Of a stretch of 64,000 bases of DNA, positions 1-64,000 are shown in pieces. The DNA comes from an uncultured archaeon (GTDB lineage Archaea; Iainarchaeota; Iainarchaeia; Iainarchaeales; GCA-2688035): contig CAYHBD010000042.1 in NCBI GenBank assembly GCA_964354805.1, positions 1-64,000 of the forward strand. Direction: 5' to 3'. The position numbers and the translations under genes were made by a program. Below the pieces are notes generated by a model. The model saw only the letters and a program-made list of their open reading frames with translations. It had not been told where the DNA came from and did no database searches. Positions within the stretch are counted from its first letter, which is position 1; each line of letters starts with the position of its first letter.

Positions 1-575
1 ACCGGAATGTCCTGTAATGCATGCCAGACAACAGCGCCATCCTTTGATATCTGCTCTTCAACCTTGAATGGAACAAGACCGCTCTGGCTTGACTTTATAG
101 TGTAACTGAACTCTATCTGCTTGCCCTCGCCGCTTTCACCAATAATCACATCGCTGAAAAGGGGCATTGCAGGAAGGTCTCTGCTTATTTCAATTACCCT
201 GCTGGCTAAAATGTTTGAATCATTGCACACCATCTCCAGGAAAAGCGTCTTCACGCCCTTCAAATCGCTTGGCATAATCAGGGAAACATCTTCGGTAACA
301 ACTTCGCCTGTTTTAAGGTAAAAGTTATCGCTTCCCTGGACAAGCTTCTCGCTCTCGCTGCCAAACCAGTAAACCAATTGGGCTGAACAGGCAGGCCCTG
401 ACATGTTGCCGGCTGAAAAAGAGAAATCAAGCCTGCCGCCTGCCTTGACAGGGGTTTTAATGCTTTTTATTTTCAGCTCTGTAATGTTTTCAGCCGCAGA
501 GCAGGGCTGGATTGCAAGCAGAAACATTAAGGCAAACAGCAGCAAAAGCAGGGGTTTTTTATTGAAGCAAAACAT
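1..575 (-). CDS. Partial (runs off window) signal-peptide Ig-like membrane protein, paralog of the next two genes
   Basis: Read by hand from ATG at 575: MFCFNKKPLLLLLFALMFLL...PVKAGGRLDFSFSAGNMSGPACSAQLVYW...EMVCND, colinear with ORFs 699-2216 and 2320-3711. Confidence 0.85.
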   Translation of the reverse strand, partial: MFCFNKKPLLLLLFALMFLLAIQPCSAAENITELKIKSIKTPVKAGGRLDFSFSAGNMSGPACSAQLVYWFGSESEKLVQGSDNFYLKTGEVVTEDVSLIMPSDLKGVKTLFLEMVCNDSNILASRVIEISRDLPAMPLFSDVIIGESGEGKQIEFSYTIKSSQSGLVPFKVEEQISKDGAVVWHALQDIP

Positions 576-698
576 CGGAATCCGAATAATATAACAGCGT
601 TTCAATATAAAATATTTACCTATACGTCCCCAGAAAAGCCATAAGCGGTTAGCAGTTAACTATGCACAGCCCTCAAAACAACCATAAGTCGTTAGCGC

Positions 699-2216
699 TT
701 ACCTAAGCGCATTGCCAAGCATGCCATCAGCGCCGATTGCCGGATTTCTGCTTTTAATCTTTTTTGCAATAAGTGCCTTTTTCCCTGCTTTTTGGGCGCG
801 CTTTTCAGCGCGCTTTTCAACATTTACTTGTGTTATAACCAATGGCTTGCTTTCCTCGCAGCTTATTACAGCGGGCAATGCTATGCTGTTTGCTTCTGCC
901 TGTGAAACAAGCAAGGGCACCCTGTAGAAAATGCAGCCTGAGTGCATGGCTCCGACTTTTTCAAGAAAGAACCTGACAACAGGCGTGCCATCTATGGCTT
1001 GCATCTCGCAGTCGGCATCTATTTCCATGGCATCTTCCGCCAAAAAATCCGGGATTGAGGCAAGCAGCACAAGGTTCCGCCAGTTCCTGTTCGTGTTATT
1101 GCTTATTGTTATTGCAACAGTTGTTTCGCAGGACATTCTGTTGGAATAGTCCGTGAAAATAAACCCTTTAACTATTTGCGTGATTGGAATTCTGCCTGCA
1201 GCCTCAGCGCATTTCTCTCTCTCCTTTGCAGACATGCCTGCCGCATCCAGCAGCTGGCTTAGATCAAACTCGTCGGCTATGCCGCCTGACTCTGACTGCA
1301 CAATGCAGGCTCTTTTCTTTTTCATTGAAACAGGCGCAGCGCTGCCGCCTGGGGCAATGCCGCCAAGCATTGCAGCCTGCCTTGCCAGGTGCGCTCTTGG
1401 GGAAATAAGCTTTGTTGTTATAACAACAGCCGCAAACAAAAGCAGAATCAGGGCTGCAGCAGTGAGTGCTTGCAGCAAAGGAAAAGGCGCTGCAGCAGGT
1501 GCTACAGTGAATAGCCTAGTAATCTCGGCTGATTCACTGCCATACGCTGCCTTTACAACCAGCGTATAGTTGCCTGGCAACAAAATCGGGCCAAACCTGT
1601 TTAAGCTAATGCTGCCTGTTATTGGGACCTTTTGCGCTGCCCTCCAAAAAACGGAATTGTCCTGCAGTATTTGCTCTTCAACCTGAAAGGGGACTGTGCC
1701 GCTTTGGGTTGAGTTTATTGTGTAATTGAATTCAATTTGGCTGCCTTCACTGCTTTCCTTGATGGCAAGGTCGCTGAAAAGGGGCAGTGGTGGCATTTTT
1801 TCCTTTGCCTCAATTGCTTTATTTGCCAGAACAGCTGCATCATTGCACTTCATTTCAATAAAAAAAAACAGCGTGCCGCTTGCATCGCTTGGCACCAGCA
1901 GGATGCCTTTTGCTGCCTTTGTTTCGCCTTTGCCCAAAAAAAAAGTGTCACTGCCCTGGCTTAATCTCACTGTTTCAGCGCTGCCTTGTGCTAATTCTAC
2001 TGCTTCGCCGCTTCCCTCAATCCAATACTCTATTTGGGCAGCGCATTCTGGACCAATCCTGTTGCCTGCTGAAAAAGAAAAATTCAGTGCTGTGCCTGCC
2101 TCAACAACAACAGGAATTTCTTCAACCCTCAGCTCCGTCACATTGCCGGCGGCTGCGGCAAAAGCAGGGCAAAAAAAAAGCCATAGCGCCAAAGCAAAAA
2201 ACAAAAATTTTTTCAT
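699..2216 (-). CDS. Surface/membrane protein: signal peptide, two Ig-like domains, TM helix, C-terminal beta-rich domain
   Basis: ORF 699..2303; likely start MKKFLFF (ATG 2216) downstream of a TATA box; clear paralog of 2320-3711. Confidence 0.8.
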   Translation of the reverse strand: MKKFLFFALALWLFFCPAFAAAAGNVTELRVEEIPVVVEAGTALNFSFSAGNRIGPECAAQIEYWIEGSGEAVELAQGSAETVRLSQGSDTFFLGKGETKAAKGILLVPSDASGTLFFFIEMKCNDAAVLANKAIEAKEKMPPLPLFSDLAIKESSEGSQIEFNYTINSTQSGTVPFQVEEQILQDNSVFWRAAQKVPITGSISLNRFGPILLPGNYTLVVKAAYGSESAEITRLFTVAPAAAPFPLLQALTAAALILLLFAAVVITTKLISPRAHLARQAAMLGGIAPGGSAAPVSMKKKRACIVQSESGGIADEFDLSQLLDAAGMSAKEREKCAEAAGRIPITQIVKGFIFTDYSNRMSCETTVAITISNNTNRNWRNLVLLASIPDFLAEDAMEIDADCEMQAIDGTPVVRFFLEKVGAMHSGCIFYRVPLLVSQAEANSIALPAVISCEESKPLVITQVNVEKRAEKRAQKAGKKALIAKKIKSRNPAIGADGMLGNALR

Positions 2217-2255
2217 TCCCAGAAACCCCGATTTATTCAATAAAATAATGCACAC

Positions 2256-2273
2256 TTTATATAAAATAGTTTC
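2256..2273 (-). promoter_or_regulatory. BRE/TATA promoter GAAACTATTTTATATAAA
   Basis: Identical 18-mer also upstream of the paralog 2320-3711 (twice); archaeal BRE+TATA layout. Confidence 0.65.
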
Positions 2274-2319
2274 TGGTTGGGAAAAATTTAAGCAATTAAC
2301 CACAGGGGCCTGATTTTCG

Positions 2320-3711
2320 CTAATTTTTGTCTTTTGCGCCTTCCTTTGAATTCTTTGTTAACACGCTTTTGGCCGGCTCTTCCTTGATTTTTTTCATTTT
2401 GACGATTTTTATTTTTTTCAACGGTATGCGCACCCCTTGTTCAAGCGCAACAACAGCCGGCAGGGCAATTGATTCAACCTCCTGCTGCGCTATCAGCTTC
2501 GGCGCCCTGTAAATGATGCTGGCTGATGTAAGGGCGCCAATTTTTTCAACAGTGAACTTTATTGCACTGCCTTTTTCAGCTGCCTGCATTTCAACATCGC
2601 CGGCGATTTCGCTGACAGCCCCGCTGAGGAAAGCAGGTATCTTTGCTATAAGCACAACATTTGCCCAATCCCTGTTGCTGTTGTTTGATACAGCGATTTT
2701 AACAACTGTCTCAAAAGTGGTTTTTTCGCGATCTGCAGTGAAAATGTAGCTCTTGACTGTTTGGATAACAGGCACTGTTGTTGCAACAGCAAACGCGTTT
2801 CTTTTCTCCTCCTCTGAAAAGCCTGCGTCCTCCAATAAACCATTCAGTGCATTGCTGTCAAGCACTCCGCTTGCCTCAGATTCAGCCAGGCAGATACCCT
2901 GCCTTGCTATCGGCTCTTCGGCAATTGACCTCCTTGCCGCAGGCCAGATGAACCTGGCTGCAATCAGGGTTGCCGCAAAAAACAGCAGCAGCAAAGCAGC
3001 GATTGACAGCAGAGGGAAAGCGCTGGGTGGCTCGGCAACTGAAAATTCCCTTGAAATAGTTGCCGTCTTGTCGCCGACAGTTGCGGCAACAACAAGCGAA
3101 TAGCTGCCTGGCTGCAGCATTGGCCCTTTTTTTGAGAAAGCGCCGCTGCCTGTAATTGAGGATTGCTGCGAGTACTGCCATACTACATTGTTGTCCTGCA
3201 ATATTTTTTCTTCAATCGAGATAATCAGCTCATCACTGCTGTTTGATTTTATTTTGTAAGAAAAAGCGATTGGCTCGGCAGGCTTGCCTTCGGTTACATC
3301 CAAGGCATCGAATTCCAGAATAGTCGGCACAGGGGTTACAACCTTGATCGGCTTGCTTGCAATCACTGCAGCGTCATTGCACTGCATTGCAACAAAAAAG
3401 GTCTCAATCCCCTTGGTTCCCTCAGGAACCAGCAGGCTGCCAGACTGTTTTTTTGTTTCAGCGCCTGCAAGAAAAACAGTGTCCTGCCCTGCAATTACTT
3501 TTTCGCTTTCCGTACCAATCCAGTAATCTATTTTGGCGGCGCATTCAGGGCCAACCCTGTTCCCGACATTGAAAGTGAATTCAACTACATTGCCTGCCTC
3601 AGCCTGCCATGAAACGCTTTCAATGCGCACTTCAGCGATGTTCACCGCTATTGCATTCGCTGAAAAAAGCAAAAGGAAAAGCAAAAAACAAATATTCTTC
3701 AACAGCCCCAC
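2320..3711 (-). CDS. Surface/membrane protein, paralog of 699-2216
   Basis: 463 aa; signal peptide, GNRVGPECAAKIDYW, MQCND, TM helix, shared C-terminal domain. Confidence 0.85.
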   Translation of the reverse strand: MGLLKNICFLLFLLLFSANAIAVNIAEVRIESVSWQAEAGNVVEFTFNVGNRVGPECAAKIDYWIGTESEKVIAGQDTVFLAGAETKKQSGSLLVPEGTKGIETFFVAMQCNDAAVIASKPIKVVTPVPTILEFDALDVTEGKPAEPIAFSYKIKSNSSDELIISIEEKILQDNNVVWQYSQQSSITGSGAFSKKGPMLQPGSYSLVVAATVGDKTATISREFSVAEPPSAFPLLSIAALLLLFFAATLIAARFIWPAARRSIAEEPIARQGICLAESEASGVLDSNALNGLLEDAGFSEEEKRNAFAVATTVPVIQTVKSYIFTADREKTTFETVVKIAVSNNSNRDWANVVLIAKIPAFLSGAVSEIAGDVEMQAAEKGSAIKFTVEKIGALTSASIIYRAPKLIAQQEVESIALPAVVALEQGVRIPLKKIKIVKMKKIKEEPAKSVLTKNSKEGAKDKN

Positions 3712-3735
3712 ATTAAACCCAGTAATATAACTGCT

Positions 3736-3814
3736 ATTTTATATAAAATAGTTTCCCCAAGCCAAAAAAAAGGTTCACAAGAAATATGGCATTTTATATA
3801 AAATAGTTTCCCCA
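3736..3814 (-). repeat. Tandemly duplicated promoter (24-bp exact repeat, 55-bp period)
   Basis: attttatataaaatagtttcccca at 3736 and 3791; a further repeat agcacgcccaaaca...tcacaag follows. Confidence 0.8.
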
Positions 3815-3889
3815 GCACGCCCAAACAAAATCACAAGTCCCAAGCACGCCCAAACAGATTCACAAGAATGCGGCTGCTGCAAAAAAAAG

Positions 3890-6082
3890 TCAGTATTTCC
3901 TTTTCTCCCTGAAAGTTAAAAATAAGACCCATGCAGCCCCGGCTATTGCAAGCAATGCGATCAAATAAGCCGGAGTGCTCGGCAGCGCGAGAATTGACGC
4001 GCCTGTAGCTGTTCTGCGCAAGGAAATGTCTTCCAAAAGCTCTAATTGCTGCTCATCACCTGCCTGCCCAAGCTTTGCTGCAATTATTGCATCTCTCTGC
4101 AGGTACAAAAAGAGCAGGAAAACAATAATCAATGCAATTGCAATCAATGTAATCCAGGCAATCTTTCCCATGCCCGCATTTCTTCTGTGCATGCGGGATT
4201 TGGGTTCCAGCCACAGCCTGTAGAGCAAAAGCAGTTCAACAAGCAGCAGCAGGGCTATCAGTATAGGGATTATTTCAAAAAACGGCAGCAATGCCTCAAT
4301 CTGCGGAATCAGCCAACCGAGTATTGGAACCAATTCAGCCCTCAATTTTTTTTCAAAATCAATGCTGTCCTTTTCAACCTGGTCGCCATAGGCAGCCGCT
4401 ACCTCAAGCCTGTAATTGCCTGGCTCCAATCCGTAAACCTCTTCAAAAAAACGCCTGCTGACTGTTATCAGAACAGTCTGCTTCTTCTGCCAGACAATGC
4501 GGTCATCCTTGAAAATTTTTTCCTCGACAATTATCGGCAAAGTCGCGTCCCTGTTCGAGGAAATATCAAGGGCAAAGGTCACTGGTTGCTCCTCTTCGCC
4601 TGGCAGCAGGGAAGAGGTCTTTAATTCAATTTTTGTTGGGGCACCGACCATTATTGAAATGGTTTTTTTCAGCGTAATTCTCTTCTGGCCTGCCCTCGCC
4701 AAACTGAGGTAAAAGTCATACCTGCCTGACATTTCCTCGGATGAAAGCAATGCCTCGCTTATCTCCCTGCTTTCCCCTGCCAAAAGATAAATTGTTTCAC
4801 TGCCGCTCACCACCTTTTCGCCGCCTTTCTCCAGCCAGTAAGTGATGTAGGCATTGTCATTAACATTTGTGCTGTTTTTTACAACAAAAGTGAAATCAAC
4901 TCTTTCGCCGGCTTCTACCGGATCGTCAATCCTGATAAGATTCAAATCGAAAATGCCCTTTGCAGCAGGGGGAGTAACAGGAGGCGCTGGCGGACCGCCT
5001 CCGCCGCCTCCGCCGCCACCGCCTCCTGGCCCGGGAGTCGGGGTAACTGGGGTAGTGGGAGCAGCATAGTCGGCGCTTGAAATCAGGCTGTTGTTGTCAG
5101 CGTAATCCCTTGCTTTAACATAGTAAGTGTGGTTGGCTGATGCGCTGCCTGAGAAGGTGTAGCTTGCCACAAGCCCTGCCTCAACCCAGCTGCCGCTGTC
5201 CTCCCTGACATAATAGCTTTCAATTCCTGTAAAAGAATCGCTGCCGCTCCAGCTTACAACAACATCGCTGCCGCTGCCGGCTGCACTCACGCTTGCAATC
5301 GTTGGGGCAGTTGCATCATAGTGGATTAAAACGCTCTGCTGGGCTGCGGCTTGCCCGGCATCATTGTTTGCATCAATGCTTAAATTAGTGTCAGCATCAG
5401 CTGCCAAGCCTGTTTCAGTATAGCTGCAGTGGAAATGCCCGCTGAATTCAGTGCAGTGGATGCTGTAATCGAAAACAGCGCTTGCTGCGCCGTTCAGGTC
5501 AACCCTGATGCTTGCACCGTTTATATCATCCGATGTGTTTTTGTTCACGTCAAAGCTTACTGTTATGCTGCCGTTTGTGTTTGTGTCATTTGCCGGAGAG
5601 AAAATCTCTATTTCTGCCACCTCTAAATAGTAGGCGGTTATTTTAGTTCCAGCGCTGGAGCTATTCGAGTCATCGATGCAGAAGGGCGTAACATAATAGG
5701 TTCCCTTGGTTGTCAAATAAGCGGCTATATTTTGTGAAATGATTGCAACATCGCCGGCGACTGTATAAGAAATATTGTTCAAGTCAGCTGTATTCGCGCC
5801 GGTTATTGTTGCATTGGCTTTGTTTAAATCACCTATTCCGTTAGGGTCGGCGCATTGAAAGCCGAGAATTACTGCGCCGCTGCCAGCCCAATTTGAGGGC
5901 GAAACATTCCCATCATTCACTGTTGGAGCAACATTGTTTACTGTCACAACAATGGTTATAAGGGAAGAATTGCTCCCGGGCAAGTAAAACAGCAAAAAAA
6001 TGCAGACAAAAGCAATAGCCTGAATGCTTTTGCCCATGGCAATTAAGTGCAAAAATCGCCCCATCTCACTATGTTTATACAC
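3890..6082 (-). CDS. Surface protein: Ig-like domains, Pro/Thr and poly-Gly linker, Ig pair related to the neighbouring paralogs, three C-terminal TM segments
   Basis: 730-aa ORF (start probably ATG 6037); PTTPVTPTPGPG(G)n linker; DPVEAGERVDFTF...YW...SGSETIYL matches the paralog family. Confidence 0.8.
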   Translation of the reverse strand: MYKHSEMGRFLHLIAMGKSIQAIAFVCIFLLFYLPGSNSSLITIVVTVNNVAPTVNDGNVSPSNWAGSGAVILGFQCADPNGIGDLNKANATITGANTADLNNISYTVAGDVAIISQNIAAYLTTKGTYYVTPFCIDDSNSSSAGTKITAYYLEVAEIEIFSPANDTNTNGSITVSFDVNKNTSDDINGASIRVDLNGAASAVFDYSIHCTEFSGHFHCSYTETGLAADADTNLSIDANNDAGQAAAQQSVLIHYDATAPTIASVSAAGSGSDVVVSWSGSDSFTGIESYYVREDSGSWVEAGLVASYTFSGSASANHTYYVKARDYADNNSLISSADYAAPTTPVTPTPGPGGGGGGGGGGGPPAPPVTPPAAKGIFDLNLIRIDDPVEAGERVDFTFVVKNSTNVNDNAYITYWLEKGGEKVVSGSETIYLLAGESREISEALLSSEEMSGRYDFYLSLARAGQKRITLKKTISIMVGAPTKIELKTSSLLPGEEEQPVTFALDISSNRDATLPIIVEEKIFKDDRIVWQKKQTVLITVSRRFFEEVYGLEPGNYRLEVAAAYGDQVEKDSIDFEKKLRAELVPILGWLIPQIEALLPFFEIIPILIALLLLVELLLLYRLWLEPKSRMHRRNAGMGKIAWITLIAIALIIVFLLFLYLQRDAIIAAKLGQAGDEQQLELLEDISLRRTATGASILALPSTPAYLIALLAIAGAAWVLFLTFREKRKY

Positions 6083-6133
6083 TTAAACTAATTAAATGTT
6101 TTGCGGGCGAATTTTATTTAAATACACGCAATT

Positions 6134-6931
6134 CTACCGCAGCCCGCCCCTCAATCGCTGCTTTGCTGACCTAATATACAGCAAAGAAAAAGCTATTATG
6201 CAAACAGCAACTATGACAGCTACAATTAAAATAAATGACTCGAAAGAAAGCGTTAAGCCGCCTAAAACAAAAAAAGCGCTTTGGCCAACAGGCACTATTT
6301 TTTCTTTTTCCACCACTATCACATTCGGCGCTTCCTTATCCTCGGGGCATTTCCCCTGTTCATCGGCAACCTGGCCGCTCTCGCACAAACGCGGGCATTC
6401 TTCATCCTGCCTCACAACAAAGCCGCCTGGGCAGTCTTTTCTAACCCGCCAAAAAGGCACAGCAGAAAATCGCGGGTCAGCTGAATCGCCGACAGTAATA
6501 TTCATTTTTGCTGTTGAAGCCGACATTATTTTTGTTCCGCCGGCAGAATTAGTCCTGGTTGCCCGAATCAAAAGAACGAACTTGCCAAACTCAACCTTTG
6601 GAATCAGGGTTATGAGAACAGGCGCGCTATCGTTGTCAGAAAGTGCCAGCGTAGCAGGATCAACATTCCAGTCAAATATTTCGTCTAATTCGAAGTCCTT
6701 TTCCTGCAAACTCAATTCAATTGTATAGTAGCCCTGCTCACAGTAGCCGGTTCCAGAACTGCTGTTCAAAACCTTTGTTGTAAAAAAAGCCGGATTGCCT
6801 TTCTGCAGTTTCACATCATCCCACTCAACAGACTGGGTCAAGCCAACACAGCTCAGAGAATAAACAGAGCTGGCAATAAACAAGACAATTAAAAACAGTG
6901 CCAAGAAGCCTAAAAAGCGCATTTCCCCCAT
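6134..6931 (-). CDS. Secreted Ig-like, Cys-rich protein with C-terminal TM anchor
   Basis: 265 aa; N-terminal signal, CPGG..CPRLC..CP motif, hydrophobic C-terminus with basic tail. Confidence 0.75.
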   Translation of the reverse strand: MGEMRFLGFLALFLIVLFIASSVYSLSCVGLTQSVEWDDVKLQKGNPAFFTTKVLNSSSGTGYCEQGYYTIELSLQEKDFELDEIFDWNVDPATLALSDNDSAPVLITLIPKVEFGKFVLLIRATRTNSAGGTKIMSASTAKMNITVGDSADPRFSAVPFWRVRKDCPGGFVVRQDEECPRLCESGQVADEQGKCPEDKEAPNVIVVEKEKIVPVGQSAFFVLGGLTLSFESFILIVAVIVAVCIIAFSLLYIRSAKQRLRGGLR

Positions 6932-7267
6932 TACCCCTTACCTTAATCCTTTCTGAAAAAATTTATATATTGTATTGTTATAGCAAAAAGCCTAATAATT
7001 GAACATTGAATTGCTTTTTGCATATAGCAAACTGCAATAAAAAATTCAAAAATATAGGCAGTTCGCTATAGCTTGAAAAACAGCCCCAACCCGTGTTTTA
7101 GGGGCTGCTTGCTTGAAATAGCAGCCGGAAGCCAAAAAAACTGCTTTTCACAGAATCAACCAAGGCCAACGATTTTTTTGTAAAACGGCACCCTGCTGCT
7201 ACAGGGGGCGTTGGATTAAAACCATGAAAAGCACAAGGATACAACTTTGCTAATGCAACAATTCATC

Positions 7268-7370
7268 CAACACTTTGAACAATGAAATAATTTATTTTCT
7301 TAGTTCAAAGTGTTGCCAACACTTTGCCAATTGAAATAAACAAATTTATTTTTCTTTTGGCAAAGTGTTG
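7268..7370. repeat. Two tandem related hairpins (13- and 14-bp inverted repeats)
   Basis: caacactttgaac/gttcaaagtgttg (7268-7315) and caacactttgccaa/ttggcaaagtgttg (7317-7370) with similar AT-rich loops. Confidence 0.8.
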
Positions 7371-7447
7371 TCACGCTGTTAAAACAATGATGCGTTCTTG
7401 CTGCAAAGTTGTAAAATAAAAGCAAAAAAAAGCGCTTTTTTGCAGAG

Positions 7448-8365
7448 TTAAACAGTCTCGACTTGGTCGTAGGCAATGTTTCCGTCATAGGCGCCTGATT
7501 GCTGCAGATTGGGGATATCCAACCAAAGATACAAATTAAAATAATTGCTGTCAGGATAAATGCCCCTGTGGAAAGAGGACGTAACAGTATTAGCGTCGAC
7601 AGTGAAAGGAATGCTGAGGGTAGGATTATTAGAGAGATACCAGCTCTGGTTAACATCCTTAATTATATACCGTATATCAAAAGAAGTGTAAGGAAGCGCA
7701 TTGAAATCACTGCCCTTGCAGGTAACATTCAAATCAACATTGCCGTTATTGGTAGTTTTAATATAAGCATTAACAGTACTGGCATTATCAAAAGGATTAT
7801 TAGTGGAATTAGGGTCGCCGCTGTAAGTGCCGCTGCTTGTATCCTCACTCCTGTTAAGAACCTTGCTCAACATCAAAGCATTCCTGTCAACAGCGTTCAT
7901 GTCATACCTGCCGGTGTTATCATCAACAGCAACATAAATATTCACATCGCCCCACAAAAACTTGTCCTTCCAGGCAGCAGCAGGGATCTTAATGCAATAA
8001 ACATTGCCGCCCTGGGTGCAGCCATTGCTGGTTCCCAGGCTCAAATTATCATCCTTATTCTTCAAATACATGCTGTTGTGATCCCAATCCTCTGCCGTAG
8101 AATTCAAATCAGTGTAACTAAAAATAGTGACCCTGAAACTCTGCGTGTTAATATCACTAGCGCCATTCGGATCAGTAACAGTAACCTCCAAAGTAAAAAG
8201 CTGAGTACCAGTAAAACTCTTATTAACAGCACAAGTGCCGTCACAAATCCTAATGCTTCCAATAGTCGGGGCAACGCCGCCAACAGTTGCACTGATTGTG
8301 ACAAGCGCGCTAATCAAAGGGGCAGTCACTGTTGCAACTATTGCAAAAACAACTAAAGTGAGCAA
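7448..8365 (-). CDS. Secreted D-x-N-rich protein, near-duplicate of the C-terminal ~270 aa of 8694-10910
   Basis: 305 aa; long identical peptide blocks shared with the neighbour (e.g. DLNSTAEDWDHNSMYL, KFLWGDVNIYVAVDDN); start may be ATT at 8398. Confidence 0.85.
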   Translation of the reverse strand: MLTLVVFAIVATVTAPLISALVTISATVGGVAPTIGSIRICDGTCAVNKSFTGTQLFTLEVTVTDPNGASDINTQSFRVTIFSYTDLNSTAEDWDHNSMYLKNKDDNLSLGTSNGCTQGGNVYCIKIPAAAWKDKFLWGDVNIYVAVDDNTGRYDMNAVDRNALMLSKVLNRSEDTSSGTYSGDPNSTNNPFDNASTVNAYIKTTNNGNVDLNVTCKGSDFNALPYTSFDIRYIIKDVNQSWYLSNNPTLSIPFTVDANTVTSSFHRGIYPDSNYFNLYLWLDIPNLQQSGAYDGNIAYDQVETV

Positions 8366-8693
8366 TGCTTTATCAGCAAAAAAACCTTTTTCCGTAATTT
8401 AACCCCCAAACCATTTGCAAATTGTTGTAAATATTATTGCTTTAGTATTTATATATTTTTCCTTAAGCGGTTTTTGACCTGCCGCATGCCATATTGCATG
8501 TTTTTTGAGCCTGTTGCAGGCCACATTGCACAACAATAGGCAATTGTTATACCATGCAATCCCCAGCTTTTTTAAAAGAACAATGGTTTAATTGAATTTT
8601 TTTATTTCCGGCGATTTCCCAAAGAATTCAAAAAAAAAATTCTTTTGATTAAAGCCCGGACAGCACACGCATTGCCTGCTTCCAAAAAAAGCA

Positions 8694-10910
8694 TTAAGCC
8701 TGTTCGCTTTGATCATAAAAAAGGTTGGCATCATAGCTGCCTGCCGGCTGCAGGTTAGGCATATCCAGCCAAAGATACAACCAAAAAGTATTGCTGTCAG
8801 GATAAATGCCCCTGTGGAAAGAGGGTGCAATAGTATCAGTGCCGCCGGTGAAAGGAGTGCTGCCGGCAGCATTATCAGAGAGATGCCAGCTCTGGTTGCC
8901 ATCACCAATCATATACTGCATATTAAAAGATTCGTAAGGAAGCGCATTGAAATCACTGCCCTTGCCAGTAACACTCAAACTCACATTGCCGTTATTAGTA
9001 GTGACAATGTACGCATTGGGAGTACTGGCATTATCAAAAGCATTATCAGTGGTATTAGAGGTGCCGCTGTAAGTGCCGCTGCTTGTATCCTCGCTTCTGG
9101 TAATAATCTTGCTTAAGGTCAGGGCATTTCGGTCAACAGCATTCATGTCATAGGCGCCTATGTTATCATCAACAGCAACATAAATATTCACATCGCCCCA
9201 CAAAAACTTATTGCTCCAAGCGGCATTAGGCACCTTAATGCAATACACGTTTCCGCTCTGAACACAGCCATCGCTCGTTCCCAGGCTCAAATTGTCATCA
9301 GCCTTATTCAAATACATGCTATTGTGGTCCCAATCCTCTGCTGTAGAATTCAAATCACCGTAAGTAAAAACAGTGACCCTAAAACTCTGCGTGTTAACAT
9401 CACTAGCGCCATTCGGATCAGTAACAGTAACCTCCAAAGTAAAAGCCTGGGCAGCAGAAAAACTCTTAGTAATATCACAAGTGCCGTCACAAATCCTAAT
9501 ACCTGCAACAGTGGGTGGCGAATTTTCAAAGCCGTAAATGCATCCGAGCTCTGACGCATAAGTGCTTGAAGTGCCCCTGCCAACATAGCCCTGCTCTACT
9601 GAAACCCTTGTTTGGAAAGAAGTGCTGCTTGTAGTGCCCCCGGCATAAGGAAAGCAGAACTTGTTCTGGTCAATGTTGAAGTTTGATGCAGGGGGCTCGC
9701 CCTGCGGCGTATAACTTACAGCCATGTTCCATAAGTGCCCGAATATTCCCTTGTCAGAATCGCCTGTTCTGATTGGGTTCCATTGCTGTTTGTTTGTATC
9801 AAAGTTTGCCCTGTATTGAAAGTAGCGGTTGTTTGCTGCGCTTAAATTGCAGGCGCTTGCAGTGCATGCCCTCAAGCCGGTTGTCCAGCTTTCGCTATCG
9901 CAGGCAGCGTCATCGCATGAACGGTAATCCACTACCACATTATTATTCACATCTGCCAGTTGCTGCCATTGAATGTTGTCCCATTGGACTGTTGCACCGG
10001 CATCTTTGATTGGCGAATTATAGTTGCTGTTCATCCAGGAATTGTAGTCTGCATAGATTTCTGCTGCACTTAAGGCTCTGTTGTAGATTTTTATTTCGTC
10101 AATATAACCGCTATAGTCATAAGATGCGCTGGCATAACCTCTTCCAAATTTAAGAGTGGCGTTATTGATTTCTGGTTTTCTTGTTTCTTCAAGGGGCGTG
10201 CCGTTTACGTTTCCATCAACATAAATAGTTATGGTGCTTCCGTCTAATGTTGTGGCAATATGCTGCCACTTATTGGCAACAAGCGCATTGTTAGCGGTGA
10301 AAGCTGTAATAATGTTATTTCCGTCTCCCACAACAACTCTTAATCTGTTATTTGTGCTTGTTATCATGTCAAAACTTTCGGTAGTTACACCGCCACCGTC
10401 TGCTCTGCTGATAATTCCTTGATTGGTTGCGGTTGAAAGCGGGTAAATCCATGCTGAAACGGTTAATACGCCTGAATTAAAATCCTGCTGCAGGCTCGCT
10501 GTGCTTAAAATATTGACGTAAGTATTGCTGGCAGCAGCAAAATAGCCCGCATTGCTATCCCACATTCCCCAGGCGTTGATGTCAGCGCCGTTTATAAGCA
10601 ATCCCCAGTTATTGCGGTTTGTGTCATCCCTTATTCCATTGCCTGTTGAATTCACATCGTCAAACTTCCAGTAGCCAACAAGGTTTTGGTCGTAGAATGC
10701 TTGGTCTAAATCATTATGCTTCCTGTCATCTCCAACAGGCATAATGTTTCCATCCCAAGTAACCTTTGTCCAGTTGAAATCAAAGCTTGCTCCTGTATTG
10801 TAATCGCTCGCTGCTGTTGACTGCCATGTTGCTGCTTGAATGTTTAGGGAAATTAAAATCAATATTAATAAAATCAGCGAAAACAGCAGTGCTTTTTTTT
10901 TAATTAGCAT
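8694..10910 (-). CDS. Secreted LamG (concanavalin-like) domain surface protein
   Basis: Signal peptide; LVGYWKFD...TVSAWIYP...WQHIATT...IYVDG...GYIDEIKIYNRALS is the LamG-like signature. Confidence 0.88.
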   Translation of the reverse strand: MLIKKKALLFSLILLILILISLNIQAATWQSTAASDYNTGASFDFNWTKVTWDGNIMPVGDDRKHNDLDQAFYDQNLVGYWKFDDVNSTGNGIRDDTNRNNWGLLINGADINAWGMWDSNAGYFAAASNTYVNILSTASLQQDFNSGVLTVSAWIYPLSTATNQGIISRADGGGVTTESFDMITSTNNRLRVVVGDGNNIITAFTANNALVANKWQHIATTLDGSTITIYVDGNVNGTPLEETRKPEINNATLKFGRGYASASYDYSGYIDEIKIYNRALSAAEIYADYNSWMNSNYNSPIKDAGATVQWDNIQWQQLADVNNNVVVDYRSCDDAACDSESWTTGLRACTASACNLSAANNRYFQYRANFDTNKQQWNPIRTGDSDKGIFGHLWNMAVSYTPQGEPPASNFNIDQNKFCFPYAGGTTSSTSFQTRVSVEQGYVGRGTSSTYASELGCIYGFENSPPTVAGIRICDGTCDITKSFSAAQAFTLEVTVTDPNGASDVNTQSFRVTVFTYGDLNSTAEDWDHNSMYLNKADDNLSLGTSDGCVQSGNVYCIKVPNAAWSNKFLWGDVNIYVAVDDNIGAYDMNAVDRNALTLSKIITRSEDTSSGTYSGTSNTTDNAFDNASTPNAYIVTTNNGNVSLSVTGKGSDFNALPYESFNMQYMIGDGNQSWHLSDNAAGSTPFTGGTDTIAPSFHRGIYPDSNTFWLYLWLDMPNLQPAGSYDANLFYDQSEQA

Positions 10911-11063
10911 TTAATCACCCTGAAACCACAATCCCTTTGCTGCAAAACAGCAATTCAAGCATTTTTAGCTATTAGAATTAACCACCAAAAGAAATAAAAG
11001 AAATAGAAGTATTCAATTATTGCTTGAAATACTTAAATGAATGCATACCCTTTTGCGCTGCCC

Positions 11064-11402
11064 TTATTGCTGCTGCTGTTGCAGGCAGATCGGCAGGCCA
11101 TAAACATTGCCCTGCGCGTCCTGCTGCCAGTAAACGCTGCTCCGCAAGCCCATGCCCTCGCAGAACCTGCTCAGGACAATGCTTGCCATAATGTCCTCCC
11201 TGTTCAGGTCAGCTGTTGTGAGATAGCCTGTCCCAATGCCCCGATTGTCCAGGTCTGCGCTTGTAAGATAGCCCATTGGCGCATTGCCTGAAATGTTTGC
11301 CGGCGCAACCATGCTTAATGTGTAGCCTATCGCAATTCCGATCAGGGCAATCGCAAAAACCCTTGCAATTCTCTTGCCTTCCATGTTGATTTCAATCTTC
11401 AC
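11064..11402 (-). CDS. Small membrane-anchored hypothetical protein
   Basis: 112 aa, N-terminal TM, internal GYLTxADL repeat, GGGGG SD-like motif upstream. Confidence 0.65.
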   Translation of the reverse strand: MKIEINMEGKRIARVFAIALIGIAIGYTLSMVAPANISGNAPMGYLTSADLDNRGIGTGYLTTADLNREDIMASIVLSRFCEGMGLRSSVYWQQDAQGNVYGLPICLQQQQQ

Positions 11403-11691
11403 CCAAAAAACCCCCTAATTTTTTTATTGCATTCCTGCAATTAATTGCTTATTAATTTTTCCTGCGCTTGTTTTTATTAAGCTTTCTTTTTTCTTTGATT
11501 CAGCTGCCAAAATTATTTTTACAAATAAGCAGCCCAAATAAAAACCATTAAATTGCTGCAGAATTGCCATAAAAAAAATAAGAAAAGAAAGAAAAGCTGC
11601 GAATTAATAAAAGGCAAATGCTACACCAAATTGCAACAAAATATATAAAATGTTACGTTTTAGTGTAACAAATTAATCCCGCCTCCAACTA

Positions 11692-11872
11692 TCAGCAGCC
11701 GGAAACGAAAGCCGAGGAATTGAAACATTTGCCGCTGCCCGCAATCCAATGCCGACTACCAAAAACTACAGCCCGACAATCGCCTCTGTCAGAAATCTAC
11801 CCCTCAGCTTCCAAACACGAAAGCTGTGCCATTATAGTCAATGTACATCTCGCAGCTGTTCGAAGGGAAACA
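11692..11872 (-). repeat. Diverged ~180-bp direct repeat of the 3' end and downstream region of the giant gene (partner 13385-13562)
   Basis: 11804-11872 encodes CFPSNSCEMYIDYNGTAFVFGS*, the same peptide as 13494-13562, with 8 third-position differences. Confidence 0.92.
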
Positions 11873-12047
11873 AAACGTATTCTGCCGCAAGCAAAGGCAG
11901 CAACTGCCAATGGCGCCAATGGCAAAAAAATTTTTTGAACCAGTGCTGCTGCCGGCAGTTTCCACGGCAATCCTCGTTTTTTAGCAAAAATTAAGCTAAC
12001 AGCGGATAACGAAAAGTTTAAATATTGGTTATCTATAAATAACTAAT

Positions 12048-13316
12048 ATGTTGACTTTGGATAAACTGGGTGAAATGAATGGCTGGTGGAAGATCGGCAC
12101 GGTTAGGAAACAGCTTGCCCCGCCCTTCAGGAGAAAGTTATTTTTTGAAACAAGAAAATACGTTAAACTAAGGCAGATAACAGCCATTGTTGGGTTAAGG
12201 CGAACAGGCAAAACAACTTTGTTTTTTCAACTTATAGAGGACTTGATTAAAAGTGGCGTTAATTCAAGCAGCATCTTGTATTTTTCTTTTGATGAAAGAG
12301 TTGAAGAATTGAGGGAGTTGATAAATCTTTACCAGGAGAACATACTTAAAAAAGATATTGGGGGGAAAAAAATTTACGTTTTTTTAGACGAAATCCAAAA
12401 GTTAAAAGATTGGCAAAACAAAATTAAAATATATTACGATTTATACCCAAACATTAAATTTTTTGTTTCTGGTTCAGCTTCGCTAAATATTTTGGTTGAC
12501 GCAAAAGAGAGTCTAGCTGGCAGGATCTTCTATTTTAATCTCGGTGTCCTTTCATTTGCCGAGTTTTTGCAGCTAAGAGGAAAAGACATCAAAAAGATTA
12601 AAGAAAACGTTGACCTGTGGAAACATGAACTCAGGGTGGAACTAAACGATTTTTTGCTAAAACCGTTCCCGGAAATTATTAATGCAAACGACGAGATAGC
12701 AAAAAAATACATAAAAGAAAGCGTAATAGAAAAAGCGATATTCAGGGATTTAAGCAGTTTGTTTGAAATTAAAGATATTGAACTCATAGAAAAACTCATT
12801 TACATTTTAGCATCAAATCCCGGCATGATAGTCAATCTTGACGATTTGTCAAAAGATTTGGGCAGAAGCAGGCAAGTGATAAGCAACTATCTTTATTATT
12901 TGCAGCATTGTTTTATTTTAAACGCTTTAAGAAACTTCAGGGGCTCCTTTAAAGCGTCTTCAAGAAAATTAAAAAGATATTACCTAAGCCACCCTTGCCT
13001 TGCGCTGGCCCTAGCCTCCCCTGAGCAAGGAAAAACAATGGAGAACCTTGTCCAATTCGCCATTAAAGCGGATCACTTCTGGAGAGAACAAAACAAAGAA
13101 GTCGATTTCATAGTAACAGAAGACAAAAAAATTACGCCAATTGAAGTTAAATACGCCGCAAAAGTTAGAATGAAAGATGTTAAAAACCTCGTAAAATTCA
13201 TGCAAGAGCATAAAATTAAGAAAGGCATTGTTATCACTGAAGACTTCGACGCAGTCCAGAGACACAAAAATAAAATAATAAAATTTGTGCCCATGTGGAA
13301 ATGGCTGCTAACTTGA
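12048..13316 (+). CDS. AAA+ superfamily ATPase (AAA_14 + DUF4143 / PD-(D/E)xK-like C-terminus)
   Basis: Walker A GLRRTGKT, Walker B FLDEIQ, SGS motif, C-terminal EVDF...PIEVK; AT-richer than flanks. Confidence 0.9.
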   Translation: MLTLDKLGEMNGWWKIGTVRKQLAPPFRRKLFFETRKYVKLRQITAIVGLRRTGKTTLFFQLIEDLIKSGVNSSSILYFSFDERVEELRELINLYQENILKKDIGGKKIYVFLDEIQKLKDWQNKIKIYYDLYPNIKFFVSGSASLNILVDAKESLAGRIFYFNLGVLSFAEFLQLRGKDIKKIKENVDLWKHELRVELNDFLLKPFPEIINANDEIAKKYIKESVIEKAIFRDLSSLFEIKDIELIEKLIYILASNPGMIVNLDDLSKDLGRSRQVISNYLYYLQHCFILNALRNFRGSFKASSRKLKRYYLSHPCLALALASPEQGKTMENLVQFAIKADHFWREQNKEVDFIVTEDKKITPIEVKYAAKVRMKDVKNLVKFMQEHKIKKGIVITEDFDAVQRHKNKIIKFVPMWKWLLT

Positions 13317-13493
13317 CTCACAATGTTTGACTGAGGGCAAGCCAATTTAACGCGCCAAAAATCCAATGACGTTATCGTTTGCCATCAGCCCCTGAAAAGG
13401 AAAGCCGCGCAGTTGAAGCATTTATCGCTGCCCGCAATCCAATGTCGACTACCAAAAACTACAGCCCCAACCGCTTCTGCCAGAAATCTGCCT

Positions 13494-16400
13494 TCAGCTC
13501 CCGAAAACGAAAGCCGTTCCGTTGTAGTCAATGTACATCTCGCAGCTGTTCGAAGGGAAGCAAAGCCTGTTCACATCACTCTGAATACTCACGCCCCTAT
13601 TGACTCCAATTGAAACATTGACATCGCTGGCAATCTGCAGAGATGGGCTGCCTAACAGCGTTCCAGTGATTGACGCGTTTCTCATTACGTTTAGGTCTCT
13701 TGCAACATTAACATCCCTGCTCAACACAACACTGTAAGGAGTCTCATTAATGGCATTATAACCAATAGCAACAGAACCAACACCAATAGCAGCAAGATTC
13801 ACATCACTATAACCCAAAGCAATTGAATAATCGCCAATCGCAAAAGGACCCTTGCCCCCTGCTCCGTAGCCACCTGCAATTGCCCCTTGACCAGCAGCCC
13901 TTGAATAATAACCCAAAGCAGCGCTATAAGCTCCACTTGCAATTGTACTATAGCCCATTGCAATGCTATAGGCACTACTTGCAGTTGTAATATAGCCCAT
14001 TGCAACACCATAATTCCCACTTGCAATTGTATTATAGCCCATTGCGACACTGCCCTGTCCACTTGCAGTTGACTCCCAACCTAAAGCAGCGCTATAGTCC
14101 CCAAACGCTGTTGTTCCATGACCCAAAGCAACCGCGTTTACACCATAAGCGCTGTTTGCGTCCTTGGAAACAAACCTAACGCCATTGATACGCATGGCAT
14201 TCAAATCAGAAGCCTTCAAAGCGAAAGAACCCAAATTCACATCATAGTCAGCGCCGATGTAAGGAACAAAAGCAGCATTCACATCAGACTGACTTGGAAT
14301 GCCAGTTAGAGCTGCACCACTACCAAAGAAAGCAACAGCACTAACAGACCTAGCATTCAAATCCCTAAAATTCAAATTCACATCATAATCAGCACCAATG
14401 TAAGGAACAAAAGCAGCATTAACATCTGTTTGAGTTGGAATGCCAGTCAAACCAGCACCAGAACCAAAGAATGCCACTGCACTAATCGACCTCGCATTCA
14501 AATCATGGAAATTCAAATTCACATCATAATCAGCCCCAATATAAGGAACAAAATGATTGTTGACGTCCAACTTCCCATAGAAATTATTATTCAAATCCAC
14601 CTTACCATAAAAGTGAGCGTTAACATCAGTCTTCTTGTAATAGAAAGTGTTTAAGTCAATCAAGCTCTCAAAATGCCTATTCACATCCAACTTACCATAA
14701 AAATTAGCATTAATATCAGCCTGAGTAGGAATACCAGTCAAAGAAGCACCAGAACCAAAGTATCTTGTTGCGGTAACGCTTGCCAGATTGCTATCGCTTG
14801 TTGCACTTAAAGTTGCTGTTGTAACCGCCCCGGCTGATGTGTTAAAGCTGCCGGTGCCGGTTGAAAGGCTTGTGCCTCCTAAGTCAATTAAGTCTGAGCT
14901 GTCAGTAATTGAACCACTCCCAAGGCTCAGTGTTCCCAAAAATATATTTTCAGCACTAACAGACCTAGCATTCAAATCCCTAAAATTCAAATTCACATCA
15001 TAGTCCGCACCAACATAAGGAACAAACTGGTTATTCACATCCAGCTTGCCGTAAAAGTTGGCATTAATATCTGTTTGAGTAGGAATACCAGTCAAAGAAG
15101 CACCAGAACCAAAGAATGCCACTGCACTAATCGACCTAGCATTCAAATCCCTAAAATTCAAATTCACATCATAGTCCCCACCAACATAAGGAACAAAGTG
15201 AGCATTCACATCCAACTTACCATACCAACCAGCATTAACATCAAGCTTGCCATAAAAGCCAGCATTGACATCAGTTTTCTTGTAATAGAAAGTGTTTAAG
15301 TCAATCAAGCTCTCAAAATGCCTATTAACATCCAACTTACCATAAAAGTTCGCGTTAATATCAGTCTGAGTAGGAATACCAGTCAAAGAAGCACCAGAAC
15401 CAAAGAAACGAACAGCACTTATAGACCTAGCATTCAAATCCCTAAAATTCAAATTCACATCATAATCAGCCCCAACATACGGAACAAAAGCAGCATTAAT
15501 ATCAGTCTGACTTGGAATGCCAGTCAAACCAGCACCGCTGCCAAAATATTGCCTTGCATACAAGGCATTGAAATTGCTGTCAGAACTGAAAGACTTGATT
15601 CCATAAATCCCCAAATTCATGTCCTTTGTTGCACCAATGTATGGAACAAAGTGCGCGTTAACATCCAGCTTTCCATAGAAATTTGCATTCAAATCCACTT
15701 TGCCATAAAAGTGTGCGTTGACATCCGCTGCCTTGTAGTAGAAAGCATTCAGGTCTGCTATGCTGTGGTACCATTTGTTGAAGTCGTTGAAGCCCATGAA
15801 AGCATTCAAGTCAATGCCCATTGTTTTTCGTGAAACAAATGCGCTGCCGATCGAGCTGAACCTGATTAAAGGCGTTTGCTCCTCTCCGTTGACATACATT
15901 CCAAGCCAGGTGTTTGCATTGAAGTCAAGGCTGCTCAGCCAGCGCTGCTTGTTCAGGTCGCCCAAAACAACGCTAAAAATTCCATTGCTGACATTCACTA
16001 CCCTGGTTTCGCTCCACAGGATGTTCTTGGCTGCTTCATTTGAATCGTACAGAATGAAGTTAAAAGTGTAGTCGCCGCTTAAAGCGCTGCCGCTGCCGTC
16101 GGTAAGCCTTCCCTGCACAGTGAACAGCTCCGGAATAGCTGCCACAAGAGGTGAAAACGCAACCATGGCAAGAGCGAGCGCAATAAGCAAAGGCATTGTT
16201 CTGTTAAATGAAAAAAGGTTTTGACTTATACATAACATAGCTTTGTTTGTTCTGGAATTGCAGCCGCTTTTCTCCCCTGATTCGGATGCCTCCGTTTTGG
16301 TTTGGCTTCTTGCAACCACCCTTTCATTTACTGTTTTCTTCAGTTGGGAGATTGCGCCCAATATTCTCTTGATTGCATCCTCAGCCATGTTTCTTTCACC

Positions 16401-19400
16401 TCCAATGGCTTTTTTTGTCCTTAATGCAATTAATAAGATTGCATAAGCGAAAATGAAGCAGGCAAACGGCAATAGGTTCAGCTGCGTTTCTGCACTGCCT
16501 TTCCCGGCCTGTTTTGGGCTGGCAGCAAACAATGCTGCAAGCCCTGCCTGGTTTGCCTGCTTTTGCATTGCAATTTTTTCAACAAAGAACTGTTTTCTCT
16601 TTTCCGGGTGCACAATATAATAGCCCTCTGCCCCAAACTCCAATGTGCTGTAATCCAGGGGAGCATCGAATTGCAAATAATGCTCTTCCCCCTGCCGCAT
16701 TACCAGGTATTTATCGTCTGATTTTGCAAGAATGCTTTTGTCAGCGTAGCTTGCGCTGTCCAATTCAATTATTTTGTCATTGCTGCCGTCAGCCCTCAGG
16801 AAAACCCTGTCCAGATAGGTTGTTTCATCCAATTCCTCTGTTATTTTCAATTTTATTTTCCCTTCAACTGATACCTGCGTTGAGCTTATGTTTGTGAATG
16901 AGGTGTACTCTTTTTCTTTTGCCGCTGCGCCGGCAATGAAGTCCGAAACAAAAAAGTATTCTCCCTCTTTCAAAATGTAAATGAACGGCGATGCCCCTGT
17001 TTTGTGAATTATTACTTTTCCACCTTTTTCTAAAATTAATGAGCCTCCCGGATTCAATTGCGTGTAAGGATTTATTTTTTCTATTATAATTTTTTTCGCT
17101 GAAGGAACAGCAAGCGTTCCTGTACTAGTAATTGTAAGTTGGCCATTTGAAATGTGTAGATCGCCCGCATTCAGGCTGCATGTTGTTGAAAGAGTGCAGG
17201 CGCTGCCGTCTCCGATGTTCCAGTTTCCCGACGCAGGGCAATCGCAGGTTGTTGGCATTACTCCTGTCGGATTCACGTGGAAGCTGTTGTCGCTTGCGTC
17301 AAACTTGCTGTTGCCAGCAGTGTCTCTAACCAAAATGTTTGCAAAATAGTTGTTGTCACCAATTCCTGAAATATTCCAGTCATAGCTGCACTTTCTCATG
17401 TTGATTACCCCGAAATTATAGTCCAGGGAAATCTGCGATGCAGTTAAAGCACTTGCCAAATATACTTTTACTTCCTCAATGAGTCCTTTGAAGTAAAGGT
17501 TGGCTGCACTGCAAGCGCCAGGATTGTAACCTATTGCAAAAGGCTCGGCTGTGCTAGTGCCACCTGCCCAGGAAAAGCTTGAGGGGGTATCTAGCTTTCC
17601 ATTTATGTATATTGTGTATGCCCCGCTGCCGTTGTATGCAACAGCAAAGTGATACCATACATTTGAGCTCAAAGTACTGCTTGAAGCTACAAAGTTGCCA
17701 TACTCGCCATCATAGACCTTTAAGGCACTTGAATTTATTTGAATGCTTATTCCAGTGTTAGAGGTGTCATTGCACGCGTGATCCAAAATCGTTCCGTTTA
17801 ATGTAATATCATCTGCTTTAAACCAGCCCATCCAGGTGTAGGTGTAAGTGTCAATAAAATTTAAACTATTGCGTCCGCAATTGATAAAGTTATTCACTCC
17901 ATTAAACCATGCCGCATTTGTGTCCCATTTTCCTTGGGCATTGTTGTCTGCGCCGTTAATGTATTGCCCGTGGTTGCGCTGTCCGCTGTAATCAAATGCC
18001 CTTATTGTATTGACGTCATCTTCTTGGGCATCGAATTTCCAATAGCCATAAATGCTCGTAGTTTTGCCCAGATTTGTCACGCACCTGTTTCCATCAACGT
18101 CTAAATTTGTCCTTATCGCTGTCCCGCTTCCCTGCGTACTTGTAGTGCTGTAATTGATGTCGGCATAGTGTATGCCGTAATTAACGTCGCCTGTTGCAAC
18201 ATTGAAGTCAATCGTTAAATTGCCGTCAACGGAATAAGAGTAGGAAGGCATTGCAAAGCCAACATCGTGTCCATCAACATTCCAGACGTTTACATCGGGC
18301 ACAGTGTTATCAACAGCAAAGCTCTTCTGCGTTGTCACAGTATTAGAATCAACGCCGTCTTTTATCTCAATCGTAACCCAATAATTGTTGTCGGCTATGC
18401 CTGAAATATTCCAGTCCCATTGGCACACCATCCCTGTTTTTGCATTTGTATCACAGCTGCCAAAGCCAGCATTCGTGCTCAAATTGACGTCATTGATTAT
18501 TCTCGTTGTCTTTGCATTCGCGCTTGCCCCATACCACATATTAAAATTCAAATCATTGCTCTCATTATCATCAACCCTAAATTTTATCGCCAGATTCCCG
18601 TCTTTTACATAGCTGAATGCAGGCAGTGCTGCATTCAAATCCCAGTTGTCCACTTTCCAGATGTTTGCATCCGGAGCCCTGTTTACAATGACCCTGAAGC
18701 TTTTTTGCGTTGTTGCAGTGTTTGAGTCAGTTCCATCGTTGACTTCAATCGTAACCCAATAGTTGTTGTCAACAACAAACTGCCTGTGGATGTTGAAGTC
18801 CCATCGGCACACCATCCCTGTCGTTTTGCTGTTTGTATCGCATGCCCCCTTGATTGTGTTTGTGCTTAAATTTACGTCCCCAATTATTTTGTTCGTTTTA
18901 GCGTTTGCGCTCGTGCCATACCACATATTAAAATTCAGGTCTTGCGTGCCATCAAGATCACTAGTTCTAAACTTTATTGTAAGGTTCCCATCTGTTTCAT
19001 ATTTGAACTTTGGCAGTGCTGCGTTGAAGTCTCTATTGTCCACTTTCCAGATATTAACATCAGGCACATTGTTTGCCGGTCCAGCAGGAGGATTCACCCT
19101 GAAGCTCTTCTGCGTTGTCACAGTGTTTGTATCGCTGCCGTCGTTTATTTCAACCGTAACCCAGTAATTGTTGTCGGAAACACCGGAAATATTAAAATCC
19201 CAGTTGCAAACCATCCCACTCTTGCTGTTTGTGTCGCATGCCCCCTTGCTTGTGTTTGTGCTTAAATTTACGTCTCCAATTATTTTGTTTGTTTTACTGT
19301 TTGCGCTTATGCCATACCACATGTTGAAGTTCAAATCATCATTGTCCTGGTCTGTTGCCCTGAACTTGATTGTAAGGTTTCCGTCAGATGCATAAGTGAA

Positions 19401-27509: not shown

Positions 27510-28439
27510 TCAAAAAATGCCTTTTTCTTTCAACGCTGCCGCAATCAGTGGGAAAGCGATTGTTGCATCGCAAAAGACATTCACATGCTTTGCATTTTCC
27601 CTGAGCTTTCCCCAGCTTTTTGCCTCGTGGGTTCTTGCGCCGCTTAATGAACCGTCCAGCTCTGTTGCCGTTGAAATGTAGACAGCGTAATCCAGGCCGT
27701 CCCGCAGAATGTTTGCCCCGATCAGGTGGTGCTTTGCAATTCCCCCGCCTAAAACAATGCCTGCTGTTTTTTCTGCCGTCAAAACAATCTGCCCGAGTTT
27801 GGGCAAATCGGCTGTTACATCAATGCAGAAATCCCCGCGCTGCTGCTTGAAGAAATAGAACTGCAGCCCTATTGCCCCGTCTGTTATTCCGGGGCAGAAA
27901 ACCGGAATCTTGTTTTTGCTGCACCAGTGCAGGAAGCTGCCGCTGCTTTCAATTTTTTGCCCGATCAATTGGATTAGTTCGCTTGGCGAAAAGCACTGCT
28001 GTTTTTTGCAGAATTCCTGCAGCCAGCTTTGCATTTTCTTTTCAAGCAGGATAAAGCCCTTGTTTGGGGAGAAAATGTTTCCAATCCTGTTAATGCCCTT
28101 TTTGTGCAATTGCGCATCATCAGCATCAAAGCTGCCCTGCCCGTAATCAACCAGTGTTTTTACTACATCGTGGTCAACGCTGCCTGCTGTCGTAATTATG
28201 GCGTCAATGAAATGCTTTCTGCACATTTCTGCAATAATGCCCCTCAGCCCTGATGCAACGAGGTTTGCTGTAAAGGAAAGGAAAATTGTTGCATTTTCTC
28301 TTTTTGCTTTTTCAATCAAATCAACCGCTTCCCCGAGATTGCTTGCCTGGAAGCCTGCAGTGCTTAATTGATCGGCCAGATCAATTGCGCTGTTTTTTTC
28401 CTTTAATTTAATGTCTTTTATTTTGTTCACGCGAATCAC
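27510..28439 (-). CDS. dys: Deoxyhypusine synthase
   Basis: GFQASNL, SFTANLVASGLRG, GINRIGN, DGAIG, GGGIAKHH, DGSLSGA..EAKSWGK (catalytic Lys). Confidence 0.95.
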   Translation of the reverse strand: MIRVNKIKDIKLKEKNSAIDLADQLSTAGFQASNLGEAVDLIEKAKRENATIFLSFTANLVASGLRGIIAEMCRKHFIDAIITTAGSVDHDVVKTLVDYGQGSFDADDAQLHKKGINRIGNIFSPNKGFILLEKKMQSWLQEFCKKQQCFSPSELIQLIGQKIESSGSFLHWCSKNKIPVFCPGITDGAIGLQFYFFKQQRGDFCIDVTADLPKLGQIVLTAEKTAGIVLGGGIAKHHLIGANILRDGLDYAVYISTATELDGSLSGARTHEAKSWGKLRENAKHVNVFCDATIAFPLIAAALKEKGIF

Positions 28440-28498
28440 TTGGACTTTTTTTTCAATTTAATTAAATCTTTTATTTTATTAAATCAATTGCCAGAACT

Positions 28499-31420
28499 TC
28501 ATTTCTTTAACTCAATTGAAAAGCTTCTTTCAATCAGCTTTTCTTTCACTTCTTTCTCAACAATCTGCATTGCGGTGTTTGTCTCTTTTTCAATCCATTT
28601 TCTGTTGCCCTGCAAAAAGCTTTTGTCATCGCAGGCAACCAGCAGTAGTGCTTTTTGCTGGGGTAGCAGGTTTGCCTGCTTTCTCATCTCCTGAATCCTT
28701 CTCCTGAGTTCCTGCAGCTCCCACTCATTCCGCAGCTGCCCATCGGCATCCAAAAGCAAAAACAGCTTTGCGCCTGCAGCATCAGCCCTTGCATAATTTC
28801 CGCTTGGCTCTGCTGTTGCTTCAACAACGCGCTTTACATTGCAGCTGCTTGCAATAACACTGTGCACTTTGCTGAACTGCTTTCCTTTGCCAGAGGCAGA
28901 CTTTTTCCCAAGGCTTTTTTGCTTTGGCAAAAAAGGCTTTTTTTCTGTTACAATGACAAGTTCCCTCAAAGGCCAGCGCAGCCGCAGTTTCTGCTGCTCT
29001 CTCAAAGAAAGAACAGCCTGGGTTAATTCTTTTGCGGAATCAAACTGCTTTTCCAGTTCAGGGTCAACCAGTTTTTTTTCAACGGCAGGCAGCTGCCTCA
29101 AGTGAATTGACAAGGGCATTTTTCCATTTCGCAAATGCTGGTAAATGTATTCGGTTATGTGCGGGGTGATTGGGGAAAGCAGCAAAAGCAGGCCGTCAAT
29201 TACAGCCGACATTGTCTTGTTCACTGCCTGCGCTGTTTTTCCTTCTGTCCTGCCCCTGATTAATTTAATGTATGTCCTGCTCAAATCCTCTAAAACGAAT
29301 TGCTCTATTGCTGCAGTTGCCCTGAAAAAATTATAGCTGTTATAAGCATCTGTTGCTGTTTCAATTAATGAATTCAGTTTGCTCAGAATCCACTTGTCTT
29401 CAACCTGCAAGCTAAGGGTGCTGATTTTTTTGCCCTTTGCAATGTCCAGCTTCAGATACATGTTCGCGTAGTTGAAGCAGTTCCAGAAGATTGAAAAGAA
29501 GCGGTGGATGTCCTTGAAGCTGTCCCAGTCAAAGGCAAAGTCCTCGCCCTTGCTTGTTGCAGTTAGATAATAGCGCAGGTAATCCCTGCTGTGTTTTTCA
29601 ATTACCTCTTTCGGCTGGACTGCATTGCCCTTGCTTTTGCTCATTTTCCTTTTCTCAATGTCAAGCACAAGGCCGTGGACTGAAATTGTTTTGAAGGGCG
29701 CTTTGTCAAAAGCAATTGTTGAAAGGATTAACTCACTGTTCCACCATCCCCTAAACTGGTCTGTTCCCTCAAGATTGAGGTCGGCTGGCCAGAAGCGCTT
29801 GAACAATGCGCTGCTTGCAGGGAAACCGAGTGCTGCCCAGCTGCTGACTCCGGAATCAAACCAAACATCCAGAACCTCAGATACTCTGCGCATTTTTGCG
29901 CCGCAGCTGCATTTTATTTCCACTGAATCAATTTCCGGCTTGTGCAATTCCTTTACTTTCTTTCCGCTCAATTTTTGCAGTTCTTTTAAGCTGCCAATTA
30001 CTTTCTGCTCTTTGCATTTGCCGCACTGCCAGATTGGAATTGGAGTTCCCCAATAACGGGCCCTTGAAATTGGCCAGTCTCCAATGCTTTCGAGCCAGTT
30101 CTGCATCCTGCTCTGCATCCAATCCGGAACCCACTGCACTTTGCCGTTCAATTCAATCATTCTTTTCTGAATGCTGCTTATTTTGAAAAACCATTGCGGA
30201 ACTGAAAGCATGAGCAAAGGATTTTTGCATCTCCAGCACAATGGGTAATCGTGCGTGTAAGGGTGCCTGTAAACCAATGCATTTGCTTGCTCCAAATCGG
30301 CGATTATTTCCTTGTCCACTTCCCTGCATCTTTTGCCTGAATACTTTCCTGCTTCAGCTGTCATCAAGCCATTCAATTGCACTGGCGAAATTGCCGGCAG
30401 GCCTGCCTTGCTGCCTGCATCAAAGTCCTCTTTTCCATGCCCTGGCGCGCTGTGAACCAGGCCTGTTCCTTCTTCAAGATTAACGTACCGCTCGCTTAGA
30501 ATTACTCTGTAAGCGTTTTTCAGCGGAGGCAATTGCAGGTGCTTTGCAAGCGGGTTCTCGTACTGCATTCCCTGCAATTCTTTTCCCTTAACTGTTTTTT
30601 CAATTGTAAAGCCTGCCTCAATCGCTGCCATCAATTCCTGCACTTTTTCCTTTGCAATCACCCATGTTTCGCCATTGCTCATTTTTGCAAAAGAGTAATC
30701 AAATGCAGGGTGGACCATCACCCCGGTGTTTCCAGGCAGTGTCCAGGGAGTTGTTGTCCAGACAACGAGGAAAGTGTTCTCTTCTCCTTTCACTTTGAAT
30801 TTCACAAAAACAGCTTCATCTGTCAGTTTGCTGTACTCGATTTCATTGAATGCAACTGCTGTTTCGCATCTCGGGCAGACATGCACAGGGTAAAGCCCTT
30901 TGTACAGCAGGCCTTTTTCTTCCGCTTTTTTGAAAGTCCACCAGATTGCCTCAATGTATTCATTGCTCAAAGTGAGATATGGATTCTGCCAGCCCATCCA
31001 AACGCCCAAGTCATTGAATTCGTTGTTCATTACATCAATGAACTGCGTTGCATACTGCTTGCATTCTTTAATGAATTTCCCCACTCCGTATTGTTCGATG
31101 TCCTGCTTTGATTTGAAGCCCAGCTTTTCCTCAACCTTGTTTTCAATCGGCAATCCATGGCAGTCATAGCCAGGCCTGTCGAAAACATTGCAGCCCTGCA
31201 TTCTCCTGCTTCTGATTGCAACATCCTTTTGGATCTTGTTCAAAGCAGTCCCCATGTGGATGTGGCCTGTTGCATAAGGCGGGCCGTCCATGAAATAAAA
31301 AGCCTTTTTCTGCTTGCCACTCTGTTTCCTAACCAAGGCAGGCACTTTCCTTTTTAGCCAGAAGCGTGTTATTTCCTCTTCCTTCTGCCTGCTGTATGGC
31401 TCAAGTAATTTTTCGGGCAT
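28499..31420 (-). CDS. ileS: Isoleucyl-tRNA synthetase
   Basis: DGPPYATGHIHMGTA (HIGH-like), GYDCHGLPIE, WTTTPWTLP, GTDQFRGW, KMSKS. Confidence 0.97.
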   Translation of the reverse strand: MPEKLLEPYSRQKEEEITRFWLKRKVPALVRKQSGKQKKAFYFMDGPPYATGHIHMGTALNKIQKDVAIRSRRMQGCNVFDRPGYDCHGLPIENKVEEKLGFKSKQDIEQYGVGKFIKECKQYATQFIDVMNNEFNDLGVWMGWQNPYLTLSNEYIEAIWWTFKKAEEKGLLYKGLYPVHVCPRCETAVAFNEIEYSKLTDEAVFVKFKVKGEENTFLVVWTTTPWTLPGNTGVMVHPAFDYSFAKMSNGETWVIAKEKVQELMAAIEAGFTIEKTVKGKELQGMQYENPLAKHLQLPPLKNAYRVILSERYVNLEEGTGLVHSAPGHGKEDFDAGSKAGLPAISPVQLNGLMTAEAGKYSGKRCREVDKEIIADLEQANALVYRHPYTHDYPLCWRCKNPLLMLSVPQWFFKISSIQKRMIELNGKVQWVPDWMQSRMQNWLESIGDWPISRARYWGTPIPIWQCGKCKEQKVIGSLKELQKLSGKKVKELHKPEIDSVEIKCSCGAKMRRVSEVLDVWFDSGVSSWAALGFPASSALFKRFWPADLNLEGTDQFRGWWNSELILSTIAFDKAPFKTISVHGLVLDIEKRKMSKSKGNAVQPKEVIEKHSRDYLRYYLTATSKGEDFAFDWDSFKDIHRFFSIFWNCFNYANMYLKLDIAKGKKISTLSLQVEDKWILSKLNSLIETATDAYNSYNFFRATAAIEQFVLEDLSRTYIKLIRGRTEGKTAQAVNKTMSAVIDGLLLLLSPITPHITEYIYQHLRNGKMPLSIHLRQLPAVEKKLVDPELEKQFDSAKELTQAVLSLREQQKLRLRWPLRELVIVTEKKPFLPKQKSLGKKSASGKGKQFSKVHSVIASSCNVKRVVEATAEPSGNYARADAAGAKLFLLLDADGQLRNEWELQELRRRIQEMRKQANLLPQQKALLLVACDDKSFLQGNRKWIEKETNTAMQIVEKEVKEKLIERSFSIELKK
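28901..28939. repeat. Dispersed palindromic element, copy 3, in-frame inside ileS
   Basis: ctttttcccaaggc-ttttttgc-tttg-gcaaaaaag-gctt, translated as KPFLPKQKSLGKK. Confidence 0.85.
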
Positions 31421-31494
31421 TTTGTTTCACTTATAATATATTTTATTAAATTAAAAACTATAAAGTTTAATCAATAAATTCCCAAAAACACCAG

Positions 31495-32229
31495 TCACAG
31501 TTTTTTTGTGAATTCCAGGATGAATTCGCTTTGTAGCGCGCGCATTTTTCTCATGGCTGCTTTTGCCACCTCTTTGTTTCCTTTTTCTGCCGCTGCATAC
31601 ATTTCATGCGCGGTTCCATGAATTTTCCATTTTAAATCATTTGCTTTTTTTATTTCTTCCTGCGGACATTCAAGCAAATGCATTCTCTTTATTGTGGCGT
31701 TTGTAATAAGGGACTTTGGGCTGCCGTATTGCATTGCAACCCTTAAAATTTCGTCGTAAAATTTTCCCCGCCCGCAGTTCATTACTTGGGAAATAACTTT
31801 TTGCGGCACTCTCCTTTCATACCAGTTTTCAATGTGTTGTATAAGGGTCTCAAAAGATATTGTCTTGTTTGCGAAATCCTTCAGGTACCTCTTTAAGGTC
31901 GTAAAGGCAACAGGCGCAGCAAACACCCTCACAGCGGTTGCAACTGACAATGGCTTTGTTTCATTCAGTTGGCAAAGCCTCCTGATTACTTTCCTGCCTG
32001 CCCTTGGCTCCACTTCAAGAAAACGCGCTATTGTTGAAGCCGCATTTCTTACAATCATTTTTCTTTTTTTATTTTTTGCAATGCTCAGAAGCAATTCAAT
32101 TGCTCTCGGCGTGTTCAAAACAGGGGCCCTCTTCAGCAACCTTGCCAAAGCCAATACTGTTTCTTTCACATGCCTCGGCTTCGCCGGCCGCCCAAGCCTT
32201 AATTTCGTCGGGTTAGCTAATTCATGCAT
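31495..32229 (-). CDS. Basic helical hypothetical protein
   Basis: 244-aa ORF, Arg/Lys-rich N-terminus, no recognised family. Confidence 0.65.
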   Translation of the reverse strand: MHELANPTKLRLGRPAKPRHVKETVLALARLLKRAPVLNTPRAIELLLSIAKNKKRKMIVRNAASTIARFLEVEPRAGRKVIRRLCQLNETKPLSVATAVRVFAAPVAFTTLKRYLKDFANKTISFETLIQHIENWYERRVPQKVISQVMNCGRGKFYDEILRVAMQYGSPKSLITNATIKRMHLLECPQEEIKKANDLKWKIHGTAHEMYAAAEKGNKEVAKAAMRKMRALQSEFILEFTKKL

Positions 32230-32257
32230 TCGCAGTTACACCTTGCAATAAATACAT

Positions 32258-32377
32258 TGGGCCCGGAGAGACTCGAACTCTCGACCCTTGGTGCGCTAAC
32301 AGGGCAACAAGATGCCGAAATGAATTCACTCATCACCCTGCTATAAGACCAATGCTCTGCCGCTAAGCTACGGGCCC
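32258..32377 (-). tRNA. tRNA-Ile (anticodon UAU) with a 48-nt intron at 37/38 (32294-32341)
   Basis: GGGCCCG/CGGGCCC-A acceptor, TTGGT/ACCAA anticodon stem, loop CT-TAT-A, TTCGAGT T-loop; BHB with outer helix CAGGG/CCCTG; CCA not encoded. Confidence 0.92.
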
Positions 32378-32379
32378 TA

Positions 32380-32452
32380 CTCGGCAAATTCCGAGAGCCG
32401 GCAAATTCCGGCTGTGAATTAAGCCCATACTTCGCTTCGCTCTGTATGGGCT
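32380..32452. repeat. Three GC-rich hairpins directly upstream of tRNA-Ile
   Basis: ctcgg-caaatt-ccgag, agccgg-caaatt-ccggct, agcccatac-N13-gtatgggct. Confidence 0.7.
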
Positions 32453-32638
32453 GTGCTCGGCTTTCGCCTCGCATTAAATAGAAAGTGGAATTGTTTAAGT
32501 ATTTAATTAAGGCAGTAAAATCAGGTTCGGCCCGGTATCCGTGAATCGCCTTTTATTGTTTTCATTCAGTTTTCACTTTTGCCAAAATGTCTTTTTCGCT
32601 TAAAATTATTTTACCCGTTTTGTTTTCATTCATTTTTT

Positions 32639-32992
32639 TCATTTTGCCGAAAGCGATTTTTCGCTTAAATTATTCTCTTTGTTGATTTGGCCTATTTCTT
32701 CGGGCGCTTCCTCCATTTTGCCGTATCTTCCAATGTTCAACCGAACACTATTTTTGAATGTCGAGGCATAGCCGTTTGCTATTTTGTATGTTTTTCCCAG
32801 CTGGATTGAATCAATTGCATCATCCCAGAGCGTGAGCAGAATGCATCCGCTTTCATCTCCAACCAATGCTTCGGCAACTTTGTGGCTGCTGTTGTCAAGC
32901 CTGCCAGTGACCTCGCGTGGCTCGCCTTTTTCCTCCACTCTGATGACTACGTCAATTCTTTTTCCGAATGGCTTTATTTCGCTGACGTTCAT
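32639..32992 (-). CDS. ssb: Single OB-fold single-stranded DNA-binding protein
   Basis: From MNVSEIKP (SD AGGTG): VAEALVGDESGCILLTLWDD...IANGYASTFKNSVRLNIGRYG. Confidence 0.9.
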   Translation of the reverse strand: MNVSEIKPFGKRIDVVIRVEEKGEPREVTGRLDNSSHKVAEALVGDESGCILLTLWDDAIDSIQLGKTYKIANGYASTFKNSVRLNIGRYGKMEEAPEEIGQINKENNLSEKSLSAK

Positions 32993-33162
32993 TGCAGCAC
33001 CTGTAAAACGATTAAGAACTGTAATTTTTTTAAATGAAACTGTTTTTCGGCGTTTTCCCATTTAAATTTTAAAAACATTCAATTTCAAAAAAATAAGCAT
33101 AGGTAGCCCTAATTAAAAGTAAATAAAAAGAAAAGAAAAAAGGGTTAACTTAAACCCTTTTT

Positions 33163-33870
33163 TTACTTCAATGATTTTTTCAGGTCAACTGCCATTTTTC
33201 TGATGTCTTCTTTGAAAGCCATCAGGCAAACTACTCCAAGAACAACCGCTGTCACACAAGCGAATGCAACTATGAACGGCCCGATGAACAGATTCAGGTA
33301 GTCTTTTAACACGCCCATTGTGTCCTTGCCCAGAATCATTGTCAATGCAAGGATGCCTGTGAACAAAATAATGATTCCCTCTGCCAAAGCCGCTGCCATT
33401 TTCTTGAACTTGTGCTGTGTTACCTCAATTGAATTCTTGGCGTATCTTCCAAGCAGCAATCCGCCTACAAATACAAGAATGCCGCCCAAGACACCGGGTA
33501 TGTAGTAAACCAAAGCTGTCAGGAACTGCTGCAATGCGCTCAATTTGACATTCTCAGCTGCCGCAGCCAAGAACAGCACAATGATGTACCACTTGACCAA
33601 ACTGCCTGCCAATGCGCTGACCTCTTTGCCGCCGATTGCGGCTGAAAGGTTCTGCTCGTCAATCCACTGGTCGACTCTTGTGCTCTGCAGCAATTTGATG
33701 ACAATCTGCTTCAGAATTTTTCCGATAATCCAACCGATCAGGATTATAATCGTTGCACCAATCAGTGAAAGAACAACAGGAATACTGTCAATGACAAGTT
33801 TTTTCCCGGCCTCCTGTAACCCAGCATAGAATGCTGCCCAAACCTCAGCTAATATGTTACCATCAGCCAT
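33163..33870 (-). CDS. Multi-TM protein with mechanosensitive-channel-type TM_helix repeats (CmpX-like)
   Basis: IPVVLSLIGATIIILIGWIIGK and YIPGVLGGILVFVGGLLLGR repeats. Confidence 0.75.
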   Translation of the reverse strand: MADGNILAEVWAAFYAGLQEAGKKLVIDSIPVVLSLIGATIIILIGWIIGKILKQIVIKLLQSTRVDQWIDEQNLSAAIGGKEVSALAGSLVKWYIIVLFLAAAAENVKLSALQQFLTALVYYIPGVLGGILVFVGGLLLGRYAKNSIEVTQHKFKKMAAALAEGIIILFTGILALTMILGKDTMGVLKDYLNLFIGPFIVAFACVTAVVLGVVCLMAFKEDIRKMAVDLKKSLK

Positions 33871-33907
33871 GAATTGAATCACCGATAGGAAAAAGGCTTT
33901 GTTGTTT

Positions 33908-34438
33908 TTAAATCTTGCGCATCAATTCGTCAATCGCCTTATTCAAATCGTTTAAAGACGAATTGTTTGCGATAGTACGGCTAGCGCTGTCTATTACTTT
34001 CTGCAAATCGAATTTTAGCAGGTTGTGCTTGTCCCTTTCAAAGAACGCTTCTTTGCTCTGGACATCCAAATCTGTTCTTCTCTCAAAGCGCTTGTCGGAA
34101 TCTGCTTTCACTGCAATCAGGACAAATTTCTTCGAGCTTTTTTTAAGGTATTTCACTTCATCCAGTGACTGAATTCCTGAGAAGACAACCCGCTTCCATG
34201 CCTGGGCTTTAGCTTTCTGGACAACCCTTTTCGCAAGCACGTCATTGCCCTCCTTCTCCCTCATTTCAACTCCAAGCAGGCTCCTGTTCATCTTTGTGTC
34301 AGGCCTGCCCTGCCTTCTCAGCTCTGTTGCAAGCACATCGCTTAAAACAAGCTTGTGGAAACCGTGCTTCTCAACAAGGCGGTCTGCGACAGAATCCTTG
34401 CCGCTTCTCGCAAGACCTGTTACTGCAATTGCAAACAT
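33908..34438 (-). CDS. Dephospho-CoA kinase-like / NMP kinase family P-loop protein
   Basis: IAVTGLARSGKD, RFERR lid, IANNSSL.DL. Confidence 0.8.
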   Translation of the reverse strand: MFAIAVTGLARSGKDSVADRLVEKHGFHKLVLSDVLATELRRQGRPDTKMNRSLLGVEMREKEGNDVLAKRVVQKAKAQAWKRVVFSGIQSLDEVKYLKKSSKKFVLIAVKADSDKRFERRTDLDVQSKEAFFERDKHNLLKFDLQKVIDSASRTIANNSSLNDLNKAIDELMRKI

Positions 34439-34499
34439 GAAAACAAGGGTAATAAGAACTTATTAATAATTTAATTCTCGCCCAAAAATCGGATTAAAC

Positions 34500-34730
34500 A
34501 GGATATGAAAATGAAAAATGAATTAAAAGCAAACAAAAAATTGGAAAAAAAAGAAAAAGAAAAAAGCAGGGGAAATTGAAAATTAAAAAAAAGAAAAATG
34601 GAAAAAAACAGGAAAAATTAGAAAATAAAAAAACACCGAAAATTAAAAAAAATGGAAAAAACAGGAAAAATGGAAAATTAAAAAAAGAAAGCAGAAAGAA
34701 AAGAATTAGAAAAAAAAGAAAAAAAGGAGA
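34500..34730 (-). repeat. ~230-bp degenerate A-rich (minus-strand T-rich) tract downstream of the thermosome gene
   Basis: Recurring aaaaatggaaaaaaacaggaaaaa units, almost all purine; possible oligo-U terminator array. Confidence 0.7.
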
Positions 34731-34731
34731 T

Positions 34732-36372
34732 TTACATCTCCATGTCTCCCATTCCGCCTGGAGGCATTCCGCCCATTGGCGGACCCTTGCTTTTGCTGTT
34801 CCCTGCAATAATGTCATCAATGCGCAGAATCATTTCCGCAACCTCTGTTCCGCTGGTGATTGCCTGCAGCTTCACTGACAATGGCTCAATAACATTTGCT
34901 GCACGCATATCAGAAAGCTTCTGCTTGAATACGTCAACTCCAATGTATTTGCCTTCCTTTGCCTTGTGCCTTGCCCTAAGGTTAACGATTGTTTCAAGCG
35001 GGTCCATTCCTGCTGTTTCAGCCAAGGTCCTTGGAATTTCCTCCAGGGTTTCTGCAAAGGCGTCAATTGCCAACTGCTCCTTGCCTCCGATGGTTTGAGC
35101 ATATTCGCGCAGCCTTACTGCCACTTCAGCCTCAATGCTGCCTCCGCCTGCCACAATCTTTCCGTCCTTAAGCACGTCAGCAACACTCATTAGGCCGTCG
35201 TGCACTGCTCTTTCAACTTCGTCAATAACATGCTCCGAGCCTCCCCTTATCAGCAGTGAAACGCTTTTCGGGTTTTTGCATCCTTCCACAAAAACCATTT
35301 CATCGCCTGCAATCTTTCTTTCTTCAACCAGGGCAGCTTTTCCAAGGTCGCTTGCGCTCAAATCATTTATTCTTGAAACAACCTTTCCCTTTGTTGCCCT
35401 TGCCAATGCCTCCATGTCTGACTGCTTTACTCTTCTTACTGCAGCAATTCCTTCTTTTGCAAGGAAGTGCTGTGCCAGGTCATCAATTCCTTTCTGGCAT
35501 ACAACAAAATTTGCTCCGGATTGCTTTATTTTTTCAACCATCTTGCGCAGCATTGCTTCCTCCTGGTCAACGAATGCCTGCATTTGGTCCGGGCTTGTTA
35601 TCTCAATCTTTGCGTCTGTCTCTGGCTCTTTTATCTCTAAAGCAGAATCAATCAAGGCAATTTTTGCCTCTTTCACTCTTTTCGGCATTCCGCTGTGGAC
35701 AATCTCCTTGTCAATTATTATCCCCTGGACAAGCTTGCTTTCGCCCAATGCTGCCCCCTGCTTTTTCTCAACCTTTACATTGTCAATATCAACGATGGTT
35801 TTTCCTTCAACCTCTTCGGCAACAGCGTTGATTGCATTCACAACCAGGTCAACAAGCGCTTCAGCTGATTCAGCGACCTTTCCAGTCATTGTTGTCAGGG
35901 CAATGTTGCGTAGCATCTTGCTGTCGTTTTTTTCAATTGAATCAGCAGTATTGTTCAAAATCTCTTTTGCCTTTTTTGCAGCCTCCCTGTAGCCCTTGAT
36001 TATAATGCTTGGGTGAATCTCGTCATCCAGCATTTTTTCAGCATTCTTAAGCAATGTGCCTGATATTATAACAGCTGTTGTTGTTCCATCGCCAACCTCT
36101 TCATCCTGCGTTTTTGCAACTTCAACCATCATTTTTCCTGCGGGGTGGTCAATGCTCATTTCCCCCAGAATTGTTGCGCCATCGTTGCTTATTGTAACAT
36201 CCCCAAGCTCGTCAACAATCATTTTGTCCATTCCCTTTGGCCCAAGAGTGCTCTTTACCGCGTTTGCAACCGCCTTTGCAATCAGAATGTTTATTCTCTG
36301 GGCGTCCCTGCCCCTGGTCCTCTTTGTCCCTTCGGACAAAAACATAATTGGTTGTTGTGATGCGTCAGCCAT
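34732..36372 (-). CDS. ths: Thermosome subunit (group II chaperonin)
   Basis: [33 protein letters not shown] tail. Confidence 0.98.
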
Positions 36373-36475
36373 AAAAAAAACCCCTCCTTAAAAAGGTCCA
36401 ATTTCCAGATTAATGCAATATTAATCCAGCAAAAATCGGTTAAAAAATTGATGGATATAAATGTTTAAAAATAGT

Positions 36476-36560
36476 GCGGTTGGCGAATGTGGATGTTGAA
36501 CATTTGCTCTGGGCAAGCTTGCATTATTCAGATAATTCCCATGCAAAAAGCCTGAACCGC
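36476..36560 (+). ncRNA. Candidate structured RNA (three-stem junction)
   Basis: GCGGTT/AACCGC closing stem, GCGAATGT/ACATTTGC and TCTGGG/TTCAGA hairpins; TATA-like atataaat upstream. Confidence 0.3.
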
Positions 36561-36620
36561 TACGATTTTTAAAGGTTTTGAAGCCCAATTGCTGCAAATA
36601 AACGTTGAGGAGGAAGCCTT

Positions 36621-36719
36621 ATGCCAAAGAAAGTTGAGGAAGAGGAAGAATTCGGAGACGATGAAGACAATGATGAGGGAGACGAAGACGAAGGGTTCGA
36701 CGAAGAGGAAGAGGAATAA
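36621..36719 (+). CDS. 32-aa hyper-acidic microprotein (not in the ORF track)
   Basis: SD GAGGAGG at 36607, ATG 36621, MPKKVEEEEEFGDDEDNDEGDEDEGFDEEEEE, TAA 36719, T-rich tract downstream. Confidence 0.7.
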   Translation: MPKKVEEEEEFGDDEDNDEGDEDEGFDEEEEE

Positions 36720-36974
36720 CAGCGGAAAAAATTGCGTTTATTGGTGCCGGGCGTTCCGGGCGTTAATAGGGCAAGCGGCCAATTAACTTTTTTTATTTAT
36801 TAAAAATTTTGTGGGTTTTTTAGTTTCCTGCCCTTTTTAATCTGTTTCTGTTAATTTGCTTATTCCCTGATTGTTTCAACTGTATTAGTCTGCCGGATTG
36901 CTTGTTGGGTTTCGCTTATTCCCTGGTTGTTCCAGCTGTCAGGGTAAGGAATGTTCCCCTGCTTTGGCATTGGG

Positions 36975-37664
36975 TTATTCTCTTGTTGTTTCAACTATCA
37001 GGCCTTTGTCCGATATTTTGACAGGGTGCAATAACTCGCTGTGGCCAGTGCCCCTCATTTTTACTATGCTCAAAACCCTTTCGAATGAAACGGCTTTTCT
37101 AAGCCTGCCCATAAGGATCAAGCCATCGAATAAGAAATCCTCCGGGATGAATTCAACCATTTCAAAGTCTGTCCTTCTCCTTTCGGCTGTTGCAAGCAGT
37201 GTAACATTTTCTTTTGAAAGCAAATCAATAAGGGTAAGCAGTTTTACCCTGAATTCCTTCTGGCTTTCTGTCAGGTACTCGAATGGTGTTATTGAATCAA
37301 TTGCCACTCTTGTAACATCTGCTTTTTTCACTTCGCGCAGCAATGCCTCTGGGATCATTTCATAGCCCTTGGCAATCGGGACCCTGATTAATTTTATCAA
37401 GCCGTTTTTTTCAAACTGCTCCAGGGGCATGCCGAGGTTTGCGGCAATTTCCCTGATTTTTTCAACGCTCTGCTCTGAGGTAACGAATACCCCGCTCTCT
37501 CCATAAAGCCTTGCCCCGTTGTAAATGAACTGCAGCGCCAGGATTGTTTTGCCTGCGCCAGGCTCTCCTGCAACCAGGATGCTGCTGGTTTTCCTGAATC
37601 CCTTTATTCCGATGGCTTCATCCAGGCCTGGAGTGCCGCTTTTTACAATATTCGCTTCCGGCAT
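36975..37664 (-). CDS. KaiC/RAD55-like RecA-superfamily ATPase
   Basis: KSGTPGLD, GEPGAGKT, RVAIDSI, IVKMRGT.H. Confidence 0.92.
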   Translation of the reverse strand: MPEANIVKSGTPGLDEAIGIKGFRKTSSILVAGEPGAGKTILALQFIYNGARLYGESGVFVTSEQSVEKIREIAANLGMPLEQFEKNGLIKLIRVPIAKGYEMIPEALLREVKKADVTRVAIDSITPFEYLTESQKEFRVKLLTLIDLLSKENVTLLATAERRRTDFEMVEFIPEDFLFDGLILMGRLRKAVSFERVLSIVKMRGTGHSELLHPVKISDKGLIVETTRE

Positions 37665-37707
37665 AAAAAACCATTAAATAAAATATTTAATCTTCTTTTA
37701 ATTAGTT

Positions 37708-38298
37708 ATGATTGGCGCAATTGGGCTGTTTTTGCTGGAGCGAAAGCTGCTGATGGTTGCCAAAATCGGCAAGGGCCACAGCAGTGAAATATTTGCCGTA
37801 AAAAATGGCGCAGGGCAAAAATTTGTTTTAAAGGCAGAGAAAAGCGGCAGCCAGCGCTTCCAGATGGCTGAAAGGGAAGTGGAAAACCTGCGCAAGGCAA
37901 ACAGCCTTGGCATTGGGCCAAGGCTGGTTGATTTTGATTTGGAAAAAAGGGCGATTCTAATGGAATTTGTTGAGGGCAAAACCTTTGCCCAATGGCTTTT
38001 TTCACAGCCCACGAAAAAAGAATTGCTTCTTTTTGCAAAAGAATTGGTTGAACAGGCAAAAGCGCTTGACTTAATCGGCTTGGACCATGGCCAGCTTGCT
38101 GGCGCAGGAAAAAACATTCTTGTAAGGGAGGGCAAGCCAGTGATAATTGATTTCGAGAAGGCAAGCTGCAGCAGGAAATGCCACAATCTTTCCGTGATTA
38201 AGGCATTCCTTTTCAGGAACCCGAACAGCGCCATTGCCAGAAAGGCAAAAGAAATACTGGGAAAAAAAGAAGCTGAAAAATTGCTTTCCCAAAAATAA
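37708..38298 (+). CDS. Small RIO/Bud32-like Ser/Thr protein kinase (COG2112-like)
   Basis: IGKGHSS, VLK, REVENL, ILMEFVEG, LDHGQL..KNIL, IIDFE. Confidence 0.85.
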   Translation: MIGAIGLFLLERKLLMVAKIGKGHSSEIFAVKNGAGQKFVLKAEKSGSQRFQMAEREVENLRKANSLGIGPRLVDFDLEKRAILMEFVEGKTFAQWLFSQPTKKELLLFAKELVEQAKALDLIGLDHGQLAGAGKNILVREGKPVIIDFEKASCSRKCHNLSVIKAFLFRNPNSAIARKAKEILGKKEAEKLLSQK

Positions 38299-38466
38299 TC
38301 AAAAAAAAGCGAAAATAAAGCAAAAAAGCGCTGCTTTCCAAAAAATAAAAATATTTAGAAAATAAAGAAAAAAATTACTTCCTAAATTTTCTATCCACCA
38401 AACTTTTAGAAAAAGTTTGATCAAACAGCCTTTTCTTAAAAAGAAAAGGCTGGCGAAAAGAAGACT

Positions 38467-38880
38467 TCATTTCCTGAATTTGCGGTCAACTTCGTTGATT
38501 AGTACATCGCATGCTGCTTTTATTGCCTCAAGCTGCTTTATGATGCGCTCTTTTTCCTTTTCAATGTCCTGCACTGTCTCATACAGCTCAATCGCTTCCC
38601 TCAGCATGCCGCCGTCAACATAAGCGTAAGGGTGGGAATCCATTTTCTGGGCAATCCTTTCAACCATTTTGCCAAGCCACAAATTCATTTCGTCCTTAAC
38701 CTGGCCCTTAATTTGCTTTCCCTTGCCCAAATGCTTCCTAAGCATGTTAACAATTGTTGCCCTTGGAAAAGGCAGCTTTTCTTCAGGAATTTCTTCGCCT
38801 TTTTCCTCCAATTCCTCCAACTGCTTTGTAACCTCTTTCTCCTCTTCCTTTTGTTCCAATTTCATCTCCTTCTTAGACAC
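38467..38880 (-). CDS. Histone-fold protein with acidic N-terminal tail and C-terminal coiled coil
   Basis: LPFPRATIVNMLRK...IKGQVKDEM...IAQK...YVD..LREAI resembles a histone/NF-Y fold. Confidence 0.7.
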   Translation of the reverse strand: MSKKEMKLEQKEEEKEVTKQLEELEEKGEEIPEEKLPFPRATIVNMLRKHLGKGKQIKGQVKDEMNLWLGKMVERIAQKMDSHPYAYVDGGMLREAIELYETVQDIEKEKERIIKQLEAIKAACDVLINEVDRKFRK

Positions 38881-39044
38881 AAAAACCAGCCCCTCAAATT
38901 TTCAACAGAAACCATCAAGAATATAGCAAATAATTTTGCCAGCATTCAGATTTTAAAGCATTACTGTCCAAAAAAACAAAGCCCATTTTTGCGCCCTGTG
39001 GGGCTGCAAAAAATGCACTTTGGTTATGTATAATGCATAATTGT

Positions 39045-39116
39045 GTGCGGCTCAGTTCGCCCATCTTTCTTCATTGCCGAAGCTCAGTGTCATCGTCAGA
39101 TCGCTCATTGCCGCAC
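39045..39116 (-). ncRNA. Box C/D guide sRNA
   Basis: 7-bp terminal stem GTGCGGC/GCCGCAC, degenerate C (ATGAGCGA), D' CTGA, GC-TTCG-GC spacer, C' ATGAAGA, 12-nt guide, D CTGA. Confidence 0.75.
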
Positions 39117-39236
39117 GATACAATATGCTGGAGGAAGCTTTTTAATGCAATTTTTTTGGTTTTCAAGGCAGCTGAATTGCAACGGAAAAAAACTGCTTTT
39201 CAATGCAACTTTGCTGAAAGAAGTTGGCTTGTGTTG

Positions 39237-40253
39237 TCAAAATGGTTTTTTTATTGCGCCGACTGCCAGCGCATAGTAGTAGAATTCGCCCCATAGTTCA
39301 AAGTATTTTACTGGCTTTTCCTCCAGTTCTGAATAGTTTATTATGAATTCCTTGAATGCAAGCCATTTTTGCCTGTGCTCAGCCGACTCTTTTGTTTCAA
39401 ACAGCCAGTAGAAAAACTTGTAGGCTATTTTTCCAAAATAGCAGTAGTAAAGAACCTGAATTGCAAGATATGCGATAACCACTAGCGTCAATAAGAGTGC
39501 TAACAACTGCGTTTGAATGAAAACAATGTTCTGCATGAAAAAGAATATTGCGGCAATCGGCAGGATAACCAAGATGCCGAACGCAAAAAACAGCAGCTGC
39601 AATTTTATAATTTGCCAGATTATTTCTTTTGCCAGAAATTTTTTTTCAACCGTTGAACGGTTGATTTTGCTTAAGCTGATGAAGTAAATTATCAAGAACG
39701 GCACAGCCAGCATTACCAGCAATAGCAGCAACATCGCAATTGCCACGGCAATTGTGTCTTTGATTGCGAAAAGCAGGAATGGAATTAGAATTTGGAACGG
39801 GGCTGAAACCATTGAACTGATAATTGAAAGGGCAAGGGAGGCTATGAAACCGAATGCTATAAAGCCAATGCTGCTTTTTGGCTTGAATCCAAAAGCCGAA
39901 CCGAATTTGTTTGCCGTACTTTCGATTACAAGTGTTTCATACTTTTTTACAATTTTATCCAAATCAGAAAACTGCACTTTCGCATTTTCGCCTTGCTTAT
40001 TTTTTTCAAAGAACTGCCAGAGGAAAACCTCGTTGTAGTTCAGGTCGGTGTTATTTTTTAGTTTCAGCTCAAAACCATCAGCAAAATATTGCTCCACTTC
40101 CAGTTTTCCTTTTTTTGCAAGATGCAGAATGTCGGCAATTATTCCTTTTTTCGTTACCTTGAATGTTGAAAGATATTCCGCTACCGAAGGCCTGTACGAA
40201 AAAGGCGGTTCTATATAGAAATCTTCATTTTTAAGGTTTGACGTTTCTTCCAT
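39237..40253 (-). CDS. DUF2207-like membrane protein
   Basis: PP...P...YL...IIADILHLAKKG.L, TM block, KWLAFKEFI...WGEFYYYALAVG. Confidence 0.75.
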   Translation of the reverse strand: MEETSNLKNEDFYIEPPFSYRPSVAEYLSTFKVTKKGIIADILHLAKKGKLEVEQYFADGFELKLKNNTDLNYNEVFLWQFFEKNKQGENAKVQFSDLDKIVKKYETLVIESTANKFGSAFGFKPKSSIGFIAFGFIASLALSIISSMVSAPFQILIPFLLFAIKDTIAVAIAMLLLLLVMLAVPFLIIYFISLSKINRSTVEKKFLAKEIIWQIIKLQLLFFAFGILVILPIAAIFFFMQNIVFIQTQLLALLLTLVVIAYLAIQVLYYCYFGKIAYKFFYWLFETKESAEHRQKWLAFKEFIINYSELEEKPVKYFELWGEFYYYALAVGAIKKPF

Positions 40254-40307
40254 AAAAAAAAACCATTTAAAGTCCTTATCAAACGTGCATCAATTTATAA
40301 GTGTTTT

Positions 40308-41048
40308 TTGGAATTAAATATCTTTCGGGTTGCAATGCAATGCCAAAGAGAGGGCGGTTCAGTGCTAAAAGGAAAAAAAGTCCGGCCTGAAACTCGGTTT
40401 TTTGCAGTAATAACAGGCTTGTTTGTTGCAGTGCTGCTTATTTCAAACGCTGCTTCAACAAAAATAGTTGATTTGGGGATTTTTGTTTTCGACGGCGGAA
40501 CACTGCTTTTTCCCTTATCATACATTTTCGGCGACATTTTGACAGAGGTTTACGGCTACAGGAAAGCAAGGCAGGTTATCTGGACTGGCTTCTTTTCAGC
40601 TGCGCTCATGTCTGCTGTTTTTGCAGTTGTCGGCTTTCTGCCTGCAGCAAAAGGCTGGGAAAACCAGGCAGCATATGATGCGATTCTTGGCATGGTTCCG
40701 AGGATTGTTATTGCTTCACTTATCGCGTATTTTGCAGGAGAGTTCTCAAACAGCTTTGTGCTTGCCAAAATGAAAATAATCACTAAAGGAAAAATGCTTT
40801 GGGCGAGAACAATCGGCAGCACTGTTGTAGGCGAGGGCGTTGACACAATGCTTTTTGCAACAATCGCTTTCTATGGAACGCTGCCAGCTGAAATTTTCAT
40901 TGCATTGGTTGCCTCAAACTATGTTTTCAAGGTAGGCGTTGAAGTGATTTTCACGCCCTTAACATACAAAATAGTGAATTTCCTCAAAAAAGCGGAAGGC
41001 GTTGACGTTTTCGATTTCAAAACAAACTTCAACCCATTCAAGTTATAG
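40308..41048 (+). CDS. yhhQ: Queuosine-precursor transporter (YhhQ/VUT family)
   Basis: LLISN...K...GGTLLFPLSYIFGDILTEVYG, PRIVIASLIAY, RTIGST.VGE..DT; real start probably downstream of 40308. Confidence 0.9.
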   Translation: MELNIFRVAMQCQREGGSVLKGKKVRPETRFFAVITGLFVAVLLISNAASTKIVDLGIFVFDGGTLLFPLSYIFGDILTEVYGYRKARQVIWTGFFSAALMSAVFAVVGFLPAAKGWENQAAYDAILGMVPRIVIASLIAYFAGEFSNSFVLAKMKIITKGKMLWARTIGSTVVGEGVDTMLFATIAFYGTLPAEIFIALVASNYVFKVGVEVIFTPLTYKIVNFLKKAEGVDVFDFKTNFNPFKL

Positions 41049-41169
41049 CATTGCGCCGTTTGCTGCAGCTATAAAAAACAAAAAAATTCAGGCAATTGCA
41101 ATTTTCAGCCCAGGGCTTTTGAGCTGAAAGACAGATGCAATGCCAAAAAAATTCAGGCAACTGCAATGT

Positions 41170-42114
41170 TCAGCCAAGCGCTTTTGAGCTGAAAGAGGCG
41201 ATCAGGAAAACAATATACAGCAGTATGAAAATAATGCCCTGCCTTTTGCCTATGCCCTCGTGCTTTACAAGGGAGTATACAAGAAAAGTGTTTGCAATAA
41301 CCACAAAGCATATTCCGACAGTGAACGCTGAAAGGCTTATTCTGATCGGGTTTATAACCAAAACACTTCCAAGCACAAGCGTCAGGTTCACTACACTGCT
41401 GCCTAAAATGTCGCCTATTGCCAGGGCAATCTGCCCTCTCCTTATTGCGGCAAAATCAACGGCTAGCTCAGGCAGTGTTGTGCCGAAGGAAACAAGCGTA
41501 AGACCGATTACTGCCTCGCTGAAGCCTATTGCCAAGGCAATTTCCTTGCCGCTCCCTACCACAAAATAGCTGCTTAAAACAACGATTGCAAGGGATAGAA
41601 AGAACATCAAGACAACCTTTCCTCTCTCACGCCTCGGTATCCCATCGCGCAGGTGCAGTGTAAACCTTTCTTTCATCGTGAAAAAGCAGTAAATTAAAAA
41701 CAGCAGCAGCAAAACAAGCCCTTCCCCTCTCCCGAGCGTTCCAAGGATGAGGAAAATCATTGGAACAGCGCCGATTAGCAGCAGCAGCTCTGCGCTGTCC
41801 AAAACGTGCCTCCTTTCAACATCAATCCTTCTGATAAGGGTCGCTATTCCGAGAACAAGGCAGATGTTTGCAACAGTGCTGCCCAAAGCATCGCCGATTC
41901 CAAGCTCCGGGCTGCCTGTGCCAGCCGAAATAACCGAAACAACCAGGTCAGGCATGGAAACCGTTATTGCAACCAGAATGAAGCCAATCGCAAGCTGCGA
42001 AATGCCGTAATGCTCGGATAGCTTTATGCTGTTGTTGATTACCACCCTGCTGCTTAATATAAGCACGGCGAGCGAAATGCAGAAAACCAAAATGGAGAAA
42101 AACAATGAAACCAC
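41170..42114 (-). CDS. Na+/Ca2+ antiporter (CaCA, YrbG-like)
   Basis: Alpha repeats VSMPD...GDALGSTVAN and GTTLPE...GDILGSSVVN. Confidence 0.9.
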   Translation of the reverse strand: MVSLFFSILVFCISLAVLILSSRVVINNSIKLSEHYGISQLAIGFILVAITVSMPDLVVSVISAGTGSPELGIGDALGSTVANICLVLGIATLIRRIDVERRHVLDSAELLLLIGAVPMIFLILGTLGRGEGLVLLLLFLIYCFFTMKERFTLHLRDGIPRRERGKVVLMFFLSLAIVVLSSYFVVGSGKEIALAIGFSEAVIGLTLVSFGTTLPELAVDFAAIRRGQIALAIGDILGSSVVNLTLVLGSVLVINPIRISLSAFTVGICFVVIANTFLVYSLVKHEGIGKRQGIIFILLYIVFLIASFSSKALG

Positions 42115-42307
42115 CAGGTTAGACAGCTAATTCAAACAAACAAAAAGCATAAATAATTAGCCTACCAGCGCTGGTCAAAAAAAACAATCAAAAAAATAAT
42201 TAACCAACAAAAAAAATGCCGAAAACAAAACAAAAAATAATCAAAAAAATAGAAATAAATAATTAGCTTGCCAGAAATTGGCTAAAGTGAGTCGTGAGCT
42301 CAACTGT

Positions 42308-42529
42308 TCAGGGCTGCATTGTCAGGAAGTAAACAGCTGCCTTGCTTTTTGCAACCCTTTTGACAACCTTTTTGTTTTGCAACTGCATCAGAATGTTGTT
42401 GACCATGCCTTTTGAAAAGGGGCACTTGCCTGAAATGATGTCCGCTGTCTTCGCATTGCCTTCCTCTGATGCGCCGATTTCCCGCATTGCTTCAACAACC
42501 TTCTTTTCATTGTCGTTCAATTCAACCAT
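42308..42529 (-). CDS. Small winged-helix DNA-binding protein
   Basis: 73 aa, LNDNEKKVVEAM...KTADII...KGMVNNILMQL..K.VVKR...YFL; SD GGTGA. Confidence 0.75.
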   Translation of the reverse strand: MVELNDNEKKVVEAMREIGASEEGNAKTADIISGKCPFSKGMVNNILMQLQNKKVVKRVAKSKAAVYFLTMQP

Positions 42530-42589
42530 GCGTTCTCACCATGCTAAAATTGTTTTATCAAAAATAGGTTCGCTTTCCGCACCCAGCTG

Positions 42590-42967
42590 CTATGCTTCAA
42601 TTATTTTCTTTAGGTCAACTTTCCTTATGCCAAGCTCAAGGCAGCCTGCTGCCTTGCCGCTTATCAGCTGCCCTGCCTTTGGAGTAAAGCCAGTGCTGCT
42701 GACTGAAACCCTCACGATTATTGTAAAGCCGCTTTCCTTTGTTCTCTGGATTTTTCCGCTTATTGCATCCAGTTCAAATTGCTGCTTGAAAAGAGTCCTG
42801 TTAACGCTGCCCTTCTGCTCGTGCGAAATTATCTCAAATTCCTTTATTTTCCCGCAGCCGCTTTCAATAAAACCATAGTCAATTGCCTTGTCCTTCGCCA
42901 GCTTTTCAAGCGCTGGAATTATGTCGCTTCCGTCATTCAGTTTCAGAATCAAAGTCTGTTCAGCCAA
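42590..42967 (-). CDS. PPC/DUF296 domain protein
   Basis: TTG start after GGGGGTG; ILKLNDGSDIIPALE...G.G...FELDAISG.I...AGQL.SG. Confidence 0.75.
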   Translation of the reverse strand: MAEQTLILKLNDGSDIIPALEKLAKDKAIDYGFIESGCGKIKEFEIISHEQKGSVNRTLFKQQFELDAISGKIQRTKESGFTIIVRVSVSSTGFTPKAGQLISGKAAGCLELGIRKVDLKKIIEA

Positions 42968-43167
42968 ACAAAACACCCCCACAAAGGGAACTAAACCCAT
43001 CCCCAAAATGAGGCATAGGTCAGGCATTTGCTAGTATCAGTCAAGCCGCCACAGCAAAAAGCTGCCACGCCTTAAATCTATACTGCCTGCAAGCAGTATT
43101 TAAATATTATGCAAGGCAGACTTTGCTGATTGAAGATTTAAAATCTGATGCGTTTTTCATTGTGTAA

Positions 43168-43629
43168 ATGTTCAACCAAAAAGAGCGCAGGGTTGCAATT
43201 GCCTACATGGCACTGCAGGTCGTGATTTGGGCAAAGTGCGCTTTGTTTTTTGCTTGGTTCGGCCACGGAAAATCAATGCAGTTCAGCTTGCAGGATTTTC
43301 CGGCTGACGCCATACAGTTTGATTTCTTTTTCCACAACGGAGTGCATGTTTTGATCGGAGGGCTTGCGCTGCTTTTCGGAGCGAGCTTGCAAAAAATTGA
43401 ATTGCGAAAATTGGCTGCTGTTGTGCTTGCTGCAGCAAAGCTTGCTGCAATTGTTGCAGCTGCTGTTGCACTGCACAATGTTGCATACTGGTTTACTGCA
43501 ACGCATCTTGGCATTGAATACACTTTATTCGATTTCGCAAGGGATTTTGTACTGTTGTTTGCAGCTGTGGCAGCTGGCTTTTTGCTGAAAGTGATTTGGG
43601 TGAAAATTAAATGCAAACAAAACGTTTAA
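43168..43629 (+). CDS. Hypothetical 4-TM membrane protein
   Basis: 153 aa, hydrophobic, internal duplication KLAAVVLAAA/KLAAIVAAA. Confidence 0.6.
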   Translation: MFNQKERRVAIAYMALQVVIWAKCALFFAWFGHGKSMQFSLQDFPADAIQFDFFFHNGVHVLIGGLALLFGASLQKIELRKLAAVVLAAAKLAAIVAAAVALHNVAYWFTATHLGIEYTLFDFARDFVLLFAAVAAGFLLKVIWVKIKCKQNV

Positions 43630-43658
43630 ATTTCTGAAAAACCATTCTCTTTTTCATT

Positions 43659-44339
43659 ATGCAATGCATGCTTAATTTCACTTTGCAGGAAAAGGAAAAA
43701 GTGCTTTCTTTTTTGCGGCGCTTTCCTGCAAAGGAAACAAAAACGCCTTTTGAGCTGTTCAGGTGCAGCATTGGGCAGAGCACTGTAACCTTGTACACTT
43801 CGGGCAAGCTGGTTGCGCAGGGAAATGACTGTGAGAAAGCCAAGGAAAAAATTCTGGATGCAGCAGGATTGGAGAAAGAGCTTGTGCTCGGAATTGATGA
43901 AACAGGCAGGGGCGAATCATTCGGGGCATTTGTTGTTGCAGCTGTTTTGGCTGATTCAAGCAAGATGCGGGAGCTGCGGGACAGCAAAAAGGTCAGTGAC
44001 ATTGAAGGGAAAAGGAAAATCGTTGAAAGGAATGCTTCGGCAATTGCTTTTTTTAAAATTGAAGCAAAAGAGCTGGATGAATTGAGGGCAAAAGGCATTA
44101 ATTTGAATCAAATTGAGGTGCAGGCGATTAATGCATTCGCTGATTTTTTTTGGGCATCTGATAAAAAAATAAAAATTCTGGTTGACGGCTCTCCATTGAA
44201 AGGCAGCAGAAAAGGCATTCAGTTCATTGTAAAAGGCGATGACAGGAATGCTGTCATCGGAGCAGCAAGCGTTGTTGCAAAAAGTGAGAGGGAAAGAAGC
44301 GGTAGGGAGCAGAGGCTGAGCTGGGGAAAAAGAAATTAA
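43659..44339 (+). CDS. Type 2 RNase H with N-terminal TBP-like (DUF3378, RNase HIII-type) domain
   Basis: TVTLYTSGKLVAQG; GIDETGRG, LRDSKK, VDGS, KGDD, IGAASVVAK. Confidence 0.85.
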   Translation: MQCMLNFTLQEKEKVLSFLRRFPAKETKTPFELFRCSIGQSTVTLYTSGKLVAQGNDCEKAKEKILDAAGLEKELVLGIDETGRGESFGAFVVAAVLADSSKMRELRDSKKVSDIEGKRKIVERNASAIAFFKIEAKELDELRAKGINLNQIEVQAINAFADFFWASDKKIKILVDGSPLKGSRKGIQFIVKGDDRNAVIGAASVVAKSERERSGREQRLSWGKRN

Positions 44340-44398
44340 AAGGCAAAAGCAAGGGAAAAAAAGCGGCAGGGAAAAGCATTTGCTTTGGGGAAGAAAAA

Positions 44399-45172
44399 AT
44401 GAAGAGGGCTGTTTTCTTTAAGTGCGTTTTGCGGCTGCGTGGAACCGCCTGCCTGGCTTTGTTGCTGATTGCAGCGTATTTTTTCCTCAGCAATGGCACT
44501 CTTTTTATTGAACGCAGTAGGCTGCTTTCTCTTGCATTTAGTTTACAACAGCCTTGGAACGCTGTTTTCTACATGTTTGCCCATTTGAGTTTGCAGCACC
44601 TTGCGGTTAACGTGCTTTACGTTGTTTTCTTTGCAGCAATTGTTGAGCTGACTCTAACAACTGCTGATGTTTTGCTGATTTTCTTTTTCAGCGGCATTCT
44701 GACGGCAATTGTTTTTTCTGCCTTGAATCCAGGCACTAGCTTGGTTGGAGGCAGCGGTGCCGGCGCTGCTTTGCTGAGCAGCGCATTTCTGCTGGATTTG
44801 CGGAAAACGTTTATTGCATTGATTGCAATTGTAGCGCTTTTTTTGTTTTTGCCAGGTGCAATAAATTTTTTGCAGGAACAGCAGGAGGCAGCAATGGCTG
44901 CTAAAACAACTGAATTGCAGCGCACCCTGCAACAAGCTGTGCAGGAAGGGAAAAGCGAAGAGGCAGCGCAAATTGCTGCTGCTAAACTGGTTGCTGAAAA
45001 GGAATTGAGTGAATTCAAGGAAAGCAAGCAATTGGCTTTTAAAACAAAAACAGATTTATCTGTGCATGCCTTTGCTGCGGCAATCGGTGTTTGCTATGTC
45101 CTGTTGTTTAGGAGAAAAAAATTTATTGACAATGCAAAGCAATTGAATGCATTGCTTAAAAGAAAGAAATAG
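44399..45172 (+). CDS. Rhomboid-family intramembrane serine protease with a coiled-coil insertion
   Basis: YMFAHLSLQHLAVN, GGSG (catalytic Ser), SVHAFAAAIG (catalytic His). Confidence 0.8.
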   Translation: MKRAVFFKCVLRLRGTACLALLLIAAYFFLSNGTLFIERSRLLSLAFSLQQPWNAVFYMFAHLSLQHLAVNVLYVVFFAAIVELTLTTADVLLIFFFSGILTAIVFSALNPGTSLVGGSGAGAALLSSAFLLDLRKTFIALIAIVALFLFLPGAINFLQEQQEAAMAAKTTELQRTLQQAVQEGKSEEAAQIAAAKLVAEKELSEFKESKQLAFKTKTDLSVHAFAAAIGVCYVLLFRRKKFIDNAKQLNALLKRKK

Positions 45173-45252
45173 CCTACCTCTGCCACTTTGATAAAAAAAG
45201 TTTTGTAATCGACCAAGTTGCTTCATCCAGCGAAAGCAGAAAATTAGCAACC

Positions 45253-45798
45253 CTACCTGCTTCCGTGGTAAACGATTGCGTGAGCCCGCTTTTCATCAGC
45301 AGCACTTAATTCAGTTTCTTCTTCATTTTCTTCTGGCAGCTCGTTTCCCTTTAATGCGGTCAACTGCTGTTTCAATGCTGCTATTTCAAGCGATGTGTTT
45401 TGCCTGAATTCCTCCAGGCCGCTCAGCTTTTGCTCAAGGTTTGCCCCGTTCAGTTTGTATGAAACAAATTTTGCGCCATTCATTTTTAGCAGAAGGCTTT
45501 CAAGCCTGTCAACCCTCTTGTTAAGCATCCTGGCTCTTTCCCTTTCAGCCATTTGCCGGAAATCGGGCTGTTCGGCTGAAACAAAAGCAGGCCTTATTTT
45601 GCCCTGCTGCAGCAATTGCTTGCTTGCGGCAATGTTTTTGTTGTTCTGCATTTGCTGCAAAAGCGCCCTGCTGTTTTCTTTGCCGCCAATTTCCCTCAGC
45701 AAAGCCTCTTCAATCTTTTTTGGCTTTGCAATGCTCAAAAAAATGTTGCCCAGGATAAGGGCTACAATCAGTATGCTCAGGAAAATTGTTACAAGCAT
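45253..45798 (-). CDS. Hypothetical protein: N-terminal TM plus coiled coil
   Basis: 181 aa, SD-like GGTG upstream, heptad-rich. Confidence 0.7.
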   Translation of the reverse strand: MLVTIFLSILIVALILGNIFLSIAKPKKIEEALLREIGGKENSRALLQQMQNNKNIAASKQLLQQGKIRPAFVSAEQPDFRQMAERERARMLNKRVDRLESLLLKMNGAKFVSYKLNGANLEQKLSGLEEFRQNTSLEIAALKQQLTALKGNELPEENEEETELSAADEKRAHAIVYHGSR

Positions 45799-45945
45799 TC
45801 AGCACCAACCTGAATAGATTAGGGCAAAATTTGTTTTTTAATTCTTTTGCTGGCATGCTAACCAAAGCAAAAAATTATTAAAGAGTATCCTTGAAAATTC
45901 AGTAGAGAGACTGTTTAGACATTAGAGTATTAAATGTGAAAAAAG

Positions 45946-47271
45946 GTGCCATTAATGCCTGCTGCAATTGCAAAAAAGAAAAAAGGGAAAACAAAAAGCC
46001 CTGCTGTAAAAGAAAAGCCGATGAAGGAACAAAGGCTTGGCGAAGAGAAAACAGGGGAAAGGCAGGCTGCCCTAAAAGAAGCAATGGGAAGGGAAGAAAA
46101 CGCTTTTGAACAAAAAGAAGCAATGAAAAAAGAAGAAAAGGCAGGGAAACAAGCAGGAAAAAAGAAAGCTGCAAAAAAACCAGTTGATGTCAAATTGGCT
46201 GCAGCTATTGCAATAATTGCGGTAATTTCAATTGCAGGCTTTTTTTTGAGCCAGCCCAGGCAAGCAGATGTGAACGATTTCTGGGAGTGGAATCAGCCAG
46301 CTGATGAAAAATTGAAGATGATAATCGTTTACAGCGATAAATGCCCAGAATGCGAGGTAAATAATTCACTTCAAATCATGTTCTCAGAAAACGGCATCCC
46401 TTATTCCGTAAACAAATTCGAGCAGAACAGCGCTGAAGGGCAGAAAATTATAAACGAATTAGGCCTGATAAAGCTGCCTGCTTTTTTGATTGACGGCAGA
46501 ACAATCAAAGACAGCTGGCAGGTGAAAACAAAAAGCGGCTCAGCGCCATTGAGGGACACGCTGCGTTTCTATGTAAGCAAAGGGCAGGCGAAATTTGAAA
46601 ACGATGTCTTCATTTTCTATGAATTAAGTTTGGATAACAGGCCGCATGTGAACATGCTGTTGACAGAGCCATGCGGCGGTGCTGGCAATGTTTTAGTGCA
46701 GTATTTCGCTGATCCATACGATCCGGCGACAATTGCAACAAGCGCTGATATGGAAACCTTGCGGGAAATGTTTAGTGACTACAATGTTGAATTCGTGTAC
46801 GGCTATCTGCCGACAACAGCTTCGGTAAGCATGCAGCAGATGTTCACCCAGGACACGATTGAAACAGCGGCAAAGCATTTAACTTGCGCAAGCAATTTTG
46901 GGGCTGAGAAATTCAATGCACTGCAGCAATCCTTTTACAGCAAATACTGTGACGTAAATGCTGCAACTTACCGGGACAAACTATATAATTGCGCTGACGG
47001 CAACCGCTTTGGCGCGCCAATAAATGGTGATGAAGCAATGGAAGGCATTGAACAGGTTGGATTGAAAAGCGACCTGCAATACAATTTATGCCTCTACAAC
47101 TACAAAAACAGGTTTGATGCATCAAAGGCCCTGGCGGAAAAATGGCAGATTGACAAAAGCCCAACAATAGTTGTTAACTGCACTTTTGAAACACCAGTAT
47201 CAATGGCCCACACAGTGATCTGTTCTTATATGCCGGATGTTTTGGTCTGCAGAAATCCGAGAACCAGTTAA
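45946..47271 (+). CDS. Membrane-anchored thioredoxin/DsbA-like protein
   Basis: Charged N-tail, TM, CPEC, LGLIKLPAFLI, C-terminal SPTIVVN. Confidence 0.7.
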   Translation: MPLMPAAIAKKKKGKTKSPAVKEKPMKEQRLGEEKTGERQAALKEAMGREENAFEQKEAMKKEEKAGKQAGKKKAAKKPVDVKLAAAIAIIAVISIAGFFLSQPRQADVNDFWEWNQPADEKLKMIIVYSDKCPECEVNNSLQIMFSENGIPYSVNKFEQNSAEGQKIINELGLIKLPAFLIDGRTIKDSWQVKTKSGSAPLRDTLRFYVSKGQAKFENDVFIFYELSLDNRPHVNMLLTEPCGGAGNVLVQYFADPYDPATIATSADMETLREMFSDYNVEFVYGYLPTTASVSMQQMFTQDTIETAAKHLTCASNFGAEKFNALQQSFYSKYCDVNAATYRDKLYNCADGNRFGAPINGDEAMEGIEQVGLKSDLQYNLCLYNYKNRFDASKALAEKWQIDKSPTIVVNCTFETPVSMAHTVICSYMPDVLVCRNPRTS

Positions 47272-47378
47272 GCATCCTGGGCAATTTGCGAATTAATTCA
47301 ATCGTTAATGATTTGCAGGTCAAGCAAAAATTTTGCTCCAGTTTCTCGGCTGCCTTCGCTGCCAAATGCCAACGCCAT

Positions 47379-48413
47379 TCAGCAAAAAATTTTGCTCCAG
47401 TTTCTCGGCTGCCTTTTTCTCCAATCGCCTTTGTGGAAAACATAGCTTGCTATCAGCGGCAGAACGCTGGTTGCTTCAGCGTAAACCATTTGCTCCTGCT
47501 TTGCTTCAACCTTGCCCCAGCTGCTTGCCTCCTTGAAGGTTGAGCTGCTGCATCCGCCGTCCCTTACGTCTGCAACGGTTATCTGCACGCTGTATTTGTG
47601 CATTGGGACATTTTTTCCAAGGACCTCGGCGCAGATGACAGTGTCCTGCGCAAAGTTTTTTGGAACTCCGCCCCCTACAATGAACAAGCCTGAAACAGGG
47701 GCCTGCATTTTTATTTTGGTCAATTCCATGAAATCCTTGACTGAATCAATTGCTATGTGCGCTTCTTTCCTTTGCCACTGGTGTGCAACCAATCCAAGGC
47801 CTGCGCTGCTGTCGCTAAAAGCAGGGCAGAATATCGGCACATTGTGCTTATATGCTGTCTGAATCAGCGAGCCTTTTTTCTTTGCATGTTTTTGGAGATA
47901 TTTGCCCATTTCTGCAATGAATTCTCTTGAACTGTAAGGTATTGGCTCAAGTGCATCAGCAATCTTTTTAATTGCCATGTCACAGTGCTGCAATTGCTGT
48001 TCATCAATGTAAGTGTCATATATTCTGTCAATGTAAAGCCGCCTGAGCTTTCTGTCGTCAACGTGTGGGCTGCCTTTATAATGCCTGAAGCCGAGTGCTT
48101 CAAAGAAATCCATGTCAACGATTGTTGCGCCTGTTGCAACAATTGCGTCAACCATATTATACTTTACCAAGTCAGGGTAAATCTGCATGCATCCTGCAGC
48201 TGAGGTGCTGCCTGCAATGCAAAGGATTATGGTGCAGCCTTTGTCGGCAATCATTCTGTTGAAAATGTCTGCTGCATTCGCCACTTCCCTCGATGTGAAG
48301 GACATGTTTCGCATTGCGTTGATTATTGGCGTTGAATCAAATTTGGTTATGTCAATGTGCTGGACAGGCTCACGCAGAAACTGCTTTTTCTCAGCCGCGT
48401 TTATTTTAGACAT
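47379..48413 (-). CDS. Second deoxyhypusine synthase-like protein (bacterial DHS-like type)
   Basis: From ATG 48413: AGSTSAAG, IDRIYD, PAFSDSSAG, GGGVPKNF, DGGCSSST.KEASSWGK. Confidence 0.9.
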   Translation of the reverse strand: MSKINAAEKKQFLREPVQHIDITKFDSTPIINAMRNMSFTSREVANAADIFNRMIADKGCTIILCIAGSTSAAGCMQIYPDLVKYNMVDAIVATGATIVDMDFFEALGFRHYKGSPHVDDRKLRRLYIDRIYDTYIDEQQLQHCDMAIKKIADALEPIPYSSREFIAEMGKYLQKHAKKKGSLIQTAYKHNVPIFCPAFSDSSAGLGLVAHQWQRKEAHIAIDSVKDFMELTKIKMQAPVSGLFIVGGGVPKNFAQDTVICAEVLGKNVPMHKYSVQITVADVRDGGCSSSTFKEASSWGKVEAKQEQMVYAEATSVLPLIASYVFHKGDWRKRQPRNWSKIFC

Positions 48414-48536
48414 TTTTATCCCTAAAACCATAAGTGCAAATAGCATAAATAAGTTTTGTTGGGGGAATTGCACTGATTGGGAATTCAAAAAAACCAAAAA
48501 TTCTTTTTTTAACCCTTTTCAACAACTATTTCCGTT

Positions 48537-49604
48537 ATGCCTGCGAATGTCACTATTGAATTCGAGAAAGCAAGGCTGAGCTATCAGGCTGCCACTTCCC
48601 CAGAAGCAAAACTTGAGGCCCTGCTTGCAATGCAGAGCGGTGCGCCAGCGCACAAGGGCGGCGAGAACCTGAGGAGGGACATCAGCAAAAAAATTTCTTT
48701 GCTGCGAAAAGAGATTGAGAAAAAAAAGAAGCAGGAAAAGAAGAAGGGCAGCGCTCCGAGCATTGCCGTGAAAAAAGAGGGCATTGGGCAGATTGTTCTG
48801 GTTGGCTTGCCGAATAGCGGCAAAAGCTGGCTGCTGAACAAGCTGACCGGCGTTGATGTTGAGATTGCGCCATATCCTTTTACCACAAAAAAGCCTGTTG
48901 TAGGCATGATGGATTTTCAAGGTTCAAAGGTGCAGCTGGTTGAAGTTCCTGCATTGGTCAAGGGAAGCAGCAAGGGCAAGGCAAACGGCTTGCGGCTGCT
49001 TTCAATTGTGAGGAATGCAGACGCTGTTGTATTGCTCGCGAGAAGCAGGAGGGAAGAGCAAGTGCTCTTGCATGAGCTTGGCAATGTGAAGATTTTTTTG
49101 AACGAGAAAAAGCCGGCTATTGAAGTGCAGCTGTCGAAATTCAAGGGCATTGCAGTAGTGCACAAGCAAAACCTGAAAATAAAAGAGGTAGTGCTGCATG
49201 ATTTTTTGCACGCAAGGGGAATGTTCAATGTGAGTGTTGTTTTGAACCAGCCTTTGCGCGATTTGCTGACTGTTGAAAGAGTGCTCGATGAAACAATCTC
49301 CTACAAGCCGAGCATTACCGTGGATGCTTTCGGTGAAATAAATTTTGAAGAGCTGCACCAAAATATTTTCGGTCTGTTAAAAAAAATTTTGGTTTTCACG
49401 AAAAAGGCCGGGCAGCCGCCTGACATGAATGCGCCTCTTGCGCTGCATGCCGGCGCAACCGTTGCAGATGCTGCAAAAATGCTGCACAAGGACTTCGCTA
49501 ATTTCAAGTTTGTCAGGGTCTGGGGCAGCAGCAAATTCCCAGGGCAAAGGGTCGAGCACAACTTTGAACTGCGCAACGGGGACATTATTGAAATTTGCGT
49601 TTGA
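48537..49604 (+). CDS. DRG/OBG-family GTPase with TGS domain
   Basis: MPANVT, P.HKG.ENLR, GLPNSGKS, YPFTT, C-terminal HKDF...RVWG.SKFPGQRV...L..GDIIEI. Confidence 0.9.
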   Translation: MPANVTIEFEKARLSYQAATSPEAKLEALLAMQSGAPAHKGGENLRRDISKKISLLRKEIEKKKKQEKKKGSAPSIAVKKEGIGQIVLVGLPNSGKSWLLNKLTGVDVEIAPYPFTTKKPVVGMMDFQGSKVQLVEVPALVKGSSKGKANGLRLLSIVRNADAVVLLARSRREEQVLLHELGNVKIFLNEKKPAIEVQLSKFKGIAVVHKQNLKIKEVVLHDFLHARGMFNVSVVLNQPLRDLLTVERVLDETISYKPSITVDAFGEINFEELHQNIFGLLKKILVFTKKAGQPPDMNAPLALHAGATVADAAKMLHKDFANFKFVRVWGSSKFPGQRVEHNFELRNGDIIEICV

Positions 49605-49743
49605 ACAAGGCTGGCAGTAATGAGTTCCTGTTTGAAAAAAAGTGCTTTCTAAGGCTACGGCAGTGCAATTTAATGCCCCAAAGCCATAAAGAAACTAATA
49701 TATACCCCATCGGATTTAATAGTTTCAAAAAAATGGGTTTGAA

Positions 49744-50205
49744 ATGAGTAGGTTAATTGTAGGCGTTACGTGTTTCATTGCTTTGGCTGTTTTTCTTAGC
49801 GGCTGCATTGACGGCAAGCAGATTCTATTCAAGGAAATTCCGGGCGCCATTGTTCCATCACCTTGCGAGTCATTCGCCAGAGAGCATATATGTGCCTTGT
49901 TCAAGTGCATGGTTGACAGCTGCTGGTGCGATGAAGGCAGCATTCCAAGCCCGATTTTGGAGGAGCCCAGTGCTGTTGGCAGTTTTATTGGGGCAGGCAC
50001 AGCCGCCATTAAAAGCGATCAGGACGCGATAGCAGCCGTCCAGCGGTATGTGCAAAGAACTGGTTCAGAGTACAGTGATGTCAGGAGGGCAGTGAAGCTG
50101 AATAATGTTTTCTGGAACGTGTTTGCATTCAATTCGGAAAACGATGAAACGGTTTTCACTGTTGCGGCAGACGGCACAATTCTGAAAACTGTTTGCGGTG
50201 TCTGA
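49744..50205 (+). CDS. Cys-rich lipoprotein
   Basis: Lipobox-like FLSGC; several Cys. Confidence 0.7.
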   Translation: MSRLIVGVTCFIALAVFLSGCIDGKQILFKEIPGAIVPSPCESFAREHICALFKCMVDSCWCDEGSIPSPILEEPSAVGSFIGAGTAAIKSDQDAIAAVQRYVQRTGSEYSDVRRAVKLNNVFWNVFAFNSENDETVFTVAADGTILKTVCGV

Positions 50206-50286
50206 ATCCAACCAGCATAAAAAACCCGGCGCAGTTCTGCAAACCAAATAGAATAATTTAAATATTACAACGCGGTTGTAATTATT

Positions 50287-50961
50287 ATGAAATTGAAGAT
50301 TTTGATTGCTCTTCTTGTTTTATGCACGCTGGTTCTCGGCGGCTGCCTGCAAAGCGAACAGGCAGGCGGTACAGGCGAGCCTGCTGGTGCTGCTGGTGAA
50401 GAGGCAAATGGCGCAAACGAGCCGGCTGGCGGTGCAGGCGAACAAACAGATGGCACTGCCGAAACACTTGGCGTTGGCGAGTGGGCTGTGGAAATAAAAA
50501 GCGCAATAACTTTGACACCTGAACACAAAATAACAGAAACGGTATACGAGGACCTTAAGTCCGTTGATGATGTCAGGTTTGAAATTACCAGTAATTGCGG
50601 GAAAACATCAGACAAGCTTTTCAAGTTCGAGCCTGAACACAAAATAGTCATGAAAGTAGTGGATGCACAGGGGGAAAAGACAAAGTTTTATACTCATGCG
50701 TATAAGGAGGCTTCCAACAGGGAATTCGTTGACGAAATGGAAGTAAAGATAAGGCTGTATCACCAAGACGTGCCAAGCTTTGCCTGGATGGATATCGGAG
50801 AGGACGGCTTCATAAGGGAGTCATACGAAGCTTACCCTTCAACTAACTCTTTTTACAATCCTGCAATAGCAGCAAATGCATCAGGCCTAAAGCTGAGGCT
50901 GGAAATTGTTGATACTGAAACAGGCCAGACACTCGCCTTCGGCGAGTACACTTTGGCATAG
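50287..50961 (+). CDS. Lipoprotein with Gly/Glu linker
   Basis: Lipobox-like LGGC; AGGTGEPAG repeats. Confidence 0.75.
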   Translation: MKLKILIALLVLCTLVLGGCLQSEQAGGTGEPAGAAGEEANGANEPAGGAGEQTDGTAETLGVGEWAVEIKSAITLTPEHKITETVYEDLKSVDDVRFEITSNCGKTSDKLFKFEPEHKIVMKVVDAQGEKTKFYTHAYKEASNREFVDEMEVKIRLYHQDVPSFAWMDIGEDGFIRESYEAYPSTNSFYNPAIAANASGLKLRLEIVDTETGQTLAFGEYTLA

Positions 50962-51027
50962 GGCAATCCCGAGAATTGAAGCCCGCCAGCCAAAAGCATT
51001 AAGCAATAATCTCTATACATTACAGTA

Positions 51028-51044
51028 GGCGATGATGAGGTTAA
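51028..51044 (+). repeat. 5' fragment of the C/D sRNA at 52532
   Basis: Exact 17-nt GGCGATGATGAGGTTAA. Confidence 0.75.
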
Positions 51045-51093
51045 TCTCTTACTGGAGCAAGGCTTTAATATATGTGCAATTAATTGTTTTATT

Positions 51094-52392
51094 ATGAAAA
51101 GTGAAAAACTTATCTTATTTTCAGTTTGTATTGCAGTCTTTCTTATTTGTGGGTGCGTGAACCCGCCAAACAATGAGGTTTTGACTCCACCAGGCAAGGC
51201 CGTTTCTGTTTCTGATTTTGCAAAATGCCTTACTGAAAAAGGCGTGACGGTTTATGGTTTCGGCACTAGCTGGTGCACGTTTTGCACTGAACAGGAAAAA
51301 ATGTTTGGCAATGCATGGAAAGACCTGAATTATATTGAGTGTTCAATATCCGAAAACTTTAATGAACAGAGCGAATTGTGCAACAAAGCGGGAATAAGGG
51401 GTTATCCTACTTGGGTGTTAAAGGGCGGCGAAAAAATCGAAGGAACGTTTTCTTTTGACGTATTAAGCCAGCGAACCGGCTGCCCAGCGCCCACAATACC
51501 AAGTCAGCCTAACACAACAGACTTGAATAACGAAGTTCCTGTCGTAAATAACCAGCAATTAAAATTTGACGTAGTACAACCATTACCAGCGGGAACAGTA
51601 GGCGAGCAATACAATTATTCATTCTGCAAGCCAGACTTGACTTCAGCAAGCGACCTTTGCGCAGGAAGCGAAATAACAAATCCTTCGGGAGGAAACCCGC
51701 CATATCATTTTGTTCTGGATTCTGGAGCGTTTGCCCCAATGGGCCTTTCTTTAAACTTGAACGGGCTTTTGAGTGGAAAGCCCACAACCGAGGGAGAAAG
51801 CACTTTTAGTGTCTGTGCTGTTGACCAATCAGGCACGCAAACATGCAAGCAAGTCACATTAGGCATTAGTCAAGCTGTTGCAAAACCAGAAACTTGGACA
51901 GGCAAAATGACAGGCACTTATACAAGAGAATCTCTGCTTGGCGGCGGCGAGTACGGTTATGATTTTAGCGTGAGTTTTACTGTCCCAAAAAGCATAATTG
52001 CTAACTTCAAGGACCCGGCGAATACTGACGACTGGATTGATATTAAAAAAACAAGCGGAACTATTGCTGAGACGACTACTGTCTTACAGCAGTTGGATAC
52101 AACAAATAATCCCGGTGACTTAATGGTTGGAGGTTCACTTAACGAACCAATTCAAGTAGGAGTTGCAGGAAGCGTTTACCAGGCAAACGGAATATTTTTT
52201 GTTTCACCGACTGGCAAAGAGCTTATTGCGGGTTATTTGCAAAGAGATGGCGCACCGTTTTCCGATAGTCGCTGGAGCGATATAAAGCTAACTGTTACTA
52301 ATTACACTGACACAACCATTACAGGCACGTGGGGCACAGGTTTGTTTGGGGAACTGGTAGCACACGGAACCTTCACTCTCAACAAGCAATAA
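51094..52392 (+). CDS. Lipoprotein: glutaredoxin/thioredoxin-like domain plus putative Ig domain
   Basis: ICGC lipobox; FAKCLTEKG...WCTFC..Q..MFG...YIEC...GIRGYPTW; LPAGTVGEQY...GGNPPY...GLSL..GLLSGKPT. Confidence 0.8.
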   Translation: MKSEKLILFSVCIAVFLICGCVNPPNNEVLTPPGKAVSVSDFAKCLTEKGVTVYGFGTSWCTFCTEQEKMFGNAWKDLNYIECSISENFNEQSELCNKAGIRGYPTWVLKGGEKIEGTFSFDVLSQRTGCPAPTIPSQPNTTDLNNEVPVVNNQQLKFDVVQPLPAGTVGEQYNYSFCKPDLTSASDLCAGSEITNPSGGNPPYHFVLDSGAFAPMGLSLNLNGLLSGKPTTEGESTFSVCAVDQSGTQTCKQVTLGISQAVAKPETWTGKMTGTYTRESLLGGGEYGYDFSVSFTVPKSIIANFKDPANTDDWIDIKKTSGTIAETTTVLQQLDTTNNPGDLMVGGSLNEPIQVGVAGSVYQANGIFFVSPTGKELIAGYLQRDGAPFSDSRWSDIKLTVTNYTDTTITGTWGTGLFGELVAHGTFTLNKQ

Positions 52393-52531
52393 TAGGAAAA
52401 TGCAAAAACTTCCAATACAAATGATGGTTAATAAAAGGATAAAAAGCGCCAATTGAAATCATCCTCAGACTCATCAAAAGCCAGAAAAAGTAAGGCATAA
52501 GAAAATAAATTGTAACACCTATAAGCTAAAT

Positions 52532-52595
52532 TGGCGATGATGAGGTTAACACCATCCGAGCGCAAGCTGTGAGGAGACAACTCAACACTGAGCCA
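52532..52595 (+). ncRNA. Box C/D guide sRNA (complete copy)
   Basis: TGGC/GCCA stem, C ATGATGA, 12-nt guide, D' CCGA, GC-GCAA-GC, C' GTGAGGA, 12-nt guide, D CTGA. Confidence 0.85.
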
Positions 52596-52641
52596 CATTC
52601 GATTTCATTCCAAGATTTTTAGGCAGCCGTCTTTTAATCGG

Positions 52642-53265
52642 TTATTCGATTATAATCACTTCACCGTCTCTCAGAGTTTTAAACGGAATCTTATTTTTAT
52701 TGCAATATTCAACTTCTTTGTCAATGTCTGCGGACTCAGGATGGTTAGATTTATAGTGCGGGAGAATAATGTAATCAAGGACTCCAAGGCCTTCCCAAAT
52801 TGTTTTCTGAAGCTCTTGGTAAGGCCTGTCATTGGGGTCGTCAACAATTTGCAGTGCCTTGAAATCAGGAGCCAACACGCATATGCCGGCACTATATCCT
52901 GCATACACAAAATCGTTTCTTTTAAGAAGCTCTTTAAAAATTACGTCAAAACCACTCAATTTCATTGCCTGTCGCAGAATAAATGTATTTCCTCCTCGGA
53001 CGAATATGCCTCCAAATTCATTCAATTTTTTCCGCAATTCATCAGTCTTTCCAAAAAAATTCTTTAAATCAAGGTATTCTACGGTTAAGCCCAACCCTTC
53101 CAAACTTTCAATATCCAGTTTTTCCCACCTGTTTTTCTTGACCCAATCAACATTAGAATAATCACAGGCGTTTGGAATGTAAGCAATTTTTTTGTTGTTG
53201 GGCATTAGCCCGGCTAACTCGCCAGCCTTATTCCCCAGCCTAAAAGAGGACAAATAAAACTTCAT
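52642..53265 (-). CDS. Peptidase E (family S51)
   Basis: YIPNA, GGNTF, GYSAG (nucleophile Ser), PHY. Confidence 0.9.
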   Translation of the reverse strand: MKFYLSSFRLGNKAGELAGLMPNNKKIAYIPNACDYSNVDWVKKNRWEKLDIESLEGLGLTVEYLDLKNFFGKTDELRKKLNEFGGIFVRGGNTFILRQAMKLSGFDVIFKELLKRNDFVYAGYSAGICVLAPDFKALQIVDDPNDRPYQELQKTIWEGLGVLDYIILPHYKSNHPESADIDKEVEYCNKNKIPFKTLRDGEVIIIE

Positions 53266-53321
53266 ATAAAAACCAGTTCATCGAGGTTATTAAAACCTAT
53301 AAGTATTCTTAGTTTTAATAG

Positions 53322-53372
53322 GGTTAACACCGTCTGACCGAAAGGTGTGAAGATTTAACTCAACACTGAGCC
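53322..53372 (+). repeat. Diverged 3' three-quarters of the C/D sRNA (box C lost)
   Basis: GGTTAACACCGT-CTGA-CCGAAAGG-TGTGAAGA-TTTAACTCAACA-CTGA-GCC. Confidence 0.8.
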
Positions 53373-53408
53373 GCTTTTAAGTTAGAACTATATGTGAGTG
53401 CAATAATA

Positions 53409-53891
53409 TCAGCGATTGCCACCCAAATCAAGCAGGCGCTGCAATTGCCAATTGCGTTCCCTGGTTACTTTGGCTGCAGCATCAGAGGGGCTGGCGGCTC
53501 TATAAATAGCTTGCAAGGCATAATTTGCAGCACCGATAGAATGAGCGGGAACATGCGCAGTTGCCGCCGCTTGGCCTGCGGCCCTGGCAGCAGAGCAAGC
53601 GGCATTATCTTCCCCTACTTCACGAGCGGCAGCATGAGCATCAAGTGAAGTTTTGCGCACGTCCGGCATCTTGAATATTCCGGTGCGCATCCATTTTCGG
53701 AGGGCTTCAATGGCTTTTCTGGGCCTGTGGTCTTCCGGGTATTTTTCCTCAAAATAGGGAAGAACACGCTCGACACAATCAACCGCCCAGCGTGCCAATG
53801 TTTTATGGTCGGTTTTTCCCACAAGCGCTGCAATTGCCTCGTCTTTGTGCGTAACTGAGAATTTGGATTTTTCCTTCATATTCTCAACCAT
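53409..53891 (-). CDS. Imm-5-like (putative immunity) protein
   Basis: HKTLARWAVDCVERVLP.FE...PED.RPR.AIEA...AHAAAR...AARAAGQAAATAHV..H. Confidence 0.85.
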   Translation of the reverse strand: MVENMKEKSKFSVTHKDEAIAALVGKTDHKTLARWAVDCVERVLPYFEEKYPEDHRPRKAIEALRKWMRTGIFKMPDVRKTSLDAHAAAREVGEDNAACSAARAAGQAAATAHVPAHSIGAANYALQAIYRAASPSDAAAKVTRERNWQLQRLLDLGGNR

Positions 53892-53950
53892 TTATAGGCA
53901 ATTTTTAATGTGTTGTAGTGTTGTTGAGCCAAAAAATAGTTTTGCGCCGG

Positions 53951-55333
53951 CTACTTTTCAAAATCGTAAATCTGCACTTCTTGTTCCTGCTCTTGCTTTG
54001 CTGCAATTAATTTGAACAACTTTTTCCTGTTCTTTATTATGAATAAAACAATCAGAACAATAATCAGCAGGATGATTCCGGTGAAAAGCAAATCCGTGTC
54101 GAACTGCCCATCTTCTTCCAGGCCTCCTTCGTAAACGCGCAAAGCGTCCTCTTTTGCAGTACCTGCGTATCGTTCCGCATCGTCAAAGCTGCCGTTGCCG
54201 TAGAATGTTTCTGCCTTTGCCCAGTTGCTCTGCATTTCTGTTACGCTGCCCTGCTTTATCCATTTGAAAACATAGTCATCCTGCAGGATGAAGTCAACCA
54301 GATTGCTCAAGGTCTGCTGGCCTGTTTTTTTCATCAATTCATCGCTTTGGCCGTACAGCACCTGAAATGCGCTGTTTCTTTTCTCCCTTGTTGTGAGGTC
54401 ATCAGTTAAGCCCGTTATGAATGAGGGGGAATCAACTTTTGAAAAAATCTGGTTTATTCTTTCTTTAAGTCTTGTGGAAAGAGACGCTATTGAACTGAAG
54501 TTCTGAAAATTTTGTGAAATATTAGCCAAGGTGTTGAGGCTTCGTATGGTTTCTATGGAAAGCGTTGTCTCACCAATTCCCTGTCTCAAACAGTCCAAAG
54601 AAACAATGTTTGAACATGTATCGGAAGAGCTTTTTTTTTCACCTTCTAAGTAAATAGAACGCTTTGAATCAATGGATTCTATTAAATCAAAAACAGTTTG
54701 GAATTTCCTTTCAAAATCTTTGAGTTTGTTTGTGTCAGGATTGGCAACAAAATTTTCTTTAGAATACGTGGCATCAAGAACCGCAGCGCTTATGTCTTCT
54801 GCCAAAGGAAACATTTCATCCAGCTGATTTTTTAAGGCATCAGTTTTATTTTGCAACTCTGGAAAGCCTTCTAGGTTTGATTTGACCGTCACCAAATCAA
54901 TCCTTTCATTTTTCAAATCTTGTGCCAAGTCAGAAAAATACTTTGCTGTATCCGCATTGAAAAGCCAATAACTTTTTTGAGTGGAGTCTCCAACGCTTTT
55001 TTCCAATTGAAGATAATAGCGCAGGACATAAGCTGTTTTAATCAGCTCCCTTCTTGCAACAAGAGATTCAGGCAATTGCATTGGCTCTGCATCAGAAACA
55101 GGAATAAAGCCAGCAAGGCTGCTATCGGTGCTTAAAACAGTTACAACAAAAAAGTATTTCCCAGAATTCCTTATTTTCACATCAGGGTAAACTCCGGCTG
55201 TTTCGTTTTCAGTCAGAAAGTTGTTCTGCTTGCTGACAAAATCAATTGCCTCCTGGCTGCTTGCGGCAAAGGCAGCGCCCAAGAGCAATAAGAACACGCC
55301 GGCAATGACAGTGAATTCTATATATTTATTCAT
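53951..55333 (-). CDS. Helical surface protein with signal peptide and C-terminal TM
   Basis: 460 aa; N-terminal hydrophobic signal, C-terminal TM and basic stop-transfer. Confidence 0.75.
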   Translation of the reverse strand: MNKYIEFTVIAGVFLLLLGAAFAASSQEAIDFVSKQNNFLTENETAGVYPDVKIRNSGKYFFVVTVLSTDSSLAGFIPVSDAEPMQLPESLVARRELIKTAYVLRYYLQLEKSVGDSTQKSYWLFNADTAKYFSDLAQDLKNERIDLVTVKSNLEGFPELQNKTDALKNQLDEMFPLAEDISAAVLDATYSKENFVANPDTNKLKDFERKFQTVFDLIESIDSKRSIYLEGEKKSSSDTCSNIVSLDCLRQGIGETTLSIETIRSLNTLANISQNFQNFSSIASLSTRLKERINQIFSKVDSPSFITGLTDDLTTREKRNSAFQVLYGQSDELMKKTGQQTLSNLVDFILQDDYVFKWIKQGSVTEMQSNWAKAETFYGNGSFDDAERYAGTAKEDALRVYEGGLEEDGQFDTDLLFTGIILLIIVLIVLFIIKNRKKLFKLIAAKQEQEQEVQIYDFEK

Positions 55334-55399
55334 TTATAATATTAAACAGCCAGCCCATATTAAAAGATTGCGGTGAAAGCATAAAAAGCGGATTTTTTT

Positions 55400-56113
55400 A
55401 TGAATGCGAAAATCGTTCTTGTAAGGCCGTCATACGAGGAAAATGTTGGCTACATTGCAAGGCTTGCTGCAAACTTTGAGTGCAGGGAAATTGCATTGGT
55501 GCAGCCGAAATGCGATTGGAAGACTGGAAAAGCGAAAAGCAGGGCAATGCACGGCCAGCATTTGCTTTCGAAGGCAAAAAAGTTCAATTCACTGCGCAGG
55601 GCTTTAAGCGGGTGCGCTTACAGCATTGCAACAACAGCGATTGCAAGCAGTGGCGGAAACATTGAAAGAACAGCTGTCAGCGTTCAGCAATTTGCCGAAC
55701 GGTTCAGCACATGCAAGCGAAAGATTGCGCTTGTTTTTGGCTCGGAGCAAAACGGATTGTCAAATGCTGAAATAGCCGAGTGCGATTTCGTTGTGAGCAT
55801 TGAGGCAAGCAAAAAATACAAAACGCTGAACATTGGGCATGCTGCAGCGATTTTGCTGCACGCGCTTTTTGCGGCAAAGCAGGCTAAGAAGGGAACGCCT
55901 TTTCTGGAGGCAAGTAATACCTTAAAAAAGCGGCTGGGCAAAAAATTTCAGCAAACGCTCCAATGCCTGCCTGGCATTGAAAACAGGGCTGCTGTTTTCT
56001 CTTCATTCAAGGCGCTGGCAGGCAGAAGCCTACTTGCGGAAAAGGAGGCAAGGGCACTGCTGGCATTTTTAAACGAAGCACAAAAGGGGATTGGCGCGAA
56101 ACAAAAGAATTAA
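55400..56113 (+). CDS. trmJ: TrmJ/TrmH-family SPOUT RNA methyltransferase
   Basis: IVLVRP..EENVGYIAR..NF, RAMH, ALVFGSEQNGLSN.E, LNIGHA. Confidence 0.88.
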   Translation: MNAKIVLVRPSYEENVGYIARLAANFECREIALVQPKCDWKTGKAKSRAMHGQHLLSKAKKFNSLRRALSGCAYSIATTAIASSGGNIERTAVSVQQFAERFSTCKRKIALVFGSEQNGLSNAEIAECDFVVSIEASKKYKTLNIGHAAAILLHALFAAKQAKKGTPFLEASNTLKKRLGKKFQQTLQCLPGIENRAAVFSSFKALAGRSLLAEKEARALLAFLNEAQKGIGAKQKN

Positions 56114-56150
56114 TAATAACAAAAAGAGAAATTTTGTTGGAGTTGTTTAA

Positions 56151-64000: not shown

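Follow-up and report, generated by a model that had tools for sequence, protein, structure and literature searches.

The window analyzed here comprises 64,000 nt of contig CAYHBD010000042.1 (assembly GCA_964354805.1), from an uncultured archaeon of the Iainarchaeota (DPANN). Four of its open reading frames (ORFs), all on the minus strand, are rich in the motif D-x-N, in which Asp is followed two residues later by Asn. Together these ORFs hold 180 copies, with each ORF at 4.5 to 6.8 times expectation, and just 31 of the 180 carry Ser/Thr two residues after the Asn (+2, numbering from the Asn). A membrane-anchored surface protein of 730 aa (3890..6082) has 13 D-x-N (1.9 expected), of which 12 lie in its N-terminal Ig-like half (residues 1-365) and a single one in the Glu/Lys-rich membrane-proximal domain and transmembrane (TM) region. 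The exported 305-aa protein encoded at 7448..8365 (p305) consists of two Ig-like β-sandwiches and has 16 D-x-N (2.7 expected), so that 16 of its 26 Asp residues start the motif. It is paralogous, at 73% identity, to the C-terminal half of the exported 738-aa LamG (Laminin_G_3) protein encoded at 8694..10910, which bears a copy of the double Ig-like module at its C-terminus and 28 D-x-N (6.2 expected).

The fourth ORF (13494..23912) encodes a giant surface protein of 3472 aa with 123 D-x-N, against 24.2 expected (z 22). TM segments are predicted near residues 35, 2480 and 2575, and the loop of about 85 residues between the latter two is free of D-x-N. Two tandem Ig-like modules (residues ~880-1140; 20493..21275) hold about nine copies each, as do four tandem Ig-like modules of ~125 aa (residues ~1450-1930; 18123..19565), where the copies are conserved and most directly precede alternating-hydrophobic stretches. 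The core of the LamG domain which follows (residues 2019-2162; 17427..17858) has none. Two units make up the fibre region (residues ~2620-3240; 14193..16055): a 10-residue repeat, D-[VL]-N-A-x-F-Y-G-K-[LV], to which the motif is intrinsic, and a longer one bearing three D-x-N. YadA-head / Hep_Hag-like repeats occupy the C-terminal end (13713..14165). With respect to cytoplasmic proteins of the window, the thermosome (34732-36372, Cpn60_TCP1) has no D-x-N (1.2 expected) and a class I aminoacyl-tRNA synthetase (28499-31420) has one (1.5 expected). An earlier note, made from the sequence by eye, had estimated 16 of 26 Asp in the 305-aa protein, about 28 copies in the LamG protein, 100 or more in the giant ORF and about 10 in the N-half of the 730-aa protein. 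It had also described most copies as lacking Ser/Thr at +2, and the thermosome and the synthetase (read there as IleRS) as almost devoid of the motif. The exact counts agree with it on every one of these points.

Excess of D-x-N in exported proteins

Observed and expected counts, corrected for composition, were compared genome-wide between exported and cytoplasmic proteins, with ORFs called crudely and proteins counted as exported if their N-terminus was hydrophobic. Exported proteins contained 676 D-x-N against 307.9 expected (z 21), and cytoplasmic proteins 382 against 388 (0.98). The excess that the earlier note had proposed to look for in this way therefore persisted, in exported proteins alone. 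D-x-N ranked first of the 400 X-x-Y pairs in the exported class, the runner-up reaching a z of 7.5. The excess was carried by about 20 rich proteins, in which 481 copies were observed and 106 expected (~4.5x). In these proteins the related pairs were at or below expectation (N-x-D 0.79, D-x-D 0.92, E-x-N 0.66, D-x-S 0.83, D-x-T 0.79), and N-x-N was not enriched.

The rich proteins are repetitive and rich in Asn, Ser and Thr, and about 50 of the 123 copies in the giant ORF fall within near-identical fibre repeats, features which would favor an artefact of amino-acid or local composition, of repeat amplification or of a bias at the DNA level. Shuffling of the rich proteins in blocks of 10, 20 or 40 residues, however, gave 122-130 ± 10 copies, so that global and local shuffles together yielded 106-130 against the 481 observed. 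When repeats were collapsed to one 60-aa fragment per BLAST cluster, 291 copies were retained against 77 expected, and fragments unmatched by BLAST to any other held 249 against 67.5. Codon usage for Asp and Asn was identical inside and outside the motif. The shuffles, the repeat collapse and the codon usage rule out such an artefact, as do the directionality of the pair and its chance frequency in cytoplasmic proteins of the same genome, and we consider this explanation extremely improbable.

The rich proteins span many folds, namely LamG, DUF2341, PQQ propeller, VWA, β-helix, CARDB, PKD and CarboxypepD_reg, together with Ig-like modules, fibre repeats and an S-layer-like protein, and their Pfam-annotated stretches alone contain 24 D-x-N where 8.6 were expected. 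This upholds the earlier view that the motif occurs in unrelated folds and is not one domain's repeat. That exported proteins are saturated with D-x-N, as was also claimed, holds for these ~20 proteins but not for the remaining exported ORFs, which stood at chance (213/207, 1.03). Giant proteins of an envelope operon (21/30) and secreted enzymes with dockerin-like tails (26/39) were not rich, and two exported proteins lacked the motif altogether (0/3.4 and 0/3.6). Avoidance of D-x-N outside the rich set was considered and dropped, there being no general depletion and mild deficits in some families only. The scan yielded too few pilins for D-x-N statistics. Rich genes were spread over at least 11 contigs, and no conserved neighbour gene was seen beside them. 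A whole-genome trait was ruled out, as rich and poor surface proteins occur side by side in this genome (G000) and in two relatives (G009 and G038). The main surface protein was still rich in a genome whose LamG giant is poor (G010) and in another whose exported sample is unenriched (G004).

Conservation of the motif within the lineage

Orthologues of the main surface protein, of about 1000 aa, were aligned from 28 Iainarchaeota genomes and contained 320 D-x-N against 136 expected. Nine D-x-N columns were common to at least 14 of the 28 sequences at a median identity of 36%, and not one such shared column was found for seven control pairs in the same alignment. LamG homologues at 38-70% identity were likewise enriched (215 against 61), while 106 distant LamG homologues, the named ones including CPR bacteria, contained 349 against 373, none being individually significant. 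These comparisons indicate that D-x-N is an order-wide trait of the lineage and is not inherited with the fold.

The Asn of the motif was better conserved than other Asn, at 0.55 versus 0.31 in the surface protein and 0.79 versus 0.34 in the LamG family, and in the surface-protein orthologues the same was true of the motif Asp relative to other Asp. Asp replaced the motif Asn less often than it replaced other Asn. In the surface protein the motif Asp was commonly replaced by Asn, Thr or Ser, Glu not being among the common replacements. Judged by the alignments, D-x-N is under purifying selection. In the p305 family (29 members) 251 D-x-N were counted against 64 expected, distributed over 65 columns of which most were occupied in three sequences or fewer. 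Sites in this family thus turn over while density is maintained.

The earlier note had proposed to check aligned homologues for D-x-N replacing N-x-S/T, and substitution at the same Asn was not supported: 18 of 123 sites with N-x-S/T only fell on D-x-N columns, compared with 106 of 437 plain Asn. In one family member (P0275), a lone anecdote, N-x-S/T was abundant (15/6.1) and D-x-N scarce. 'Sliding' of adjacent sites was also considered, on two mutually exclusive pairs in the surface-protein alignment, and set aside, as alignment jitter and shared ancestry could account for them.

Flanking residues and local structure

Pro was depleted around the motif Asn (0.46 at -1, 0.31 at +1, 0.46 at +2 and 0.46 at +3), although D-P-N does occur, for example at p305 residues 65 and 184. 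Ala was doubled at +1. Hydrophobic residues made up 0.60 of position -1 and 0.57 of position +1 against a background of 0.42, which suggests that the Asp and Asn lie on one and the same exposed face. Ser/Thr stood at +2 in 106 of 481 motif copies (22%) compared with 17% for other Asn, a weak association (odds ratio 1.38). The canonical sequon N-x-S/T was itself unenriched in exported proteins (observed/expected 1.09, p<0.01 being reached by 2 of 214 proteins), in the giant ORF (52/53.3) and in the 28 surface-protein orthologues (1.11), whose alignment does contain conserved N-x-S/T columns as well.

Selection for Ca2+ binding or for Asx-turns had been offered in the earlier note as the alternative to modification, and the flanking residues fit neither a Ca2+ loop nor a type I turn. 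After the motif Asn, Asp was depleted (0.29 at +1, 0.49 at +2), Asn was also depleted at +1 and Gly was not enriched, which does not match the DxDxDG, EF-hand-like or cadherin DxNDN patterns. Type I turns prefer Pro, Glu, Lys or Ser at i+1 and Gly at i+3. In D-x-N position i+1 is occupied by Val, Met, Leu or Ala (Lys 0.09, Pro 0.46) and i+3 by Ala, Cys, Tyr, Val or Ile, and the type I β-turn or Asx-turn signature is therefore absent from its flanks.

An AlphaFold model of p305 (pLDDT 89) placed 9 of 16 motif Asn within -3 to +1 of a strand start, against a background of 30% and 5 of 16 other Asn (p = 0.027). In a second model, of the N-terminus of the LamG family, 3 of 8 motif Asn were at strand starts, at low confidence (pLDDT 59). 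No solved homologues of the motif-bearing modules were found, matches being YadA-head repeats and a weak glycoside-hydrolase Ig domain, and Foldseek returned generic Ig-like pairs only.

The p305 model is consistent with an unmodified structural motif, in which Asp(i) and Asn(i+2) would sit at loop-to-strand boundaries of β-sandwich and fibre modules and cap strands by hydrogen bonds, or bind cations or water at domain poles. Such a motif would lend stiffness to the surface lattice and to adhesins built of tandem domains, and selection would act on folding and mechanics with no enzyme reading it. Its placement before nearly every strand of the Ig modules, its being integral to the 10-residue fibre repeat and its differing richness by domain within one polypeptide, as in the 730-aa protein, agree with this. 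So do the fixation of nine sites over the 28 orthologues with extra conservation of both residues, and the exchange of Asp for Asn, Thr or Ser and not Glu, which suits a geometry limited to Asx and Ser/Thr. However, LamG homologues outside the lineage have no excess, and we know of no precedent for a general structural solution confined to one phylum. The flanks differ from those of type I turns and Ca2+ loops, Asn to Asp exchange is rarer than usual where ligand sites should interchange the two, site turnover in the p305 family is heavy at constant density, and the strand-start preference is just a tendency. We regard the structural explanation as the main rival, with something like a one-in-three standing.

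Candidate enzymes and a possible modification signal

The genome encodes a single STT3/AglB (contig C39, outside the window; PF02516 at 70.3 bits, cut-off 24.5), with a weak AglB_core-like C-terminal domain (25.2 bits against a cut-off of 27), and the enzyme is present in 40 of 41 relatives. Its sequence reads WWNNG at the site which HMMER aligns to the WWDYG motif in STT3 from human and yeast. The Trp-Trp-Asp of WWDYG builds the Ser/Thr-binding pocket (PMC3703281, PMC8342417). Across the lineage 19 of 120 AglBs (16%) have Asn or Ser in place of this Asp and 84% retain WWD. The TIXE/SVSE motif of external loop 5 is represented by S-V-G-E-E, conserved in relatives, and the DK/MI motif DxxKxxx(M/I) by D-F-S-K-F-V-I, with K, R, L, E or I at the Lys position in relatives. 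Inspection of AglB for altered WWDxG and DK motifs, as proposed in the earlier note, thus bore out a change in the former, the DK motif being intact. A Lys 11 residues past SVGE in 115 of 120 homologues is a mere lead for a role like that of PglB Arg331.

The WWD variant was rejected as the determinant of D-x-N richness, with no co-variation across at least 16 genomes: rich giants occurred alongside WWDEG, WWDQG, WWDNG and WWGEG, and poor giants alongside WWDEG, WWNQG and WWDYG. AglB probably still reads Ser/Thr, because 84% of the homologues keep WWD and conserved N-x-S/T columns are present. Four PMT_2-type GT-C membrane glycosyltransferases stand beside AglB in the repertoire. A search for GT41 (HMW1C-like) and GT9 (AAH/TibC-like) enzymes in the genome, which is 88.5% complete, found neither family.

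The observed excess resembles known sequons in being directional, restricted to exported proteins, spread over unrelated folds and specific to a lineage. We favor the reading that an enzyme recognizes D-x-N as a signal for modifying the Asn, most likely by N-glycosylation keyed on the Asp at -2, while giving it somewhat less than an even chance. An extracytoplasmic enzyme of the Iainarchaeota would act on D-x-N in surface proteins that are unfolded or in which the motif is exposed, and would modify the Asn. N-glycosylation is the likeliest chemistry, the chief acceptor determinant being Asp at -2 instead of Ser/Thr at +2, and the catalyst would be AglB, present in one copy, or any of the four further GT-C enzymes. 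We infer three things from sequence, namely modification of the Asn as such, a glycan as its nature and the enzyme responsible. That the motif Asn appears selected as Asn, and is replaced by Asp less often than other Asn, suggests modification. Shared columns in the surface-protein orthologues, site turnover at steady density in the p305 family, the depletion of Pro and doubling of Ala near the Asn, the unenriched N-x-S/T and the degenerate Ser/Thr pocket of AglB point the same way. The central proposal of the earlier note, a modified-Asn sequon read by a divergent oligosaccharyltransferase (OST), is sustained as to its statistical signature and the WWNNG of AglB; it is weakened by an AglB variant that does not track richness and by the WWD of most AglBs.

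Several observations speak against modification. The density is extreme, with a motif in every 10-residue unit of the fibre and about nine in each 125-aa Ig module, and enrichment is confined to ~20 proteins with other exported proteins at chance. Many sites are fixed at 36% identity, which would equally suit a structural role, and strand starts take 9 of 16 motif Asn in the p305 model.

The motif could also be read by a factor other than an OST, such as an enzyme making another Asn or Asp modification, a factor for adhesin maturation or sorting, or a binding partner on the host surface or among the organism's own lectin-like domains. Within each genome only one class of proteins is enriched, as for bacterial adhesins with dedicated modifying enzymes, and both the PMT_2-type transferases and the lack of correlation between AglB variants and richness are compatible with such a reader. 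Against it, rich genes scattered over many contigs share no conserved neighbour, GT41 and GT9 were not found and no candidate partner was identified. We consider this reading rather improbable.

Among known systems, the Campylobacter PglB sequon D/E-x-N-x-S/T likewise has Asn at 0 and exported targets of many folds, with Ala favored at +1. The overlap is partial at -2, where PglB takes Asp or Glu, and beside the Asn, where its sequon excludes Pro and D-x-N shows Pro depleted though still present. It differs in that only Asp is enriched here (4.5x, with E-x-N depleted at 0.66), Ser/Thr follows at +2 in ~22% of copies and the organism is an archaeon with a DK-type AglB. The archaeal and eukaryotic N-x-S/T system shares its enzyme family (AglB/STT3) with this genome, in single copy. 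However, N-x-S/T is unenriched here, the determinant of the enriched motif is on the opposite side of the Asn, and the WWD Asp is replaced in this genome and 16% of lineage homologues. The Bacteroidota O-glycosylation sequon D-(S/T)-(A/I/L/V/M/T) is likewise three residues long, Asp-first and lineage-specific, and showed itself as a 2-4 fold excess in exported proteins with diverse folds. Its acceptor is Ser/Thr and not Asn, and spacing and domain of life differ.

In the HMW1/HMW1C, AIDA-I/AAH and TibA/TibC systems, bacterial adhesins are heavily glycosylated by cytoplasmic transferases dedicated to them. These systems resemble the present case in having dozens of sites in repetitive fibre or β-helix adhesins and a restriction to one protein class, but their adhesins are modified at N-x-S/T or repeat Ser by soluble GT41 or GT9 enzymes, the two families not found here. 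Ca2+ linkers of tandem Ig-like adhesins (cadherin DxNDN and DxD; RTX and Big-domain adhesins) are similarly short Asp/Asn-rich motifs at the poles of tandem β-sandwich domains. In contrast, D-x-N shows depletion of Asp/Asn at +1, unenriched D-x-D and exclusion of Glu, and it recurs, with some nine copies to a domain and further ones in fibre repeats. To our knowledge no OST independent of Ser/Thr at +2 has been characterized, and our search of the literature turned up no publication that describes such a D-x-N motif or sequon.

In its fullest form, the modification reading would have Iainarchaeota, and perhaps other DPANN, N-glycosylate at D-x-N without Ser/Thr at +2. This would add a third kind of sequon for N-glycosylation, served by an AglB with a decaying Ser/Thr pocket or by another GT-C enzyme, and the adhesin fibres and the S-layer-like protein would be coated at a density reaching one glycan every 10 residues. 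We hold this form more tentatively than the modification signal itself. If true, a determinant at -2 together with repeated loss of the pocket Asp would mean that acceptor recognition in the AglB family can be re-wired, and would offer a possible new orthogonal tag for glyco-engineering. If the motif is structural, it would still be an unusual one-phylum design rule for β-sandwich and fibre proteins. D-x-N marks a host-facing set of DPANN proteins, consisting of fibres, adhesins and the main surface protein, and provides a simple rule for searching metagenomes.

D-x-N in the proteins of the window

The interval 3890-23912 contains four minus-strand ORFs (3890-6082, 7448-8365, 8694-10910 and 13494-23912), whose products, of 730, 305, 738 and 3472 residues, respectively, are exported or anchored in the membrane. 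The motif Asp-any residue-Asn (D-x-N) was observed 13, 16, 28 and 123 times in these proteins, compared with 1.9, 2.7, 6.2 and 24.2 expected from composition (z-scores of 8 to 22; 2000 shuffles). The hand counts of an earlier note, which had proposed D-x-N as a candidate modification sequon, were reproduced: Asn again stood at +2 of 16 of the 26 Asp in the 305-residue protein, and the exact figures for the 738-residue LamG protein and the giant 3472-residue ORF agreed with its estimates of about 28 and 100 or more. As it had also claimed, most copies lacked Ser/Thr two residues after the Asn (present in only 31 of 180), and two cytoplasmic proteins of the window had almost none, with no copy in the thermosome and one in a class I aminoacyl-tRNA synthetase.

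Within the giant ORF, D-x-N occurred in a 10-residue fibre repeat, D-[VL]-N-A-x-F-Y-G-K-[LV], in tandem Ig-like modules of ~125 residues (about nine copies per module) and at scattered single sites; none fell in the predicted cytoplasmic loop between two internal transmembrane segments. These hydrophobic segments lie at residues ~2477-2590; a basic stretch follows the first, and the second resembles a fresh signal peptide. Either the ORF encodes a single protein whose two outside domains are connected by a ~85-residue cytoplasmic loop, or it consists of two same-frame genes without an intervening stop. The fibre region (14193-16055, minus strand), built from the 10-residue repeat and a longer unit, lies upstream of YadA-head-like repeats, here in an archaeon; no Pfam family was found for either unit, and PHROGs gave weak low-complexity matches only. 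The double Ig-like module at the C-terminal end of the LamG protein has a free-standing paralogue in its neighbour, the 305-residue protein (73% identity), whose family is small, with 47 clusters in a set of 1.84 billion representatives. In the 730-residue protein a Gly13/Pro-rich linker (residues 330-370) follows the N-terminal Ig-like half, which is rich in D-x-N; beyond the linker come a Glu/Lys-rich domain poor in the motif and three C-terminal transmembrane segments. Between the adhesin genes, on the opposite strand (12048-13316, plus), lies a gene for an AAA_14/DUF4143 ATPase that, close to its C-terminus, weakly matches an Mrr_cat-like restriction endonuclease.

Excess across the genome

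The whole 1.38-Mb assembly was analyzed using crude ORF calls split by hydrophobic segments. In the 214 ORFs with a hydrophobic N-terminus (exported class) 676 D-x-N were counted versus 307.9 expected, while the 857 cytoplasmic ORFs contained 382 versus 388. When the 400 X-x-Y pairs were compared in the exported class, D-x-N was the top outlier (z 21; runner-up 7.5), its excess was confined to the one-residue gap, and E-x-N (240/300) and N-x-D (273/307) were at or under expectation. About 20 proteins (21,278 residues) carried the signal, with 481 copies versus 106 expected; in these, Asp stood at -2 of 30% of all Asn, and D-x-D, D-x-S, D-x-T, N-x-N and S/T-x-N each fell below expectation. The excess persisted after correction for composition, as shuffling inside 10-40-residue blocks gave only 122-130 +/- 10 copies, and retaining one 60-residue fragment per BLAST cluster still left 291 versus 77. 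Codon usage for Asp and Asn was the same in motif copies and outside them. The observation is confirmed and the signal is at the protein level; that it is an artefact is scarcely credible.

Exported proteins had been described as saturated with D-x-N. This stands for the rich proteins but not for the remaining exported class (213/207), which includes four ~2500-residue giants of an envelope operon, a secreted-enzyme family with a common C-terminal tail, and two proteins with no copies versus 3.4-3.6 expected. The rich proteins include a ~1000-residue S-layer-like protein and carry LamG, DUF2341, YadA head, MG2, PQQ propeller, beta-helix/NosD, CARDB, PKD, LVIVD, VWA, CarboxypepD_reg, FixG_C, Big_7 and sortilin/BNR families. 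With 24 copies versus 8.6 expected inside Pfam-matched stretches, the earlier statement that unrelated folds carry the motif was upheld.

Conservation in related genomes

Homologues of the 738-residue protein at 38-70% identity showed a D-x-N excess in 13 of 13 cases (total 215/61). A further 106 LamG homologues, more distant and with CPR bacteria among those named, had 349/373, none individually significant. An alignment of 29 members of the 305-residue family, retrieved by searching 1.84 billion representatives, contained 251 copies versus 64 expected in 65 columns, of which four were common to 15-27 members, a dozen to 5-11 and the others to one to three. A distant member, P0275, showed the reverse of its relatives, with 15 N-x-S/T versus 6.1 expected and few D-x-N (4); one surface Asn context may have been exchanged for the other.

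Orthologues of the main surface protein (~1000 residues; 28 genomes, >12 families, median identity 36%) contained 320 D-x-N versus 136 expected, 105 N-x-D, and 350 N-x-S/T versus 315. Nine D-x-N columns were common to at least 14 of the 28 sequences, while none of seven control pairs gave such a column; a few conserved N-x-S/T columns were also present. Motif Asn was more conserved than other Asn and less often swapped for Asp; motif Asp was likewise more conserved than other Asp, with Glu absent from its common replacements. LamG giants were rich in D-x-N in eight related genomes (G100, G032, G119, G108, G047, G030, G011 and G053; 3-4.4x) and not in five (G133, G131, G125, G072 and G010; 0.2-1.1x), and sampled relatives held rich and poor surface proteins side by side. 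Because of these distribution and conservation data, we conclude that the trait is order-wide, old, under purifying selection and protein-class-specific.

Readings of the motif and candidate enzymes

At position -1 Val, Met, Leu and Ala were preferred and Lys was nearly missing (2 versus 22 expected); at +1 Ala was doubled and Asp, Pro, His, Gln and Asn were depleted. Pro was at about 0.3-0.5 of expectation at -1, +1, +2 and +3, and Ser/Thr followed at +2 of 22% of motif Asn versus 17% of other Asn. Such flanks are not those of a Ca2+ loop or of a type I turn; they read as a probable extended segment with Asp and Asn sharing one face. In the AlphaFold model of the 305-residue protein (pLDDT 89; two Ig-like sandwiches), 9 of 16 motif Asn lay within -3 to +1 of a strand start, compared with 5 of 16 other Asn and 30% of all positions (p = 0.027); a second model was of too low quality to add much. 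The main rival, in which the Asp/Asn pair stays unmodified and serves structure or cation binding where strands begin, is a serious possibility although somewhat improbable: it is favoured by the fixed sites, the building of the motif into repeats, its extreme density and its limitation to one protein class, but homologous domains of other lineages manage without the motif.

The single STT3/AglB of the genome lies outside the window (contig C39, L001:781-2874, minus strand). The earlier note had suggested inspecting it for an altered WWDxG motif; the motif reads W-W-N-N-G when aligned to human and yeast STT3. The Trp-Trp-Asp of WWDYG forms the Ser/Thr-binding pocket with the DK/MI motif (PMC3703281, PMC8342417). 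Since the motif has been described as conserved in evolution, replacement of this Asp is unusual. Asn or Ser occupied the position in 19 of 120 Diapherotrites-type homologues (those named are annotated Candidatus Diapherotrites), and two sampled genomes, G032 and G108, had WWGEG, with Gly at this position; most homologues kept WWD, and 115 of 120 had Lys 11 residues past the SVGE motif, a candidate counterpart of Arg331 of PglB. Across the genomes compared, WWD variants did not track D-x-N richness, and N-x-S/T was not enriched in exported proteins. Besides AglB there are four PMT_2-type GT-C membrane glycosyltransferases (C8:35559-35999, C43:20582-21025, C34:8169-8630 and C43:4388-4855), which is many for a genome of 1.4 Mb. 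Searches of the genome, which is 88.5% complete, detected no adhesin glycosyltransferase of the GT41 or GT9 families.

D-x-N is directional, specific for both residues, restricted to surface proteins and spread over unrelated folds; it is missing in homologues outside the lineage, and conserved yet still gained and lost within families. By analogy, this is the type of evidence that pointed to glycosylation sequons in other systems. Because of this sequon-like pattern and the decaying Ser/Thr pocket of AglB, we tentatively rank first, at somewhat under even chances, an enzyme-read Asn modification, in which the acceptor Asn would be recognized with Asp at -2 as key and N-glycosylation would be the most likely chemistry. 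Reading of the pair by a different enzyme or partner is unlikely. A literature search found no paper on such a motif. The sequon interpretation is partly supported: the excess was confirmed, modification of the Asn is a plausible candidate role, and the AglB variants showed no link to richness. The D-x-N observation itself now covers the whole order, beyond the window ORFs of one genome.

Follow-up and report, generated by a model that had tools for sequence, protein, structure and literature searches.

A box C/D guide RNA gene as the probable attachment site of integrase-borne gene modules in Iainarchaeales

Three copies of a guide RNA gene alternate with accessory genes

The window, a 64,000-nucleotide stretch of one contig from an uncultured archaeon of the Iainarchaeales, holds in the gap between its DRG GTPase and P460 genes an array of small RNA (sRNA) gene copies and accessory genes. 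In the list below, the core is the first 14 bases of the sRNA gene, GGCRATGATGAGGT. Labels beginning with G, C and L stand for genomes, contigs and loci, G000 being this genome.

49613..49626, +: candidate decayed core and possible left edge of the array; 11 of 14 core bases match, right after the stop codon of the DRG GTPase gene
49744..50205, +: gene for a 153-aa lipoprotein, probable cargo; missing from the DRG-P460 gap of relatives and skipped by a contig of public run X2
50287..50961, +: gene for a 224-aa lipoprotein, probable cargo of the module ending at copy 1; an integrase-type leader follows
50997..51027, +: left half-site of copy 1, a TATA-like motif and a 23-nt leader arm; the leader matches those of elements
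51028..51041, +: copy 1, the 14-nt core at the 5' end of the sRNA gene, with the putative 7-nt overlap ATGAGGT at 51035-51041
51042..52532, +: module A, consisting of a right half-site, a Trx/Ig lipoprotein gene (51094-52392) and the leader preceding copy 2
52533..52594, +: copy 2, a complete box C/D sRNA by its boxes, guides and 23S rRNA pairing
52642..53265, -: peptidase E gene (PepE, Peptidase_S51), cargo, G+C 0.39
53289..53324, +: secondary half-site, an arm with ACCTATAAG and then the decayed overlap ATAGGGT; box C lost
53325..53372, +: copy 3, probably the sRNA body of another allele, without box C
53409..53891, -: Imm5-like gene, variably present; ends without a core

Re-reading of the sequence and BLAST searches placed all three copies where a sequence-only reading of this DNA had put them. 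Copy 1 (51028-51044) is a 17-nt exact match to the sRNA 5' end (BLAST E 0.007 against the whole genome). Copy 3 (53322-53372) has a body identical to that of copy 2 at 39 of 48 bases and does lack box C, in the place of which stands TTAATAG. A single gene indeed separates each pair of copies, encoding a 432-aa lipoprotein with a weak thioredoxin match in one case and a Peptidase_S51/PepE protein in the other. Contigs from two public runs, one of them possibly the source sample, span copy 1 and copy 3 without differences. A strict genome-wide C/D scan returned copy 2 only, yet overlooked two imperfect copies of a second sRNA. One of these lies at 39050-39114 (-) of the window and has an imperfect box C; the other is at G000 C8:48738-48800.

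Some details of the earlier reading need revision. The overlap of the copies had been given as GGTTAA, but the common junction stops after GGT, and the overlap would instead be ATGAGGT: of non-sRNA right halves, only ~40% have T as the base 3' of GGT, and relatives with a PepE homolog part from the window directly after GGT. The motif ACCTATAAG does begin 27 nt 5' of GGTTAA in copies 2 (52517) and 3 (53295), and is now seen to be a piece of a conserved leader arm. We rejected it as the TATA box of the sRNA, since it lies too near the start; the TATA is ~30 nt before GGC. A compensatory swap of the spacer hairpin between the two copies (GC-GCAA-GC versus CC-GAAA-GG) is likewise present, but is ordinary allele variation among the complete sRNAs of relatives and thus no evidence for a functional copy 3.

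Copy 2 is predicted to guide modification of the 23S rRNA A-loop

Judged by its sequence, copy 2 is a real box C/D sRNA. A terminal stem (GGC/GCC) encloses, in order, box C (ATGATGA, 52537-52543), a 12-nt guide (52544-52555), box D' (CCGA), the capped loop GCGCAAGCT, box C' (GTGAGGA), a second 12-nt guide (52576-52587) and box D (CTGA, 52588-52591), so that the archaeal hallmarks of boxes C, D', C' and D, guides of ~12 nt and a terminal stem are all present. The guides form duplexes of 10 and 9 nt with the organism's own 23S rRNA, ~29 nt apart. Following the D+5 rule, the D' guide is predicted to aim at the A-loop (Um2552) and the D guide at the 2580 region (Gm2581), where we take U2552 and G2581 to be positions in E. 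coli numbering.

The sRNA gene was matched in 31 of 41 genomes searched. In a set of sRNAs chosen on this guide with one mismatch allowed, positions 3-11 of the D' guide are kept in 36-37 of 37, and the non-pairing positions vary. Fibrillarin and Nop5 are encoded by adjacent genes on contig C30 of this genome. In its C/D'/C'/D boxes, paired 12-nt guides, 23S targets ~29 nt apart and the presence of fibrillarin and Nop5, copy 2 resembles the archaeal double-guide box C/D sRNAs; it differs from them in matching no Rfam family (no sRNA family was found in the window at the gathering score) and in apparently serving as an attachment site as well. No tRNA lies at that site. Elsewhere in the window, at 32258-32377 (-), Rfam finds an intron-containing tRNA that ARAGORN misses. 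At L016, L028, L018 and L027, the sRNAs are complete and long structured insertions of 30-90 nt separate D' from C'.

The core recurs in arrays of modules across the order

With one mismatch allowed, the core was found in 115 of 196 genomes of Iainarchaeales, up to 14 times per genome; a reversed-pattern control gave mostly 0-1 per genome. Core copies cluster on one strand at distances of 0.4-9 kb (median 1.6 kb over 62 neighbouring pairs), mostly with 1-3 genes between them, and 102 of 135 such genes lie on the core's strand. Most matches (81 of 120) have neither a D box nor a second guide behind them and are hereafter called stubs. The number of intact sRNA genes per genome is one in some cases and two in others, and some arrays are without any. 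The earlier claim that one intact guide is always restored therefore fails, as L035 and L054 hold two complete copies and the arrays in G023 (C1:100-127 kb) and G038 hold none.

On the 5' side of the core stand a TATA-like motif and a leader of ~25 nt, of which there are several types; on the 3' side, ATGAGGT is followed either by the sRNA body or by a leader type in inverted orientation. Across 54 pairs, module starts are similar to the module's own far end when that end is inverted (p 0.0005; for a separately fetched module set alone, p 0.025 ungapped and 0.0006 local) and show no resemblance to the adjacent leader (p 0.81), although these p-values overstate independence because the genomes are related. 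The symmetry of the arms centres on ATGAGGT, the putative overlap. Many modules have unmatched or decayed ends.

Leaders occur in free combination with right halves, the two meeting at the core; one leader type is joined to 19 different right halves, and identical leaders are found across genera. The cargo includes Fic, AbiEii, PemK, AAA_14, glycosyltransferases, transporters, methylases and TBP; no recombinase or transposase is among the cargo families listed (top 25 per set). Both cargo genes between the copies in the window meet the core exactly, and relatives hold the same modules beside other neighbours. The repeated gene capture at an sRNA locus that had been proposed from the window alone is borne out by this survey: cargo varies between relatives and gene order is not fixed, modules swap neighbours exactly at the core, single-copy loci exist (e.g. 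G003, G009), and a dedicated integrase clade lies behind the core (see below).

A different kind of duplication is seen at L049:9582, L054:2547, L051:9799, L050:10641 and L036:13223, where 16-nt copies of the sRNA 3' end lie 78-600 nt downstream, often behind a hairpin; no integrase was seen there.

One clade of tyrosine integrases is linked to the core

Tyrosine integrases linked to the core form one clade with a support of 100/100. Its 15 members comprise 11 with a core upstream, two at contig edges and two without a core, that is, 11 of 13 that could be scored. The integrase gene starts ~80 nt behind the core (78-85 nt in ten of the 11). Of 32 integrases that fall outside the clade, none has a core upstream; judged by eye, about a dozen of these lie behind tRNA-like 3' ends. 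The tree omitted sequences of < 230 aa, and we draw no order of events from it because XerA groups oddly inside it (long branches). Metagenome contigs point the same way: among seven close integrase matches with upstream DNA, five have the sRNA core and the other two the core of a second sRNA, and further cases of an integrase behind the core were found. Clade proteins are ~430 aa long, belong to Phage_integrase and conserve the catalytic residues R-K-H-R-W-Y.

Only ~12 of 196 genomes encode a clade member. This assembly, 88.5% complete, has none, its best match being XerA (E 1.8e-17). Viral contigs gave 55 core matches, none carrying a leader, and no relative of the core-linked integrase.

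Four complete elements of 6-12.6 kb were recovered, with inverted ends that match at 17-19 of 24 positions, versus 8-13 of 24 for the neighbouring leader. Those of G015 and G170 end in a complete sRNA preceded by the element's own leader and candidate promoter region; in both, the target direct repeat is present at either end and an intact gene is restored. The G122 element ends in a decayed sRNA and the G105 element in a secondary site. Type III restriction-modification genes are among the element cargo, as is a terminase in one case. None of the 11 core-linked integrase genes follows the short arm type (12-nt spacer) that is common on small modules. A 435-aa tyrosine integrase does occur in this genome at C10:30700-31800 (L034), downstream of a tRNA-like 3' end and outside the sRNA clade.

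A second guide RNA gene carries similar arrays

Partial copies are found at one other sRNA gene. This second C/D sRNA, whose guides are directed at 16S helix 34 and the C1402 region, likewise has arrays of stubs. In two cases its core is followed by a close homolog of the clade integrase, and a more distant member at this core carries conjugation-type genes. At L346 (G113:C15:1829-3366), the 3' end of a complete second sRNA is directly followed by an unrelated integrase outside the core clade, with tRNA-like 3' geometry.

The array in the window

Copy 1 has the same leader, base for base, as the right ends of the G015 and G170 elements, which bear an integrase; the upstream lipoprotein genes are therefore probably cargo of an older element. 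Further upstream, a core-like match such as that at 49613 is expected 0.025 times per 140 nt, none lies after the DRG gene in 25 loci of relatives, and the contig of run X2 diverges from the window at 49614. This is suggestive only, and the weak core may mark the left edge of the array or an older element. The start of module A is shared with G006, of another genus (91.6% identity over 335 nt from 51026), where a different leader stands in front. The ends of module A show no clear match (8 of 24, p 0.21), and its exact junction pattern was found in none of the metagenome contigs.

Copy 3 does not simply represent a remnant of the original gene's 3' part. PepE homologs, 82-86% identical, occur in only 3 of 22 family genomes, where they adjoin the second C/D sRNA gene; in two of the three, pepE sits inside an array of second-sRNA stubs. 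The flank of pepE matches G018, G004 and G010 at 81-85% up to ~53327 (in G010 up to 53319), and the overlap of the secondary half-site reads ATGAGGT in relatives. The match runs up to the base following GGT; there all three have GATGAGGT and then different DNA. Because the flank is shared up to GGT and then diverges, we infer that copy 3 is a foreign sRNA allele joined to the secondary half-site beside pepE, the overlap of which has since decayed. A leader weight matrix gives the arm upstream of copy 3 no score, and it is the PepE relatives that provide this link. The body of copy 3 agrees with the complete sRNA of G013 at 41 of 48 bases.

Public-run contigs join leader 1 to other right halves, although these joints are short and may stem from relatives. 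A look for circles and empty sites in the same runs gave one contig joining leader 1 to an sRNA body, probably a relative's, and no circle. The Imm5-like gene is skipped in contigs of runs X1 and X5 (joint 53378-53946).

Relatives usually have the sRNA gene upstream of RNase HII, and in most cases their DRG-P460 gap contains a single gene of ~300 aa; a core is never present there. The ~300-aa gene was not found in this genome and the array occupies the gap, which suggests that the sRNA locus has moved. At the usual position (39240-43000), the window has cargo-type genes and no core or sRNA; these genes, one of them TBP-like, are homologs of modules near the sRNA in G006, G016, G161 and G004. 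Two further cores at C41:293 and 1392 (-), on a 2.4-kb contig of this genome, form a second array and surround small genes that are also found in modules of other genera. Lastly, a perfect 31-nt direct repeat (47326-47356 and 47385-47415) echoes the 3' end of a deoxyhypusine synthase-like gene.

Discussion

Taken together, the sequence comparisons make it very probable that the modules enter by integrase-driven insertion at the 5' end of the U2552-guide sRNA gene. By this mechanism, the 5' end of the gene would be the attB of the clade of ~430-aa tyrosine integrases, and attP would consist of three parts: an arm with promoter and leader, the 14-nt core shared with attB, and the arm again in inverted orientation. 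Crossover by the clade enzyme within or next to ATGAGGT, presumably from a circular intermediate, would place the element downstream of the old promoter and upstream of the sRNA body; its own arm would become the new promoter region of the intact sRNA, and a 14-nt stub would be left upstream with the integrase gene next to it. Repeated insertion and loss of integrases would then give rows of cores separated by 1-3 cargo genes. If stubs also serve as secondary sites, arrays would therefore grow away from the sRNA gene as well. Applied to the window, this would make copy 1 one of the stubs and copy 2 the gene in use; copy 3 would belong to a second allele, joined to the secondary half-site beside pepE. 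Counting against this mechanism are the absence of the clade from this assembly and its presence in only ~12 of 196 genomes, the lack of a clear match between the ends of module A, the unmatched ends of many other modules, the short arm type that no core-linked integrase gene follows, and the position of the array away from the family's usual sRNA locus.

A further question is how integrase-free modules move. One idea, to which we give somewhat less than an even chance, is that they are standard cassettes rather than debris: both arms would be retained, and visiting integrases would act on them in trans, cutting them out and inserting them again either at the sRNA gene or at a core already in place. 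If so, this would be an order-wide, integron-like capture system with double-stranded att sites in guide-RNA genes and a mobile integrase. Alternatively, integrases might have seeded only the first copies, and small modules might now spread by homologous recombination of the conserved leaders and cores after DNA uptake, independently of site-specific catalysis, as could be suspected from the many arrays without an integrase (the majority), the identical leaders across genera and the many unmatched ends. We regard this as unlikely, given that junction identity amounts to only 9-14 nt (~9 nt at pepE), that leaders and right halves swap exactly at the core and that small modules keep matched ends; homologous recombination can nevertheless contribute alongside insertion by the clade integrases.

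That the chromosomal XerA, rather than the linked integrase, recombines the sites, as with elements that exploit Xer/dif, appears improbable. Most family genomes including this one have a XerA-like gene, the arms are short inverted repeats, and G011 even has a second XerA-like gene 5 kb from an array. The core-linked gene, however, belongs to a separate clade that scores below the cut-off of the XerA model (94.9 vs 220 bits), the one-contig genome G038 has cores at several sites far from one another, and the arm spacing varies from 12 to 14 nt, whereas dif sites have a fixed spacer. Ordinary duplication, or independent sRNA paralogs sharing their 5' ends, would suit the loci with two complete sRNAs but has very little to recommend it otherwise: D box and second guide are both missing at 81 of 120 core matches, copy 1 stops after 17 nt, and the integrase linkage and matched ends would go unexplained. 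We give equally little credence to casposon-like or other transposase-driven elements with terminal inverted repeats and target-site duplication. Module ends do resemble terminal inverted repeats around a short direct repeat, but Cas1 is found in 0 of 23 family genomes, no transposase is among the cargo families listed (top 25 per set), and the complete elements bear a tyrosine integrase. TIGR-Tas arrays were also considered and rejected, as the guides here are constant and rRNA-directed and the only Nop domain in the genome is that of Nop5.

For tRNA genes, each of these features has been described: targeting of the 5' half of the gene, replacement of the promoter, insertion in tandem and loss of the integrase (PMC8371274; bioRxiv 10.1101/2020.12.28.424599). 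The pTN3-like integrases of Thermococcales target the 5' half of a tRNA gene, and the element supplies the promoter for expression of the restored gene (PMC8371274). Shared with the present case are the tyrosine integrase, a stable RNA gene whose 5' part contains attB, and a promoter, here a candidate one, supplied by the element; however, the target here is the 14-nt core of a box C/D sRNA gene rather than a tRNA 5' half, and the integrase gene lies whole behind attL, whereas the pTN3-like gene is split by the site. Similarly, in tycheposons and the tRNA islands of Prochlorococcus, repeated insertion leaves partial targets and elements are rarer than islands (bioRxiv 10.1101/2020.12.28.424599). 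Our arrays share these traits and the cargo-bearing tyrosine-integrase elements, but the targets there are bacterial tRNA and tmRNA genes; here the target is the 5' end of a guide-RNA gene, the promoter would be replaced, and small modules have inverted ends that match.

Integrons, including archaeal ones (bioRxiv 10.1101/2022.02.06.479319), are alike in their same-strand rows of 1-3-gene modules with a recurring site, and in toxin-antitoxin, defence and transport cargo. In contrast to IntI, which resides beside attI, the enzyme here is not an IntI (TIGR02249 44.4 bits, cut-off 265) and travels on elements. The crossover would fall at the centre of symmetry and not, as with the attC hairpin, at its base, and no RYYYAAC...GTTRRRY was seen on inspection of the aligned sites. 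A review of archaeal integration targets names tRNA genes, protein genes and intergenic DNA, and leaves sRNA and snoRNA genes unmentioned (PMC8371274); a literature search, with most subscription papers outside its coverage, returned nothing on sRNA or snoRNA targets or on integrons or integrases of this lineage.

The present findings would add a target class to archaeal site-specific integration, with the enzyme clade and the site named. Island finders keyed to tRNA or tmRNA fragments would overlook these arrays. For Iainarchaeales, such arrays seem to be one of the main ways of gaining accessory genes, among them toxin-antitoxin, restriction-modification, transport, glycosyltransferase and TBP genes. 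The rebuilt attP and attB are directly testable. Since relatives of the clade lie at tRNA genes and members at two guide-RNA genes, they offer a natural series for the study of integrase target change. Among the tRNA-linked integrases, those at L185-L187, L215 and L220 are preceded, in the stretch from the TATA box to the start codon, by inverted repeats of the CTATAG type, which resemble the arms of the sRNA sites and are possibly integrase binding sites.
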